Virus record (IMG/VR): IMGVR_UViG_3300025621_000007
Span: 1 to 60,387 of that record
DNA length: 60,387 bases
Source: a virus
Lineage: Duplodnaviria; Caudoviricetes
Direction: 5' to 3' (one strand)
In this document: positions 1 through 60,387 of the stretch, piece by piece
How the letters are laid out: every line of letters begins with the position of its first letter
Position numbering within the stretch: the first letter of the stretch is position 1
Position numbers and translations under genes: made by a program
Notes under the pieces: model-generated
Database searches by the model: none
Seen by the model: the letters and a program-made list of their open reading frames with translations, nothing else
What the model was told of the DNA's origin: nothing

Positions 1-35
1 ATGGCAAGCGCTTCATCGCTCTTACCTAGGAAAAT

Positions 36-63
36 ATATTACCAGAAAAGGCGATTTTTGCAA
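36..63 (-). promoter_or_regulatory. Putative sigma70-like leftward promoter (TTGCAA-16-TAATAT, TG extended -10)
   Basis: Reverse complement reads cgcTTGCAAaaatcgccttttctggTAATAT; it points off the left end, towards the minus-strand genes at the right end if the genome is circular. Confidence 0.45.
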
Positions 64-210
64 GCGAATAAAGGAGCTCATTTCCCTATATACCACAAGG
101 GCTATCGGGCTCTCTAACGGATTAAACCCCTTGCCCAGTTGCTATTTGTCAGGGGCTCAAACGGGGGGGGACGTCCATACCTATTTATGTTTAATACTTT
201 TAAACACCAG

Positions 211-258
211 GCCGCCGGCAGGACCGCCAAGGACCGCCAAGGTCCGCCGGGTCCGCCG
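211..258 (+). repeat. Roughly 10-bp-phased GG(A/T)CCGCC tandem repeats (about 5 units)
   Basis: gccgccggca ggaccgccaa ggaccgccaa ggtccgccgg gtccgcc. Confidence 0.8.
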
Positions 259-265
259 ATTCGGG

Positions 266-291
266 GTGACAGTGATAGCGCGGATCACTTT
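266..291 (+). repeat. 26-bp element GTGACAGTGATAGCGCGGATCACTTT; exact inverted copy at 58338-58363
   Basis: Direct sequence comparison; internal dyad AGTGAT-N7-ATCACT. Confidence 0.9.
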
Positions 292-313
292 CTGAGTTTT
301 AGCGCCGCCTGGT

Positions 314-329
314 GTGACACGCAAGTCAC
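314..329. promoter_or_regulatory. Palindromic operator GTGAC-N6-GTCAC, copy 1 of 5
   Basis: GTGAC ACGCAA GTCAC; related copies at 14046, 30761, 38869, 57465. Confidence 0.65.
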
Positions 330-335
330 AGGAAT

Positions 336-343
336 AGTTGACA
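336..343 (+). promoter_or_regulatory. RGTTGACA candidate late-promoter element, 14 nt before ATG 358
   Basis: Same element precedes starts at 3560, 10163, 17492, 19748, 20722, 38910, 42079. Confidence 0.5.
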
Positions 344-357
344 TCACGGCTGTTGTT

Positions 358-498
358 ATGGCATCACTTAAGAAAAGACGTCCTGGATTGAAAGGCGGCG
401 GAAAAGCTACAGCAAAATCAACAAAGAAGGGCTCTGGCTCCCTCAAGAAAGCGGGAGGCGTAAAGGCTGCTGCTGGTAGCCGTAGCGGCACAGGTTAA
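358..498 (+). CDS. Small Lys/Gly-rich basic peptide (46 aa, MASLKKRRPGLKGGGK...GSRSGTG)
   Basis: ATG at 358 within ORF 139..498; the upstream part of that ORF covers repeats and operators; first gene of the PP-loop/ParB operon. Confidence 0.65.
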   Translation: MASLKKRRPGLKGGGKATAKSTKKGSGSLKKAGGVKAAAGSRSGTG

Positions 499-541
499 TT
501 AAACCTTGATCTTTGGTTGACGATTGTGTTTTATTTCAGGC

Positions 542-1255
542 ATGAAGCTCTGGAATGACACCATCAAGCAGCTTGAAAATTGGGCTGGGGAATCCCCCTC
601 AGTCCTCGTTGCGTTTTCAGGGGGCAAGGATTCCCTCTGCGTGCTCGATCTTTGCTGTCGTTCCTTTAAAGAGGTCCAGGGGGCATTCATGTATTTTGTC
701 CCGGGCCTCCAAATTATGGAGGATCGCATCAAGGCCGCCGAAGATCGGTGGCAAATACCTATCTTCCAGGTCCCTCACTTTAGTTTTATCGACTATCTTC
801 GCGATGGGGCCTACTGTGATACGACCCCCGAAATCCAGCAGTTTTCTAAGTTCACGGTCAAGGACGTCTACGCGTGGCAGCTCCAAATGACGGGCATCAA
901 GTATCTCGCTACCGGGGCGCGTTCAGCGGATGGCATTCAAAGACGTCAGTTTTTCGAGAACGTAGACCGCCAAGCAAAAAAGGGCGACCCTGTGTGGGAG
1001 TCCCTGATTTACCCCATTCAAAAGTGGAAAAAGCGTGATGTCATTTCTTATTTGAAAACTCACAAAATAGAGGTCCCGTCGCTAAACCCAAACACGACGA
1101 CGTCTGGGGTCGGTTGTGATCCTGACTTTATTCTTTGGCTGAAAGAGGCCTATCCAGCGGATTACCAGAGGATGCTGGCTTGGTTCCCGTATCTAGGGGC
1201 CATCAGCGCTCGCAAGAAGTTCTTCGATATCCCAAACACTCTATCTAAAGCATGA
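542..1255 (+). CDS. PAPS-reductase-family (PP-loop) protein
   Basis: VLVAFSGGKDS PP-loop, G-x-R-x-x-D...RR, YPIxxW motifs; ATG at 542. Confidence 0.85.
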   Translation: MKLWNDTIKQLENWAGESPSVLVAFSGGKDSLCVLDLCCRSFKEVQGAFMYFVPGLQIMEDRIKAAEDRWQIPIFQVPHFSFIDYLRDGAYCDTTPEIQQFSKFTVKDVYAWQLQMTGIKYLATGARSADGIQRRQFFENVDRQAKKGDPVWESLIYPIQKWKKRDVISYLKTHKIEVPSLNPNTTTSGVGCDPDFILWLKEAYPADYQRMLAWFPYLGAISARKKFFDIPNTLSKA

Positions 1256-1452
1256 AATACGGAATTTATTCTTACGAACAGGGATATTGGTCTAGCTGCG
1301 GCTGGTCAATGAATCCAGCGAGCGCTCAGTGGATGCGAAAGGCCGAAGCTGAGCTAAAACTAGAGCAAATGAGAGCTGACGGGCACTTCGTGAGCATTCA
1401 TGAGAAATCAAAGTCTTTGCACGGGGTCTCAGGAGTAAAAAGCCAAGTATGA
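1252..1452 (+). CDS. Hypothetical protein
   Basis: ATGA-coupled to upstream and downstream ORFs. Confidence 0.6.
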   Translation: MKYGIYSYEQGYWSSCGWSMNPASAQWMRKAEAELKLEQMRADGHFVSIHEKSKSLHGVSGVKSQV

Positions 1453-1571
1453 AAGAGCTGCTAATCCTAGGAGGCGTTTGTTTGGCTTGTTTTTGGTCTG
1501 TTAGCGTCGTTGTATTTTGCGCTTCCCTGGTCAAAGATTTGCTGGAAGACATGAACGAGAACAATCACTAA
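1449..1571 (+). CDS. Small membrane protein (40 aa, MKELLILGGVCLACFWSVSVVVFCASLVKD...)
   Basis: Read from sequence (below ORF-track cutoff); ATGA overlap; one hydrophobic helix; fills gap before ParB. Confidence 0.55.
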   Translation: MKELLILGGVCLACFWSVSVVVFCASLVKDLLEDMNENNH

Positions 1572-1575
1572 AATT

Positions 1576-2301
1576 ATGAGCAAAAAATCGAAAATATCCA
1601 AATACGAGAAGTTCGTTATCAAAGAAGTCCCTCGAGGTAAGCTTAAGGGGGCCCCGTATAACCCTAGAATCATAGATGACAAAGCCAAGGCTAAGCTTCG
1701 GGCAGGACTCGAGGCAAAAGGACTCGTAGAGCCTATTGTTTGGAACACCCGGTCTGGATATATTGTCGGAGGGCATCAGCGAATCAGCCAGCTTGACGTT
1801 CTTGAGGGCAATCCGGACTACTCGCTTACTGTCGCAGTTATTGATGTCGATGATGCTGAGGAAAAAGAGCTTAACGTCCTTCTCAACAACCCTTCGGCCC
1901 AGGGAGACTGGGATTTTGAGAAGTTAAAGGAAATTTTCGAGGACGATGATGTCTCTGTCGAAGGGACCGGCTTTGATATGGCAGAGGTTTATCAGCTTTT
2001 CGGAAATGACCCAACTGCCGCCCCTTCAAAAGTCTTGGGCGAGCTAAATAAACAGCTTGAAGAAGCCAAGGATTTGATCTCCAAAATGGATCGTGAAGCA
2101 GCAGACACTGACGACGAGGATTACTATTCTGTCATTGTCTTTAAAAACCACGAGCAACGAAAGAATTTTACAGACTCGCTCGGTCTTGAGGATAACTGCT
2201 ATATAGACGGCAGTTGGCTGGACAATTATGTCTTTGAAGACAACGAAGACGTTCGGAAAGAGGGACCGGAAAAAGAGAATAAGGAGGCAACGTCAGAATG
2301 A
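1576..2301 (+). CDS. ParB/Srx N-terminal-domain protein (phage DNA-modification-associated type)
   Basis: YNPR, GLVEPIVWN, IVGGHQR, EKELNVLLNN...GDWD motifs; no HTH recognised. Confidence 0.88.
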   Translation: MSKKSKISKYEKFVIKEVPRGKLKGAPYNPRIIDDKAKAKLRAGLEAKGLVEPIVWNTRSGYIVGGHQRISQLDVLEGNPDYSLTVAVIDVDDAEEKELNVLLNNPSAQGDWDFEKLKEIFEDDDVSVEGTGFDMAEVYQLFGNDPTAAPSKVLGELNKQLEEAKDLISKMDREAADTDDEDYYSVIVFKNHEQRKNFTDSLGLEDNCYIDGSWLDNYVFEDNEDVRKEGPEKENKEATSE

Positions 2302-2585
2302 GCTACTCTACTTTATTTTGGTGGTCTGAGGTTGGGCTGCTTGTTTTTCTTTTTGCAGCTTACCTTTGGCCTCAGAAACGGGAGGCTTGGCTGCTAGTTC
2401 CACTAGTTTTGTGCGGACCTTCGGTTTGGATAGTTTGGCTTTTTCTTTCAATTTCGTGGTATCGAAGTAGAATACTCCAGGCTTGCCCACCAGATCAAAG
2501 CGCTTCTTCTCAGGGAGAAGCTTTGGCTCCTCAAGAACAAACCCCTTTGGACCCCCAAACCAAGGACTCGGAGACTCCTCAATAA
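2298..2585 (+). CDS. Possible two-TM membrane protein, antisense to the ASCH gene
   Basis: ATGA-coupled to ParB stop; two Trp/Leu-rich helices; overlaps 2308..2826(-). Confidence 0.35.
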   Translation: MSYSTLFWWSEVGLLVFLFAAYLWPQKREAWLLVPLVLCGPSVWIVWLFLSISWYRSRILQACPPDQSASSQGEALAPQEQTPLDPQTKDSETPQ

Positions 2586-2826
2586 TGTCAGTCAAAACCG
2601 CAGACCCAATGACTCGTCCAGTCTCCATCTCTTCAAGTGGCACAACAATCCCATACTCCTCCCGAACCCAGCGAATATCCTCAAACAAGTTGCGGACGTC
2701 TTTAGATGTATGAACCAAGAACTTTCCACGGTATTTCATCGACCAAGTTCGGTTCTCGATCGGCTTATGGCCGGCGCAAATAAGCCAAGCCCACGGTTGT
2801 TTTATACTTAGTACTGGAATTTTCAA
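2308..2826 (-). CDS. ASCH domain protein
   Basis: LSIKQPWAWLICAGHKPIENRTW...YRG...VH; WFGGPKGFVL; GKPGVF. Confidence 0.88.
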   Translation of the reverse strand: MKIPVLSIKQPWAWLICAGHKPIENRTWSMKYRGKFLVHTSKDVRNLFEDIRWVREEYGIVVPLEEMETGRVIGSAVLTDIIEESPSPWFGGPKGFVLEEPKLLPEKKRFDLVGKPGVFYFDTTKLKEKAKLSKPKVRTKLVELAAKPPVSEAKGKLQKEKQAAQPQTTKIK

Positions 2827-2840
2827 AGCAAATCGATTCT

Positions 2841-3563
2841 ATGGCAAAGAAAAGGAACGTCAACCCAGAAGGTGAGCAAAAGAAGCTGCTCAATCAGGCT
2901 CATAATACATGGGCCGTAAACGTGCTTAAACGCGTCAAAGAGGGCTCAAAAGTGACAGCCAAAGACATCGAAAGGGCGACTGATATCCTCGGCGCGGGCA
3001 TGGATAGCGGAGATGAGGAAAACGATAAAATAGCCTCAAAAGCAGTAGATAGTCTTCCTCGATTTGCGAAAAACCAAACTGAGTTGGCTGGGCTGCTTAA
3101 GATCGAACGTAAAACGATTCAGAGATGGCGGAAAGAACCGCATTTTCCAAAGCCAGCTCCAAATGGCACTTGGGATGCTCATGCTGTTCGCGATTGGGCT
3201 TTGTCTCGAGGGAAGAAGACGGAGACAGGGGAAACCCAAGAAGAGGACAAATATAACCTCGAGGTCAGGAGATTGAAAGCTATCTGCGAACGTCTGGAAC
3301 TCGGCCTTGAAGTAGAGCGTGGCGATTATATCTCTAAAGACGATGTTTATCGACAAGTCGCGACAATGCTTGTTTCTGTAAAGTCCCAGCTCCTCCGCAT
3401 CCCCTCCATGCTGGCCCCACAGCTCGTCGCTATCGAAAGCCCCATAGAAATGCAGCAAAGGCTGCGCGAATCTGTTGATGAGGCCATGAGGGCTCTTTAT
3501 GAAGACCCTTGGATGGAGGAAGCGATTGCAGGCTCAGTTGACAAGGGGATTGATGACGTATGA
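2841..3563 (+). CDS. terS: Terminase small subunit (Nu1-like)
   Basis: wHTH (NQTELAGLLKIERKTIQRWRK..FP), coiled coil, RGDYI..DV...QLLRIPSMLAPQL; upstream of GpA-type TerL. Confidence 0.8.
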   Translation: MAKKRNVNPEGEQKKLLNQAHNTWAVNVLKRVKEGSKVTAKDIERATDILGAGMDSGDEENDKIASKAVDSLPRFAKNQTELAGLLKIERKTIQRWRKEPHFPKPAPNGTWDAHAVRDWALSRGKKTETGETQEEDKYNLEVRRLKAICERLELGLEVERGDYISKDDVYRQVATMLVSVKSQLLRIPSMLAPQLVAIESPIEMQQRLRESVDEAMRALYEDPWMEEAIAGSVDKGIDDV

Positions 3564-3853
3564 AAAGAATTCGTATCACTCAAAATCGAAGCGACATAGC
3601 CGTTTCACTCCGAAAAGCAGTCTTAGATACCGGAGCTTCTGTCTCAGAGCTCATTCGTGACCTTGATGACACCCCAAGCCCTGTAACAGACGCTTTTGTT
3701 TTTGTCACCGACGCTGATAACGTAGAGATCCCAGCTGGCGTTATAGGCATAGTCACAGTTCGTGAAGCTCGCGATACTGACCCAAATCCTAGTGAAAAAG
3801 GAAAGGCGAAAGCAAGCCCCTCAAAAAAAGCAGCTAAGAAGAAAGCTAAATAG
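3560..3853 (+). CDS. Hypothetical protein with Lys/Ala-rich tail
   Basis: ORF; ends SKKAAKKKAK; preceded by AGTTGACA. Confidence 0.7.
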   Translation: MKRIRITQNRSDIAVSLRKAVLDTGASVSELIRDLDDTPSPVTDAFVFVTDADNVEIPAGVIGIVTVREARDTDPNPSEKGKAKASPSKKAAKKKAK

Positions 3854-3858
3854 TCCTG

Positions 3859-4155
3859 ATGAATATCAAAGGTGGCGCTAAAATAACGCGAGCCCTGGGA
3901 TCAGCAACCGATCTTCGGCGGCTGAAAGAATTGGGGCGAAAGGGAAAAAAGAAAAAGCGATTCGACCCCTTTCGTCGTGCAAAAACACGGCTCAAGAAGG
4001 AGAAACGCAGGCTCGTTTATCGATCAGCCCTGCTTGGAGGAGTTGCTGGCGGCGTTGCTGGTGGAGCTACTGGATACGCTATGGAGAGCTTGCTTGAGGA
4101 TATCAACGAGTTTGGTATCTCAGCAGCCCGCAGATTACGTCACCTTAAGAAATGA
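3859..4155 (+). CDS. Basic glycine-zipper protein (candidate internal head protein family)
   Basis: K/R-rich, ALLGGVAGGVAGGATGYA, LLEDINEFG motif. Confidence 0.6.
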   Translation: MNIKGGAKITRALGSATDLRRLKELGRKGKKKKRFDPFRRAKTRLKKEKRRLVYRSALLGGVAGGVAGGATGYAMESLLEDINEFGISAARRLRHLKK

Positions 4156-4397
4156 GCCAAGACAAATACGCATACGGAGGCAAAGCCGACCCGAGTGGGT
4201 TTCGTCAGGCAGCTTGGGCCAATCTTGGCTTCACAGGCGAACCGACTACCGTTGAGTATGGCGCGGATGGTCGCTTCACTTTAGTTCACAATCCTATCCC
4301 CGTCGTTCTTGAAACAACTCAGTATCTCAGCCCTACCGGATTTAGTTACCTTCAGCCAGGCGGAACAGCTCACGATAAATACATCCATTCACACTAA
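4152..4397 (+). CDS. Hypothetical (probably virion-associated) protein
   Basis: ATGA-coupled ORF ahead of fibre-like gene. Confidence 0.6.
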   Translation: MSQDKYAYGGKADPSGFRQAAWANLGFTGEPTTVEYGADGRFTLVHNPIPVVLETTQYLSPTGFSYLQPGGTAHDKYIHSH

Positions 4398-4403
4398 AAT
4401 ATC

Positions 4404-5828
4404 ATGCCAAACGTAACCGTAACCACAGACGTAGACAACCTTTTAAAGAGTGCTGACAATGCAGCAGCAAGGACGAGCCTAGGCTTGGGCACAGCAGCCG
4501 AAGCCGCAACGGGGGACTTTGCAACGGCAGCCGAAGGAATCTTAGCTGGCACAGCTTTGCAAGACGCATCTGCATTTGCCACAGCAGCCGAAGGAATATT
4601 AGCTGGCACAGCTTTGCAACCAGCAGACCCGACTCTCGATTCAGTCACAACTAACGGAGCAACCACTAATAATGATGTTAATTTGGGCAGGATTACCACT
4701 GATAACAACACAGCCACAGGAACAAACGCAATAGCCATTGGAGGAACAAACAACTCCGCAAGCAATAACTCTTGTGAGGTGTTGGGTGGAGACGGATCAA
4801 CAGCCAGCGGTCAAGGTTCTACAGTTGTAGGAGGTAATAATCACCAAAACTCTGGCAACTGGTCAGCTACTTTGGGTGGACTAAACCACACTGTTACAAG
4901 TGTGCGTGGAAATATTCTTGGCGGTGCAAACAATACACTTCAACATAATGATAGTTGCATAGTAGGGTGTAATGGTAAAACATCAGTTGCGACATCCACT
5001 TTGCACACAGAAAACCTGCACCTGTTTGACGGCTTCACAATGCCAACAGGCGCAACTGATACCTACGTTCTTACTACTGATGCAACTGGTGTAGGCACAT
5101 GGCAAGCTGCTGGCGGTGGTGGTGGAGGAACAGTGCAGGGAACTGACTCAACCTATCAAATCGAAGCTGCGGCTGCTGATAATCTGGTAACACCAAATGC
5201 CAATGGAACTTACTCAGTAAACTTACAAACTAAAACTACAACAGCTACACAGGTAGCTAGTGGGACTGAATCTGTAATATCTGGAGGGGCGAACAATACA
5301 GCTAGTGGGACTCGATCTGTAATATCTGGAGGGTTGGGCAACACAGCATCTAATTACTGGGGCGTAGTCGGTGGTGGGATGGGCAATAATTGCACATCAT
5401 CTGAAGGCACAATCAGTGGTGGATACGGGAACACGGCAAGTGGTATTGGTGGCTCTTCTACAGTTGTGGGAGGATGGCAATGCACAGCTTCTGGTAGTTA
5501 TGGAGATATTTGTGGGGGCTTCCAATCTACGTCATCTGGATACTCTTCTGTAGCATTTGGTGATACTGGACAAGCTCAAGGTAATTTTAGCGTTGTTTCT
5601 GGAGGTCGGAACAACACAGCATCTGGCACTTACAGCGCAGTTCTTGGTGGTGCAAGCAACGACACGAACAGTCAATCAAAGGCAATGATCGTTGGCAGTG
5701 ACATCACAGCAGACAGAACTAACTGCACATTTGTAAACAACCTGTCTATCAAGTCTATTCCAACGTCAGCTACTGGACTCCCTGCTGGGTCTGTCTGGAA
5801 CAATGGTGGGGTGTTGAATATCGTTTAA
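4404..5828 (+). CDS. Fibre/adhesin-like protein with GGxxNxAxGxxS beta-roll repeats
   Basis: Many SGGxxNTASG repeats; ARTSLGLGTAA N-terminus; 19-aa tandem duplication; C-terminal LPAGSVWNNGGVLNIV. Confidence 0.75.
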   Translation: MPNVTVTTDVDNLLKSADNAAARTSLGLGTAAEAATGDFATAAEGILAGTALQDASAFATAAEGILAGTALQPADPTLDSVTTNGATTNNDVNLGRITTDNNTATGTNAIAIGGTNNSASNNSCEVLGGDGSTASGQGSTVVGGNNHQNSGNWSATLGGLNHTVTSVRGNILGGANNTLQHNDSCIVGCNGKTSVATSTLHTENLHLFDGFTMPTGATDTYVLTTDATGVGTWQAAGGGGGGTVQGTDSTYQIEAAAADNLVTPNANGTYSVNLQTKTTTATQVASGTESVISGGANNTASGTRSVISGGLGNTASNYWGVVGGGMGNNCTSSEGTISGGYGNTASGIGGSSTVVGGWQCTASGSYGDICGGFQSTSSGYSSVAFGDTGQAQGNFSVVSGGRNNTASGTYSAVLGGASNDTNSQSKAMIVGSDITADRTNCTFVNNLSIKSIPTSATGLPAGSVWNNGGVLNIV

Positions 5829-6637
5829 TGGAGAAACAAATCCATTTCGTCTGCGGATTGCCAAGGAGCGGGTCAACCCTCCTTTGCAACCTATTAGCGC
5901 AGCACCCAGACGTTCACGCAACACCTACCAGTGCGTGTCACGAATCATTGTTCGTGCTACGCAATTCATGGAACCAGTGGCTGGAACACAAAGCAGCTAA
6001 AGACTTAGCAGATGATAAGAACCTACAGCGTGTGCTACACGCCATGATTCACGCATACCACGATACCGATAAGCCTGTGGTTATAGATAAGGGCAGGGGT
6101 TGGACTAGCCTACTGGAACTGGCTGAGTTTGCATTAGGCAAGAAAGCAAAGGTGCTTGTTCCTGTTCGCAACATTAGCCAGATTGTAGCGAGCATGGAGA
6201 AGCTACATCGAAAGTCTGCACACAACATGCAGGATCGTGGGGACTATATAAATGCCCAAACAGTAAAGGGGCGTGCAAATGAAGTATTGTCCAAAGATGG
6301 AGTGCTTGGTTTAGCTTACAACAGGCTTCAAGACGTAGCTCAACGAGGGTTGTCTGACCGTTTGCTACTGGTTGAGTTCGATGCACTCACCCACCGCCCA
6401 CAAGAAATCATGGCTGATGTGTGGTCTTTTCTAGAAATGGAAGCACCCGAACACAATTTCGACAACGTGGAGCAAGTGACCTATGAAGACGACTCCGTTC
6501 ATGGTCTTGACTTACACAGTATTCGGGCTGCAATAGCCCCCGTGGAAGACGACTCCACAAAAATTCTCGGCACGGAATTGTGCCAGACATTAGCGGGTGC
6601 TGAATTTTGGCGACCCACTACACCAAGTAACCAATAA
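5828..6637 (+). CDS. Sulfotransferase-family protein
   Basis: FVCGLPRSGSTLL 5'-PSB loop, VIDKGR, VRN...VAS 3'-PB motif, VEFDAL..P. Confidence 0.85.
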   Translation: MEKQIHFVCGLPRSGSTLLCNLLAQHPDVHATPTSACHESLFVLRNSWNQWLEHKAAKDLADDKNLQRVLHAMIHAYHDTDKPVVIDKGRGWTSLLELAEFALGKKAKVLVPVRNISQIVASMEKLHRKSAHNMQDRGDYINAQTVKGRANEVLSKDGVLGLAYNRLQDVAQRGLSDRLLLVEFDALTHRPQEIMADVWSFLEMEAPEHNFDNVEQVTYEDDSVHGLDLHSIRAAIAPVEDDSTKILGTELCQTLAGAEFWRPTTPSNQ

Positions 6638-6660
6638 CAACCAAACCAAACTACAATAAC

Positions 6661-6993
6661 ATGAGTGTATTAAACCAAACCCAAGTGCCGATAGCTCCCG
6701 AAGTGAGAGCTGCTAAGCAAGTCAAACGAGCCACTTCACAAATGGCATTTCAATTAATCCAATCGTGGAACCACGGCTGGGATCTGATCTGGTCAGCCGA
6801 CGACCCTGCTGCCGTATTGGCAGAACTAGGAACTGATGCTGGAGAGATCTTCCAGCTTAATGAGGACATCATTGTATATCTGAACACGACCCTCGCTGGC
6901 CGTAAGCAAGATGACCTTGATGCAATCAATGCCAAAGTAGCAGCTAAGCCAGTGACTACTACAGCCGCTGATGGCTCGGTAACTATCGACTAG
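6661..6993 (+). CDS. Hypothetical protein
   Basis: ORF with A/C-rich leader. Confidence 0.7.
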   Translation: MSVLNQTQVPIAPEVRAAKQVKRATSQMAFQLIQSWNHGWDLIWSADDPAAVLAELGTDAGEIFQLNEDIIVYLNTTLAGRKQDDLDAINAKVAAKPVTTTAADGSVTID

Positions 6994-7000
6994 CCTCTTC

Positions 7001-8761
7001 ATGGGAATCGTTGAAACCGCAGCAAGGGCTGCCTTTAGGCCGGCAGATCGTCGTCCACCTTGGCAGTGGTGTGAGGACAACTATTTTGTTTCTCCTTCAT
7101 CTCCAATGCCTGGTCGGTGGCGCTCAGACAATACCCCATGGGTTCGCGAGTTCATGGAGCAGTTTGCAACTGACGATGTAAGCACAATCTCGACAATGTG
7201 CTCAGCGCAGTCGGCAAAGACAGAGACAATGCTGGCGCTGCTGGCCTGGTTAATCTCTGAAGATCCCGCTCCTTGTATGTGGGTTACGTCTAGCGAGGAA
7301 GAAGCCTCTAAGTTTTGGACTGAGCGAATGAAGCCGTCACTTGAGGCGTCTCCGGCAATCCGAGACATGATACCGACTGGCCGAACAAGGGCAAAAGAGA
7401 TATTTTTCCCTACAATGCCGCTTGAAATAATCGGCGCAAATGCTCCTTCAAAACTTCAGTCAAAGCCACGTCGCTGGCTAATGCTTGATGAGGTTCGAAA
7501 CTGGCCTCCTGGGGCTCTTCCCATGGTTCTTAAGCGGACAAGAGCTTTCTGGAATGCCAGGAGAGTCGTCATCTCTACTCCTGATAACGAACATGACCCC
7601 GTTCACCAGGCTTTTCTTGAGGGAGATCAGAGACACTATTATGTGGAGTGTCCTCACTGTAAAGAAAAGCAGCCTCTTGAATGGAAGAGCATGAAATGGG
7701 AGACAAATGATGAGACTCGGCCCGCAGGACGATATAACTTTGATAGGCTGGCAGAGACTATTCACTATGAATGTTTGAAAGGGTGTAAAATCAGCGATGC
7801 TCCTGGGCTCCGTAGGAAGATGGTCGCAAATGGTGAGTGGCGAAGGCATAATCCTGACGCGCCGAAATCTCGCGTTTCTTTTACCTGGTCGGCAATGCTT
7901 CCACCGTGGGTAACATGGCGGGATCTAGTCGAGGAATTTATTAACGCGAGCAAAGCGCAGGAATGGGGCGATCATGAGCCTTTAAAAACGTTCATTACAG
8001 AGTCTTTAGGACAGCCTTGGCGTGATGAACTACGTTATAGGAAAGAGAAAAACTTCCTGGCTGAAAGAATGGTCAACTACAACATCGGTGACTCTTGGGA
8101 TGAGACTCAACGCATCTTCCTTGGGGTAGACGTGCAAAAAGACTGTCTTTACTACGTCGTCAGGGCATTCGGAACCTTTGGTAGGTCACGCTTGCTGGAC
8201 TATGATAAAGTCATTGGGTTTGAAGACCTACTCGAAGTCATTGAACGATTCGGGATCGACGCAGATGACGTAGCCATTGATGCGGCTCACAGAACAGGAG
8301 AGGTTTATAAAGCCATTGAAGAGTCTAATTATAAATGGAAAGCTTTTTGGGGTGACGATCGTGCTTTTTGGATTCGTGATGGGATGCGTCAAGCTTGGAC
8401 AATTAGTCAAATAGATCCGGCAGTCGGAACCCGTATGCAAGGGTCTGTTCGTCCTATTCGTCTTTACCACTGGTCGAACCCGACGATTAAAGACAAGCTC
8501 GAGCTGCTAATGAGTGGGGAAGGCCCAGAGTGGCAAATTCCAGAAAAGGTTTCTCGCAACTACTTAGATCAAATAACCGCCGAACGAAGAGAAGAAATCG
8601 TAGACTCAAAGAATCGAGTGACTTTCCGGTATGTGAAAATCAGGAAAGACGATCACTTTCGCGATTGCGAATCCATGGTGATAGCAGCGGCAACAATAAC
8701 TAAAACCTTGGGTGTTGGGTTTGAGGATGTCACCGAAGTGACCGTTGCACCTATGGACTAG
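7001..8761 (+). CDS. terL: Terminase large subunit (lambda GpA family)
   Basis: PGRW....PW, SAQSAKTE Walker A variant, LMLDEV Walker B, ISTP, CPHC zinc knuckle, GVDVQ nuclease, DHFRDCE. Confidence 0.95.
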   Translation: MGIVETAARAAFRPADRRPPWQWCEDNYFVSPSSPMPGRWRSDNTPWVREFMEQFATDDVSTISTMCSAQSAKTETMLALLAWLISEDPAPCMWVTSSEEEASKFWTERMKPSLEASPAIRDMIPTGRTRAKEIFFPTMPLEIIGANAPSKLQSKPRRWLMLDEVRNWPPGALPMVLKRTRAFWNARRVVISTPDNEHDPVHQAFLEGDQRHYYVECPHCKEKQPLEWKSMKWETNDETRPAGRYNFDRLAETIHYECLKGCKISDAPGLRRKMVANGEWRRHNPDAPKSRVSFTWSAMLPPWVTWRDLVEEFINASKAQEWGDHEPLKTFITESLGQPWRDELRYRKEKNFLAERMVNYNIGDSWDETQRIFLGVDVQKDCLYYVVRAFGTFGRSRLLDYDKVIGFEDLLEVIERFGIDADDVAIDAAHRTGEVYKAIEESNYKWKAFWGDDRAFWIRDGMRQAWTISQIDPAVGTRMQGSVRPIRLYHWSNPTIKDKLELLMSGEGPEWQIPEKVSRNYLDQITAERREEIVDSKNRVTFRYVKIRKDDHFRDCESMVIAAATITKTLGVGFEDVTEVTVAPMD

Positions 8762-9093
8762 GGGTAAGGCTTAGCCAATCCTGAGTCCAGCAATAGCTGG
8801 TTCACGTTTAAATCGCCTAGGAATAGTGTCCCTAACCAGCGGCCATATTTGCCTGACTTGTCTCGGTGGCTATGCAGGGTAATGCTTTTGCCTACAATTA
8901 AGCTTCTTAACTTCTCCGCAGCAACCAGACCTTCAGCCCTTTCGTCACCACGGATTTCAGGCGCGTCAACTCCAAGCAGCCTGATTTTTTGATTCCGCAT
9001 CCAGGTGTTAAACCCTAAATCAATATCTAGGGTCACAGAGTCTCCATCATATACGCTGACGCAAATTGCTTTATATATGAATTGCCCTGTCAT
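8758..9093 (-). CDS. Thermonuclease (SNase-like)
   Basis: VYDGDSVTLDIDLGF, IRLLGVDAPE, KYGRWLG, NQLLLDSGLAKPY; start at ATG 9093. Confidence 0.9.
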   Translation of the reverse strand: MTGQFIYKAICVSVYDGDSVTLDIDLGFNTWMRNQKIRLLGVDAPEIRGDERAEGLVAAEKLRSLIVGKSITLHSHRDKSGKYGRWLGTLFLGDLNVNQLLLDSGLAKPYP

Positions 9094-9095
9094 AA

Positions 9096-9668
9096 CTATC
9101 CGTTTAAGGCTTCGTAAATCTGCACAACTCCGTCGAGTTGTGTCCTCACGGCTTTTTTCCGGTCTTGACCCCAAGTTGAAAGAGGGGACTTGGAGGTCTC
9201 CTTTTTGAACCATGATTCAATTTTCATTGCAGCGGTGACGAAGGTTTCGATTCGCTCGTCCTTGTCTTCTTTCTCTTCAGGCTTCTCTTCCTCTTCCTTT
9301 GCTTTCGTTGCTCGGGAAAGTAGCTTGAGGGCCTCATTGATTGAGCTGACTCCATCAAGAGAGATTGCTCCATCAGTTACAGCTTCTGAGATCTGCATAT
9401 ATCTATATGCGGTTCTATATGTAAACGGAAGAACGGTCGAGACCCATACACGGAACGGGTCTTTTAGCGTCTCTCGTGATTCGATTAGTAACGACCCGCA
9501 TTCGGCGGCGTGCTTTACCGAGTCGACCATCGAGCTGATCGAATCGGCGTGTGCGGATATAATCCGCTTTTTCAGGACCTCACTCGGGTCAGCTGGTTTT
9601 ACTGTGAGTCTGGCTTTGCTAACGTGTTCGGTTGTAATGGCCATCTCAGTTTTCTCTTCAGTGCTCAT
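9096..9668 (-). CDS. DUF3102-like protein
   Basis: AAECGSLLIE.R..L...F..WV....PFTYRTAYRYMQI pattern. Confidence 0.6.
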   Translation of the reverse strand: MSTEEKTEMAITTEHVSKARLTVKPADPSEVLKKRIISAHADSISSMVDSVKHAAECGSLLIESRETLKDPFRVWVSTVLPFTYRTAYRYMQISEAVTDGAISLDGVSSINEALKLLSRATKAKEEEEKPEEKEDKDERIETFVTAAMKIESWFKKETSKSPLSTWGQDRKKAVRTQLDGVVQIYEALNG

Positions 9669-10093
9669 GTTGTTTTTTGGTTTTGCGCTTTGTTCCGATA
9701 GGACTCCCGCGCTTTCTTCGATTTCTGTCCCCTTGTTGGGGGCAGGCCAAGCTCATCCTGAAATTTCAAAACGTGCTTGGAAAAGGCTTGTTTTGAGATG
9801 TTGTGCTTTTTACCCATTTGTGTAAAGCTCATTCCTTCGTAAAAAGGGAAGCCGCAAGCCATGATGGAAACATCGATTTTGAGCCGGTAGTTGGACGACT
9901 CTACGATTTGAGCCAGCAGCCTTACCATCGCTTTCTGGACTTTTTCAGCGCTTCTTCGCTCGACCTCTTGATCTATGCGCTCTTGGATAGCTCCAATCCC
10001 TTGCTCCTCTTCGTCTTCATAAATAGCGTCCCAATCGAATTCGACCGAGGCAGAGGGAAGTTCAGCGGCGTCTTTAGAGTATCCAGTTGACAT
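9665..10093 (-). CDS. HTH DNA-binding protein (sigma region-4-like C-terminus)
   Basis: GMSFTQMGKKHNISKQAFSKHV helix-turn-helix. Confidence 0.6.
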   Translation of the reverse strand: MSTGYSKDAAELPSASVEFDWDAIYEDEEEQGIGAIQERIDQEVERRSAEKVQKAMVRLLAQIVESSNYRLKIDVSIMACGFPFYEGMSFTQMGKKHNISKQAFSKHVLKFQDELGLPPTRGQKSKKARESYRNKAQNQKTT

Positions 10094-10162
10094 AGTGGGA
10101 AAAGAATAGGAAAAGTTTTATAACTAGGTCTTTACTAGAAATGACCTAACCCTTCAAGAAAA

Positions 10163-10420
10163 ATGGCATCAATTAATTGGGAAGACATTTACGTCACTTA
10201 CACTGCGGAAGAATTAGATGAAGAGATAGCCTTTTTGAAGGCTGAATCCAAGTCTATTTATATTTCTCAAAGCCAGGGGTCGAAGTCATTTTCTCGTTCC
10301 CTTTCTGATCTATCCATGAGGTTGACTGCGGCGACTCGAGTCAAATCCCAGCGCGGAGGCGGCGGGTTTGGTCCTGGAACTTTAGGCGGGGTGGACAAAG
10401 TAGTTGTTGATTTCTCATGA
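10163..10420 (+). CDS. Head completion protein (gpW-like)
   Basis: Small helix-beta-hairpin-helix (YISQSQGSKSFSRS) between TerL and portal. Confidence 0.6.
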   Translation: MASINWEDIYVTYTAEELDEEIAFLKAESKSIYISQSQGSKSFSRSLSDLSMRLTAATRVKSQRGGGGFGPGTLGGVDKVVVDFS

Positions 10421-12486
10421 GGGACTACAAAAAAGAGTATGCTCGGTATCAAGGGAAGCCGGAGCAAATTAAACGTCGGTCGGCAAGAAACCAGGCTAGG
10501 CGTAAAGCTATCCGTCTGGGGAAAGCCCGTAAGGGAGATGGAAAAGACGTGCATCATCGCGATAACAACCCAAACAATAATGGCGCTGGCAACCTATCTG
10601 TGACCTCAGTTGCGAAGAATCGAGGTTATCCGAGGGATCGGAACAACAAGCCAAAGAAGGGGCTTTCCAATCTCGCGGCTCGCATCGAGAACCTGATCGA
10701 GTTTGCCCTCCCAAAGCTGAAGTTCGGCACGGTAAAGCGTGTCTTGAAAGAAGCGAAGAGCAAGACCAAAACAGATACTTTCCGCAAGGCCGACCGGCAT
10801 GTGGAGGCTTCACACGTCCCCCCTTTCCCCGGATCAGTTGGAGCACTTAAAAGCATGGGGGTGAAGGCCAATAAAGGCCGCGGCGCTGTTATAGTCCCGC
10901 GAGGCTCAAGTCCTACCAGGCTAAGGTATTCTAAGAAATTAGAAGGCTTAATGGGCGGCCCGGCAAACACCTCAGTCCACGAGCATGGTCATGCGCTGGA
11001 TCGTCAGCTACCGCGCAGAGCGGCGGCCATGTGGAAAATGGGCAAAAAAGCTGAGGCAATAGCCAAGCGCCAGCAAAAACGATTAGGTGACAACGTAGTA
11101 ATCCCGAAAAGCAAAAGAAATGCGGTAGATGAGGCTGAAGCTGCACGCATTCAGAGTAGATTTACCAAATCAGTGCTGGGCAAAAGCTCTCTCATTATTG
11201 AAAAGCGGGCGAACAAGAACGCTTTGAATTTGGTGCAAAAGCATGGAGGCAAGAGCGAGGCTAAGAAGTGGAAAACAATCGCAAAGCGCCAAATGCACAA
11301 GGGCTATCGCGAGCCCCTTTTTAGGATTGGCATGGTGCAGAAGGGCTTCAAAGGAGACAGCCCAACCTTGTCAGAAGGGAAAAACTTCCTCCGTGGCGAG
11401 GGCAAATGGCTTAGAAGGAAGCAATGGGATCTCGCGGCTCGCATCGAGAACTTGATCGAGTTTTCGGCGAAATGGAGAAAAGTGATCGAGTTTACCTCTT
11501 TAGGGACAACGAAAAAAGTGTTAAAGGCCTTGAGAGACAAATCTCACAAGATTCACAACCAAGAAGTCTCTGTGTATCGTCCGAAGGGTGCGGGGTCGTT
11601 TTATGTGCCTAAAGCTAAAAAACTCAGCCTGGTCGGGGGGCTGAAAGAAGCGGATGATCGAGAGGCGGTATCAAATATACTAAAGATTACCCGCAAATCC
11701 AAAACCCGCGGACCTAAAGGCAAAGCGAAAGTGGCAAACGACAATTCTGTCATCGTTCCTCGCGGGGAGGCCCCAAAAAGGATTTTTCCGTGGGCCTCAC
11801 CCAAAGCCATGGGGATGCACGAAACCGGTCATGCGGCAGACCCTCACGCTTACAAGGGGGCTCAAGCCCTAAAGAATTTTGCTCGCAGACGGCCTTGGGC
11901 AACCTATGGCAAAATGAAGCAATCTCGCAGGCTTACGCTCCGCATGGAAAAAAGAGCTAACCAGAATGTCCTAAAAGAAATCAAAAAGCATGGATCAAAG
12001 AGCGAGGTGGCTGAATGGAAAAAAACAGCTAATAAACAAATGAAAATCGGGTATAGAACACCTTTTTACGACACCCTTGTTAAAGACCAAAGAGCAATGA
12101 CGAAAGCCGGACTCCGAAGTGCGGAGAGAGGGAGATATGATACGCCTCCTAGGTCTACCCCCTTAAAACCCACGCTTTCTCAAGGTAAAAAAGTTCTGCG
12201 TGAGAACCCCTGGCTAAGAAAAAAATGGAGCGAACTTTCAGCTCGTATTGAGAATTTAAACGAGCTTTCTTATGGAATGTCAAAACTTAAAAGGGCTAAT
12301 GCTGCAATCCAAAAAAGGATCAAAAAAGAAAATCGCAGAGTCAAAAATTGGAAATGGATAGATAAAGAAAACCACATGAGAGCATTTAAGAAACAATTTA
12401 ATGGTTTTTATCAGAAAGCTGATTATAAAAGAGCCTCGTCTCAAAAAAGACTAATGGCTAAAGCGTGGGCCGAAGCAAGCAAATGA
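10417..12486 (+). CDS. Basic polyprotein: N-terminal HNH domain, two HExxH metallopeptidase-like domains and a C-terminal basic segment, separated by LAARIENLIEF-type linkers
   Basis: GDGKDVHHRDNNP.NN...NL HNH; VHEHGHALD and MHETGHAAD each followed by EKRAN; linkers at about 10672, 11431, 12235. Confidence 0.75.
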   Translation: MRDYKKEYARYQGKPEQIKRRSARNQARRKAIRLGKARKGDGKDVHHRDNNPNNNGAGNLSVTSVAKNRGYPRDRNNKPKKGLSNLAARIENLIEFALPKLKFGTVKRVLKEAKSKTKTDTFRKADRHVEASHVPPFPGSVGALKSMGVKANKGRGAVIVPRGSSPTRLRYSKKLEGLMGGPANTSVHEHGHALDRQLPRRAAAMWKMGKKAEAIAKRQQKRLGDNVVIPKSKRNAVDEAEAARIQSRFTKSVLGKSSLIIEKRANKNALNLVQKHGGKSEAKKWKTIAKRQMHKGYREPLFRIGMVQKGFKGDSPTLSEGKNFLRGEGKWLRRKQWDLAARIENLIEFSAKWRKVIEFTSLGTTKKVLKALRDKSHKIHNQEVSVYRPKGAGSFYVPKAKKLSLVGGLKEADDREAVSNILKITRKSKTRGPKGKAKVANDNSVIVPRGEAPKRIFPWASPKAMGMHETGHAADPHAYKGAQALKNFARRRPWATYGKMKQSRRLTLRMEKRANQNVLKEIKKHGSKSEVAEWKKTANKQMKIGYRTPFYDTLVKDQRAMTKAGLRSAERGRYDTPPRSTPLKPTLSQGKKVLRENPWLRKKWSELSARIENLNELSYGMSKLKRANAAIQKRIKKENRRVKNWKWIDKENHMRAFKKQFNGFYQKADYKRASSQKRLMAKAWAEASK
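10670..10704 (+). repeat. 35-bp direct repeat, copy 1 (encodes LAARIENLIEF)
   Basis: atctcgcggctcgcatcgagaacctgatcgagttt; one mismatch to 11429-11463. Confidence 0.9.
11429..11463 (+). repeat. 35-bp direct repeat, copy 2
   Basis: atctcgcggctcgcatcgagaacttgatcgagttt. Confidence 0.9.
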
Positions 12487-14027
12487 AAACTACAAAACTC
12501 AACGTCATTGATAAAACAATTGCATTCTTTTCTCCTGGAGCAGGAGTTAAGCGATCTTTTGAGCGCCAGCTTTTTGAAATGAGCTACGATGCTGCGAACC
12601 CCGATCGTGGTCGGGCAATGAGTAGCAACCCTTTTACTGAAGGCAGCTCTGAATCTGCGTCGACCCAGAGAGACCGTATCAAGATGATGTGGGAGGCCAG
12701 AAACCTGGCTAAAAACTACTCTTTCGTGAAGTCGGTCTTGATGAAAGAGTCACTTTACACCTGCGGGCGAATTCAGTATCAAGCACAAACTGGTGACCCT
12801 CAAATGGATGACCTTTACGAGTCATACTTTAACGATTGGACAAAGCGATGCGACTTGACGGGGAGAAACGTATTCCGTCAAATGATCCAGCTTGGTCACA
12901 TGGGGATGCGTCGTGACGGCCAGCATGGCTGGGTAATGGTTCCGCAAGGGGCTGATATTAAGCTACAAGCGATTGAAGGCGATCGAATCGGCAACCCCAT
13001 CAAGGGCACAAGTTCTATCGACGACCGAGACTACAACGGGATCAAGGTCAACAACCTTGGACAGATAACTAACTACGAGCTTTGGGCTCGCGATAAAAAC
13101 GGACAGTATAAAAACCCCAAGGAAGTCCCAGTAGATTCGTTTATTCACTACCTTGATCCAATGCGCTCGGACCAATATCATGGCATCACAGCTTTCGATA
13201 CATGTATCCCCCACGCTCGTAACATTCACGACCTTTACCGTTATGAAACAATGGCGGTTAAGTGGGGGTCTGCACACACAGGGATCATCACCAAAGACAA
13301 AAAAGACGTGACCGACTGGAAGACGTCCGCCGAGACAACCGGGAATGGAACGATAAAAGAAAAAGTCGAGCCAGGAACAGTCCTCCGACTTGACCCAGGA
13401 GAGAATGTCTCAATGTTCCAGACTTCAATGCGTCCCTCCCCAACGTTTAACGGCTTTATTGAGGCCCTCATTCGCGAGATGGCAAACGGACTCAACCTCC
13501 CGTTCTCTTTCGTATGGGACATGGCAGCTCTTGGCGGGGTCTCTGCTCGCATTGAACTGGCGATGGCTCAACGCACATTTAAACGTTCGCAGTTACTTCT
13601 TGAGGAGAGGGTTCTCAATCCCATCAAGGACGCGGTCATCTCTCGCGCAATCACATATGGGCAGCTTCCTTCAACGGAAAAATGGAACAAGTGCAAATGG
13701 CAGTTCCCAGCTCACATTACGGCTGACCAAGGTTACACAACCCAAAGCGACATCGCGCTTATGCAGAATGGCCTGAAAACAGGGCACGACATCGTTACTG
13801 AAATGGGTGGCGATTACGAAGAAACCGTCGAGACCTTGGCTCGCGAGGCAATGATGAACGTGGCAGCATCTGAAGAACAAGTCATCCCGATTGAGGTCAT
13901 CTCCCAGCGCTACCCCAACGCTACGCAGCAGATCGCAATGATGCGTCAGCAAATGATGCAGGCTGACATGGAGAGTGAAGCTGGAATCCCTGTCGGTCAG
14001 GGTGAAGGTGAACAACCAGAAGAATAA
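12483..14027 (+). CDS. Portal protein (lambda family)
   Basis: YDAA, ARNLAKN, LQAIEGDRI, R.DQYHGI, LDPGE, RPSPTF; ATGA overlap at 12483. Confidence 0.92.
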   Translation: MKTTKLNVIDKTIAFFSPGAGVKRSFERQLFEMSYDAANPDRGRAMSSNPFTEGSSESASTQRDRIKMMWEARNLAKNYSFVKSVLMKESLYTCGRIQYQAQTGDPQMDDLYESYFNDWTKRCDLTGRNVFRQMIQLGHMGMRRDGQHGWVMVPQGADIKLQAIEGDRIGNPIKGTSSIDDRDYNGIKVNNLGQITNYELWARDKNGQYKNPKEVPVDSFIHYLDPMRSDQYHGITAFDTCIPHARNIHDLYRYETMAVKWGSAHTGIITKDKKDVTDWKTSAETTGNGTIKEKVEPGTVLRLDPGENVSMFQTSMRPSPTFNGFIEALIREMANGLNLPFSFVWDMAALGGVSARIELAMAQRTFKRSQLLLEERVLNPIKDAVISRAITYGQLPSTEKWNKCKWQFPAHITADQGYTTQSDIALMQNGLKTGHDIVTEMGGDYEETVETLAREAMMNVAASEEQVIPIEVISQRYPNATQQIAMMRQQMMQADMESEAGIPVGQGEGEQPEE

Positions 14028-14029
14028 TC

Positions 14030-15487
14030 ATGAAAAACTCAAACCGTGACACGCGTGTCACAGAATTTCAAAACAGGACTTGGGATGACAGGATCATTCA
14101 ATCGGCTACCGGTGCAGGAGCTGTCGGCATGGCTGGCGCAGGTGTCGGCGATGCTCTCGCAGAAGACGGCAAGATCACCCTGAGAAAAAGCAAAGGGCAC
14201 TTCCGAGGACTCATCAAAAAGGCTGAGAAGGCAGGCGCTAATCCGCGTGCTTTGTATAAGGGCAAAAAGATCACATCTCAGAAGTCGGCCAAAATAATTG
14301 CGAAGCTTCGCAAGAGAATGAGTCGAGCCCCAGTAAAATCGAGAAGGATCGGAGGAGGGAAATTGGGGCTTATTTTAGGAGGCCTTGCAGGAGCGTCAAT
14401 TCCCCCAGAAAAGCGCGTCATGATGGCTCGGGGACCTTCAACCCCGGACGCTTACGTCATGATCGACGGTAAGAAGTATCATGAGTTTGCACGGACTCGT
14501 CAAACTGACCCTTTTGAGGGCCTAAAGACAGACCCGAACGTAAAGCGAGCTCGGACCATCGGGGAGTATAAGAAGGCCAGCGCAATAGCAAAAAAGCTGG
14601 TCAAGAACACCAAAAAATCAAACACGGTCGTGCAGGACCTCACGGATCTTTATAATGAGAAGAGAGGAAAGCAGCCTGGGGTTCTGAAGACTTCTAATGG
14701 GCAATACCGCATTGCTAGGGCTAACCGGAACTCTGTTCGAGTTTACCACAAGGGCGGGCCAAGAACCCGTCGTCGCAAGCGTTTCTACGAGAAGAAGTCA
14801 TTCCGAGACAAGGCCGCATTCACGGGCATCGCTGGCGGAACAGTCGCAGGCATCGCAATAGGCAGAAGAGCCGAAAGCCTCAAGTATCGAGCTGCAAGAA
14901 AAGGAACTTCGATTCCGAAAGAAATGCTCAAACTTCCAGGGAGAATGATAGCTACCAGCTCTCGCGTAAATGCTAGAAATTCTGTTCGCCGCAAATACGG
15001 AGCTAGAAAGTCTCTCGGCAAAGCAGGCATGACTGGTATGAAAAACCCAAGAAGCAAAGAGGGAGGATTCACCAAAGAGGCCAGGGCCAAGACTTCGACG
15101 CAATTCCCGAAATGGAGCGAGTCTCAAGTCAACGAATCATTAAGCAAACAACAGAGCATGGCTCAAAGCGGAACTCAAGTCCCCAAGAAGGGACTGGGGC
15201 CAAACTCCCGACCGGTAAGAAGCCTTGATGGCACTATTGCAAAGCTGGAAGGCCGGCCTGGGTTTGTTCCCGCAGGTGTCGAGACGCCCAACGGCACGAC
15301 CTTCAAGAGCAAAGCGAAGCGAGTCGGCCCCTTCAGCCTTATGCCGAAATGGGCAGTAGCTGGGCGAAAAACTCCTCGTTCAAAAGCCAGCTCAGTAGAG
15401 TCAGTCAGCTCAGCAGCAAAGAGGACTCAGCTAAAAATAAACTCCTCCATACTAAAGAGAATTTTAACTCAAGTAGCAAAGAGGTAA
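14030..15487 (+). CDS. Very basic glycine-zipper protein (candidate internal head protein)
   Basis: K/R-rich; RVTEFQ and YHEFA motifs; three Gly-rich hydrophobic segments; amphipathic C-terminus. Confidence 0.7.
   Translation: MKNSNRDTRVTEFQNRTWDDRIIQSATGAGAVGMAGAGVGDALAEDGKITLRKSKGHFRGLIKKAEKAGANPRALYKGKKITSQKSAKIIAKLRKRMSRAPVKSRRIGGGKLGLILGGLAGASIPPEKRVMMARGPSTPDAYVMIDGKKYHEFARTRQTDPFEGLKTDPNVKRARTIGEYKKASAIAKKLVKNTKKSNTVVQDLTDLYNEKRGKQPGVLKTSNGQYRIARANRNSVRVYHKGGPRTRRRKRFYEKKSFRDKAAFTGIAGGTVAGIAIGRRAESLKYRAARKGTSIPKEMLKLPGRMIATSSRVNARNSVRRKYGARKSLGKAGMTGMKNPRSKEGGFTKEARAKTSTQFPKWSESQVNESLSKQQSMAQSGTQVPKKGLGPNSRPVRSLDGTIAKLEGRPGFVPAGVETPNGTTFKSKAKRVGPFSLMPKWAVAGRKTPRSKASSVESVSSAAKRTQLKINSSILKRILTQVAKR
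14046..14061. promoter_or_regulatory. Perfect palindrome GTGACACGCGTGTCAC, operator copy 2
   Basis: Identical to 38869-38884. Confidence 0.65.
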
Positions 15488-15526
15488 ATTGACATCACAA
15501 ATAATAACATAACCAACAAAACCAAC

Positions 15527-15976
15527 ATGAACGTAGACAAAAACTTACAAGAACTCAATGAAATGCTTGACGCTCAGCTCACCGAATTCCGTTACGGCTA
15601 TAAAGATGCCGGTCGCGACATCAAAGATGATATAAAAGGCTCAGCCAAGGCCCTCTTGGGCCTCGGCGCAATCGGCGCATCTGGTTACGGTGGATACCGT
15701 GCAGCGGACGCCATCATAGCAAGAGGTGGAATAAAAAAGGTGGGCGCAAGCGCTGGCCGTTATGTCGGCCAAAAAGCTGGCAAAGCAGGATCTTATGTCA
15801 GGAAGAACATCCCGACCCAGGCATCAATGAAAGAAGCCGGAACAAAAGCTGGTGCTTTTGCCGGTGACAAAGCTTCCAAAGCTGGTGACTTCCTCAAACA
15901 AAAAGGCGGTATGGCTAAAGGTAAGCTGATGGACCTCAAGATCCTCAAAGCGCTCCTTTCACGAGGCAAGGCCTAA
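15527..15976 (+). CDS. Basic glycine-zipper protein (candidate internal head protein)
   Basis: Acidic leader LQELNEMLDAQLTEF then basic body; ALLGLGAIGASGYGGY; KAG repeats. Confidence 0.7.
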   Translation: MNVDKNLQELNEMLDAQLTEFRYGYKDAGRDIKDDIKGSAKALLGLGAIGASGYGGYRAADAIIARGGIKKVGASAGRYVGQKAGKAGSYVRKNIPTQASMKEAGTKAGAFAGDKASKAGDFLKQKGGMAKGKLMDLKILKALLSRGKA

Positions 15977-16971
15977 TGAAAACCTACGGGCTAGATTCTT
16001 CCTCTCCCATCTTGCGGTCTGTGCTCACGGAGCTCAGATCACGAGATGGTCAGGGGCAATACGCTCCAGAAGATCAGGCCGACCCTTCTGCTTTTAAGAA
16101 GGCTTACTCGAATCGCTGGAAGATCGCGGCTTCCATCGCGGCGCTCGGCATCGGTGGGGCAGCTACACTAGGCCCCCGACTCCAAAGGTTCGGCGGCAAA
16201 GGGATCCTCGGACCGGTTAAAACTTCGGGGCTGAACCGAGCCAAGAAGGCGGCAGTCAATAGGAACGCTAATCTCACCGACAAAGGCAAGCGAGGAAAAA
16301 CAACCCCCTACGACCCAGGCCCGAGCCTTAGCGGAAAAGGGAAGGCGGCTACAGAAATAAATCCTAACAAGGCAAGTGGGCAACAGAAAACCAAAGCTAA
16401 GACGGCATCCATGCCAGCATCAGCAGCCAAGAAAAAGGCAGCCAAGAAAAAGGTAGCCAAGAAAAAGGTAGCCAAGAAAAAGGAGTCCAAGAAAGCCCCT
16501 CAAATGAAAGGGTCAGGAGGGGTAAGTATGAAAAAAACAGATCTTATGAATAATAATACGCAAATCACCGAGCTGCAAGGTCGCATTGCTCGGTTAATTG
16601 AGCTAAGCGACGCGTGGCAGCCTGCGGGTCTTCAAGACAAAAGTGACCGGTATCGGCGAAACTACATTCGTAGCTACGCAAAAAGCAAAAAAATCAAGAA
16701 TAGCCAGGTTGCAAAAATAGCAGGCGTGGGCGCTCTTTTAGGCGGAGGCACTGCAGCCGCAACAGCAGGAGCGGTGACAGCCGGGGTTGGGATTCCCTTT
16801 CACGGCTGGCGTGATTCTAAAAGGCCAATATTACAAGCAATGAAGAGCGGCGGCATACAGGGCGCTGTGGTAGGAGCCGGACTCTTAGGCGGGCTGGGCT
16901 TATACGGGAAAACGACGCATAACAATCGACGCAAATGGGCTCGCAAAGCTGGCTACAACATCAAAGACTAA
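15976..16971 (+). CDS. Two-module basic protein with histone-H1-like AKKK repeats and glycine zippers
   Basis: VLTELR and ITELQGRIARLIELS motifs; AAKKKAAKKKVAKKKVAKKK. Confidence 0.7.
   Translation: MKTYGLDSSSPILRSVLTELRSRDGQGQYAPEDQADPSAFKKAYSNRWKIAASIAALGIGGAATLGPRLQRFGGKGILGPVKTSGLNRAKKAAVNRNANLTDKGKRGKTTPYDPGPSLSGKGKAATEINPNKASGQQKTKAKTASMPASAAKKKAAKKKVAKKKVAKKKESKKAPQMKGSGGVSMKKTDLMNNNTQITELQGRIARLIELSDAWQPAGLQDKSDRYRRNYIRSYAKSKKIKNSQVAKIAGVGALLGGGTAAATAGAVTAGVGIPFHGWRDSKRPILQAMKSGGIQGAVVGAGLLGGLGLYGKTTHNNRRKWARKAGYNIKD
16426..16483 (+). repeat. 15-bp tandem repeat GCCAAGAAAAAGG(C/T)A x4 (AKKKV/A)
   Basis: Direct reading. Confidence 0.85.
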
Positions 16972-16975
16972 GAGC

Positions 16976-18265
16976 ATGAACAACACAGTAACATACCTCT
17001 CCCACATCAATGGCCGCTTCGACGAGAAAGCCGGAGTAATCCGAGGGGTCTCAGTCATCACTGAAGGGACAGCTCGTGGACACGACTTGAAAATTGACGG
17101 CAAAACAGTGGAGCAAATGCTCGGGGCTTGTCAGGCCTCAAATTCTGGCAGAGTCAAAACCAAGCTAAACCACCGAAGCGGAATCGAATCCGTCTTCGGC
17201 TACCTTTCTGAATTTCGCATTGAAGGTCCTAAGCTAGTTGCTGACCTCACCCTTCTCAAGAAGCATAAGGACTACGGCCAGACTATGGAACAACTTCGGG
17301 AGATGCCTGAATCCATCGGCCTCTCTGTCGCATTCACCGGAAAGCCAGAAGTTTGCGGAGATGCAAGCAAGGCAGCTCGGGTCGAAAGAATTATTTCTGC
17401 GGACTTAGTCCCAGAGCCAGCAGCCAATCCTACAGGTCTTTTTGAGGAACCCCTCGTTAGCGAAGAAGTTGACACCCCAGATAAAAATGAAATGAGTGAT
17501 ATTAATCAAGTTCTACAAGCAATCGGCGATCTAAGTAGTCGCCTCGACTCCTACGACGAACGTTTTGACTCTATTGAAGGTTCCCTCCAAGGTGAGCCTG
17601 AAGGTCAAGAAGACGGCGTAACCGAAGAAGAAATCGCCGAAGCGATCGAAGCTCTCCGTGAGCAGGGATACGACGATGGCGAAATCGAAGGCATCATCTC
17701 CTCTGAGATCGATGAGCTTTACGGTGAGGAAAGCGAAGAAGAAAATTCAGAAGCGTATGAAGATGCTCCTGAATACCGCAACGGAGGAACCGACCTCGAT
17801 CCGAACCAAGAGCGTGTCGGCAGTGTTGCTGAACAAGCTTCCGCAGCTCAACCATATGGCGAAGACGCTGGTGACAGTGACGGTGGTGGAGAATTTGCCC
17901 GTCTTGAGCAAATCGTTACAAATCTCGAAGCTAAAATCGCAGGCCAACAAGAAGCCGCAGACGAAGCAGCCCTTGAAACTCAGCTCGGAGAGATCCGCAG
18001 CAAAGTAGTCGCTCTTGCATCTCGCAATGACGAACTTGAAAATGAGCTCGATGCAGCTCGTCACGCACTAAATACCGGCACAGGTCGCGCAGTCGAAACT
18101 GGAGCCCCAGGTCAGGACATCACTCTTGGTGAAGGTGCATTCGAAGACACTGTCCGTCATCATCTTGACGAAGGTAAAACCAAAGGCGAATCCGTTGCCT
18201 TGGCAGCTAAAGAGAATCGCGAACAGCATCTCGACTGGCTCCGTCGTAGTGGTGTCATCGGCTAA
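16976..18265 (+). CDS. Prohead protease fused to acidic scaffold
   Basis: N-domain with KLNH, IGLSVAF, SADLVPEPAANP.GLF (HK97/Mu-type protease fold); acidic coiled-coil C-half; upstream of decoration and capsid genes. Confidence 0.8.
   Translation: MNNTVTYLSHINGRFDEKAGVIRGVSVITEGTARGHDLKIDGKTVEQMLGACQASNSGRVKTKLNHRSGIESVFGYLSEFRIEGPKLVADLTLLKKHKDYGQTMEQLREMPESIGLSVAFTGKPEVCGDASKAARVERIISADLVPEPAANPTGLFEEPLVSEEVDTPDKNEMSDINQVLQAIGDLSSRLDSYDERFDSIEGSLQGEPEGQEDGVTEEEIAEAIEALREQGYDDGEIEGIISSEIDELYGEESEEENSEAYEDAPEYRNGGTDLDPNQERVGSVAEQASAAQPYGEDAGDSDGGGEFARLEQIVTNLEAKIAGQQEAADEAALETQLGEIRSKVVALASRNDELENELDAARHALNTGTGRAVETGAPGQDITLGEGAFEDTVRHHLDEGKTKGESVALAAKENREQHLDWLRRSGVIG
17492..18265 (+). CDS. 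Probable nested in-frame scaffold protein (MSDINQ...)
   Basis: In-frame ATG right after the protease domain, with A-rich leader and AGTTGACA 17 nt upstream; analogous to lambda C/Nu3. Confidence 0.5.
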   Translation: MSDINQVLQAIGDLSSRLDSYDERFDSIEGSLQGEPEGQEDGVTEEEIAEAIEALREQGYDDGEIEGIISSEIDELYGEESEEENSEAYEDAPEYRNGGTDLDPNQERVGSVAEQASAAQPYGEDAGDSDGGGEFARLEQIVTNLEAKIAGQQEAADEAALETQLGEIRSKVVALASRNDELENELDAARHALNTGTGRAVETGAPGQDITLGEGAFEDTVRHHLDEGKTKGESVALAAKENREQHLDWLRRSGVIG

Positions 18266-18298
18266 TCGTTCATTAACATCTCACATCAAAAATAAATT

Positions 18299-18679
18299 AT
18301 GAATAGCAATAACGTTATCTCCCTTCAAGCAGATGCGGCCATCACTGGTCACACTCTAGTTCGCTTGACTACTTCCGGAACAGTCGAGGCCGCAGGTGCA
18401 GCATCAACAGCTGTCATCGGAACCGCCCTTCAAGATACACTTGATGGATCTCAGTGCGACATCGCAGTAGCCGGAGCTTTTCCAGTTCACTATGTTGTAG
18501 CATCTGGCGTAATCGGAGTCGGAGCAGCAGTTAAGTCTGATGCTGGCGGTAAGATCCAAAATCATGCCGGAACAGGAACCGCAATCGGTAATGCTCTCGA
18601 AGCATCAACCGCAGACGGTGAAATCATCCGCGTTCTCTTGAGTAACATCGTAACTGAAGACGCAGCAGCAGCCAGCTAA
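18299..18679 (+). CDS. Capsid decoration/cement protein (DUF2190-like)
   Basis: A/G-rich, IGTALQD...IGNALEASTADGEIIRVLL; immediately before capsid. Confidence 0.8.
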   Translation: MNSNNVISLQADAAITGHTLVRLTTSGTVEAAGAASTAVIGTALQDTLDGSQCDIAVAGAFPVHYVVASGVIGVGAAVKSDAGGKIQNHAGTGTAIGNALEASTADGEIIRVLLSNIVTEDAAAAS

Positions 18680-18714
18680 TCCACCCTAATTACAACACCT
18701 AAATTTATACCACT

Positions 18715-19674
18715 ATGTATGTTAATTCCGCAGCAGTAATTCGGCACGACCTAAACACCTTCGTAGAAGAAGCCGCACAAGCGGACCAATACTACATCGG
18801 TGCTAAAGTTCTCCCGATCCTCCCTAGCCCCGTTAAGAGCGGCATCTTCCCAAAGATCTCAATGTCTCCTGGTGAGCTGTTGAAGTCCGACTCAACCAAA
18901 CGTGGTCCTTCAGGAACATATAACGAAGTCGATCGCAAGATCTCCACTGATACATTCGATTGCATCGACCGTGGTCTCGAAGAGCGCATCGATGATGTGT
19001 TTGTTCGCGACATGAGCCGCTTTTTGGATGTTGAAGTTCTGACATCGAAGCTCATCACTCGTATGATGATGCTCGACTACGAGATTCGTTGTGCTAATCG
19101 CCTGTTTGATGCAACTACTTTTGCAACAACCAACTCTGGAGTAGAGTATAGCGAGGCTAACCTCGCTACAATCGACTTCGCTGCTGACCTTATGTCGGCT
19201 AAAGAGAGACTTACTCGTAAGGCAGTTATTCCTAACGTAGCCATCATGAACGACTCGATGTTTAACCGCATCCGTCGCTCAGCCAAGCTTCAGACTTTCC
19301 TTTATGGAAACATCGGAGCTGGAACTGGATACCGTTTGGTAAATGCTCAGGATATCGGAGCCGCTTTCAACGTCCCAATGGTCTACGTCGCAGCCGCAAC
19401 GTTTGACGCTTCTAAGAAGGGTGCTGCAAACCCAGCCCTTACCCAAGTCTGGAATTCAGACTATGTATGGCTTGGTAACGTCCAAGGTGGAGACTTCTCC
19501 GCAATGGGTGCAGGTCGCACAATCGTTTGGACCGCTGATTCTCCATCACTCTTCCAGACCGAGACTTACCGCTCAGAGCCTCGTCGAGGCGACATGGTTC
19601 GGGTTCGTCACCACACCGACGAGAAAGTCGTCGATGCAACGGCTGCTGAGTTGATTAAGATCAACAACCAGTAG
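18715..19674 (+). CDS. Major capsid protein (gpE-like HK97 fold)
   Basis: Position, size, YIGAKVLP..PV, C.DRGLEE.IDD, E.R.A..LF; followed by terminator. Confidence 0.85.
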   Translation: MYVNSAAVIRHDLNTFVEEAAQADQYYIGAKVLPILPSPVKSGIFPKISMSPGELLKSDSTKRGPSGTYNEVDRKISTDTFDCIDRGLEERIDDVFVRDMSRFLDVEVLTSKLITRMMMLDYEIRCANRLFDATTFATTNSGVEYSEANLATIDFAADLMSAKERLTRKAVIPNVAIMNDSMFNRIRRSAKLQTFLYGNIGAGTGYRLVNAQDIGAAFNVPMVYVAAATFDASKKGAANPALTQVWNSDYVWLGNVQGGDFSAMGAGRTIVWTADSPSLFQTETYRSEPRRGDMVRVRHHTDEKVVDATAAELIKINNQ

Positions 19675-19704
19675 AATATTCCTACGTCAAGTGCTCAGTT
19701 GACA

Positions 19705-19736
19705 AATGGGAGGGGTTTAGGCCTCTCCCATTTTTT
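19705..19736 (+). terminator. Intrinsic terminator after capsid gene
   Basis: AATGGGAGGGG-loop-CCTCTCCCATT followed by T tract. Confidence 0.8.
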
Positions 19737-19747
19737 ATTTACTAATA

Positions 19748-20071
19748 ATGAGCATCTTTAGCGATCAGTTCACCCGAGCCTCAGAAGAATTTCTTGAGCG
19801 CGTAAAAGAAGTCATCCTAGTCAATAACCAGGAGATAGAAGCTAGTGTCGACCCGATAACGTTTGACGACGCGATCAGAAGCGGAGGCAGGACCTCAGGG
19901 ATGTTATTTGGTATCCATGTTCGGAAAACTGACTGGGACGCCGCTGGAGGCAAGAGCGGCTCTAAAGTGACCGTCTCGGGTAAGAGAGTCCGGGCAAAGT
20001 CTTTTGTTGATATAGGGGATAACCAATACGAGATCATGTGTGAAACATTTAAAGGCTCTTCTGGGTTATGA
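19748..20071 (+). CDS. Head-tail joining protein (gpFII-like)
   Basis: Position and size; beta-rich. Confidence 0.55.
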   Translation: MSIFSDQFTRASEEFLERVKEVILVNNQEIEASVDPITFDDAIRSGGRTSGMLFGIHVRKTDWDAAGGKSGSKVTVSGKRVRAKSFVDIGDNQYEIMCETFKGSSGL

Positions 20072-20247
20072 TCCGGGTATCAGGAACGGAATCGATAGGC
20101 AGAGCAGCTAACAGAGCATTCCAAGACATAAGAGCCCTTAAGGTCAAAGTCGCGGCTAACAGTCTAAAGAAAGCCCTGGGTCGTCCATCTGTGAACGAAA
20201 GAGATTTGCGAGAAAAACTAAAAAACAAGCTAAGAAGTGGACGTTAA
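20068..20247 (+). CDS. Small basic neck/tail-completion candidate (59 aa, MIRVSGTESIGRAANRAF...)
   Basis: Read from sequence; ATGA-coupled; fills gap. Confidence 0.5.
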   Translation: MIRVSGTESIGRAANRAFQDIRALKVKVAANSLKKALGRPSVNERDLREKLKNKLRSGR

Positions 20248-20698
20248 ATCAAAATGCGAAAGATACTGGGCAGACCTTTTAAAGAGCAAAGGGGCAACCC
20301 GAGTCTATCCTGGACGTTGCGACGATGAAGACGTGGACACCCCATTTATTGTTTGTCGTTGTGAAGAAGCTCCAGTGACAATGCCAGGGGGCGGCGCACA
20401 CCGAATAGATCCCCTCGAGATCCTTGTCATTTCACACATCAGTGAAGCCACTTCCAAAGACCATTCAGAGGCCGTCGAGTGGGTCCGATCTATTATCGAA
20501 CACTCTAGCTTTCCGGATACCGGCGCTGAAATAAAGGCTCTTGGAGTAGGCCCTCTTACGGTTCGAGATGTGGCTAGTGAAGACGACGAGCGGTATGCTG
20601 ACATTCTAGAATTCGTTTTCGGGTTCACCTCCCATAAACACGACGAAACACTTCCTGTTCCCCCGGGGTTAGCGGGCTTTGGGTTGACAAATTCCTAG
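20237..20698 (+). CDS. Tail terminator-like protein
   Basis: RVYPG....PFIV motif and position before tail tube genes. Confidence 0.55.
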   Translation: MDVKSKCERYWADLLKSKGATRVYPGRCDDEDVDTPFIVCRCEEAPVTMPGGGAHRIDPLEILVISHISEATSKDHSEAVEWVRSIIEHSSFPDTGAEIKALGVGPLTVRDVASEDDERYADILEFVFGFTSHKHDETLPVPPGLAGFGLTNS

Positions 20699-20721
20699 TT
20701 AGTATAACACTCTAAAGAAAT

Positions 20722-21075
20722 ATGCCTACCCAATACAACTCAAGCACCTACGTCTTCGGAACAGATGCTGTCTCTCCCATCGCTGGGATGGCAGTCGAGT
20801 CTTTAAAAGTTGACGAGACCCCAGAATTCGAAGCCGAAGCTAAAGACCAAACCGGATCAGTAGTCTCTTACGTTGTCGGAAACGCTAAGAAGAACTTCAC
20901 GGCTTCCGGGTTTCTTACCACGGACACCTTTGACATCGAAGATTTTCAATACGATGGACTGACCTTCATCATCGAAAGCAGGAGCATCACAGAATCCAAC
21001 ACAGACTTCAAAAAGTGCGAGCTCTCTGGAGTTGCTTACGCAGTTATCGGTGCAACAGCTGGAGCGGCAATCTAA
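20722..21075 (+). CDS. Small tail tube protein, paralogue 1
   Basis: Acidic beta-rich; aligns with 21128..21478 (AGMA.E, PEF.AEAK, SGFL, SNTDF.KCE.SG). Confidence 0.6.
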   Translation: MPTQYNSSTYVFGTDAVSPIAGMAVESLKVDETPEFEAEAKDQTGSVVSYVVGNAKKNFTASGFLTTDTFDIEDFQYDGLTFIIESRSITESNTDFKKCELSGVAYAVIGATAGAAI

Positions 21076-21076
21076 G

Positions 21077-21112
21077 CTCACTCACTCACTCACTCACTCA
21101 CTCACTCACTCA
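21077..21112 (+). repeat. Microsatellite (CTCA)9
   Basis: 36-nt perfect tetranucleotide repeat in the intergenic space. Confidence 0.95.
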
Positions 21113-21127
21113 TAACCATACAAATAT

Positions 21128-21478
21128 ATGCCTTCTTTCGACCAATTTGGAAATGTCACTGAATACAAATTCGGAATCACAACGTCTGACGCTGTAGCCG
21201 GAATGGCCCTCGAAACACTAACTATCTCTGCTAGCCCTGAATTCATGGCTGAAGCAAAAAATGACGAAGGGATGACTGCCGCTTTAGTAAAAGGTGATCT
21301 TAAAGGAGAGTTCTCAGGATCTGGCTTTTTAATCAACGAAACTGCGTTTGAGGGTGTCTCTAACTTCACGTTTGACTCTAATTTTTACATCATCCAAAAC
21401 AAAAGCATTTCCCAGTCTAATACAGACTTCCAGAAGTGCGAGATTAGCGGGATCAGCTTCGCAAACATTGCCAGCTAA
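21128..21478 (+). CDS. Small tail tube protein, paralogue 2
   Basis: Clear paralogy to 20722..21075. Confidence 0.6.
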   Translation: MPSFDQFGNVTEYKFGITTSDAVAGMALETLTISASPEFMAEAKNDEGMTAALVKGDLKGEFSGSGFLINETAFEGVSNFTFDSNFYIIQNKSISQSNTDFQKCEISGISFANIAS

Positions 21479-22059
21479 TGATCGACTCCCTCCTAACGGA
21501 GGCCCTGATTAACAGTAACTACCGGGTTCTCGGCAAAAAGTTGCGTCCTTACTGCCTTTGGCATGAGTTCCTTCTTTTAGCGTCAGAGAACCCGATTTTT
21601 TGTGACACAGATGAGCCTGCGAATCTTGTTCACCTTGAAGCGGCAGCGAGGATTTGCTGTTGTGAATTCGGTCAACTACCTAACCCTAAGGTAAATAGCA
21701 CTTGGATTAGCATTAAGGCCGTGTTCCTGGGTGTCGACAAGCAGCTAGAAAGCTTCAAGACCTATATTGCTGACTACAATGCGGGCCCAGACATCTGGCA
21801 AAAGGAATCCTCAGATAACACCAAGAAGGGCCCTCCAGGGACCATCTATACTATTGTATCTTGCCTTAGCATGGGCATTGACGAAAAAAGAGCCTGGGAA
21901 ATGCCTGTAGGCCTTGCTTTATGGTATTCCGCAGCCCGCCAGTTTGACAAGGGAGGGGAGTTGGACTTCGTAACTGAACAAAGCCGACGCATAATGGAAA
22001 ACCTTAAAAAGATTAAGGAGGCGGAAGCGGAAAAGGAAATCACTAAAGAGAATGGCTAA
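21478..22059 (+). CDS. Tail assembly chaperone (putative)
   Basis: Between tube and tape measure; AWEMPVGLALWY resembles gpT-like segments. Confidence 0.55.
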   Translation: MIDSLLTEALINSNYRVLGKKLRPYCLWHEFLLLASENPIFCDTDEPANLVHLEAAARICCCEFGQLPNPKVNSTWISIKAVFLGVDKQLESFKTYIADYNAGPDIWQKESSDNTKKGPPGTIYTIVSCLSMGIDEKRAWEMPVGLALWYSAARQFDKGGELDFVTEQSRRIMENLKKIKEAEAEKEITKENG

Positions 22060-25000
22060 GAATCCGAAAGCAAAAGTAGATGTTGAAATCCAGGCCACTG
22101 GAGCGGCTAAATTTAAAGCGGCAACAAAAGGCCTTGGCACTGGGCTGACCGTTGGGCTCATTACCGCAGTCGCAGAAGGAAAGAAATTCAAAGCTGTATG
22201 GGAAGGCGTTAAGTGGGGAGCCATGGCCCGTGTCGGGGTCGCAAACCTGGCTCTTATATCTGGAAGTGCTATAGCGGCTACCAAAGCTATCATAGGCCTA
22301 GTTCGTGGTTCTGAGGCGATGGCTAGGGGGCTTGAACGCGCAGCGAACATCGAGATGAAGACGACTCAGTTTGAGTCGTTGTTAAAGGGAGCCTCGCTTG
22401 CTAAACAAAGAATCGCGGAACTCGTCGATTTCGCGGACAAAACCCCATTTGAAATCGAAGGAATTGCAGAAGCCTCAAAAATGCTCGAGGTTCTTGGTCG
22501 TGGAGATCTCAGCGGAATCAAAACAATCACCATGGTTGGCGATGCGGCTGCTGTCGCAGGGCGCGAACTTAATGAAGTGGCCTTCTGGATCGGAAGATTC
22601 TACGACGGGGTGAAGTCTGGACGTCCTGTTGGCGAAGCTGCTACTAGGCTCCAAGAAATGGGGCTAATTACGGGCGACCTTCGGGCTCGCATAGAAAGCT
22701 TAAACCAAGCTGGCGGAGACATGACCGTTGTCTGGGGCGAGGTAGAGGCCGCTCTGGGGAGAACCAAAGGGGGCATGGAAAAGATGTCCGAGACGATGAA
22801 GGGTCTTCAGTCTACTTACGATGACACCCGAGCATCCCTTGATCAGGCGTTAGCTAAGAACTTCCTCGATGAAGAGAAGAAAAAGCTGGAAGACATAATT
22901 AAAATAATGAAGAACCTGACTCCTGTGTTCGAAGACACGGGGGCCGTAATAGCTGCAATAAGCGGGCCGGTAAACACAGCAGGAAAGGCGTTCCTGGCTT
23001 GGGCAACTAGCTTGAAAATCGTTCAGGTAGCCATAGGCACACTGACTCGAGCTATCGTTGCTTTGGCTGTCGTAGCCACTCCAGTATTCATCTATAAGCT
23101 GATCAAGGCTCTTATAAGCCTAAACCTTACAACCAAGGCTGTGACTGTAAGCACGCGTCTTTTGTCTGCGGCTCAATTAGCTGGACGAGCAGCAGCGCTA
23201 AGCCTAGCAAAAGGAAACACCATAGCAGGAAACAGCTACATATTCCTTGGCAAAGCATCAAAGAAAGCCGCATTGGGGCTGGCTGCGTTCAACGGAGGAG
23301 CTAAAACTGCGGCAGCCGCAGGAGCGGGCGCTCAGGCCATCCCATTAATCGGCAAGGCTAAAATCCCTAAGGGAGTGGTTGCCGGATTTAAAGTAGCCAC
23401 TAAAGGAATCAGCCTAGCCCTAAGGGGGATTGGAAAAGCATTTTCATTCCTTGTCAGCACATTTTTAGGCAAATTTTTAGGGATCATCGGGGCAGTCGCC
23501 GTAGTCTGGCAGCTAATTGGCGCATTCAAAAAGGCAAAAGAAGCAGGTAATGCTGTTACGGCAGCCGCAAAAGAAATGAACACATCTCTAATGAAGATGG
23601 CCTCTACTGTCAAAAACTTAAACGGGCTATGGGAATACCAAGACAAAATCGCTGGGGCACTTTCGACGGCGTATGAAAAGCTAGGCACAGCGCTAGGTGA
23701 AATGGGTAACGACAGCGAGCTCGCTAAGCTTCTTGGTATGAGTGAGGCTTCAGAAGAAGTTGAGGCACTACAGAAGCAAATTTCACAGCTAAAAGCCATG
23801 CTGTCAGGCGCAACGTCTGACGACAGATTCTCGAAATCGAAAAAAGATCGGGAACTAGCGGCAAAAGACGATGAGCGTAAAGATACCAACAAAGTCAGAG
23901 ACATCGATGCCGAAATAGCAGCGGAAAAAGATGGAGCTAAAAAGATTCGACTTATACGAGAGAAGAAGCTGCTTTTCGAGCAAAAAGGAGAGACCGGTCG
24001 AGATATCGATAAGGGGAATGCAGAAACAGAAAAACGCCTCAGGGGGGCAGCCGTAAAAGGGAAAGCTGATTCCGCAACCAACGAAATAAAAAGCATCTTA
24101 AATCAAATCGAGGCAATAGAAGACACTGGGGTTGTCAATAAAACCCTTGGAACAGGGGCTGGGTTTATAGGTGCAGCTGAGCTCAAGGAAGACATCGCAG
24201 AAGCGAAAAAGCAAAAAGAGAAGGACATTTCGAAAGGTATGGACTCTGGCGACGCTGAGCTGAAATTCAATCGAACCGTAGGAGGACTACTTAAGGAGGT
24301 TTCGGAAAGAAGGAAGGAGGGCGGTCGCACCTTCGACCAAGCCGGGAACGACAGTGAGGATTTCGATGCTATGGAGGCTCGTGGACAAGCTCTACTCGAC
24401 GAATCCGACAAATTAGAAGCAGCCCAAGAAAAGGGTAGACAAATAAAAAGGGACTCAGACTCCTTACCTCAACGACAAGCGCAAGCAAAAGCCGACGCAA
24501 TACGCTTAGGGACGAAAAATGATAAAAACGGTGTAACGGTCAAAAAAGACGACGTCAACGACTCCATGAAGGAGACCCTAAGCAAGTTCGGTGCTGTCGA
24601 ATCCCCCTCAGGAGATTTGAGCATAACCCTCGAACAGCTCCAAGACATAGACGTTGCGATAGACAAAAACGCAAAGCTTGCGGCAGAGTGGACAAACAAC
24701 CTTGGCATGTCGGATGATATCCAGAGGGAAATCAATGCTCAGCTACGGCAGCAAAAAGAGATCCGTGAAGAGATCAATGCTGAGATTGACGCAACCAACG
24801 CAGAGACAGACAAGATAAAGTTCGAAGCGGAAGTGGGCAAAATAAAGCCTCTTGATGTAAATACGGATCTTTTAGAAAGAAGCCTGGACAAAGTCGAAGA
24901 AAGAAAACTGGAGATCGCACAGGAGATCGACATCAAAGCCTCGGAGCTAAAATCCCCGAATATAGAGGCTGCTGAAGCGCTAGAGCTGAGGGACCAAATT

Positions 25001-27367
25001 GAAGCGCTAAACAAAGAGGCTGACATCTTAGCCAGCAAAGAAGTCGCCGTTACCGCTCTTTTAAACTTCTCCCTCACGGGCGAGGAAAAACTGGATAAGC
25101 TAAAAGAGATTGAAGATGAGAAAGCCGAAATAAAAGTCAAGCTAGAGGGCCTGGGACCGGCGGTTGAAAAAACAGAAAAGCTCAAAGATGAGCTAAGCGA
25201 AGTCGACAAGAAAGAAGCGGAGCTTGTTAAAGAGCGAGACAATGCTGAAAGTGTTTACCCTCAAGACGAACAATCCTCCAAAAAGATAGAAGAGGTAAAT
25301 CTAGAGCTCAAAAAAACCAGCCGTGAAAAGAAAGCGATCATGTTTGAGCTCGCAGGCGCTGAAGTGGCCATTAGCGAGCTAGATGCTATACAAGGTAGGC
25401 TTGACCAACTCACAAATGAAGAGTCTAAAATTAAGTTCGGCACATCGCTGGACGCGATGGCACGCATGCTAAAAGAGATTGAAGACGAGAAAGCCGAAAT
25501 AGAAGTCGAGCTAAAGGGCCTGGAGCCGGCGGTTGAAAAAGCAAAAAAGGAGCTAAGCGAAATCGACAAGAAGGAAGCGGAGCTTGTTAAAGAGCGAGAC
25601 AACGCTGAAAATGCCCTCAAGACGAACCCTCAAGACGAATGGGGTGTTGGAGCAAGAAAGCTAGAAGAAATAAATCTAGAGCTCGAAAAAACCAGCCGTG
25701 AAAAGAAAGCGATCATGTTTGAGCTCGCAGGCGCTGAAGTGGCCCTTAGCGAGATAGATGTTATACAAGATAGACTTGACCAACTCACAAATAAGGAGTC
25801 TAAAATTAAGGTGTCCATGGATGCGTTCGGCAAGCTAAAAGAGATTGAAGACGAGAAAGCCGAAATAAAAGTCAAGCTAAAGGGCTTGGAGCCGGCGGTT
25901 GAAAAAACAGAAAAGCTCAAAGATGAGCTAAGCGAAGTCGACAAGAAGGAAGCGGAGCTTGTTAAAGAGCGAGACAACGCTGAAAATGCCCTCAAGACGA
26001 ACCCTCAAGACGACTGGGGTATTGAAGAAAAAAAGCTAGAAGAAATAAATCTAGAGCTCGAAAAAACCAGCCGTGAAAAGAAAGCGATCATGTTTGAGCT
26101 CGCAGGCGCTGAAGTGGCCATTAGCGAGCTAGATGCTATACAAGGTAGGCTCGACCAACTCACAAATGAGGAGTCTAAAATCAAGGTGTCCATAGATGCG
26201 TTCAGCAATGAATCCGACAGCCCAAAAACTATCGCTGAAAAAGCAGAGCTCAAAAAAGTTCAGGCTGAAAAAATAGAAGTCGAAATGGAACTTAAGGGCG
26301 TAGATCGGTTTAGCGATGACGGGGACGCTCTTACTGCTAAATTAAGAGAACTTACTGAAAAAGAAAACGAATTGCAGTTCTCAATCGCAATACCTCAAAA
26401 AGAAAAGGCCGAAAAAGTAATCACGGAAATTCAAACGGAAAAAACCGAGATCCAAGTAGAGCTGGCAGGCGCGGAGGAGGGGTCTAAAAAAGCAAAAGCC
26501 CTGCAAGACGAAATAGATGGCCTTACAGAGACTGAAAACCTGATAAAATTCTCAATAGCAACACCTAAAGAAAAATTTGATATTCTTAGAAAAGAAGAAA
26601 ATGACCGGCTAAGGAAGTCTCTCGAAAAACAAGCCGAAGATCAAAAGATGCCAAAAGACAAAGCGAAGGCATTTGTCGAGGCTGGGATGAACAGGAAAAA
26701 AGCAACTGACGACGCTAAGGACGATGCGCTAGAGGCCCCAATCAAAGCCGAAAACAACTCGGCGCAATCGAGGCTCAGGATCGAGCAACTTATCCTACAA
26801 GGGAAGTTCGAAGCCGCAAGTAAAGAGCAAGAGATGCTTGACGCTGCGGAAGCTAGGCTTAAGAAGGAGCAAAGGATTAACGAACTTGTAAAGGGCGGGA
26901 TGGACCCTGACAAGGCCGCAGATTTTGCAAATCAAGAGGAGAAAAATAAGGATCAAGGTGACGAGAACACTAAGAACGCATTCCGAAAGGACTCAAAGCT
27001 TCGTGCACAAAGGGACAAGGCTATTGCTGAAGGCGATAAGAAAAAGGCGCGGGCTATTGATGACTTCGAAGAGTTCGAATCAATAAAGAAGCGGGGAATG
27101 GACAACAAGCTTGGGGCAACAGAGTCAGAAGCCCTCGCTCGTGATGAAATGAAGTCCAAAATCCAGAAGGAAGCCAAAGAAGCACTTCAGGTTACCGGGT
27201 CTTACCTGCAATCGATTGGCGGTGGTGGTAGGGCAGTAGGCAATGACCCCGCTAAAATTGCAGCAGAGAGGCTTCAAAATCTCGACAAGACAACTCAGAA
27301 CATCTATAAGTGGCTCGAGAACAACAAGAACAATGGCGGCCAGCCAGATGACACATTTACTATTTAA
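22052..27367 (+). CDS. Tape measure protein
   Basis: FESLL.G...A...IAELVDFADKTPFE tape-measure domain, hydrophobic segments, long helical repeats, C-terminal LQSIGGGG. Confidence 0.9.
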   Translation: MAKNPKAKVDVEIQATGAAKFKAATKGLGTGLTVGLITAVAEGKKFKAVWEGVKWGAMARVGVANLALISGSAIAATKAIIGLVRGSEAMARGLERAANIEMKTTQFESLLKGASLAKQRIAELVDFADKTPFEIEGIAEASKMLEVLGRGDLSGIKTITMVGDAAAVAGRELNEVAFWIGRFYDGVKSGRPVGEAATRLQEMGLITGDLRARIESLNQAGGDMTVVWGEVEAALGRTKGGMEKMSETMKGLQSTYDDTRASLDQALAKNFLDEEKKKLEDIIKIMKNLTPVFEDTGAVIAAISGPVNTAGKAFLAWATSLKIVQVAIGTLTRAIVALAVVATPVFIYKLIKALISLNLTTKAVTVSTRLLSAAQLAGRAAALSLAKGNTIAGNSYIFLGKASKKAALGLAAFNGGAKTAAAAGAGAQAIPLIGKAKIPKGVVAGFKVATKGISLALRGIGKAFSFLVSTFLGKFLGIIGAVAVVWQLIGAFKKAKEAGNAVTAAAKEMNTSLMKMASTVKNLNGLWEYQDKIAGALSTAYEKLGTALGEMGNDSELAKLLGMSEASEEVEALQKQISQLKAMLSGATSDDRFSKSKKDRELAAKDDERKDTNKVRDIDAEIAAEKDGAKKIRLIREKKLLFEQKGETGRDIDKGNAETEKRLRGAAVKGKADSATNEIKSILNQIEAIEDTGVVNKTLGTGAGFIGAAELKEDIAEAKKQKEKDISKGMDSGDAELKFNRTVGGLLKEVSERRKEGGRTFDQAGNDSEDFDAMEARGQALLDESDKLEAAQEKGRQIKRDSDSLPQRQAQAKADAIRLGTKNDKNGVTVKKDDVNDSMKETLSKFGAVESPSGDLSITLEQLQDIDVAIDKNAKLAAEWTNNLGMSDDIQREINAQLRQQKEIREEINAEIDATNAETDKIKFEAEVGKIKPLDVNTDLLERSLDKVEERKLEIAQEIDIKASELKSPNIEAAEALELRDQIEALNKEADILASKEVAVTALLNFSLTGEEKLDKLKEIEDEKAEIKVKLEGLGPAVEKTEKLKDELSEVDKKEAELVKERDNAESVYPQDEQSSKKIEEVNLELKKTSREKKAIMFELAGAEVAISELDAIQGRLDQLTNEESKIKFGTSLDAMARMLKEIEDEKAEIEVELKGLEPAVEKAKKELSEIDKKEAELVKERDNAENALKTNPQDEWGVGARKLEEINLELEKTSREKKAIMFELAGAEVALSEIDVIQDRLDQLTNKESKIKVSMDAFGKLKEIEDEKAEIKVKLKGLEPAVEKTEKLKDELSEVDKKEAELVKERDNAENALKTNPQDDWGIEEKKLEEINLELEKTSREKKAIMFELAGAEVAISELDAIQGRLDQLTNEESKIKVSIDAFSNESDSPKTIAEKAELKKVQAEKIEVEMELKGVDRFSDDGDALTAKLRELTEKENELQFSIAIPQKEKAEKVITEIQTEKTEIQVELAGAEEGSKKAKALQDEIDGLTETENLIKFSIATPKEKFDILRKEENDRLRKSLEKQAEDQKMPKDKAKAFVEAGMNRKKATDDAKDDALEAPIKAENNSAQSRLRIEQLILQGKFEAASKEQEMLDAAEARLKKEQRINELVKGGMDPDKAADFANQEEKNKDQGDENTKNAFRKDSKLRAQRDKAIAEGDKKKARAIDDFEEFESIKKRGMDNKLGATESEALARDEMKSKIQKEAKEALQVTGSYLQSIGGGGRAVGNDPAKIAAERLQNLDKTTQNIYKWLENNKNNGGQPDDTFTI
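25099..26200 (+). repeat. Three near-identical ~122-aa tandem repeats (periods 369 and 366 bp) in the tape measure gene
   Basis: LKEIEDEKAEI...FELAGAEVA...LDQLTN.ESKIK repeated from 25099, 25468, 25834. Confidence 0.9.
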
Positions 27368-27373
27368 CCAATT

Positions 27374-28150
27374 ATGGCAGCAAACTTAACATATTACGGA
27401 AAAACCGACTCATGGATGCTCCAACCAGAAAGTGTTTCGGCCACCGTCGATGACCGTGGTGTATGGTCATCGCAGGCGACTTACAAAACGATGTCTGCGA
27501 TCGGGTCCGTTCCTGCATTCCCAGCCGAGGTCGCCCTAGGAGCTGCGTTCCCGATGAATGGGGACTATAACTGCGACTGCTTCTGCAATAAAAGGACAAT
27601 TCAAGGGGGGATAGGATTCACAACCGTGACCGGTTCTTACGTCGGGTTAGGGAACGTGGGAGGGGGCAGCTCAACAAGTCAAAGCGAGGTCAGAACTGAG
27701 TGGATTTGTAACACCCAAGCCAGCCCCATCCAAACGCACCCTGACTTCGAGGATAAATTGAAGCAGTATGCAGTAATGGACGAAGACGACCTTTTTGTCG
27801 ATTTCCCCGCGTCCGCTCCTAAGGGATTAGGCGGCATAACAGACTTTCTTGAGCCCGCTGCGACCCTTAGAGTCTCGTGGGTCGAAAAGACATCTCAAGC
27901 AAAGGGGACGATCAGTAAATATACAAAGCAAATAGGAAAGATATCTGACCCACCAAAGTTTGCAGAGTTTGATCTACCTACTGGGAATAGAAACTTTCTT
28001 CTGAACTCGTTTGATTTTTCATTTTATGCCAAAGGCGCGGGCGAAGAGGCGAAGTGGGCTGAGCTGTCACTAGACTTTATGTTAAGCCAGGCAGATGGCT
28101 GGAATGAAGATATATATAAAGAGGCCAGCGGCATAACAAACGGAAACTGA
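27374..28150 (+). CDS. Tail tip/distal tail protein (putative)
   Basis: Directly after TMP; PIQTHPDF, GWNEDIY motifs. Confidence 0.55.
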   Translation: MAANLTYYGKTDSWMLQPESVSATVDDRGVWSSQATYKTMSAIGSVPAFPAEVALGAAFPMNGDYNCDCFCNKRTIQGGIGFTTVTGSYVGLGNVGGGSSTSQSEVRTEWICNTQASPIQTHPDFEDKLKQYAVMDEDDLFVDFPASAPKGLGGITDFLEPAATLRVSWVEKTSQAKGTISKYTKQIGKISDPPKFAEFDLPTGNRNFLLNSFDFSFYAKGAGEEAKWAELSLDFMLSQADGWNEDIYKEASGITNGN

Positions 28151-28830
28151 TGAAGAAAAACAAAACCAACGAGTTGAGGGCTCTGGTCCGAGCTAGGAGC
28201 AAAAACAAGACGACCAATATCCTCAATAGTGGGGTTAATATGAGAGCCAGCCCAACAGGGTATCATATCTCTATGAGAAGGCAGCGAAGGGCCAGGGGGG
28301 GTGGTTCAAATTGTAATAGCTGGACACTAAGCGTTAGATACGATGCTGAGAAAAAAATCTACTACGGAAGGGTCGGGGTTGGATTTCATGGGTTTAAGAG
28401 GCCAGCTCCCTTTATAAAAAACGGGAAGGACGTTAGCTTTTACGAAGACTCACTCAATGGGAAGACCAAATCACAGCAAGTTGGGTTAAAGATCCCTTTC
28501 AGGGCCGTGGTTAGTCAGACGGGTTATGTGTTACCGACAACCTTTTTACAGCAGCCGGAAAACTCTGATGACCCTGATGCCGAGCCTACTCCTGAATCTA
28601 TCGTTATAGAGGACTTTGACAATTATCGGTTCAGCTTCGATCTCCCAAGGGGGAAGGAAGCGGAAGGAGATGTGGTTATGCCTATAGGGTCTTTTATCCA
28701 GGTAGAAAAGGAAACAACAGACTCTGACGGGAAGGTGACAAAAACGGTATCCTGGACGGTCGGTCAGCAGCTTGTTTCATGTGATAATACAGGGGTATTC
28801 TCTCCATTCATGGGCTATACGATCTTCTAA
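28150..28830 (+). CDS. Putative tail tip protein
   Basis: Coupled ORF in tail-tip block. Confidence 0.5.
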   Translation: MKKNKTNELRALVRARSKNKTTNILNSGVNMRASPTGYHISMRRQRRARGGGSNCNSWTLSVRYDAEKKIYYGRVGVGFHGFKRPAPFIKNGKDVSFYEDSLNGKTKSQQVGLKIPFRAVVSQTGYVLPTTFLQQPENSDDPDAEPTPESIVIEDFDNYRFSFDLPRGKEAEGDVVMPIGSFIQVEKETTDSDGKVTKTVSWTVGQQLVSCDNTGVFSPFMGYTIF

Positions 28831-28832
28831 GG

Positions 28833-30764
28833 ATGCTTTATCGAGATTTTCCAAGCAAAACGGACCCCCCTATAATAGAAGATGTAAGGGAGGTCGCTGA
28901 AGGTATTTGGAGTTCCGATCCGGACGCTTATATTAGCTTTGAACCGTATGGTGGCTACGGGCAAACTATTAACGAGACACCCAATGTGGTAAGAATTTTT
29001 ACTGACGGCCTTATTGCCCAGGCGACAAAAAAGACTATAATTAAGAACGATGTAAAAGTCTTAACACAGGTTATAACGGTTCCATCTTTTGGCTACGGAT
29101 GCTATAAATACAATGATGACATAAACATCAACACACGCGTGAGGAGAAGAGTCGCCATCGATCCAGAGGCAGAGGAACAACCAGATGACTCAATACCGTG
29201 GTCCCTTGCTTATGCTTACGATTCTGTCTATAACCCTACTCTTCTAAGCATTCTTTTTCGCTTAGGAAATGACTACGTTACGAGGGAAAATGCAATCCCC
29301 GGTTCGGCACAAGAAGGGGACAGTGAAATTTTAGGTCTTCAAGGGACTCCTTGGGAAGCTTTATTGTCTGATGCAGGGATAGAAGGTTGCAGCGTTAAGT
29401 CTGAGAGGGTTGGAGGGCAGTTTGATGGTTATACGACATACACCATCGAGTTTCCGGAACTAGAGGATGGAGAGAGCGAGCCTGGGCTTATCGAGCTAAG
29501 GTCTTCTGAATCGTTTGTCTCTCGCGTGGCATCACTTCAGCTTGCTGGAGGGGGGTTGGATTACTCGTTGATTTTCGGAATAGACAATAGCTCTACCGGA
29601 CGCTTGGGGACGGAGTATGGATTGTTAATGGACGATTATAAGGGGCTTGACGAGCCGGTATTAGTCCAAGAGGCTGATCCCAATCCTCGATTCGGGAATC
29701 CTACCCCTAACTATTGGGAAATCCCGATAAAAAAAGCAAACAAGGAGATGGTTCGTCTCCGTCCTGTAATTACACACGGCACTGTTGTGTTTTCAGGGCC
29801 TCAGAAATACGTATCAAAAAATGAGTATCGGAATACAACCACCACAACGAAAGTTGTGCTTAATGATGATGGGTTGGGCTACAGCTTTGAAAGCGAAACC
29901 GACGTCAGTGAAGGTGGTGGTGGACCTGACCCGGCGGTAATAACAACGTCATCTCTCGCTCCTACAATTAAGACGGTCCACAATAATATGGTGGCTAAGT
30001 TCGAGGAAAAAAGATACATTTTGGGGTCAGGTGTGTCAGGTGGTAATAGCCAATTCTACGGTGGTCAGGGCCTCCAGGTTGATAAAGTTCCTTTTGACTG
30101 GCCAAGCCCTGGCAGTGAAAAGGTGGTTCCTGGGAATCCTGATGCCCCGTATGATTTTGGGTCTATAACCTATAAGAAGTCCTACTTTTTCGCGCATCTA
30201 CCAATGAATAGCCCTATTTTAAAATGGGATTATGTGGTTCATGAGGCCACTAGTGAGGGGCAACTTTACTTCGCAGATTTCACCCCGACAAATAATCATA
30301 AAATTGTAACTTTGGACTTCACCAACGCAGAGCAAGTTGCCGTCACTTTTGCTGCTGGTGATAGGAGCGATGATCCAAACTACAACCCTGATGATGACCC
30401 TTTGAGTGGTCTTGAGTTTCAGGAGAATGCTCTTTTCCTTGATTGCACTGAAGCGATGGATCAGTCGGATAGGTCGGAGATTGCATGGCTGTATTATTTC
30501 CCATCCAGACCTTATTATGGGCCTCCAGTGGAGGGTGAGGAAGAGGAAGAGCCTTACGTGGTTACGTCAGGAATGTATGCTTACACCAGCAATGCTTGGA
30601 GTATTCTGCCTTTCCCGACTGATTTTGGAAGTGTTAATGACTATATGCTCCCTGAGAATGAGGTAAAAGGTTTGGGCGGTAAGAAGCTGTGGCCTGATGA
30701 ATTACCTAAATGGCATGAGACAACTGAGACTTTTGTTATTGAGGTTGAGGGAGAAGGTGCGTGA
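28833..30764 (+). CDS. Acidic putative tail protein
   Basis: 643-aa ORF ending the tail operon. Confidence 0.55.
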   Translation: MLYRDFPSKTDPPIIEDVREVAEGIWSSDPDAYISFEPYGGYGQTINETPNVVRIFTDGLIAQATKKTIIKNDVKVLTQVITVPSFGYGCYKYNDDININTRVRRRVAIDPEAEEQPDDSIPWSLAYAYDSVYNPTLLSILFRLGNDYVTRENAIPGSAQEGDSEILGLQGTPWEALLSDAGIEGCSVKSERVGGQFDGYTTYTIEFPELEDGESEPGLIELRSSESFVSRVASLQLAGGGLDYSLIFGIDNSSTGRLGTEYGLLMDDYKGLDEPVLVQEADPNPRFGNPTPNYWEIPIKKANKEMVRLRPVITHGTVVFSGPQKYVSKNEYRNTTTTTKVVLNDDGLGYSFESETDVSEGGGGPDPAVITTSSLAPTIKTVHNNMVAKFEEKRYILGSGVSGGNSQFYGGQGLQVDKVPFDWPSPGSEKVVPGNPDAPYDFGSITYKKSYFFAHLPMNSPILKWDYVVHEATSEGQLYFADFTPTNNHKIVTLDFTNAEQVAVTFAAGDRSDDPNYNPDDDPLSGLEFQENALFLDCTEAMDQSDRSEIAWLYYFPSRPYYGPPVEGEEEEEPYVVTSGMYAYTSNAWSILPFPTDFGSVNDYMLPENEVKGLGGKKLWPDELPKWHETTETFVIEVEGEGA

Positions 30765-30776
30765 CACGCACGTCAC
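30761..30776. promoter_or_regulatory. Operator copy 3 (GTGACACGCACGTCAC)
   Basis: Shares 19 nt with the reverse complement of 57462-57480; 24 nt upstream of a -35 box. Confidence 0.65.
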
Positions 30777-30800
30777 ACTTCTAACAGTTTGTCTTTTTAT

Positions 30801-30829
30801 TTGACGACTTCTGCAAACTCGGATAGACC
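30801..30829 (+). promoter_or_regulatory. Putative sigma70 promoter of the replication operon (TTGACG-17-TAGACC)
   Basis: Canonical spacing; start of long intergenic leader. Confidence 0.5.
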
Positions 30830-30838
30830 CTTGGGGCA

Positions 30839-30952
30839 AGAGGATCAACGATCCTCTGACTGAGCATGACGACGACGACCAACCCAAACTGGGTCCTCCT
30901 TGAGGGACCCCGAAACCGACCCACCTTGATGCGGTCGTCAGTTGTTAGGCTC
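30839..30952 (+). ncRNA. Candidate structured leader RNA
   Basis: Hairpin AGAGGATC/GATCCTCT; long stem GAGCATGACGACGACGACC / GGTCGTCAGTTGTTAGGCTC with G-U pairs enclosing hairpin GGGTCCTC/GAGGGACCC. Confidence 0.45.
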
Positions 30953-30963
30953 TCTGTAGAGGC

Positions 30964-31007
30964 AAAAAAAGACACAGGCGGCCTCCGTAGAGAACCACCT
31001 GTATCTT
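30964..31007 (-). terminator. Minus-strand intrinsic terminator with cUACGg tetraloop
   Basis: Reverse complement AAGATACAGGTGGTTCTC-TACG-GAGGCCGCCTGTGTC-TTTTTTT; pairs only on the minus strand (G-U vs C-A). Confidence 0.65.
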
Positions 31008-31097
31008 ACTTTGAGTCCGGACGAGGGACGACGACATGGAAAACATACCAAATTTGCACTAAATAGCAACAACAAAACAAACAAAAAACAAAACAAC

Positions 31098-31925
31098 ATG
31101 AGCACTGGATTATCAATATACGAGAAAATAAACGACCCGATTCAAGCGGTCACACAGCTTGGCGAAATGTTCACCCGATCAGGGATGTTCGGATGTCAGA
31201 AGATTGAACAAGGACAGGTCTTAGCACTAGCCTGCATAAGCGAAAAAGTAAGCCCCTTTGAGCTTGTCAAAACATACCACATAATCGAGGGTAAACTAGA
31301 GATGAAGTCTAGCGCAATGCTGGCAAGATTTCTTGATATGGGCGGCAAGTGCATTTGGAAGTCAGACCTGCAATCTGAAGATGTTGCAGCGGCTCACTTC
31401 GAGTTTCAAGACAACAAAGGGGATTTTAGCTATTCGATGGAGGATGCGAAGCGAGAAGGGCTGTCAGATCGTAAAGTCTGGAAAAAGCACGGCCCTGATA
31501 TGTTGAGGGCGAGATTGACATCAAAAGTGATCCGAATGCTTGCACCGCAGATCAACGCGGGCATCTACGCTCCAGAAGAGAATGAAGCATTCGGAGTGGC
31601 CCAAGTCGAGAAAGAGCTCAAACTTCCTGAGGCCCCGAAAGCAGAGCCAGTAATCGAAGCGGCAGTCGAGATCATAGAGACCCCTCCTGTCGTGGAAGTT
31701 ACGGAGATCGTCGCAGAGGAGAAGCCTCTTGCTGAGAGAGCAATGGAAGTTATCAAGGGAATCGGAGAGGAGCGAGTAACGCATTTTCTCAAGTCACGAG
31801 GCAAGATTCCTGCGGATGGTGATCTTAGCAATTTGACTGATGCTTACTATACAAACATTGTAACAATGCCTGAAGTTTTTGAGCGTTCTATACAAGTGGC
31901 TGAAAAAGAGGAAGGGGGTAAATAA
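31098..31925 (+). CDS. RecT/Bet-like single-strand annealing protein
   Basis: IIEGKLEMKSSAMLARF; WKKHGPDMLRAR...IR..AP....GIY.PEE; upstream of nuclease and SSB. Confidence 0.7.
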   Translation: MSTGLSIYEKINDPIQAVTQLGEMFTRSGMFGCQKIEQGQVLALACISEKVSPFELVKTYHIIEGKLEMKSSAMLARFLDMGGKCIWKSDLQSEDVAAAHFEFQDNKGDFSYSMEDAKREGLSDRKVWKKHGPDMLRARLTSKVIRMLAPQINAGIYAPEENEAFGVAQVEKELKLPEAPKAEPVIEAAVEIIETPPVVEVTEIVAEEKPLAERAMEVIKGIGEERVTHFLKSRGKIPADGDLSNLTDAYYTNIVTMPEVFERSIQVAEKEEGGK

Positions 31926-33013
31926 TGCCTGCTACAAGACACCACCCATACGGGCCTTCAGCTCTTCCTATGTATAATGCTTGCTCTGCATTTGAGCGGG
32001 CTGAAGACGACGGGAGTCCTTCCAAAGATCGTGACTTCGGCACTGAGGCTCATACTCGACTTGAGGCGATGCTCAAAGGCGAAGATGTCGATTGGGAGGG
32101 CTATTCCCCCTTTGACAAGCAGGAGCTTGAGTGGGCAGTCGATACTGTAAAGTCACAAATGAGCTCAGAGTTCCCTTTAGAGGTCGAGCAAGAGCTCCAG
32201 GTTTTTGGTGATTCCGGTGACGAGCTGACCTTTGGCACAGTCGACGTCGTCAATGGAGACCAAATCTGGGATCTAAAGACAGGCAAGATGGACCCTGACT
32301 TCCATTACCTTCAAATGGCAGCTTATGCTCTTGGAGTTATGCAGAGATCAGGAAAGACAGACAAAGTCCGAGCGACTATTCTTTACTCACGACTTAAAGT
32401 CCCCTATTCTTTTGATATAACGTATGACGAAGCTAAATCAGCAGTCGAAGATGTTTTCGCACGCATCATGTTCGACGAGGCTATTCCCACCCCCAACGAG
32501 AGGTGTGCATATTGTGCAAAAGCAGGGAATTGTGACGCGCTGCTTTCTATAATGGAAAGCCTTACCGGAAACGAGATCCCTGCTGACTGGGAGATCGATC
32601 CTGATTCTTGGGCAATGGTCAGCTCTGTTTGCAAGAAGGCTGATGTATTCATCAGCAACGCTAAGTCGATAATCCGCAAAGGGATGGTCGATGAGGGGGT
32701 GCAAGCTCCAGGCCTCAAAGTGAGAAACTCTCGTGGCAATAGATACATTTCAGACCTTGTTTCGGCATTCCCGAAAGTCGGTCTTAATCAAGAAGAATTT
32801 CTTTCGTGTTGCTCGATTTCGGTCGGCAATCTCGAAGGCAAAGTCGCGGACGTCCGTGGCACAACCAAGAAGGAGACCGAATTCATCCTCGAGGATGAGC
32901 TGGGAGAGCTCCTTCAGCGCGGCAAAGACAAGGCGTTCGTCGTCGAAGACAAGCCGCGAGTTCCCAAAAAACGCAAACCAGCGAAAAAACAAAACAAAAC
33001 AACAAACAAATAA
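31925..33013 (+). CDS. PD-(D/E)XK exonuclease (DUF2800/Cas4-like)
   Basis: GTEAH, FGTVDV, DLKTG, QMAAYALG, CAYC...C. Confidence 0.85.
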   Translation: MPATRHHPYGPSALPMYNACSAFERAEDDGSPSKDRDFGTEAHTRLEAMLKGEDVDWEGYSPFDKQELEWAVDTVKSQMSSEFPLEVEQELQVFGDSGDELTFGTVDVVNGDQIWDLKTGKMDPDFHYLQMAAYALGVMQRSGKTDKVRATILYSRLKVPYSFDITYDEAKSAVEDVFARIMFDEAIPTPNERCAYCAKAGNCDALLSIMESLTGNEIPADWEIDPDSWAMVSSVCKKADVFISNAKSIIRKGMVDEGVQAPGLKVRNSRGNRYISDLVSAFPKVGLNQEEFLSCCSISVGNLEGKVADVRGTTKKETEFILEDELGELLQRGKDKAFVVEDKPRVPKKRKPAKKQNKTTNK

Positions 33014-33020
33014 TAATAAT

Positions 33021-33551
33021 ATGGCAAAAGTAAATATGACCGGCCAAACACAGGCTATCGTCCAATTAGATCCAGGCAAGTATATCGCTGAAATCGTAGG
33101 TTGGGAATTTGGATTCTCTAGCAATGGCAACGAAATGTTGACCGTAGTTATTGAGTGCTGCAAGAACCAAGCTGGCACGGGGGCAAAAGGACGAATCTAC
33201 GATCGTTTGGTGTTCACCTCTAATGCAGCATGGAAAATCGAACAGTTCGTCGAGTGCTTTGCAGCATCCGGAGGAATGGTGGTGAATGTCGGAGACGATG
33301 TTGAGATCGATGATTCGGTAATGGCGAGCACGTTCTTAAACTCCAAAGGCGGGGTTTCGGTTATCCAAGAGACCTACGACGGAAAATCTCGTGCAGTCAT
33401 CGACACCTACGTCCCCTCAAAGGACGCTGGAGTCTTTGCTAAAGGGCATACTCCTCGAGTCCTTACACGCAGTCAGAAAGACGCGGCTCCCGCTCAGGAC
33501 GCTCAGGTTGAGCAATCTCAGGTTGTAGTTGAAGACGACATCCCCTTTTAA
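33021..33551 (+). CDS. DUF669-like single-stranded DNA-binding protein
   Basis: PGKY.A.I...E...SSNGNEML; DRLVFT..AAWK; C-terminal EDDIPF. Confidence 0.8.
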   Translation: MAKVNMTGQTQAIVQLDPGKYIAEIVGWEFGFSSNGNEMLTVVIECCKNQAGTGAKGRIYDRLVFTSNAAWKIEQFVECFAASGGMVVNVGDDVEIDDSVMASTFLNSKGGVSVIQETYDGKSRAVIDTYVPSKDAGVFAKGHTPRVLTRSQKDAAPAQDAQVEQSQVVVEDDIPF

Positions 33552-33838
33552 TGGTTGATAATAACAGAGCTGCATTCGGTCCAATCGGGCGGGATGCAGC
33601 TTCCCTTTGGGAACTATGGGTAGAAGAAGAGGCTCGCTTCTGGCTTGAGGAAAACCCGAATTCATGGTTTCCTAAATCATACTCAATGGATAGCAACTTT
33701 AAGTTCGGGATAGACCCTCAAAAAATAGCGGAAAAAAACGGCTGGAGTTTCTCTGACGGGCTAATACTATTGGCCTTTTATATCCCCATAAACGAAACCC
33801 TGAAATGGAACGACAAAGGGCTCACACGAAAAAACTAA
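33551..33838 (+). CDS. Hypothetical protein
   Basis: Coupled ORF. Confidence 0.55.
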   Translation: MVDNNRAAFGPIGRDAASLWELWVEEEARFWLEENPNSWFPKSYSMDSNFKFGIDPQKIAEKNGWSFSDGLILLAFYIPINETLKWNDKGLTRKN

Positions 33839-35353
33839 ATGGAACTACGCGACTACCAAAACGAAGCCGTATGGAAAACTGTAGAGAGCTTCGCTGAAGG
33901 GCACAGAAAAGTATTGATGGTGATGGCAACAGGGGGCGGGAAAACCATCACATTCGCACACATGGCAAAGCTGATCGGAGGAAAGACGCTGATATTAGCT
34001 CATCGAGACGAACTGATCCAGCAGGCGGTAGACAAGCTATATCGAGCTTGCGGAATAGTTGGGCGCATTGAAAAGGCGCAACATAAAGCCCCCCTTGGAT
34101 CAACTTGCGTAGTTTCATCTATTCAAACTATGAGCAGAAGGCTAAAGAAATGGCCTCCAAACTATTTTGATTTCATTGTAATTGATGAGGCTCACAGGTC
34201 TCTTGCAAAATCTTACATTAAGATCATTGATCACTTTGAGAAGGCTAAGTTGCTTGGAGTAACGGCCACTCCAGACAGGAACGATAGGCGAAGCCTCGGA
34301 GATGTCTACGAAACGACATCTGTAGACATCGGAATCGTAAAGTTAATCAAAGATGGCTGGCTATCCCCAGTTAGAATCAGGACGATTCCTCTTGAGATCG
34401 ACCTTGGAAAAGCAAAAAAGTCTAAGGGAGATATCGATGTCACTGAGATGGGTCATGCGCTTGAACCATTTATCAACAAGCTAGCAAGAGAAATCTTGGA
34501 CAATGCGGGGAAGCGAAGGACACTTATCTTCCTTCCTTTACGAGAGACCTCCCGCAAAATGGTAGAGGCTCTTAAAGCTCTCGGAGCAACGGCAGTCCAT
34601 GTTGATGGAGAGTCAAAAGACCGTAGCGAAATACGAAGGGCTTTCGAAGCAAATGAGGTTCAATTTGTCTGCAATGCAATGCTTTGGACCGAGGGGTTTG
34701 ACGACCCTGGGATCGAATGTGTCGTTCCGCTTAGGGCTACGACCTCCAGATCTTTGTATTGTCAGATGGTAGGTCGGGGGACTCGGTTGTTCCCGGGCAA
34801 GAAAGATCTTTTAGTTCTAGACTTCCTTTGGCATCATGAGAGGCACTCATTGTGTGCTCCAGCGTGTCTTGTCGGAGCTGGCAGATCAGACCTAGAGGAA
34901 GAGACTGAAGTTATCATGGGGAAAAGCTTCAAGGGGGACGAAGAACTTGATTTAATAGAGGTCCTTAGTGAATCCGAGAGCAAGGCTGAGTCATCACTAA
35001 AGAGAAAGCTTGAGGAGGAAAACAGAAAACGTCGCTTGAGAGAGAATAAAGGAGGCGGGGAAGTCGACCTGCTTGATCTTAAAGAGCTTGGGGTAACTTT
35101 CAAGCCAGCTCCATTTGCTCCCCCACCATCAGAAAAGCAAGTCTCTTTGCTTAGGAAGTTTAAAATTGACCCCTCAAAAGTTCACACTAGAGATCAGGCA
35201 ACCAAGCTGATTGGACGATTCTTGGCGAGAAGAAAAACCGGGTTAGCTAGTCCCGTTCAGATGCGATGGCTCAAAAGGTTTGGGCACGAGTCCCCAGAGA
35301 CGGCGACAGCATCCGAGGCGAAAGAGTTCCTTACGACTAAATTTTCAAAATGA
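33839..35353 (+). CDS. Superfamily 2 (DEAH, ResIII-like) helicase
   Basis: LRDYQ, ATGGGKT, DEAH, TATP, EGFDDP, QMVGRGTR. Confidence 0.95.
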   Translation: MELRDYQNEAVWKTVESFAEGHRKVLMVMATGGGKTITFAHMAKLIGGKTLILAHRDELIQQAVDKLYRACGIVGRIEKAQHKAPLGSTCVVSSIQTMSRRLKKWPPNYFDFIVIDEAHRSLAKSYIKIIDHFEKAKLLGVTATPDRNDRRSLGDVYETTSVDIGIVKLIKDGWLSPVRIRTIPLEIDLGKAKKSKGDIDVTEMGHALEPFINKLAREILDNAGKRRTLIFLPLRETSRKMVEALKALGATAVHVDGESKDRSEIRRAFEANEVQFVCNAMLWTEGFDDPGIECVVPLRATTSRSLYCQMVGRGTRLFPGKKDLLVLDFLWHHERHSLCAPACLVGAGRSDLEEETEVIMGKSFKGDEELDLIEVLSESESKAESSLKRKLEEENRKRRLRENKGGGEVDLLDLKELGVTFKPAPFAPPPSEKQVSLLRKFKIDPSKVHTRDQATKLIGRFLARRKTGLASPVQMRWLKRFGHESPETATASEAKEFLTTKFSK

Positions 35354-35784
35354 GACTAAATACAACCACACTTGTGAACCTCCCTATTTTAGCTATGGGA
35401 AAACCAAGAATGACGCAGCAGGACAAATGGAAGAAGCGTCCCTGCGTCGTAAGATACCGCAAGTTCTGCGATGACCTAATCAAGTTAATCCAGGAAGCTG
35501 AGCCTGAATGGATGCTTCAGCTTACGTGTGGAGAAATCGAGGTCGTGGGGATCACCTCGATCGTAAGGTTACCGATGCCTAAATCATGGAGCATGAAAAA
35601 GAAGGAGCTGAAGGCGGGGTCCTTGCATGACTCAAAGCCAGACACATCAAACATTTTTAAAGCCATCGAAGACGCTGTTTGCGTCGAAGATAAACAGGTG
35701 GCACTAATCAACTGCTCGAAATTTTGGACTTGCGGAGACGCACGAGTAGACATCGAACTATTATGGAAACAAACAACAACATGA
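35350..35784 (+). CDS. rusA: RusA-like Holliday junction resolvase
   Basis: GKPRMT, PMPKSWS.KK, KPDTSNIFKAIEDA, EDKQV. Confidence 0.85.
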   Translation: MRLNTTTLVNLPILAMGKPRMTQQDKWKKRPCVVRYRKFCDDLIKLIQEAEPEWMLQLTCGEIEVVGITSIVRLPMPKSWSMKKKELKAGSLHDSKPDTSNIFKAIEDAVCVEDKQVALINCSKFWTCGDARVDIELLWKQTTT

Positions 35785-36209
35785 GTAAACACGAAACTGC
35801 GGACAGAAAGATGAAACTAGTAGGCCTAAAAAGGTTTCGATCCGGAGGCAGGACTAAAAAGGGGATGGCTGAGCTGGAGTGTCGAATGCGACAACGGTTC
35901 GGTGAAACATGGGGAGAAAACATGATCGAGCTATCGAATCCCCTTGTCGTAGCACTTTGCTCTGTTATCGATAAGATGGACGTCAAGAATCCGATCGTCT
36001 TCTTTGGGTCACTAAGGCTGGCTTGTGAGCGGATGCTAGCTAACACAACAGGAGGCAATGACAATATTCATGAAGCCTCAAGAAGAACTCTTGGTTGGCT
36101 TCCAATGGCTTTGACGGACGGGGAAATTGGAGAGCTCATGGACGAGGTCGAATTCATATCATCGCTAACCGACGAAGAATACAAGAAATACCTTGAAGAG
36201 ACAGATTAA
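35781..36209 (+). CDS. Hypothetical protein
   Basis: ATGA-coupled start MSKHET at 35781. Confidence 0.6.
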   Translation: MSKHETADRKMKLVGLKRFRSGGRTKKGMAELECRMRQRFGETWGENMIELSNPLVVALCSVIDKMDVKNPIVFFGSLRLACERMLANTTGGNDNIHEASRRTLGWLPMALTDGEIGELMDEVEFISSLTDEEYKKYLEETD

Positions 36210-36229
36210 CATAAACGACGACGACTTAA

Positions 36230-38521
36230 ATGGAAACATTACCAAACTCCGTATCGGAGTATTTGTCGGCTTCCTCTGTTGAGGGGGAAAGAAACAGAAG
36301 ACTTTTCAATGCAGCCTGTCAGCTCCGTGATTCGGGGTGGGCGGAATCAGATGCAATGGGGGTTGTGGGGAGGAAAGCTGTCGATGACGGTCTTTCGCAG
36401 CAAGAAGTCACGACGACTTTGAGGTCTGTATTTAGGAGGGAATCAAGAGAAGAACCAAAAAATCAATCTCGAAGTTCGACTCCGTTTAGAGACAGGAAGC
36501 GAAATTTCAAAATCAAGATGGGCTCTTCAGCCCCTCCGAAGCTACCATTAACTGAGGTTCCAAAGCAAGAGGCGACGACAGGATACTCTGATTACTATAG
36601 AGAAAACTTTTCTGAGCATGACACCCCACCAGACTACAAGGTCCATGATGGAGAAGGGGTTATCCCAGAAGGTGGAATAGGTGCGGAGGAGTTTATCGAC
36701 GCTATGTTTGAGCCAGGATTAGCATTCTGCTTACACAAGGCTGAACTTGGAGTTGACGGGAAAGAACACCCCGCAGCAAGCGCAGCAGTATCGAGAGTAT
36801 TCCCTTACGAACGCTGGAAAGAAATCTCAAAAAGGAAAGGCGGGGCAGACCGAATTTACGAGAACAATGCGGGGTGCTATATATCTCTAAACCCCCTCAA
36901 AGGCGGGAAAAGGAGGCTTGAGAATATCTATGACTACAAGCATTTTTTACTAGAGTTCGATGACATCCCAAAAGAACATCAGTATCGAGTTATCTTGCGC
37001 TCAAAGATCCCCTGCACGGCGATCCTAGACACTGGGGGAAAATCTATTCATGCTGTTGTGCTAATCCAAGCTGCTGGCGAAAGCGAGTGGCGAAGCAGGG
37101 CAACCTTTATTCTGAACCATTTCAGGAAATACGGACCAGACACATCCAATAATGATCCGACACGAATGACTCGTCTTCCTGGATATCGTCGGAGCGATAC
37201 CAAGAACTACCAGCGCTGTCTGCACCTCCGCACAGGGGCTAGGTCTTACGAAGAATGGGAAAAGGAAGCCGTCGAGCTGACTGAGACGGAGATGAACATC
37301 GAAAAGATGATGGACTTTAAACCGGAAGAAGATCCGGACATCCTTCTTGGAAATCGGTGGCTCAACCGTGGGTCGGCAGCGATCCTCTCAGGTCAGTCTG
37401 GGATCGGTAAGAGCTCATTTATCATGCAGATGACCTGCACATGGGCTCTAGGGCGTCCGTTTTTCGGCGTCAAACCTACTGGTCCCATGCGGATTCTTCT
37501 TATCCAAGCTGAAAACGATTACGGGGACATGGCTGAAATGCTTCAAGGCACAACCTCAGGGATGGGTCTGAGCACTGCGGAGATTAAGAAGATCTCTAAA
37601 GGCGTAGTTCTGAAAGAGCAGGCAAAGCTCTCTGGAGAGGAATTCGTAGGCTACTTGGCTTGGCTGATTGATATGAACAAGCCAGACCTCGTGATTGTTG
37701 ACCCATTGCTTCACTACTTCGGTGGAGACTTGGCAAATCAACAAGACGCATCTCACTTTCTCAGAAAGCTGATCCACCCTCTTGTTAAGACTCGAAAAAT
37801 ATGTCTTCTTTTCGTTCACCATACAGTCAAACCCCCTCGCGATAAAGGTGACTGGGGACGCTTTGATGCAGCTTATGCTTCGTTTGGTTCTTCTGAGCTC
37901 GTGAATTGGCCTCGTGAGGTAATGACGCTTGGGCGAATTAATGACGATGGTGAGTTCCTTCTCGCTTTTGCTAAGCGGGGAAAGAGGGCTGGGATGCTGG
38001 ATTCTCATGGGACTCATACCGATGCTATTATCTTGAAGCACGCAACAGACCGCATCTACTGGGAACGCTCAGAGACAACGGTCGAAGATCTTTGGGCCAA
38101 GCCTAAGAAGGAGTCTAAGGCAAAGCCAAAGACAGCTGAGGAAAAAGTCGATTACTTCGATACCGGAGGAGAACCTGACGATCTCATGGAGGTCATAAAG
38201 GGTCTGCTGAGGCGTCTTAAGTGGACTAAGAGCGGGTATAGCAGAAAACAAGCTCTTACTTACGGCAGACAAGCTTTGAAGCTTTCAGCAAAAGACAAGC
38301 CCATGCTTTCGGAGAGCTTGAATTTTGCCTTAGTGACTGGTCTTCTTGTATCTGATGAGGAGGCTGGGAAGATCTACCTTACTGATGATGGATGGAAGTT
38401 CCGTCGAGGGGAAGAGATCGACTTGAGTCCTGTAACTAAGCTTGAGGGCGAGGACATGGATCTGATCCCCGATAGCTCAGTGAGCAACTCCGTCACAATG
38501 GACGATGATCATCCGTTTTAG
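36230..38521 (+). CDS. Primase-helicase (PriCT-like + AEP-type primase + RepA/AAA_25 helicase)
   Basis: EGERNRRLFNAACQL; LLEFDD, TGGKSIHA, DPTRMTRLPG; GQSGIGKS, IQAEND, LVIVDPL, FVHHT.KP. Confidence 0.88.
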   Translation: METLPNSVSEYLSASSVEGERNRRLFNAACQLRDSGWAESDAMGVVGRKAVDDGLSQQEVTTTLRSVFRRESREEPKNQSRSSTPFRDRKRNFKIKMGSSAPPKLPLTEVPKQEATTGYSDYYRENFSEHDTPPDYKVHDGEGVIPEGGIGAEEFIDAMFEPGLAFCLHKAELGVDGKEHPAASAAVSRVFPYERWKEISKRKGGADRIYENNAGCYISLNPLKGGKRRLENIYDYKHFLLEFDDIPKEHQYRVILRSKIPCTAILDTGGKSIHAVVLIQAAGESEWRSRATFILNHFRKYGPDTSNNDPTRMTRLPGYRRSDTKNYQRCLHLRTGARSYEEWEKEAVELTETEMNIEKMMDFKPEEDPDILLGNRWLNRGSAAILSGQSGIGKSSFIMQMTCTWALGRPFFGVKPTGPMRILLIQAENDYGDMAEMLQGTTSGMGLSTAEIKKISKGVVLKEQAKLSGEEFVGYLAWLIDMNKPDLVIVDPLLHYFGGDLANQQDASHFLRKLIHPLVKTRKICLLFVHHTVKPPRDKGDWGRFDAAYASFGSSELVNWPREVMTLGRINDDGEFLLAFAKRGKRAGMLDSHGTHTDAIILKHATDRIYWERSETTVEDLWAKPKKESKAKPKTAEEKVDYFDTGGEPDDLMEVIKGLLRRLKWTKSGYSRKQALTYGRQALKLSAKDKPMLSESLNFALVTGLLVSDEEAGKIYLTDDGWKFRRGEEIDLSPVTKLEGEDMDLIPDSSVSNSVTMDDDHPF

Positions 38522-38539
38522 GTTGACTTACAAATAAAC

Positions 38540-38578
38540 AAAAGCCCGCTCTTGGTTGTTTCCAGGCGCGGGCTTTTT
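38540..38578 (+). terminator. Intrinsic (possibly bidirectional) terminator after primase-helicase
   Basis: AAAAGCCCGC...GCGGGCTTTTT. Confidence 0.7.
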
Positions 38579-38868
38579 AGTTTAATTCCTAATCCCCAAA
38601 TCCACATATAATCCCTACTAGGACCTTCTTCAACCCCCCTCTCGCTTGGGGTCGGAGTTACGATATCTTTATACCCCCCTTTACCAAAGCCCGTAGGGGC
38701 TTATGGAATAAAGGGGGTGTTTTGTCAAAAACAAAATAAAGAAATCTTCACCCCTGACTCTGGAGTCCCCCACCAAACCGCTACCGCTTGCCGCTTACGC
38801 TGCGTCCGGATTGGGAGCGCTATTAGGGGGGTATTCCTAAGGGCCTTCGTTGGGATTCAACGTGCTAA

Positions 38869-38884
38869 GTGACACGCGTGTCAC
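38869..38884. promoter_or_regulatory. Operator copy 4 (perfect palindrome), immediately upstream of AGTTGACA
   Basis: GTGACACGCGTGTCAC a AGTTGACA then ATG 16 nt later. Confidence 0.7.
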
Positions 38885-38909
38885 AAGTTGACAAAAAGAA
38901 GAGAACAAG

Positions 38910-39584
38910 ATGAGTGATAATCCGACCCCGTTTTTTGGCTGCGTGTTTGAAGCCGAAGACCCAAAAGGCAACTATTTTTCTGAAGACCCAATTCAATTAA
39001 CTCACTTGGGTGAAGGCAAAAAAAGAAACGCAGGAGGTGGTGTAGCAGCAGCTACATTGGCTGGCGCTGGCGCTTATGGGATTACTGAGAATGTAATCGA
39101 CCGTAAAGGCCTCCCTAGATCCTGGGCAGCCAAAGAAATGAACAAAGGCTGGAAAAAAGACAAATATAGCAGCACCGGTCAGAGGGCCTCAAAGGTAACT
39201 CGTAAAGGGGCTACAAGAATCGCTAAGATCGAGGCTATCGAAGCCAGGAATCAAGCCAAATACGACAGCCTAGTCGACTCAAAAGGAAAGGCTCTTAAAG
39301 GGCAAGCGAAAGCCAGGGACCTTGTTTTCAAGAAGGCAGACAGATTAGACAACTCAAGACTGAAAAAGCGGAGTAAGCAACTCAGCAACGCATCCACAAG
39401 AGTCCACAACAAATATGCGGGTAAACTCAAAGGCGGCGCAGCTATCCTTGGCGCTGGAATCACCATCGCTTCTTACCGTCAATCTTATAAGCAGGGGCAA
39501 AAGAAGGGTCGCAGCGAATTTGCAGCTAATGAGATCATCACCGATCTTTCCTCTCTTTCCTCCCTAATTAAAAATCAATACTAA
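38910..39584 (+). CDS. Basic glycine-zipper protein (candidate internal head protein family)
   Basis: Acidic leader, GGGVAAATLAGAGAYG, GGAAILGAGITIA, C-terminal RSEFAANEIITDLS. Confidence 0.65.
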   Translation: MSDNPTPFFGCVFEAEDPKGNYFSEDPIQLTHLGEGKKRNAGGGVAAATLAGAGAYGITENVIDRKGLPRSWAAKEMNKGWKKDKYSSTGQRASKVTRKGATRIAKIEAIEARNQAKYDSLVDSKGKALKGQAKARDLVFKKADRLDNSRLKKRSKQLSNASTRVHNKYAGKLKGGAAILGAGITIASYRQSYKQGQKKGRSEFAANEIITDLSSLSSLIKNQY

Positions 39585-39591
39585 ACAAACC

Positions 39592-40485
39592 ATGAAACTT
39601 ACAAACGCATCCTCTTCAGCTAGCCTTTCCGCAAGAGCAGAACTTTCACGGGCAGGCTCTACCGGAGCCGTAACCGTCGGGTCTGCTGCACAGCAAGTCA
39701 ACTTCCCTGATGCCGATCAGGCTTATCAAGTTCAGGCTTTATTCGCTGATGCTTCTACGGCTTCGCTTGATCTCACAACTGGAATTGCCTCTGGAGATGC
39801 TTGGGTAGCTCCTGTTAAGCAAGTGGAAACGACAGAAGCAGTCGGAACCATCACAACCGCTGGTTCACTTATTGTCGGAGTTTCCTCGGCAGACGTCCCT
39901 GATGGGAATATCTCCTTAGGGGTCCCCGTAGCCGAGAATGATACCCCCTCTACTTGGGCAGCCAGAATTCGTGCGGTGCTTTCTTCAAACACAACTATTG
40001 CGGGGCTCTTCGACGTCAGCGGCACAGGGGCAAGCATAACCCTTACTAAGCTACCATCAGAAACCTACACAATGGGGGCTGAAGTTGTTGAAATGGCTTA
40101 CGCTGATGACCCTACTTTAAATATCTCCATTGAAAATGACACAGCTGTAGGGGCCATTGAGGACCTAACCTCAAACCCGACTGCTGCTGGGATTGCTGCG
40201 AGTGGCGTTTATATTGTGAACTCCGACGTCGATTTTGAGGGCATCGCTCTTGAATCTCCAAGTTCGATCTATGCAGTCTCAATGGAGCATTCTTCTTCAA
40301 ACCCATCAGGCCAGGTTGTCGATTATACAGCTGGAACAGAATTCTCAGGACGATTTGCTTCCACCCAACTAAAATCCGCTTCGGCGCTGCTGATTCACCC
40401 AGACCCAGCAATCCTAACCAGCCTAAGTTTCCTTAGTGCTGGAAACTCGGGGCTAATCAAAGCCACCGTTATTGCGAAAGTCTAA
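39592..40485 (+). CDS. Acidic A/S/T-rich virion structural protein (putative)
   Basis: Composition and KQVET...GTITTAG...V.V...DT....AARIR pattern seen in tail accessory domains. Confidence 0.5.
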   Translation: MKLTNASSSASLSARAELSRAGSTGAVTVGSAAQQVNFPDADQAYQVQALFADASTASLDLTTGIASGDAWVAPVKQVETTEAVGTITTAGSLIVGVSSADVPDGNISLGVPVAENDTPSTWAARIRAVLSSNTTIAGLFDVSGTGASITLTKLPSETYTMGAEVVEMAYADDPTLNISIENDTAVGAIEDLTSNPTAAGIAASGVYIVNSDVDFEGIALESPSSIYAVSMEHSSSNPSGQVVDYTAGTEFSGRFASTQLKSASALLIHPDPAILTSLSFLSAGNSGLIKATVIAKV

Positions 40486-40569
40486 TGAACGAAGCAAAAG
40501 CCATGACCTTGTGGATTTTGCTGATCTACACCCTCCTTTATCTCATCTCTCAACAACAACCATATTAAC

Positions 40570-40773
40570 ATGACCAAATCAATATTCACATCAAAAACCG
40601 CAGCATTGTCGTTTATCACCGCCCTCGTCGGGGCCGCGGCTTTTTTCGTCCCGTCGCTTGAAAACTTTGTTGCTTCCAACTCTTCTCTTATCCTGTCTTG
40701 TCTTGGCGTAATTGGATTCGCTCTGCGGATGGCAACTAGCGGCAAGGTAGCTCTCTTTCCTGGAGGAGAATAA
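40570..40773 (+). CDS. Holin (two TM)
   Basis: KSIFTSKT start, two hydrophobic helices, first gene of lysis block. Confidence 0.65.
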   Translation: MTKSIFTSKTAALSFITALVGAAAFFVPSLENFVASNSSLILSCLGVIGFALRMATSGKVALFPGGE

Positions 40774-41006
40774 TGGGGTTTCTTAAGTCCTTTTTGATTG
40801 CGGCAACAGTCTACCTGAAGGTTCTGCCTGCTCTTCATCTTAGGGGATTGTATAAAGACTTAGATTCTATAGAGGATGAGATTTATAAACTCTCTTTTGA
40901 TGGCGGTGCTGCTTCCGAGTTGCGGATGGAACAGCTCGCAAAGCGAAAAAGACGTTGCCGTGAGCAGATCGGCGCTATACGATCCACCTATGATCACCTT
41001 GATTGA
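40773..41006 (+). CDS. Inner-membrane spanin candidate
   Basis: N-terminal TM + short coiled coil; overlaps lipoprotein ORF. Confidence 0.5.
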   Translation: MGFLKSFLIAATVYLKVLPALHLRGLYKDLDSIEDEIYKLSFDGGAASELRMEQLAKRKRRCREQIGAIRSTYDHLD

Positions 41007-41106
41007 TGGCCAGACTTATGAATTTAAGGAAGGCCAAATTGAGGGCGACGGCCAAGCCTTTTACTCTAGATACCGCTATATGCGGGCTATAGTTATAGGG
41101 AAATGA
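40876..41106 (+). CDS. Outer-membrane lipoprotein spanin candidate
   Basis: MRFINSLLMAVLLPS-C lipobox-like signal, overlapping previous gene in another frame. Confidence 0.55.
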   Translation: MRFINSLLMAVLLPSCGWNSSQSEKDVAVSRSALYDPPMITLIDGQTYEFKEGQIEGDGQAFYSRYRYMRAIVIGK

Positions 41107-41744
41107 AGAGAGTTGCTATAGATCCCGGGCACGGAGGAAGTGATGTAGGAGCGGTTTCTCCTTCTAATCTACACGAAGCCGACATGACTTTGGATGTGTG
41201 TAAGCGCATCCAGTCTCTGCTTGAGTCTCAAGTCGATGTCGTAATGACCCGTTCTGACGACTCTTATGTAAGCTTGGGAGAAAGGGCGGATATATGCAAT
41301 ACCGCTAAGTGTGATGTCTTTGTCTCTTATCATTTTAATGCCGCAACCACGATGCTGGCCAACGGTTGGGAAATATTTACAACGAAAAAAGACAACAACT
41401 CAGACAAGCTAGCCACTTGCATAGGCAATTTCCATGCTGCCTTATTCCCTAACCAGCACGCCCGCCAAGACTGGTCAGATGGCGATCTTGACAAGGAGGC
41501 CAATTTCTCAGTAATCCGCAGGGCTAATTGCCCAGCTGTTCTAATGGAGGGGGAATTCATACACAACGCTCTAGGTGAATCACTTATAAGGAACCCGGCA
41601 AATAGAGAGAAGATGGCTATCGCTGTCGCAAATGGTGTGTTAAAATACCTCGGCTTGAAGCTTTTAGACGATTCAGTTGACTTTAACCTATCAGTAACAC
41701 AGCGATTAGACAGAATTGAAAATCACTTAGATCTCCCCACATAA
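41103..41744 (+). CDS. Endolysin, N-acetylmuramoyl-L-alanine amidase (Amidase_3)
   Basis: IDPGHGG.D.GA, E, SLGERA..CN, FVSYHFNA, PAVLMEGEFI. Confidence 0.93.
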   Translation: MKRVAIDPGHGGSDVGAVSPSNLHEADMTLDVCKRIQSLLESQVDVVMTRSDDSYVSLGERADICNTAKCDVFVSYHFNAATTMLANGWEIFTTKKDNNSDKLATCIGNFHAALFPNQHARQDWSDGDLDKEANFSVIRRANCPAVLMEGEFIHNALGESLIRNPANREKMAIAVANGVLKYLGLKLLDDSVDFNLSVTQRLDRIENHLDLPT

Positions 41745-41754
41745 CTCCCCTGCA

Positions 41755-42048
41755 ATGACCCTTACAATGATGCTCCCCAGCTTGGCAGACGTTTCCATGG
41801 ATTTCTCTACCTGGAACGAAGCTGGGGGTTTGCTGGGCATGATATTTGCGGCGTTGTTCGTATTAATAGGAACTTTTCAATGGCACCTGAAAACTCAGGA
41901 CAGAGAACATACTGAGACCGTGAAAAACATCCTTAATGAGGAGAGGGAAGAAAGAAAGCGGTTATCCCAAGAGCATAGAGTGACTTATGATAAGTTATCT
42001 GATGCAATCACTCAACTTAGCAAAAGCATTCTAGAATCAAGGAGATAA
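41755..42048 (+). CDS. Single-TM holin/antiholin-like protein
   Basis: GGLLGMIFAALFVLIG TM then charged coiled coil. Confidence 0.5.
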   Translation: MTLTMMLPSLADVSMDFSTWNEAGGLLGMIFAALFVLIGTFQWHLKTQDREHTETVKNILNEEREERKRLSQEHRVTYDKLSDAITQLSKSILESRR

Positions 42049-42078
42049 CTAGTTTGGGTTGACATCCCCTATTTTGTT

Positions 42079-45000
42079 GTGAGCTCCTTTGATTTTATTG
42101 TAGATGTTGAAAAGAAAAAGCTTGTAAGCTCTTTCTACGCCACTAATTCAGCAACTGCTCCAGCCGTTGTTTTTGGTGATCTTTCTGGCATCAAGGTTAG
42201 GCTCGTCGAGCCCAGCGAAAGCGACACCCTCGTCTGGGATTACGTCCCGCTTGAGGGATACTCAATCCGAGTTGGCATAGGGGCTTTAACAGACGAAAAC
42301 CCGTCAGCCTATGTTGAACTAACCGAGGACATTCCTGCCCCGTCTGCATCAGTCACTAAAAAAAGGACCGGGGTTACCGACTCTGTCGGGGATTTGCAAA
42401 GAGCCGTTATATATAACGACCCGTATGAAGGCACGTTCCAGATCGGCGTCAATTCGGAGCAGACAGGACAAATAGGGATTTTCGATTCGGCGTCTGATAT
42501 ACAGGAAGCTATTGAATCCCTTTCTAGCATTGGGGCAGGCAACGTAACCGTTACAGGAAGCGCTTTGGATTTCTCTGTAGCATTCAACCGCAGCCTGGGA
42601 GAGGTCAGTTATCTTGAGGTATTTACAGACAACTTAATTGGCGTCTCAGGTAAGCAAGGAGAGCTTGATCTTAACGTCGGAGGAGTAGCAGCCCTGCTTG
42701 GTGATTTGGGTAGCGTTTCGACTACTCTGGAAATCGTTAAGTTTGATACTGTTAAAAGCAGCTCAGAGACGATTTTGCAGCTGCCGATTACCCTTACTCA
42801 GGACGTTATCCCGGATGTCCCTCCGAGCATCACTCCAACCCAGACTTATGCCTCGTCTTCTCATCAGCACGTTATTGCGGATATCATTGACTACGAGGAA
42901 AACTCAAATGTCGTTCTTAAAACAGACGACAACTTGAATGGCAACAGTTTCTTTCTTCCAGGTATTTCATTAACTACCTCCCCTAGTAGCGACAAGGTCG
43001 TTTCTGCGGCTGGGATTAAATCGTATGTCGATAGCCAGTCTTCTCTTTCAAGTGACCCTTCCCCTACTCTTTCTTTCGATCTCGAACTAAACGACAATTC
43101 CATTACCTCTTCTTCCGGGATCATTCGCTTGGATGGTGATGTGGATTTAGGCTCTTATGTTTTAAAAGGCGATCAAGAAGTCGATTTTACAAACAATACC
43201 GATGTATTGACCTACTCGGCTGATACGGGATTTGTTAGCTTGCAGAGAGCTGTCGGAAAAGTTGCTTTTGGTGAAACCTCTCCTGAATCCCCTGAGAATG
43301 GCGATGCTTGGTATGATACTAATGAAGGGCTTTTGTATGTCTATTATTCTGACGTAGATTCTTCTCAGTGGGTCACCGTATCTGCCACTGGAGAGCCTGG
43401 CGAAATTGGCGCGACTGGTCCGATTGGCCCAACCGGCCCAACCGGAGCAACTGGTCCCGAGGGCCCTGAAGGCCCAACTGGTCCAACCGGGCCCAAAGGC
43501 GATACAGGAGCAACCGGAGCAACTGGTTCAACTGGCGCAACTGGCGCAACTGGCCCTGAAGGTCCCGAAGGCCCAATCGGGGAAACAGGAGCCGGAGTCG
43601 AAGTTATTGGTTCTGTTTCTGATTCGACATCTCTTGACCCTTCATACGTAGGTGCTGTCGGTGATATGTTCATTGCTCAAGATAACGGCTATGGTCATGT
43701 CTGGAACGGCTCTGCTTGGGATGACGTCGGGCCAATTCAAGGCCCAAAAGGTGACCAAGGATCCTTAGGTCCAACTGGTCCTACTGGTCCATCTGGTCCA
43801 GTTGGCGCAACTGGGGGTTCAGGCCCACAGGGTCCGCAAGGAATTCAGGGCCCAAAAGGAAATACTGGATCGACAGGAGCAACTGGTTCAATCGGAGCCA
43901 CTGGTTCACAGGGGCCTCAGGGAATTCAGGGCGTCAAGGGTAACGTTGGTCCGGTTGGCGCACAGGGCATTCAAGGTGAGCAGGGCATCGAAGGAGAAGG
44001 CGGCGGGTTTTCATACACATCGGCAGGCTCGGTTTTGCGGATTACTAATGATCTAGGGGCAGATTACTCTTTAAATGGCACAACTGTTACCATCTCTACT
44101 GATCCAGGAATCAATTCTGGAGGCGGCGGCGGTGGCGGAGGAATATCTATTGTAGGCTCGATATCTACAGAATCTTCACTTACTTCTTCCTACATCGGGG
44201 ATATCGGCGATATGTTTATCGCTCAGGATACCGGTAATGGTCATGTCTGGGATGGTTTCGTATGGAACGATGTCGGGGCAATCAGGGGGCCTGCTGGCGC
44301 TAATGGTTCTAATGGTTCTGACGGATTACCAGGCATCAACGGTGCAGAAGGCCCCGCTGGTCTAACTGGTCCTGAGGGTCCTCGAGGCCTGGAGGGCCCT
44401 GAAGGCCCAACTGGCCCTCAAGGTGCTGCTGGAGTCAAGGGGGATACTGGCGCAACAGGAACACTCGGACCTGCTGGCCCCGAAGGCCCTGCTGGTCAAA
44501 CTGGAGCAACTGGCCCCACTGGCCCAACCGGAGCAACCGGCTCAACTGGCTCAACTGGCCCTAAAGGTGATACAGGCCCTGCTGGAGCTGACGGAGCTAC
44601 CGGACCAGCTGGGATTGACGGAACTGGGGTAACTGTAGTCGGCTCTGTATCTTCTTCTTCTTTTTTAAACCCATCATACGCTGGATCTGTCGGTGATATG
44701 TTCATTGCCCAGGATACTGGCTCTGGTCATGTCTGGGATGGATCTACTTGGAATAATGTTGGTCAAATACAGGGTCCCGCTGGAGTAACCGGACCGGTAG
44801 GTCCAACTGGCCCCCAAGGTGTCGATGGACCTACCGGTCCTGCTGGTCCCGAAGGTCCCGAAGGTCCCGCTGGAGCTAATGGTCTTAGTGGCCTCACTGG
44901 ACCCTCTGGCCCAACTGGTCCTGAAGGTCCCGAAGGCCCAACCGGCCCAACAGGGGAAACTGGCCCAGCTGGCCCAACTGGCGCAAAGGGCCCTGTTGGA

Positions 45001-47652
45001 GACACGGGTTTAACTGGTCTTGCTGGGGCTCCAGGTCCTGAAGGCCCAGCTGGATTTGATGGCGACATCGGTCCCGCAGGACCTCAGGGAGAAACTGGCC
45101 CAACCGGCGCAACTGGCCCCGCAGGAACTAATGGCATTAATGGAGTTGATGGGCAGGATGGCACTGGGGTAACTATAATCGGCTCCGTCCCTAGTTCTTC
45201 AGATTTAGAGGCCTCTTTCGCTGATATTTGGCAGCAGCTTGGGGAAGAGTTTAATGGAACGGCTTCGGGAGATAAGTTTGGCTCAAGTATAGATGTCAGT
45301 TCCGATGGCACTCGGATTGTTATCGGTTCACCTTTTGAAGGATCTGGTGAGGCGAGGGTTTATTCGTGGAACGGATCGTTTTGGTCACTCATGAATGGGG
45401 GGTTATTGGATACATCCTACGTCTTCCTTGGGAACGGCGAAGACCTGAATCCGTATGTAATTGGCGCGGATGTTTCAATTAGTGGTGATGGAAACACTAT
45501 AATGGTGGCTTGTTCTAATAGCATTTCTTCTGGAGATGGCCTTGTAGTTCGCCTTACATATGATGGTAATACTTGGACGCGCCAGGGTATGTGCGGTTTC
45601 GGTAGTCTTTATTACGGATTTACTTACGTTAAGCTTAGTGCAGACGGGGCAAAGACAATTACGATGATTAAGTCGCCCGGCAGCCCGCAACCTCGCGAGT
45701 GCATCATGTTTGACACGGTTGATTTGGATACAAATTGCCGAGCCAATTCTAGAATTGATGACCCGCCCTCATTCACTGTGGATATGAGTGCTGATGCGGC
45801 TAACATTAATGGTGACGGCACGGTTGTGGTTGTTAGTGAGAAGCTAGCAACTCGCAATGGTTTTACAAATGCCGGCGAAGTGAGAGCTTATAATGTTTCT
45901 GGCACTACGGTTACGCAGCGCGGTCAGTTTATATCCGGAACAACCCAGGATATGAAGTTGGGGGAGGGTGTGGACGTAGATTCTTCTGGAAATAGGATCG
46001 CCATGACTTGCGGATCAGGCGTTAGGGTTTATGATCTAACTGACGGGCTGTGGGTTCAGGCGGGGCTAGACATAGCTGTTGGGGTGGAAATCGCCACAGA
46101 TTGTGTCCTTAGCAATGATGGTCTTAAATTGAGCGCACGTTTTGGGGCTGATGGCATTTACACTTTCGAGTGGATTGCAGGGGCGTGGGTGCAGGCAGGC
46201 GCGAATTCGGTTACTTACGGCTCTGTTTATGAACTACCTAGCAACAGAGACAAGATCAGCTCTAGCTTGGCTATATCTGGCGATGGCTTGACTCTTGCTG
46301 TTGGAGATCCGCAAACCGGCAACGGCACTGTGGAGACATACCAATCAGGGGGAACGCTTCTCGGTTCAGTTGCTGATTTTGCTAGTCTTCCTGCTGAATC
46401 TTCAATGGGAGACCTGTGGGTCACTCTGGACACAGATGATGGTTGGGTTAGTGACGGCGCAGGTGCTTGGACTAATATAGGGAGCGTAACTCAATATACT
46501 GGTGATGCTGGCGATATGTTTATCGTTCAAGATACGGGCAACGGTTATGTCTGGAACGGCTCTGCTTGGGATGACGTCGGGCCAATTCAAGGTCCCGCTG
46601 GAACACCTGGCACACCCGGAGCAACTGGCCCCACTGGCCCCACTGGCGCAACTGGAAATACTGGACAAACTGGTGCAAAAGGAAATCCCGGACAAACTGG
46701 AGCAACTGGGGCAACTGGCCAAAAAGGCGATCAAGGACCAAGAGGCTTTGTCGGAGAAACCGGGCCTAAGGGAGATAAAGGCGATCAAGGTAATGTTGGA
46801 TCTCAGGGGATTCAGGGAATACAAGGCTCTAAAGGCGCAAAAGGAGATCCTGGTCAAACTGGAGCAACCGGACCTGAAGGTCCCGCTGGAGCTGATGGCT
46901 CTCAAGGAGAAACCGGAGCTAAGGGCGATAAAGGAGATCCTGGTCAAACTGGAGCAACCGGACCTGAAGGTCCAAGTGGAGCTGACGGAACTGGAGTAAT
47001 TATAGTCGGTTCTGTATCTTCTTCTTCTTCTTTAAACCCTTCATACTCTGGATCTGTCGGTGATATGTTTATCGCTCAAGATACGGGCAACGGTCATCTC
47101 TGGGACGGATCTACTTGGGATGACGTAGGGCCAATTCAAGGGCCTGCTGGAGCAACCGGACCTGAAGGTCCCGCTGGAGCTGATGGCTCTCAAGGAGAAA
47201 CCGGAGCTAAAGGCGATAAAGGAGATCAAGGCAATCAAGGCGTAATCGGACCTGAAGGTCCCGTTGGAGCTGTTGGCTCTCAAGGAGAAACCGGAGCTAA
47301 GGGCGATAAAGGCGATCAAGGCAATCAAGGCGTAATCGGACCAGATGGCGTTAAGGGCGACAAGGGCGATCAAGGTGATGTCGGACCAGATGGCGTTAAG
47401 GGCGATAAGGGTGATAAGGGGGATGTAGGATCAACTGGCCCCGCTGGCTCAACTGGATCAGCTGGAGCAGACAGCACAGTCCCTGGTCCAACAGGCCCCG
47501 AAGGTCCTCAAGGCCCCGAGGGTCCAGAAGGTCCAGAAGGTCCGCAAGGCTCTCTTGTGGGTGCTTACACGGTAAACGGAAGCATCTTGACTTTGTCCAA
47601 TGTTTCTGCTGAGTTCTTGGTCACTGGGTCAACATTAAAAATCACTTTCTAA
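42079..47652 (+). CDS. Collagen-like tail fibre with repeated [10 protein letters not shown] knob domains and an inserted beta-propeller
   Basis: Extensive Gly-X-Y tracts; five GDMF[IV].QD.G.G.VW.G..W repeats; FG-GAP-like blades (S.DG....IG.P). Confidence 0.85.
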
Positions 47653-49974
47653 ATGTCTCAACAAATAGATCTATCTCAGATAGAAAACATCGTTGTCAAC
47701 GGACAAAGTATCCGTGAGCTTATTCTTGAAAGTGAGCTCCTGTGGACGCGTGGAGCAGATCCCAGCTCGTTTTTAGCCAAAAACTACGTATATAGAGACG
47801 GCCCACAAGAGAGCCCCAAATTCAATTCTGTAGCTCCTGTTGCTCCCGAATCAGTTCTTTCAGGTAGACCCTTTGCAAGCCCACAACCGCAGGGAAACGA
47901 CTATATAAGAATGTCAAAAGACGGGAAGGTGGCTTTAATCAATTTCGACTTCAATAAGCTTATTGTCTTGGAAAGGCCGAATACCGATGCAGCATGGGCT
48001 GTTCGTGGGGATGACCCATACCTAGATATAGGTGTCTCGGGGAACTACCTATACTCTGGGCAAGACACAACAGGATCAGACCCCAATAGCATCATCCTAC
48101 TCGGTGATCCGATCGGCTACCTTAGAGATAGTGATCGCGGCAGGTATGAAAAAACCGTGTTTGATATCAACCATGATGCCAGCACTATAGCGGTCTTTAG
48201 ACGCGACCCAACCACCGTAGATGGCTATAATTCTGCCAGAGTCGATATCTACAACTGGAGCCCTTCCGCCAACGCCGAGTATTTACTAACCCAAAGCATC
48301 CCCCTAACGGTTGACCCAAATTTAAATTCAAACGCAGACGGAACCGAATTTTTGTTCAAACAGACTAGCTACAATCCACCGTTTCCTGAAGTATATTTGA
48401 GTTTTTGCCACACAAGAAATATGTTTGCTATTACTGGAAAAAATTCAGTCAAGGTATTTCAAGAGTTCGGGGGCAACGGGGGCGAGACACCGATTTTTGG
48501 CACGTTCTATCAAATGGGCGAAGACGTCCCTGTTGGTGACCGATTAATCCATGGCGTTTCTATGGCAGATGGCGTTGGGGATTTAAATACCCCGGAGGAA
48601 GCTGTTCTTGCGGTCACAAGTATTAACTTGGATCCTTTGACATATTACAAGTCTGGTCAAGTTGATGTGTTTAGGCTGGAGAGAAACGACAATATTTTTT
48701 CCTGGGTCAGAAAAGGGGACCCTTATAATTCAGGGGATGTTGGAATGAATTCATACGGTCTACATTCCACCAATACCACTGACTTATATTATGTCCCCCC
48801 ACCGATTGTTGAGACGCAGGATACTTACACTGGATCAGATAAATCCACCCGCTGGAGACACTACGCTCGGCCAACTCCTGGGTCGCCTAACACTAAGCTG
48901 TCGGTCCCTTATCCAGTTCCAGTCAAAGTTCCCACGTTAAGCAAAGATGGCAACCGTCTCCTCGCGGCAGACCCCTCTCATCGGCACGCGGCGGTTTATA
49001 TACTTGAGCTCGGTGTGTACAGCACGAAACTTGCTTGGAAAGTCATATCTCAGGTCGATACCACTATAAACTCAGGTTATACGGACTCGACTCATACAAT
49101 AGTTAGGCCTAGAGGGACGACGCTAGCAATCGCGGCTAGCGATGATTTATCTTTTTTTACCTGCTTAAATTACTCCGACAACGGCCCTTGGAGATTTAGA
49201 CTGATAAACAGCTTAGGAAACCCTACCTCAACCGGGAGTTCATACATTAACGCGGGAACTTGGGACGATCGAGTAGAAGCCATGCCGCACACATTCGCGG
49301 TAGTCTCTTATTTTCAAAATTCAGCTTCTGAATGGAGAAGAAATCAGCCAGTCAAAGCGGAAAACGACGACGCACTTGTCATTAATGGGAACAGTCAGCG
49401 ATGGAATAATGGGAACGTCTTACCAGGCGCTGCTATTCGGAGCTGGTGTCACGAAAATGACGAACGTCACGATGAAGAGCTAACCAACACCACCCTAAAA
49501 AGTGAAGCCCTCGCCTATAGAAACCCTTGGTGGCTATACAATGGTGGCGGCTTATGTTCCGATAGCACGGGAGAAAATATCGCGTTTATGTCTCGATACG
49601 CTGGCTCCGGAGAAAGTGCAAGGGGGGTGCTAACGGACTCAATTCTAAGAAGTTATAAAAATGAGCCTTGGTATTCACTGGTAGCTAACAGACTAACCGT
49701 CTTTGAAGGCGCACCTGTTACAATAACGCTGAAAACCAGAGGTGTAGCTAATGATACAGATCTCCCATATACTATTACAGGCATTGAAAATGCAGATATC
49801 CTAGAACCTAAAACAGGCATTTTTACAGTTTCTAATAACAGAGCTTACGTCACAATTAACTCTGTAGCAGATTCTTCTTCAGAGGGGGCCCAAACCATGA
49901 CGCTTTCTTTAGATAATGGAGAAGCTAATGTTGCAATAACTATTGTCGATTCATCAACCGATTCATCAACCTAA
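47653..49974 (+). CDS. Receptor-binding/tailspike-like beta-propeller protein
   Basis: N-terminal IDLSQIENIVVNG...LW adaptor; MSKDG/LSKDG blades; C-terminal Calx-beta-like domain. Confidence 0.6.
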   Translation: MSQQIDLSQIENIVVNGQSIRELILESELLWTRGADPSSFLAKNYVYRDGPQESPKFNSVAPVAPESVLSGRPFASPQPQGNDYIRMSKDGKVALINFDFNKLIVLERPNTDAAWAVRGDDPYLDIGVSGNYLYSGQDTTGSDPNSIILLGDPIGYLRDSDRGRYEKTVFDINHDASTIAVFRRDPTTVDGYNSARVDIYNWSPSANAEYLLTQSIPLTVDPNLNSNADGTEFLFKQTSYNPPFPEVYLSFCHTRNMFAITGKNSVKVFQEFGGNGGETPIFGTFYQMGEDVPVGDRLIHGVSMADGVGDLNTPEEAVLAVTSINLDPLTYYKSGQVDVFRLERNDNIFSWVRKGDPYNSGDVGMNSYGLHSTNTTDLYYVPPPIVETQDTYTGSDKSTRWRHYARPTPGSPNTKLSVPYPVPVKVPTLSKDGNRLLAADPSHRHAAVYILELGVYSTKLAWKVISQVDTTINSGYTDSTHTIVRPRGTTLAIAASDDLSFFTCLNYSDNGPWRFRLINSLGNPTSTGSSYINAGTWDDRVEAMPHTFAVVSYFQNSASEWRRNQPVKAENDDALVINGNSQRWNNGNVLPGAAIRSWCHENDERHDEELTNTTLKSEALAYRNPWWLYNGGGLCSDSTGENIAFMSRYAGSGESARGVLTDSILRSYKNEPWYSLVANRLTVFEGAPVTITLKTRGVANDTDLPYTITGIENADILEPKTGIFTVSNNRAYVTINSVADSSSEGAQTMTLSLDNGEANVAITIVDSSTDSST

Positions 49975-49976
49975 TC

Positions 49977-52400
49977 ATGGGAACAATTCAAGAAATAGAC
50001 TTTAGCAATGTCGAATCCGTAGTCAAAGATGGAATCAGCTTAACTGAATTGGTCGTCGACGGCGTGACCATTTGGAACTCCGCTTACCTCGGTAAGTTGT
50101 GGCAGCAGATCGGATCAGATGTAAATGGCGGCGATAATGGTGGCGAGCTTGCATATAGAGATCTAGCTGGCTTTTCTGTTTCCATAAGCAAATCAGGAAC
50201 CAGAGTCGCTGTTTCAAGCCCTAGTTACGTCGTTAATGAGCCTTTAGTCGAAAGGCCCAACCGTTTTAGTGACAATAGCACAGGACAAAACGTTTTAGGT
50301 AGCGTAACTGTTTATGACTGGAACGGCACAAATTGGTCTCCTATGGAGATAGCTGATTCACGGCACGTCTCTTTCAAGGATAACAATGGGCTTACTACAG
50401 GATTCGGTCTTAGCGCTGAGTTAGATTACCAAAACGAGCAGCGTTACAATCCATTTAGGCTTAATCCTAGCGTTGCTCATTTTTGGAACCTTCAGGCTTA
50501 TAGGGCCGGCCAATATACATACCCCTCAAGCGGCATTGTATCTAGCTATGGTGGTTCGAACGATAACAAAACCCACCCTTCTCTTCTATTCGGTCAGGCT
50601 ATGGATATGAGTGATGATGGTGACCATCTCGTAATTGCTTCTAGAGGAAGTCACTCGGCTCATATTAACCCGGAACGACAGAGAGACAGGGAGTGCGGTT
50701 ACTTGTCTTATTGGAAAGCCGAGGATATAGACGGCACTAAAAAATGGGCCCTTAAAGGGCTCGCTTATGATTTCAACTACATCTCAGAAGCTAATAGTTT
50801 TGTTTCTCCATTCGAAGAACCACAGTATCACAGCAGCAACCCGGGCGTAGGGGAAACGGTAAAAATAAGCCGTGATGGCTCTGTTATCGCTGTGGTCAAT
50901 TCTAATGGGCAAGCATGGGTAGTGAAGTCGGAAACTGGGAGCCAATCTTTGACTTTAGACTCAGGTGAAGTCAGCTCCAGTGAAATTTATCATGGTTTGC
51001 ATCCAGACTTACCTTTGGCAACCTGGGAAACAGGAGAGATGAAGCCCGCACATAGCTTATCAGCCAAAACAATGGTAAAGTTCAAGCTGGCTAATTACTC
51101 TACAAGTGTTGATGGAAGCAATAGCAGTAGCCCGTATTCCGAGGCGATGGCAGAAGCCAATTATAACATCATAGACCCCCAGTCATCGCAGCACAAATAT
51201 ATAGCCTCTGTTGTCGGCTGGGAAGATGGTGATTTGATTCCTCTCCAAAAAAGGGGATCTTATCGCGGCATCAATTATTTCATAGCTTACGCTCGTTTGA
51301 GCGATGGAACCATTCAGGCAATGAGGTTCCCATTGAACAGCACCTCCGAGTTCACTGATATTTCTTACGATTTCGAAGAACCTTATGCGGCCCCGAGCCA
51401 CCATGTGTTATCTGAATCGGGCGTTCGGGACATTGCCATCAATGGTGATGGTCGTATTTGCGTTGTTAGCAGGAACGTTACGAGAGGCGGGTTACCCAAC
51501 TCTGGAGAGGTGTCGGTCTATAGAACTGCATTTGGGGAATATAAAAACGAAGACGGTAGTTTAAGAAGTTTTGACTACCCCACTAAAGTAGGCCTGAGTA
51601 TTAACGCAGAGCGTTACAGTGGATTTGAAGAAGACTCCCTCTTTGGTGATCGACTAGCTATGGACGGTTCTGGGCTAACGTTCGCCGGGACAATATACAA
51701 ATCAGGAAAGCTTTATGCTAGAACCTACAAGCTGGGGGCAAGCGGTTCCGGGAACCCCGACACCGACGCAGGCAGGCTTGGGGTAGACACTTACACCCAA
51801 GTCGGCAACGATATACCTTTGTTTGTAGCGGAGTTCGGCAATACCCAACAAATAACCTCTTTTGAAATGAGCGCTGATGGGCTAACTATTAGCGCTCAGA
51901 TTGACGGCTATATTTGGCCAAGTCCCTACAAGAATTCTGACTTCTCGAACGTCTACATTTCTACTTATGCCACTGGGGTTATGCTCCCTTATGATACGAA
52001 CGAGCCCGCAACGCAGTCCATTTCCGCGTCAACTGCGACACTTGTTTATCGATGGAGCGGATCTAGCTGGGGGCTCCTTGGCCGAGAAATAAAATATGCG
52101 AAATCTTTTGATGGGGTTAGCTCTATTGAAGCTAAGTCTGGAAACGTCTTTTATAATGGTCAAAGTGTCAGCCAACTCCCTGTCGTCGGGGACAGAATTA
52201 GAATTGGACCAAATACAACTGTATTTCCAGCAAGAGTTGACTCTTCTGCCCCAATTAATACCGGCAGTATTCTTTCGGCTTTAAACCCGCGCAACACAAG
52301 TGACATTTCTGAAGATGGCAGTGTCGTTTGCTCAGGCAAACCTTTAAACGACATGAGCGGCTTCGGCTCAGGCGCACACTCTACCTTTGAACTAAGATAA
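49977..52400 (+). CDS. Receptor-binding beta-propeller protein
   Basis: Same N-terminal adaptor; WQQIGSD..G, GFSVSIS..G, MSDDG, ISRDG blades. Confidence 0.6.
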   Translation: MGTIQEIDFSNVESVVKDGISLTELVVDGVTIWNSAYLGKLWQQIGSDVNGGDNGGELAYRDLAGFSVSISKSGTRVAVSSPSYVVNEPLVERPNRFSDNSTGQNVLGSVTVYDWNGTNWSPMEIADSRHVSFKDNNGLTTGFGLSAELDYQNEQRYNPFRLNPSVAHFWNLQAYRAGQYTYPSSGIVSSYGGSNDNKTHPSLLFGQAMDMSDDGDHLVIASRGSHSAHINPERQRDRECGYLSYWKAEDIDGTKKWALKGLAYDFNYISEANSFVSPFEEPQYHSSNPGVGETVKISRDGSVIAVVNSNGQAWVVKSETGSQSLTLDSGEVSSSEIYHGLHPDLPLATWETGEMKPAHSLSAKTMVKFKLANYSTSVDGSNSSSPYSEAMAEANYNIIDPQSSQHKYIASVVGWEDGDLIPLQKRGSYRGINYFIAYARLSDGTIQAMRFPLNSTSEFTDISYDFEEPYAAPSHHVLSESGVRDIAINGDGRICVVSRNVTRGGLPNSGEVSVYRTAFGEYKNEDGSLRSFDYPTKVGLSINAERYSGFEEDSLFGDRLAMDGSGLTFAGTIYKSGKLYARTYKLGASGSGNPDTDAGRLGVDTYTQVGNDIPLFVAEFGNTQQITSFEMSADGLTISAQIDGYIWPSPYKNSDFSNVYISTYATGVMLPYDTNEPATQSISASTATLVYRWSGSSWGLLGREIKYAKSFDGVSSIEAKSGNVFYNGQSVSQLPVVGDRIRIGPNTTVFPARVDSSAPINTGSILSALNPRNTSDISEDGSVVCSGKPLNDMSGFGSGAHSTFELR

Positions 52401-52404
52401 TATT

Positions 52405-53166
52405 ATGGCACTAGATTTCCCAATAAACCCATCTGTAAACGATACTCATGAATATGAGTCTAAGTCCTGGATCTTCAACGGTAAAGCGTGGGTCTTTAAC
52501 CCTGCGATAGGCGCTACAGGTCCGATGGGCCCTGCTGGACCAGCAGGTCAAGGTATCAGGATCGCTGGAACAGTCGCTACAAGTGCTGATTTAGAAACCC
52601 CTTATTCTGGAACTAGTGGCGATATGTTTATCGCCCAAGACACTGGGAATGGTCACGTCTGGAATGAGCTCATTCAACTTGCAGACGACTTGTTTTCTGG
52701 TAATACTTGGACTGATATCGGTCCTATTCGTGGTCCAGCAGGTCCAGCAGGCGACTCATGGAATAATATGCCTTCAGAGATGAGCTCAGTCTTAGCTAGT
52801 GATGGCTCAGGGGATGGAGTTACTGACCTGATGACCCTTATGGGCACAGGATCAAGCTCAACCAATAACGAAAGCAACAACTTCACAGCAACACTCACGC
52901 AGGACATTTTTAGCATCAAGATCATCGGGATACAGTCTGGCATTAATGGTGAAGATTACATTGGCTCAAGTGGTCTTATAGAAGTAACGCAAGACGCAAC
53001 AGGAGGCCATGTAATCTCTCCACAACATCCGCTAAATATCGTGATGTCGGGAGATCCCGTTAATATGTCACTGATCACTCCAGAAACGGGGGCAGGCACG
53101 ATTGGCTGGTATAAATACGGGGCTGATGCGGCGGCACTTTATCTATACTTCAGCGATGTAACTTAA
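52405..53166 (+). CDS. Short collagen fibre protein with the same knob repeat
   Basis: MALDFPINP...W.FNGKAW; GPxGPAG; [15 protein letters not shown]. Confidence 0.7.
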   Translation: MALDFPINPSVNDTHEYESKSWIFNGKAWVFNPAIGATGPMGPAGPAGQGIRIAGTVATSADLETPYSGTSGDMFIAQDTGNGHVWNELIQLADDLFSGNTWTDIGPIRGPAGPAGDSWNNMPSEMSSVLASDGSGDGVTDLMTLMGTGSSSTNNESNNFTATLTQDIFSIKIIGIQSGINGEDYIGSSGLIEVTQDATGGHVISPQHPLNIVMSGDPVNMSLITPETGAGTIGWYKYGADAAALYLYFSDVT

Positions 53167-53173
53167 TAATACA

Positions 53174-53668
53174 ATGAATTACCAACTAATCAAACTTAGC
53201 CCCCTAAAAGTTCAGAGAAGCTTAAATGGGCTTCCTTCATCAATTACTAGAACTGAAGGTCGAGCGGTCCCTTCTGTTCCATACGGATACAAATATGTAG
53301 AAGACTTCCCTCTCCCTGAAGCGCCTGCTGATGATGGGTTCTTTTGGTCAAGAGTTTTAACTGAAGACGCTTATAATTGGGCGCAAGCCCCTCTTCCTAC
53401 TACGGGATGGCATTCCCAACCGGCTTGGCGTGTCCGCGCTGTTGTTAAGGCTACTCCATTTGGTGCTGAGACTCTAATGGACGCGGTAATTACCGCGATA
53501 GCTTCTATAACTGACCCTCTAGAGCAATCTGTAGCAGAAGAGGCTTTCTTTGGTGGCAATGTCCTCGAGCGAAACTCTGCACTTCTTCTTAGTATGGCGG
53601 CTTCAATCCCGTTGACTGATGCGGAACTAGACACAATATTCCAGCAAGCTGACGCCATTGAGGTATGA
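53174..53668 (+). CDS. Fibre accessory/chaperone-like protein
   Basis: C-terminal R.S.LL..MA....LTDAELD.IF..A typical of fibre-adjacent proteins. Confidence 0.5.
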   Translation: MNYQLIKLSPLKVQRSLNGLPSSITRTEGRAVPSVPYGYKYVEDFPLPEAPADDGFFWSRVLTEDAYNWAQAPLPTTGWHSQPAWRVRAVVKATPFGAETLMDAVITAIASITDPLEQSVAEEAFFGGNVLERNSALLLSMAASIPLTDAELDTIFQQADAIEV

Positions 53669-56457
53669 ACTTCCCCCTAGAGTTAATAGGGTCAGAAGTA
53701 AACACCCAAGAGAATGTCCTGATCAATGATGACTTTGGGCCTAGCTCAGATTTGATCATAGGGACGTTTTTCCGTGCTAAAACTCGTAATGCAATAGAGC
53801 CAGGGGCAAACACTACCTGGATTAAAGGGACTGGCCAATGGGAAATCACCTCATCTGAATTGCAAAACCTTTCTTCAGTTAATGGTGTTGAGGGGGAATC
53901 TGGCGTAGCTATTGTTGTTGATACATCAACAGTCCCTGAAACTAACGAGTTAAACCTAAGCTTAACATACACTTTGGGAGATCCTAATGAGACTCTTTAT
54001 TTCCATTTATGGGGAGTAGTTAAGACAGCAGGGGAGCTTGTGGAAACGGGGAATGGCAATGAAGGCAATGATACACTTGCACATCTTGGTGAAAATACAG
54101 CCGTAAATACTAACGGGAAATTAACGGACTATAGTCCTCAGAATACCACGGGCTTACCCGATGTATTAGCTGTTTACGACTTATATACTGGTTCTCCTTC
54201 GATCCCCTATGCAGGGTGGGAGGCCCTTAACCCTACCTTTTCGGTTACTGGCGGTTCAGGCGAATATACCCGCATACTTAGCCTGGCTGATCATAGCATA
54301 AATAGTCTTGATCAATACGATTACCTCTTGTTTGGAATGACCCGTAATGTAGCTGGGGCAAGTTCGTCTGCAAGGATTTCTAATGTGGAGCTTACTTATT
54401 CTACCATTGCCCCTCCTCCTCCTCCTCCTTCTGGTGAGGAGAATCCTACTCTTTTCATACCTGAACAAACATTTTACGCTGGCGACCCCACACCCACATT
54501 GAACGACCAAGTTGAGATCAGTTTCATGGGCCAACGGAACGGTAATTACGCTTCAAATCCGGACGCGAGATACCTTTCCTATGAAGTCTCCGACACCTCC
54601 GAATTACCTGCTGGGTATCCTGAAGGCCCTGGTGGGTTCGGTGATAATTTCCAAAACACCGGCGGCGTAATGCACTTAAATAACTTACCTTTTACAACTG
54701 GCGTTATTAGAGGTTACCTTGGTCCAGATAGTCACTTAAATAGCCCTTACAACATTACGGTCATTGTAAGGTCGCGTAAATCTGGTGATGTAACTAGCAG
54801 TTATCTTGAAGGTTCTTACACGTTTGTTCTGAACGTTATCTCCAATGAGCTTTGGGAGATTGATTCTCCTGCTTCCCTCGGGTTTGCTGATTCATCGGGT
54901 TTAATAACAAGCGACAGCTTTGGCACACCGTCCGGAGCGCGGGATAATTGGACCACTTGGGATAAAACTAGAGGAGTGAACACAAGTGACGGAACTGCGT
55001 CTGGTTATGAAGACAGCAATACAGAAAAGTATCATTTTATGTCAGCAGACTCTCTCTGTATTGGGGTTCGTTGCGCTAGGTCCGAAACGGGAGCATATGA
55101 GTCTCAAAACTTCATCACCCAGAGGGCTCCGCTTGGCGATTTCACGTTTGGAATAGCTGTGTATCGTCGTCCCGATTTGGACTCTGCTTGGAGCTATGCG
55201 TTTCACACGACTGATCTCGTTAGTTCTAATGTAGTCTGCGCTCTAAGTGGTGACGGCAGCTATCTAGTTATATCACACCCCAATGATGTAATGGACGTCT
55301 ATTCTTGGAATGGGTCCAGTTATGTTCAGCATGGCAATTCTATATCCCTCAAGAACGGTTGGTCCGGGACGCAAGCCAATTTCAATTTGAATTTACGTAG
55401 CGTCTGTATCTCTGATGATGGCGGACTAATAGTGGCCGTCGACGCTAAACTGCCAGGTCGCGTAGGAACTTACAATCTTGTCGATGGAGTGTGGACGGAG
55501 GGACCTATTGTTTCTGCTACAGGTAATCGCTCTTTGAGTTCCATTAAATTCGCACAAAGAGATCGCATTGATGCTTCTAGTCCTTTTGGATGTAGAGTGT
55601 GCTTGCTTGACAACCCCTTAACAGAAGGGTGGTTGAGGGTGTATGATCTTATCCCTGACCCTGATGATCTTGAAGGCCCTGGAATCTGGGATCAACCTAC
55701 CTATGCTGGAGTAGTCAATCCCTCAGGTTTCCAATATAGGGCAAGTTCTGCTGCGGGTCGAATCTCCTCTTTCACCATGAGTGCAGATGGTGATACTCTA
55801 GCTTGGTCAGGTGTGACCTTTAGTGACGTTTTGGACAACGGGCTCTATTCCACGGGCAGGATTAAAAAGACGCTAGGGTCCGCTAGATACATCGATGGTG
55901 CATGGCTTTTTGATGCAGGGGGAAGCCAGGCGACCTCTTCCAGTGAGCATGCTTTCCCTGAGATTTATAACGGAGAAAGCACCTTCCTTAGTCAGAATCG
56001 AGGGACCATCACTTATGTGGCTGATACTTGGGAGAACTTAAATAAGAATGCGGGTCGCAATGATGTGATTTGCTTGAACTCTGATGGCACTAAGCTCGCT
56101 TTAATCGTTGAAGAAAGCTCATACCATTGGACGACTGCCCCAGGAGAAACTATTCCTGAAGGCGAGGAGAAGAGGCGTGATGTCATGCAGAGCGTCGAGT
56201 ATTTCTCGTTCGTGAACAACGAGTGGCTTCAATCACCAGCCATTTCCATTGCAAACGCTTATGAAATGAATGGGTTCGAATACGGGCGTCCTCTTCCGGA
56301 CAGCGATGCGACGCGAACTACAAGAGTCGTAAAACAGGACGAAGGATATATCCATGGCCTCTCCTTGTCCCCAATGGGGGATCGGATATACATATCTCAA
56401 GGGGGGCAGTCTTTTGAGATACCTGGGGCTAGATTAAGAGCTTTAAAGTTAGTCTAG
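53665..56457 (+). CDS. Large receptor-binding-like protein with C-terminal beta-propeller
   Basis: Poly-Pro linker; LSGDG, ISDDG, MSADG, LNSDG blades. Confidence 0.6.
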   Translation: MNFPLELIGSEVNTQENVLINDDFGPSSDLIIGTFFRAKTRNAIEPGANTTWIKGTGQWEITSSELQNLSSVNGVEGESGVAIVVDTSTVPETNELNLSLTYTLGDPNETLYFHLWGVVKTAGELVETGNGNEGNDTLAHLGENTAVNTNGKLTDYSPQNTTGLPDVLAVYDLYTGSPSIPYAGWEALNPTFSVTGGSGEYTRILSLADHSINSLDQYDYLLFGMTRNVAGASSSARISNVELTYSTIAPPPPPPSGEENPTLFIPEQTFYAGDPTPTLNDQVEISFMGQRNGNYASNPDARYLSYEVSDTSELPAGYPEGPGGFGDNFQNTGGVMHLNNLPFTTGVIRGYLGPDSHLNSPYNITVIVRSRKSGDVTSSYLEGSYTFVLNVISNELWEIDSPASLGFADSSGLITSDSFGTPSGARDNWTTWDKTRGVNTSDGTASGYEDSNTEKYHFMSADSLCIGVRCARSETGAYESQNFITQRAPLGDFTFGIAVYRRPDLDSAWSYAFHTTDLVSSNVVCALSGDGSYLVISHPNDVMDVYSWNGSSYVQHGNSISLKNGWSGTQANFNLNLRSVCISDDGGLIVAVDAKLPGRVGTYNLVDGVWTEGPIVSATGNRSLSSIKFAQRDRIDASSPFGCRVCLLDNPLTEGWLRVYDLIPDPDDLEGPGIWDQPTYAGVVNPSGFQYRASSAAGRISSFTMSADGDTLAWSGVTFSDVLDNGLYSTGRIKKTLGSARYIDGAWLFDAGGSQATSSSEHAFPEIYNGESTFLSQNRGTITYVADTWENLNKNAGRNDVICLNSDGTKLALIVEESSYHWTTAPGETIPEGEEKRRDVMQSVEYFSFVNNEWLQSPAISIANAYEMNGFEYGRPLPDSDATRTTRVVKQDEGYIHGLSLSPMGDRIYISQGGQSFEIPGARLRALKLV

Positions 56458-56667
56458 GAGCTTGCTTCGCCTGCAACGATCAAGCTCTTTCTTCCCACGA
56501 GCGTCCGCTTCTTTCTTCCAGTCTTTGAGGCTGGCGTTGAAGCGATGAAGCTCGTATTTCCTGATAAAGAACACAGTGGCAAACACTACTAGTATAATCC
56601 CTATTACTAGGGCACTCTTGAAGTAAACAGCAGCTATTATTCCGATTGTAAATAGGTAAGCGATCAT
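56449..56667 (-). CDS. Small membrane protein
   Basis: N-terminal hydrophobic hairpin. Confidence 0.6.
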   Translation of the reverse strand: MIAYLFTIGIIAAVYFKSALVIGIILVVFATVFFIRKYELHRFNASLKDWKKEADARGKKELDRCRRSKLLD

Positions 56668-56668
56668 A

Positions 56669-57064
56669 TTATCCCCAAGCTAAGATTTCCTCAATCATAT
56701 CCATACCAGCATCAGTGATGGATATACATATCGTCCTTCTATCTTGCATTCCTGTTGCGTGAACTCTGTTTATTAGACCTCTGCTCTTCAGCTTATCACA
56801 AGTCCCTGTAACAGCAGCAGTCGATGACTTTGAAATCTTGGCCAACTCTGAGCAAGTCATGTAGTTGGATGGCTGAGCTTTAATGTTTTCGCATGGGATA
56901 CCACGAGAACATCGAGCAATGTCATCAAGGGTGAGCAAGATCATCAGTTGGCGATGGTTTAGGTCATTAGCTAAGGCTCGCTCAGATTGATCTCTGAGTA
57001 ACTGCGAAGCTATGCTTAGGGGGCGTGTCGGTGTCGGTGTCGTCGTGTTCGTATTCGTATTCAT
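56669..57064 (-). CDS. MarR-family winged-helix regulator
   Basis: LNHRQLMILL, SELAK...STAAVT...DKL..RGLI.R......DRR...ISIT.AG. Confidence 0.85.
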   Translation of the reverse strand: MNTNTNTTTPTPTRPLSIASQLLRDQSERALANDLNHRQLMILLTLDDIARCSRGIPCENIKAQPSNYMTCSELAKISKSSTAAVTGTCDKLKSRGLINRVHATGMQDRRTICISITDAGMDMIEEILAWG

Positions 57065-57250
57065 ATAAGTTTTGTTGTGTCGTTGATGTGTGTGTAAGTA
57101 TGGGCGAGGGATGGGGCAGTGAGCACACCACCACCATGGTGAGAAGGAATCTATTACCGTTGGTTAAAGCTGAACAGGTCAGCGAAGCGTGAATTGAATT
57201 GGCGTATAATATTTTTTTTCCGTGTCTCACAAAAATTTCTCTTCTTATAC

Positions 57251-57454
57251 CTAAAATGGTGGGTCAAATTTCTTTCCTGAGGTGGTCGGCAAGACTTGTC
57301 CTTTGATTATTACCTCGGTAATGTCTTCGGCGTAGTTCATCGCTATCTCCTTGATAAGGACTTCATGACCCCCGATCTTTATCACTTGTTCAAGTGCGCG
57401 ACCGGGAGTCGGAAGTTCGATGGTTGGAGTCTTTTTTACTTTTACAGTTGCCAT
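57251..57454 (-). CDS. Hypothetical protein
   Basis: ORF in leftward operon. Confidence 0.55.
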   Translation of the reverse strand: MATVKVKKTPTIELPTPGRALEQVIKIGGHEVLIKEIAMNYAEDITEVIIKGQVLPTTSGKKFDPPF

Positions 57455-57464
57455 TTTTGCTAGT

Positions 57465-57480
57465 GTGACGTGCGTGTCAC
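57465..57480. promoter_or_regulatory. Operator copy 5 (reverse complement GTGACACGCACGTCAC)
   Basis: Intergenic, 10 nt before ATG 57454 on the minus strand. Confidence 0.65.
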
Positions 57481-57698
57481 TATTTCTTTTTAGTCTTCTT
57501 TTTTGCGGTGAGCTCAGTAACTTCTTCTGTTTCCAGGGAGACTCGAATGCTCACTTCGACAGTCTCTATATCGTTGAAGTCTGCTAGCTCACCGGTTGGC
57601 TTCAGGGAAAACTTGAAGTCTGCGTGTTCTGGTTTGGGATTTACTTCTCGAAGGCTCGGAAGGGCGGCTTTAACTACTTCGGCTGGTGTTGTGTTCAT
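57480..57698 (-). CDS. Hypothetical protein
   Basis: Coupled ORF. Confidence 0.6.
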   Translation of the reverse strand: MNTTPAEVVKAALPSLREVNPKPEHADFKFSLKPTGELADFNDIETVEVSIRVSLETEEVTELTAKKKTKKK

Positions 57699-58048
57699 AA
57701 ATTGAATGTGTGTGTTGATCGGTATCCGGAAGGGTTTTCAGCATCGATTTGTTGTGGCCCATCAAATTCCATTACTACGGATTCAAACACTGGGTTCTCA
57801 GTGTCTGCATATTTGAGCGATGTGACTGACTGGGCAAGAGCTTTGCATGAAAACGACCCACCTCCTCCACGAGTAGATACTTTGCGGGCATCTGAATCGA
57901 TTTCATTTGCGGATGTAATTGGAAGAAGAATGACATATCCGTTCCCATCAGTTTTCAGCGATACCTTTACGGGGACAGCGGATCTTTTTTTGATCGATGC
58001 AAACAAAGCTGCATTTAGATAGCAAACCCCATTGGGGTAAACGGTCAT
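57695..58048 (-). CDS. Hypothetical protein (start MTVYPNG)
   Basis: ATGA overlap with upstream small ORF. Confidence 0.6.
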   Translation of the reverse strand: MTVYPNGVCYLNAALFASIKKRSAVPVKVSLKTDGNGYVILLPITSANEIDSDARKVSTRGGGGSFSCKALAQSVTSLKYADTENPVFESVVMEFDGPQQIDAENPSGYRSTHTFNL

Positions 58049-58206
58049 TTGGTTTTTTTCTTTCGAGATACTTTGGAGCATTCTTTTTGGGGGTTATTGT
58101 TGTATATAATCTGCGCGGCGATTTCGCTCACGGCAGCAAGGGCTTGAAAGGCTCCTGCTATTGATCCCAGTAATTGGGCTATCCTTACTTTGTCTGTTGC
58201 ACTCAT
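58045..58206 (-). CDS. Small protein (53 aa, MSATDKVRIAQLLGSIAGAFQALAAV...)
   Basis: Read from sequence; follows promoter; stop overlaps next ATG. Confidence 0.5.
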   Translation of the reverse strand: MSATDKVRIAQLLGSIAGAFQALAAVSEIAAQIIYNNNPQKECSKVSRKKKTK

Positions 58207-58218
58207 GTTGATAATCCA

Positions 58219-58247
58219 TGATTACCATTTTGCTTGGCGCTTGTCAA
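58219..58247 (-). promoter_or_regulatory. Putative sigma70-like leftward promoter (TTGACA-17-TAATCA)
   Basis: Shares TGGTAAT with the promoter at 36-63. Confidence 0.55.
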
Positions 58248-58286
58248 AAGCTTTCTTCAACTTTCTTTCGAGGTTGCAGAATTCTC

Positions 58287-58363
58287 GAAAGTGATCCGCG
58301 CTATCATGTTCCATGTGGAACATTCCCTATTTCTGACAAAGTGATCCGCGCTATCACTGTCAC
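58287..58363 (+). repeat. Two direct copies of AAAGTGATCCGCGCTATCA (58288-58306, 58338-58356) flanking a parS-like site
   Basis: Direct reading; inverted copy at 266-292. Confidence 0.9.
58307..58322. promoter_or_regulatory. parS: parS-like centromere site TGTTCCATGTGGAACA
   Basis: One substitution from the canonical chromosomal parS variant TGTTCCACGTGGAACA. Confidence 0.65.
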
Positions 58364-58399
58364 GGCACCGCCGGGGCGAACCCCTTTGGTGACCCCCGC

Positions 58400-59158
58400 C
58401 TAATCCATTTTGTAACGATCAGCGTTTTCGTCAAACCACCGCTTGAAGATTTCTGAGCATTTCATTCCACGCCCGTATTTTTCAGATGGCTTGTGCTTTA
58501 TCCATCTTGAGCGACGGCTGGTCTCATGTTTGCCGTGACTACCTAAAGTCGAATCTTTGACATACGCCCATCCTGGTTTTTTCCTGACAACGCCCTCAAT
58601 CGAATGGTGGGGCATCAGTTGTTGGTAGTGGTGTGCCCATTCTGGAATGTCGAAGTAATCACACGGGTAGTGATGAACGAACTCGATCTTGTTCTTGCCA
58701 CATAAGCCCTCGACTAGCCCTCTGTCTGTGTGAAAGCGTGATTCTGTAAAGTCAGATTCTACAGTGTGAATCATTAACTTGTGATCGCCGTCGTCACGAG
58801 TCCCTAGCAGTTCACAATCTAGCACGGTCGTGTAAGAAGGGGCATCTTCGGAGATGCCGACTTGCGATAAGTATTCAAACTGCTCCCGTAGGGCATCTAA
58901 AAAAGGAAGAGATCTTCCAAACGCCTGTCCTTGCTTATTTAGGAATCTGACATTCCCATCACGGATGTGAACAAATAGTCGCCATCCATCAAACTTAGGC
59001 TGAATGATTGAAGGGATAAGGCTTGCTCCAGGTTCAGTCCCGCCATCTGGGAGGACTTTGTATTTGGGGCGTTTTGATCCACTCCATCCAATCCCGTCTA
59101 GGCTTTCGCCTTTTCCAACGATGATCGGTTTGATTCTTGATAATGTTAAATGTGCCAT
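58400..59158 (-). CDS. ATP-dependent ligase-family nucleotidyltransferase (adenylation domain only)
   Basis: QPKFDGWR (motif I), LDCEL (III), IEGVVRK (IV), WIKHK (V); only ~30 aa follow motif V. Confidence 0.75.
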   Translation of the reverse strand: MAHLTLSRIKPIIVGKGESLDGIGWSGSKRPKYKVLPDGGTEPGASLIPSIIQPKFDGWRLFVHIRDGNVRFLNKQGQAFGRSLPFLDALREQFEYLSQVGISEDAPSYTTVLDCELLGTRDDGDHKLMIHTVESDFTESRFHTDRGLVEGLCGKNKIEFVHHYPCDYFDIPEWAHHYQQLMPHHSIEGVVRKKPGWAYVKDSTLGSHGKHETSRRSRWIKHKPSEKYGRGMKCSEIFKRWFDENADRYKMD

Positions 59159-59180
59159 TGGTCTATTGGTAAAGTTAAGA

Positions 59181-59208
59181 AGGGCGGGGGAAAATGAAAA
59201 CCCCCGCC
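59181..59208 (-). terminator. GC-rich hairpin/weak terminator between early genes
   Basis: GGGCGGGG...CCCCGCCC, followed on the minus strand by TTCTT. Confidence 0.45.
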
Positions 59209-59219
59209 CCACTTGTTTT

Positions 59220-59816
59220 TCATCTGACCCGAACTGATGCTACAGCTGGGATCGCCTGATGAATGATTTCGTTTACCTCCTTACTCATGAGCTTGTGCCT
59301 CTCCTCATGGAATCCGGCGGAGGGGACAACTACTTGCTTGACGCTTACGGCTTCGGTAGCGCCATGTTTGTCGCATAGTTCTTTGAGCTCGTCAAGGAAG
59401 GGTGACAGCGCCTCCTCTGGGATTTTCCGAGAGTCGAGCTTGAGGATCATCTTCTCTTCAAAGTGATCGCCCAATTCAAGTTCTTCGATAAGGTCGGCAA
59501 CTTCCTCTGCCTCGACTTCACGGTATCTCGAGGTCATCGAGACCAGAACGGTGTTCCGCCCGGCAGGGATCTCAAAAGAACTTTCTGAGTCAGACTTACC
59601 TTCATTGTGTTCGAACCACGCCTCTGCGACCAGTTCTCCTAGTATGGTTTTGTTCTCGGCGATCCTTGCCCCAAGGTCTTTATGTTTGGGACTCATTTCG
59701 GCGATCTGGCTAGCCGCCTCTACGGCGTCTGAATCGACTACTTGCGGATGGTTTTTCTTACTTGCGGATGGGGCGCTTGTTGCGCCGAACGGATTCTTGG
59801 TTGTTTTTAGTTTCAT
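59220..59816 (-). CDS. Hypothetical early protein
   Basis: 198-aa ORF with A-rich leader. Confidence 0.7.
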   Translation of the reverse strand: MKLKTTKNPFGATSAPSASKKNHPQVVDSDAVEAASQIAEMSPKHKDLGARIAENKTILGELVAEAWFEHNEGKSDSESSFEIPAGRNTVLVSMTSRYREVEAEEVADLIEELELGDHFEEKMILKLDSRKIPEEALSPFLDELKELCDKHGATEAVSVKQVVVPSAGFHEERHKLMSKEVNEIIHQAIPAVASVRVR

Positions 59817-59817
59817 A

Positions 59818-60132
59818 TTATTTAGTGCCTTTTAGGCGATTTGTTGTTTTTGGTTTCGTGCGGGTATAGGTTATTTCAAAAGGAGTCTGCCCGTCTTCTC
59901 GACTCCCTACTTTTATTTCTAGATCGCACGAGTGCCAGCTTACTAGGTCTTTAACGTCTTTTCCGATTTGGTAAGTTTGCCCATTTGGCAAAACTTGTAT
60001 TTCGATAGACTGAGCCAAGACGCCTTTGCTTGCTACTAGTTCGATTGTTTCGATGCATTTCTTGAGGTCCTTGGATGCCTCCCACACATGGCGGGAGTCA
60101 TCTGGTAGGATGAATGATATTTTATTTCTCAT
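59818..60132 (-). CDS. Hypothetical early protein
   Basis: Coupled ORF. Confidence 0.6.
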   Translation of the reverse strand: MRNKISFILPDDSRHVWEASKDLKKCIETIELVASKGVLAQSIEIQVLPNGQTYQIGKDVKDLVSWHSCDLEIKVGSREDGQTPFEITYTRTKPKTTNRLKGTK

Positions 60133-60383
60133 TATGCCTTGGGTGAATATCTGACGTGGCGGACTAATTCGACCGCGACATCTTCAATTTTTTCTCTGAT
60201 GATTGCCTTCTCGAAGTATTTCTTGAGGTAATCCATATATCCTGAGTCGCCACAGTAGAGGGCAATGCAGGGGAGGTTGTGCTCTCTCCAGAACCGCCGA
60301 TCAATCGGCTTGTCTGTAAGGTGGGCATCTGTATATGCGATATACAAATCCGCCTCGGAGAGCTCTTGCTTATGTTCTTCCAT
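60132..60383 (-). CDS. Hypothetical early protein
   Basis: Coupled ORF. Confidence 0.6.
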   Translation of the reverse strand: MEEHKQELSEADLYIAYTDAHLTDKPIDRRFWREHNLPCIALYCGDSGYMDYLKKYFEKAIIREKIEDVAVELVRHVRYSPKA

Positions 60384-60387
60384 TGCG

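Follow-up and report, generated by a model that had tools for sequence, protein, structure and literature searches.

The closest described counterparts of the locus reported here are the polyvalent proteins of phages and conjugative elements, which carry zincin-like MPTase domains and were predicted to undergo autoprocessing (Iyer, Burroughs, Anand, de Souza and Aravind, 2017; PMC5512222). According to the available text of that paper, each polypeptide joins several unrelated domains, among them one to five peptidase domains with HExxH and Glu, and the peptidase was predicted to free the other domains, whether ahead of packaging, inside the head or following injection. In crAss-like phages, packaged proteins (gp65-gp67 in phi14:2) are in some phages fused into a single huge, "likely cleaved" polyprotein, and one protein of this virion cargo has a zincin-like domain (bioRxiv 10.1101/2020.03.07.982082). 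The virion RNA polymerase of N4 carries an HExxH domain as well, and for neither cargo is a defined junction signal reported in the available parts of the two sources (bioRxiv 10.1101/2020.03.07.982082; PMC13434306). In T4, the internal proteins IPI-III and Alt bear a capsid-targeting sequence removed by the prohead protease gp21 (PMC3012670), while the giant-phage ejection protein gp245 of SPN3US is cut at AXE, and the available text also mentions a motif reminiscent of T4 gp21 (PMC7411985). The first-pass annotation of the DNA studied here knew of no description of a polyprotein cargo system in a lambda-type head, which was too strong, zincin-bearing virion polyproteins having already been predicted in two of these sources (PMC5512222; bioRxiv 10.1101/2020.03.07.982082).

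In the window, which is the whole stretch of 60,387 nucleotides that was analysed, the ORFs and their translations matched that annotation, and the strong basicity of six proteins was borne out by computed net charges that were all positive. Proteins are named after the first position of their genes:

3859..4155, +, 98-aa basic protein, net charge +20, beyond the interval first annotated, with a Gly-rich uncharged segment and two junction motifs
10417..12486, +, ORF of a 689-aa basic multidomain protein, net charge +113, with an HNH-like N-terminal domain and then tandem units
12465..14027, +, portal protein of the lambda family (PF05136, E 1.3e-38; phrog_21)
14030..15487, +, 485-aa basic protein, net charge +81, with two Gly/Ala-rich uncharged segments and no supported junction motif
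15527..15976, +, 149-aa basic protein, net charge +14, with a 21-residue N-terminal leader and then a Gly-rich uncharged segment
15527-15589, +, N-terminal leader of 15527, with the sequence MNVDKNLQELNEMLDAQLTEF, not supported by the junction matrix
15976..16971, +, 331-aa basic protein, net charge +48, with three Gly-rich uncharged segments, an (AKKKV)n tract and a 15-nt tandem repeat
16976..18265, +, acidic 429-aa protein with an N-terminal protease-like part and a C-terminal acidic coiled-coil, scaffold-like region
18299..18679, +, head decoration (cement) protein (PF09956, E 5.3e-9)
18715..19674, +, major capsid protein (phrog_1005, E 5.7e-28)
38910..39584, +, 224-aa basic protein of the same compositional class, net charge +22, with a Gly-rich uncharged segment and no supported motif

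The 10417 gene lies directly upstream of the portal gene, and the basic genes of the head module sit within the portal-to-capsid operon, their stops and starts overlapping or abutting. Throughout this phage group, very basic proteins are encoded between the portal and protease genes, and many of them carry Gly-rich uncharged, glycine-zipper, membrane-like segments; hydrophobic segments are present in 3859, 14030, 15976 and 38910. Those of the head module are most likely packaged in the virion as cargo, either internal to the head or for ejection. As a search of the window gave no tail family, the label of siphophage first given to this virus is provisional.

A shared [LIV]xE[FL] signal had been proposed to mark these proteins for loading into the prohead and for processing there. 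The observation was confirmed in part and the interpretation found partial support. In the four basic proteins of the head module (1654 aa) there were 10 such sites against 0.86 expected when each protein was shuffled, a number reached in none of 5000 shuffles. However, the motif had been drawn from these very proteins, which makes the test post hoc, and a single tandem repeat in 10417 accounts for three of the ten sites. The other 61 ORFs held 33 sites against 27.0 expected (p 0.13), and Glu residues lay inside the motif in 10 of 64 cases in the basic proteins and in 33 of 1201 elsewhere, in agreement with the enrichment that had been claimed. The four residues are only the tail of a fuller element of about 12 residues, L-[SA]-[AS]-[RK]-x3-h-h-x-[FL] and then a small residue (G, A, S or D), which was predicted to be helical. 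For scoring, a matrix of 14 columns was trained solely on the N-terminal border of an HExxH module, described below, in 22 proteins from other phages. With this external matrix, 10 sites of at least 10 bits were found in the window proteome against 1.3 expected, and seven sites in the basic proteins were supported (four in 10417, two in 3859 and one in 15976):

3898-3933, +, DLRRLKEL followed by G in 3859 (residue 14), 12.8 bits, absent from the sites first listed
4078-4113, +, LLEDINEF followed by G in 3859 (residue 74), 11.3 bits
10669..10704, +, copy 1 of 10417 (residue 85), NLAARIENLIEF followed by A, 15.5 bits, 35-nt DNA repeat family D2
11428..11463, +, copy 2 of 10417 (residue 338), DLAARIENLIEF followed by S, 16.5 bits
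11473-11493, +, weaker site after copy 2 (residue 348), WRKVIEF followed by T, 10.3 bits
12232..12267, +, copy 3 of 10417 (residue 606), ELSARIENLNEL followed by S, 8.4 bits, p 0.009 in the C-side test
16570-16605, +, internal motif of 15976 (residue 199), ELQGRIARLIEL followed by S, 16.3 bits, second in rank in the whole proteome

The signal did not hold at the remaining sites first listed. Scores were negative for RVTEF and YHEF in 14030, LTEF in 15527, LTEL and ITEL in 15976 and RSEF in 38910, as well as for LFEM in the portal and GEFA and TNLE in the scaffold, while LQEL of 15527 lies too close to the N-terminus for matrix scoring. Four of the six basic proteins (14030, 15527, 38910 and the N-terminus of 15976), the portal and the major capsid protein had no matrix-supported site. 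Sites of at least 10 bits were also present in non-basic proteins (15.3 in the 5828 sulfotransferase, 14.6 and 11.1 in the 33839 helicase, and others in 59220 and 22052), and these are probably due to chance.

Such chance-level matches agree with a reading in which the sites share no function and reflect tandem duplication, gene conversion and the generic appearance of amphipathic helices where acidic residues are scarce, in proteins that are possibly late membrane or DNA-binding proteins and not cargo. The external matrix rejects roughly half of the sites first listed, and a de novo search for repeated 10-mers gave low-complexity families only. Besides, the DNA of copies 1 and 2 of 10417 is 97% identical over 35 nt, so the similarity within this protein may in part reflect gene conversion or a duplication of recent date. 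However, copy 3 differs from both by synonymous changes and keeps the peptide, the genes belong to the operon mentioned above, and the motif occurs in non-homologous neighbouring proteins of two other loci (L015 and L012). Together with the recurrence of the element at homologous borders, given below, this makes the absence of a shared function very improbable.

The 10417 protein, for which no Pfam or NCBIfam family was found, continues past its N-terminal domain with tandem units of about 255 aa, two of them complete and the third partial (43 and 31% identical), and each complete unit is a zincin-like HExxH...E module:

10423..10659, +, HNH-endonuclease-like small domain, residues 3-81 (phrog_4590, E 3.4e-14, function unknown)
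10978..10992, +, HEHGH, putative metal-binding/catalytic motif of zincin unit 1 by family conservation, with EKRAN downstream at 11200-11214
11818..11832, +, HETGH motif of zincin unit 2, with EKRAN downstream at 11947-11961

The module profile matches residues 85-352 and 341-621, and copy 3 of the motif opens a degenerate third unit without HExxH. Matches by tblastn in 28 phage records were confined to residues 1-75, several being annotated as HNH or putative endonuclease. The two HExxH...E modules were absent from the first-pass annotation.

Among 1.84 billion proteins, the repeat-unit profile retrieved 37 cluster representatives at E<=1e-3 and 23 at E<=1e-10. One candidate (P0027) was rejected as a low-complexity false positive, and the roughly 36 relatives all come from uncultivated sequence. 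All 40 family domains that span the relevant columns have the H, E, H and downstream E, and 41-42 of 42 have ExxAN; such strict conservation of a peptidase signature argues that proteolysis matters somewhere. An AlphaFold2 model of the module (pLDDT 83.8, pTM 0.82) has the order helix, three strands, HExxH helix, insert helix and Glu helix, which is the order described for the zincin core in the available text of PMC5512222. In addition, the Asp three residues past HExxH described there for one phage clade is found in 27 of 40 domains. No sequence link to the polyvalent MPTases was found: hhalign against P1 DdrB aligned 20 columns only, and no Pfam family was found for the module. Foldseek with the model gave nothing at E<=1e-3, a wide structural search reached a best Z of 6.4 over long helices only and did not recover a zincin, and the profile met Zmp1/Pro-Pro endopeptidase among PDB sequences at E of about 1, over the HExxH stretch alone. 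This module of about 240 aa, HExxH...ExxAN (gluzincin-like), is previously undescribed.

The junction element is present at the homologous module border in about 24 of 29 distant relatives. On the C side, where the matrix trained on N-side borders only was applied, 17 of 39 modules had a match at p<=0.05, 20-100 residues past a conserved Tyr, against about two expected by chance. The N-side and C-side copies resembled each other more within a protein than between proteins (16.9 against 3.2; identities 5.0 against 2.5 of 12), which none of 20000 permutations reached. The element also stands between non-zincin modules and in neighbouring genes, as in 15976 and 3859. In L015, three adjacent basic proteins hold at least 10 copies of SAR[DE]xLxxIx[FL], with the zincin in the middle protein only, and P0032 contains its own seed in four repeats. 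The claim was thus upheld that basic modules unrelated in other respects are marked, at N-termini and at module borders, by a short amphipathic element, which recurs in distant phages.

The motif and the module family are linked, and they stand beside lambda-type portals, the polyprotein gene being directly downstream of a PF05136 portal gene in L012, L013/L014 and L016. All five zincin-positive loci have at least one site of at least 10 bits in their basic proteins (at most 0.15 expected per locus) against only one of eight zincin-negative relatives, in a table of 13 loci of which several are related to each other; as the matrix was trained on zincin flanks, it could overlook motifs that have diverged in phages without the zincin.

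This distribution bears on the proposal that the element is a capsid-targeting tag cut in the prohead, after Glu or after F/L, by the 16976 protein in the manner of T4 gp21. The part of this protein in question is:

16976-17455, +, prohead serine protease-like domain (assemblin/HK97 fold), residues 1-160 (Atlas clusters; conserved H36, H66 and S117)

These residues look like a prohead serine protease as judged from Peptidase_S77 (the T4 gp21 family) in 22 of the 30 nearest Atlas clusters by features, S80 and S78 being found too, from a TM of 0.70-0.73 to S78 clusters and from H36, H66 and S117, invariant in seven of seven relatives; the support for a protease is thus indirect, and no Pfam peptidase match was found. 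T4 gp21 cleaves by the rule [IL]-x-E. The tail of the motif, h-x-E and then F or L, is compatible with this rule, and Glu precedes the terminal F/L in 16 of the 22 training sites. In the other six it is replaced by Q, L, D or G, the constant part being the terminal F/L and the small residue, and therefore T4-like cleavage after Glu is not a property of the family. Short N-terminal leaders in 15527 and in small proteins of L012 also suit this proposal (a profile of two of the latter matches residues 1-61 of 15527; domain E 0.0035, 67 ORFs), and so does the protease-scaffold protein of L012, which has a strong copy of the motif, QLSATLNQLIEF followed by A (16.8 bits), just ahead of its acidic tract. 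Yet the eight zincin-negative loci keep a homologous protease-scaffold gene, their cargo has no leaders and the motif was found in one of them; in the alignment of four of these loci, the protease domains of relatives negative for both zincin and motif are 48-51% identical to that of the window. The motif tracks the zincin module instead. Homologues lacking the motif, which the first-pass annotation had itself named as evidence against its proposal, are what was found for the protease version. Moreover, cargo motifs match the scaffold of their own phage no better than those of other phages, and neither the portal nor the major capsid protein of the window contains a supported site. Cleavage of the tag by 16976 is unlikely in our judgement.

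The scaffold copies, in L012 and as a similar helix, ..SLIEF followed by A, in zincin-negative relatives, keep either the prohead protease or an interaction with the scaffold in play. The element could be an uncleaved amphipathic docking or pairing helix, which would bind the scaffold or shell interior for loading, or bundle with further copies and so keep modules and split pieces of the polyprotein together, with the zincin as an ejected effector or passenger. Its predicted helicity and the scaffold helices agree with this, and homotypic pairing would yield the co-variation observed within proteins. Many separately encoded proteins start or end a few residues from a copy, where a cut would remove just 3-14 residues, and such positions fit docking or pairing at least as well as cleavage. 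In T4, the capsid-targeting sequences direct proteins into the scaffolding core, according to the available part of PMC3012670. Against an uncleaved helix, the peptidase signature is strictly conserved, and one targeting helix per polyprotein would suffice, yet a copy stands at every module border. Moreover, the homologous basic proteins that zincin-negative relatives encode or load do not have the motif. We give the docking helix a low probability, similar to that of the prohead protease.

We favour, over these two readings, the zincin module as the processing enzyme for the junction motif, a tentative assignment in which virion location, catalysis, cleavage and scissile bond are all predictions. 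The cargo modules of this and scattered other phages are fused into polyproteins or bear short leaders, each border carrying the element of about 12 residues. Shared cargo modules agree with this reading: residues 225-302 of 14030 (14702-14935) are homologous to a repeated element of relatives, SVRVH..G..R.RR.K.WHERK plus a Gly-rich segment, found in the second basic protein of seven zincin-negative loci (phmmer E 6e-16 to 6e-5) and, by eye, inside the zincin polyproteins P0003, P0008, P0009, P0016 and P0036. The 3859 protein is matched weakly by a profile built from the first basic protein of the relatives (E 0.0047). The zincin module, encoded by motif-bearing phages only and itself flanked by the element on both sides, may use the junction helix as its recognition site and cleave the chain at the terminal F/L or beside it, both in cis and in trans. 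The products, set free inside the head or once ejected, would be the HNH-like domain, the individual zincin units and the basic modules with membrane activity.

Compared with the polyvalent proteins, the partners here are small basic glycine-zipper modules and not enzymes aimed at host defence, and no repeated junction peptide at module borders is described in the available text of PMC5512222. The crAss-like and N4 cargo belongs to other phage groups (podovirus-like, with RNA polymerase cargo) and is likened by description, as given in the available parts of those reports, and not by sequence. As in the T4 and giant-phage systems, insofar as the available parts of their sources describe them, diverse basic internal head proteins share just a short signal, which there is N-terminal, guides them into the prohead core and is then cut off, the products staying in the head and being ejected. 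The element here is longer than the T4 signal, is also internal between fused modules and ends in F/L and not in Glu; it co-occurs with a metallopeptidase module and not with the serine prohead protease, which motif-less relatives keep.

In the polyproteins of eukaryotic RNA viruses, an embedded protease cuts a short consensus at each junction, also flanking the protease itself, and adenovirus packages a protease, its basic DNA-condensing core proteins maturing by cleavage within the particle. These proteins and viruses are unrelated to those studied here, and the analogy is one of logic only. In this regard, a shared helical tag together with a zinc-protease-like module suggests virus-style polyprotein processing inside a tailed phage.

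The genome record is linear, 60,387 bp in length and estimated to be 92% complete (IMG/VR virus record), and no tRNA genes were found in it. Megablast of positions 10100-20000 revealed no close relatives among 50,697 GenBank phage records. The packaging and head genes are organized as follows:

7001-8761: large terminase, gpA-type (PF05876 and PF20454, TerL)
8758-10093, minus strand: three ORFs between terminase and portal, breaking the plus-strand head operon
10163 (start): 85-aa ORF between the minus-strand ORFs and 10417
10417 (start): 689-aa protein, preceding the portal gene
12465-14027: portal, lambda-family (PF05136, E 1.3e-38)
14030, 15527 and 15976 (starts): three basic proteins between portal and 16976
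16976 (start): acidic 429-aa protein, after the basic proteins
After 16976: cement/decoration protein (PF09956)
End of head module: major capsid protein (phrog_1005)

Along the head-module stretch, neighbouring stops and starts abut or overlap. The first-pass annotation had described the phage as a lambda-like siphophage; the lambda-like part holds for packaging, where a lambda-type terminase (PF05876, PF20454) and portal (PF05136) were matched. No match to tail families (major tail, tape measure) was obtained for the ORFs at 19748-30764, including the 1771-aa ORF 22052; this ORF (22052-27367) occupies the position of a tape measure or large internal virion protein, and its sole match was a sub-threshold one to DUF6883. 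One of the minus-strand ORFs (8758-9213) encodes a staphylococcal-nuclease-like endonuclease (PF00565, phrog_452). The packaging region also includes a PAPS-reductase-like ORF (524-1255; phrog_2302 and phrog_424) and a sulfotransferase (5828-6637; PF13469, E 1.1e-14, and PF00685), possibly with an auxiliary role in sulfur metabolism or sulfation. A 474-aa acidic protein encoded shortly before the large terminase (4404-5828) has a high content of Gly, Thr, Ser and Asn; it resembles fibre or repeat proteins, and no family in Pfam or PHROGs matched it. In addition, tail fibre proteins with collagen-like Gly-X-Y repeats are encoded at 42079-47652 and 52405-53166, the first of which (1857 aa) matches many PHROG tail-fibre families.

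The 10417 protein consists of an HNH-like domain (phrog_4590) followed by two full tandem units of about 255 aa and a partial one, with HEHGH at residue 188 of the protein in unit 1, HETGH at residue 468 in unit 2 and EKRAN downstream of both. A profile of the unit matched 37 cluster representatives at E<=1e-3 and 23 at E<=1e-10 among 1.84 billion proteins; one of the 37, P0027, was discarded as a low-complexity false positive. Among the true relatives, some stand alone with a length of about 245 aa and others form modules within basic proteins of 500-1500 aa; they are nameless or annotated as 'hypothetical protein' in their sources (JGI/IMG, ENA, NCBI, Logan), and no Pfam family covers the module. 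All 40 family domains that span the relevant columns keep the H, E and H together with the downstream Glu. ExxAN is conserved in 41-42 of 42 domains (its Glu in 42/42), and an Asp three residues after HExxH in 27/40. The AlphaFold2 model of the module, built from 27 aligned rows (pLDDT 83.8, pTM 0.82), has the element order helix, three strands, HExxH helix, insert helix and Glu helix, with HExxH on helix 99-110 and the ExxAN Glu on helix 153-194. We infer that this Glu is the third ligand of a predicted zinc site. The zincin core has been outlined as an N-terminal helix, a three-stranded sheet and two active-site helices (Iyer et al., PMC5512222), and the element order in the model fits that description.

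Independent comparisons gave no significant match. Foldseek of the module returned nothing at E<=1e-3, the best hit of a wide structural search (Z 6.4) lay on long helices only, and the profile against PDB sequences reached Zmp1/PPEP at E about 1 over some 30 columns. Likewise, hhalign against P1 DdrB, the one representative of the MPTase clades of polyvalent proteins covered by our sequence comparison, aligned 20 columns at a probability of 0.87. Since these fold and profile searches brought no independent confirmation, the assignment of the 10417 modules as a predicted zincin-like (gluzincin-type) metallopeptidase rests on motif and topology. The whole 10417 protein, predicted by AlphaFold2 without an alignment, reached a pLDDT of 50, too low for the model to be used.

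Regarding distribution, a word-indexed protein search with residues 85-689 of 10417 retrieved only 10417 itself, and tblastn of 10417 and of its relative P0009 against the 50,697 phage records, as a search for cultured phages or prophages with the module, matched only the HNH-like domain; the 10417 matches, in 28 records, reached only residues 1-75. A degenerate DNA pattern for HEHGHAADP, representing one variant of the motif, gave 11 loci in species-representative genomes, with no true module among them. The locus search, done with a narrower module alignment, provided one viral and four metagenome loci.

Approximately 24 of 29 relatives carry a recurrent element immediately before the start of the module (S-I-G-T-A-K-K), exemplified by ..LDDLIEF/G, ..SAKLRLREL/A and ..SARDQLNEIVEF/G, in which the slash marks the point after the terminal F or L. 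From 22 of these N-side borders, taken from other phages only, a 14-column matrix was trained, whose consensus is QLLSALDRLIEF/GI; the residue before the terminal F/L is Glu in 16 of the 22 sites and otherwise Q, L, D or G. In the proteome of the window, the matrix found 10 sites of at least 10 bits vs 1.3 expected, the best ones being at residue 338 of 10417 (16.5 bits), residue 199 of 15976 (16.3) and residue 85 of 10417 (15.5); two further supported sites are in the basic protein 3859. The matches in the 5828 sulfotransferase (15.3 bits), the 33839 helicase, 59220 and 22052 are probably due to chance. About half of the sites initially listed as [LIV]xE[FL] signals failed this external matrix, namely those of 14030, 15527, 38910, the 15976 N-terminus, the portal and the scaffold.

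The C side of the module was outside the training set. There, a search anchored by HMM-column mapping gave a match at p<=0.05 in 17 of 39 domains vs about 2 expected, and N-side and C-side copies were far more alike within a protein than between proteins (mean BLOSUM 16.9 vs 3.2; reached in none of 20000 permutations). Copies of the motif also lie between modules other than the zincin, and in neighbouring genes. In L015, one of the zincin-positive loci, three adjacent basic proteins have at least 10 copies of SAR[DE]xLxxIx[FL], one of the flanked modules being DUF6321; the relative P0032 repeats LSAKLRLREL, and small proteins of locus L012 begin with leaders resembling that of 15527. The third basic protein of L015 (L015:3800-6124) is divided by seven motif copies into small modules, among them another HExxH stretch of a different kind (HEGTH) close to the N-terminus, DUF6321 (E 2e-21) and a Cys-rich mini-module; our literature search found no mention of 'DUF6321'. 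De novo repeated 10-mers per locus yielded only Gly-rich and Lys/Arg-rich low-complexity families, by which the loci were not separated. It must be noted that many proteins begin or end a few residues from a motif copy, which would suit an uncleaved docking helix, a role that we nevertheless judge improbable. Recurrence of the motif without any shared function seems to us very improbable.

At the DNA level, copies 1 and 2 of the motif in 10417 (10670-10704 and 11429-11463) are 97% identical over 35 nt, whereas the flanking units share only 43% identity in protein, which suggests gene conversion, or module shuffling in which the DNA of the motif serves as the joint for recombination. In copy 3 the peptide is preserved via synonymous changes.

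The strong basicity reported at first pass for six proteins was confirmed, with net charges from +14 to +113: +113 (10417), +81 (14030), +14 (15527) and +48 (15976) in the head module, and +20 (3859) and +22 (38910) outside it. For the four-residue [LIV]xE[FL] pattern, the basic proteins of the head module (four in all) have 10 occurrences vs 0.86 by shuffling (0 of 5000 shuffles reached 10), although it had been defined on these same proteins and three of the sites are copies of a single tandem repeat in 10417 (units 43% and 31% identical). The remaining proteome has 33 occurrences vs 27.0 expected, and the share of Glu residues lying inside the pattern is 10/64 in the basic proteins vs 33/1201 elsewhere. 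Uncharged Gly/Ala-rich segments of at least 16 residues are present in 3859, 14030, 15527, 15976 and 38910; elsewhere in the window they were found only in 20722 and the collagen-like fibre proteins. The basic charge, these glycine-zipper segments and the location between portal and protease suggest that the basic proteins are putative internal or ejection proteins, DNA-binding or membrane-inserting. Residues 225-302 of 14030 are homologous to the second basic protein of the portal relatives (E 6e-16 to 6e-5, 7 loci), and the same element was seen by eye inside several zincin polyproteins. Two further homologies noted by eye, of 15527 to the fourth small protein of the relatives and of the C-terminal half of 15976 to their third, were dropped (profile E > 0.2). 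A 15-nt tandem repeat (16425-16499) encodes an (A/V)AKKK tract in 15976 which is histone-H1-like and has a sub-threshold match to the Rv3852 family.

The acidic protein 16976 had no peptidase match in Pfam, PHROG or NCBIfam and no sequence match in PDB. The Atlas clusters nearest to its residues 1-160 carry Peptidase_S77 (22/30), S80 and S78, with structural TM scores of 0.70-0.73, and H36, H66 and S117 are invariant in 7/7 aligned homologues; by analogy with HK97 gp4, we take H36 or H66 to be the catalytic His. The likely identity of 16976 is a prohead serine protease (assemblin/HK97 fold) to which an acidic scaffold is fused.

Phages related through their portal (47-50% identity) share an architecture of portal, 2-4 very basic proteins, acidic protease-scaffold, decoration and capsid protein, and the zincin module was found in none of these 8 loci. 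The basic proteins have a motif site in 1 of the 8 zincin-negative loci vs 5 of 5 zincin-positive ones, although the window protease domain is closer to the former (48-51% identity to the four aligned relatives vs 37-42% to L015 and L012). This distribution argues, from sequence, that the junction motif follows the zincin module and not the prohead protease. In addition, the zincin polyprotein gene lies directly after a PF05136 portal gene in L012, L013, L014 and L016. The first-pass annotation had considered the motif a capsid-targeting tag cut by the 16976 protease; cleavage by the prohead protease is in our opinion unlikely, given that 7 of the 8 loci keeping a homologous protease-scaffold gene have no cargo motif, even though the protease-scaffold protein of L012 itself carries a copy of 16.8 bits. 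This copy, as well as a similar '..SLIEF/A' helix in the scaffolds of zincin-negative relatives, points against a link to the zincin only. A phage-specific match of the cargo motif to its own scaffold was sought and none was found, and when the zincin core was modelled in complex with the junction segment of 15976, the score was 0.02 vs a mark of 0.32, which speaks neither for nor against their pairing. The initial observation and its interpretation each stand in part.

That the junction sites of the cargo polyproteins are read by the zincin we regard as the likeliest of the readings weighed, if short of probable. With slightly more reserve, we suggest a clade of tailed phages having a self-contained in-head polyprotein system. 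Its cargo modules, membrane-active and DNA-binding, would be joined in strings or tagged singly by a junction code of 12 residues that is specific to the lineage. A new zincin family embedded among them would recognise this code, cut itself out and release the remaining modules. Protease and sites would co-evolve, and phages would acquire or lose them together, whatever their capsid genes, which would make the system a dsDNA-phage counterpart to the polyprotein processing of RNA viruses.

Among known systems, polyvalent proteins have zincin peptidase domains with predicted autoprocessing, MPTase being a hub domain with 12 described clades (PMC5512222). They share with 10417 the presence of multiple unrelated domains and a predicted HExxH peptidase in one phage polypeptide: 10417 joins its HNH-like domain to two zincin units, and the relatives of 500-1500 aa likewise join the module to others. 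A T4-type leader ends in [IL]-x-Glu and is cut after Glu; here, a Glu stands before the terminal F/L in most training sites. The T4 capsid-targeting sequences and giant-phage propeptides are cut by prohead proteases (PMC3012670, PMC7411985). A report on crAss-like phages describes virion proteins fused in a 'likely cleaved' polyprotein beside a zincin-like protein (10.1101/2020.03.07.982082). Neither the zincin module family nor the junction motif turned up in our literature search. The module family, the explicit junction motif flanking zincin and other modules and the apparent linkage of both would be new here.

Of all parts of the tailed-phage virion, those understood least are the internal head and ejection proteins, which are also hard to spot by sequence. 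The combination of junction motif, zincin module and adjacency to the portal gene offers a signature for such cargo in uncultivated phages, and the analysis supplies exact candidate processing sites. Should the motif indeed be read by the zincin, the two would make up a defined protease/site pair for the autoprocessing so far only predicted in polyvalent proteins, and would provide a portable tag to load or release proteins in phage heads.
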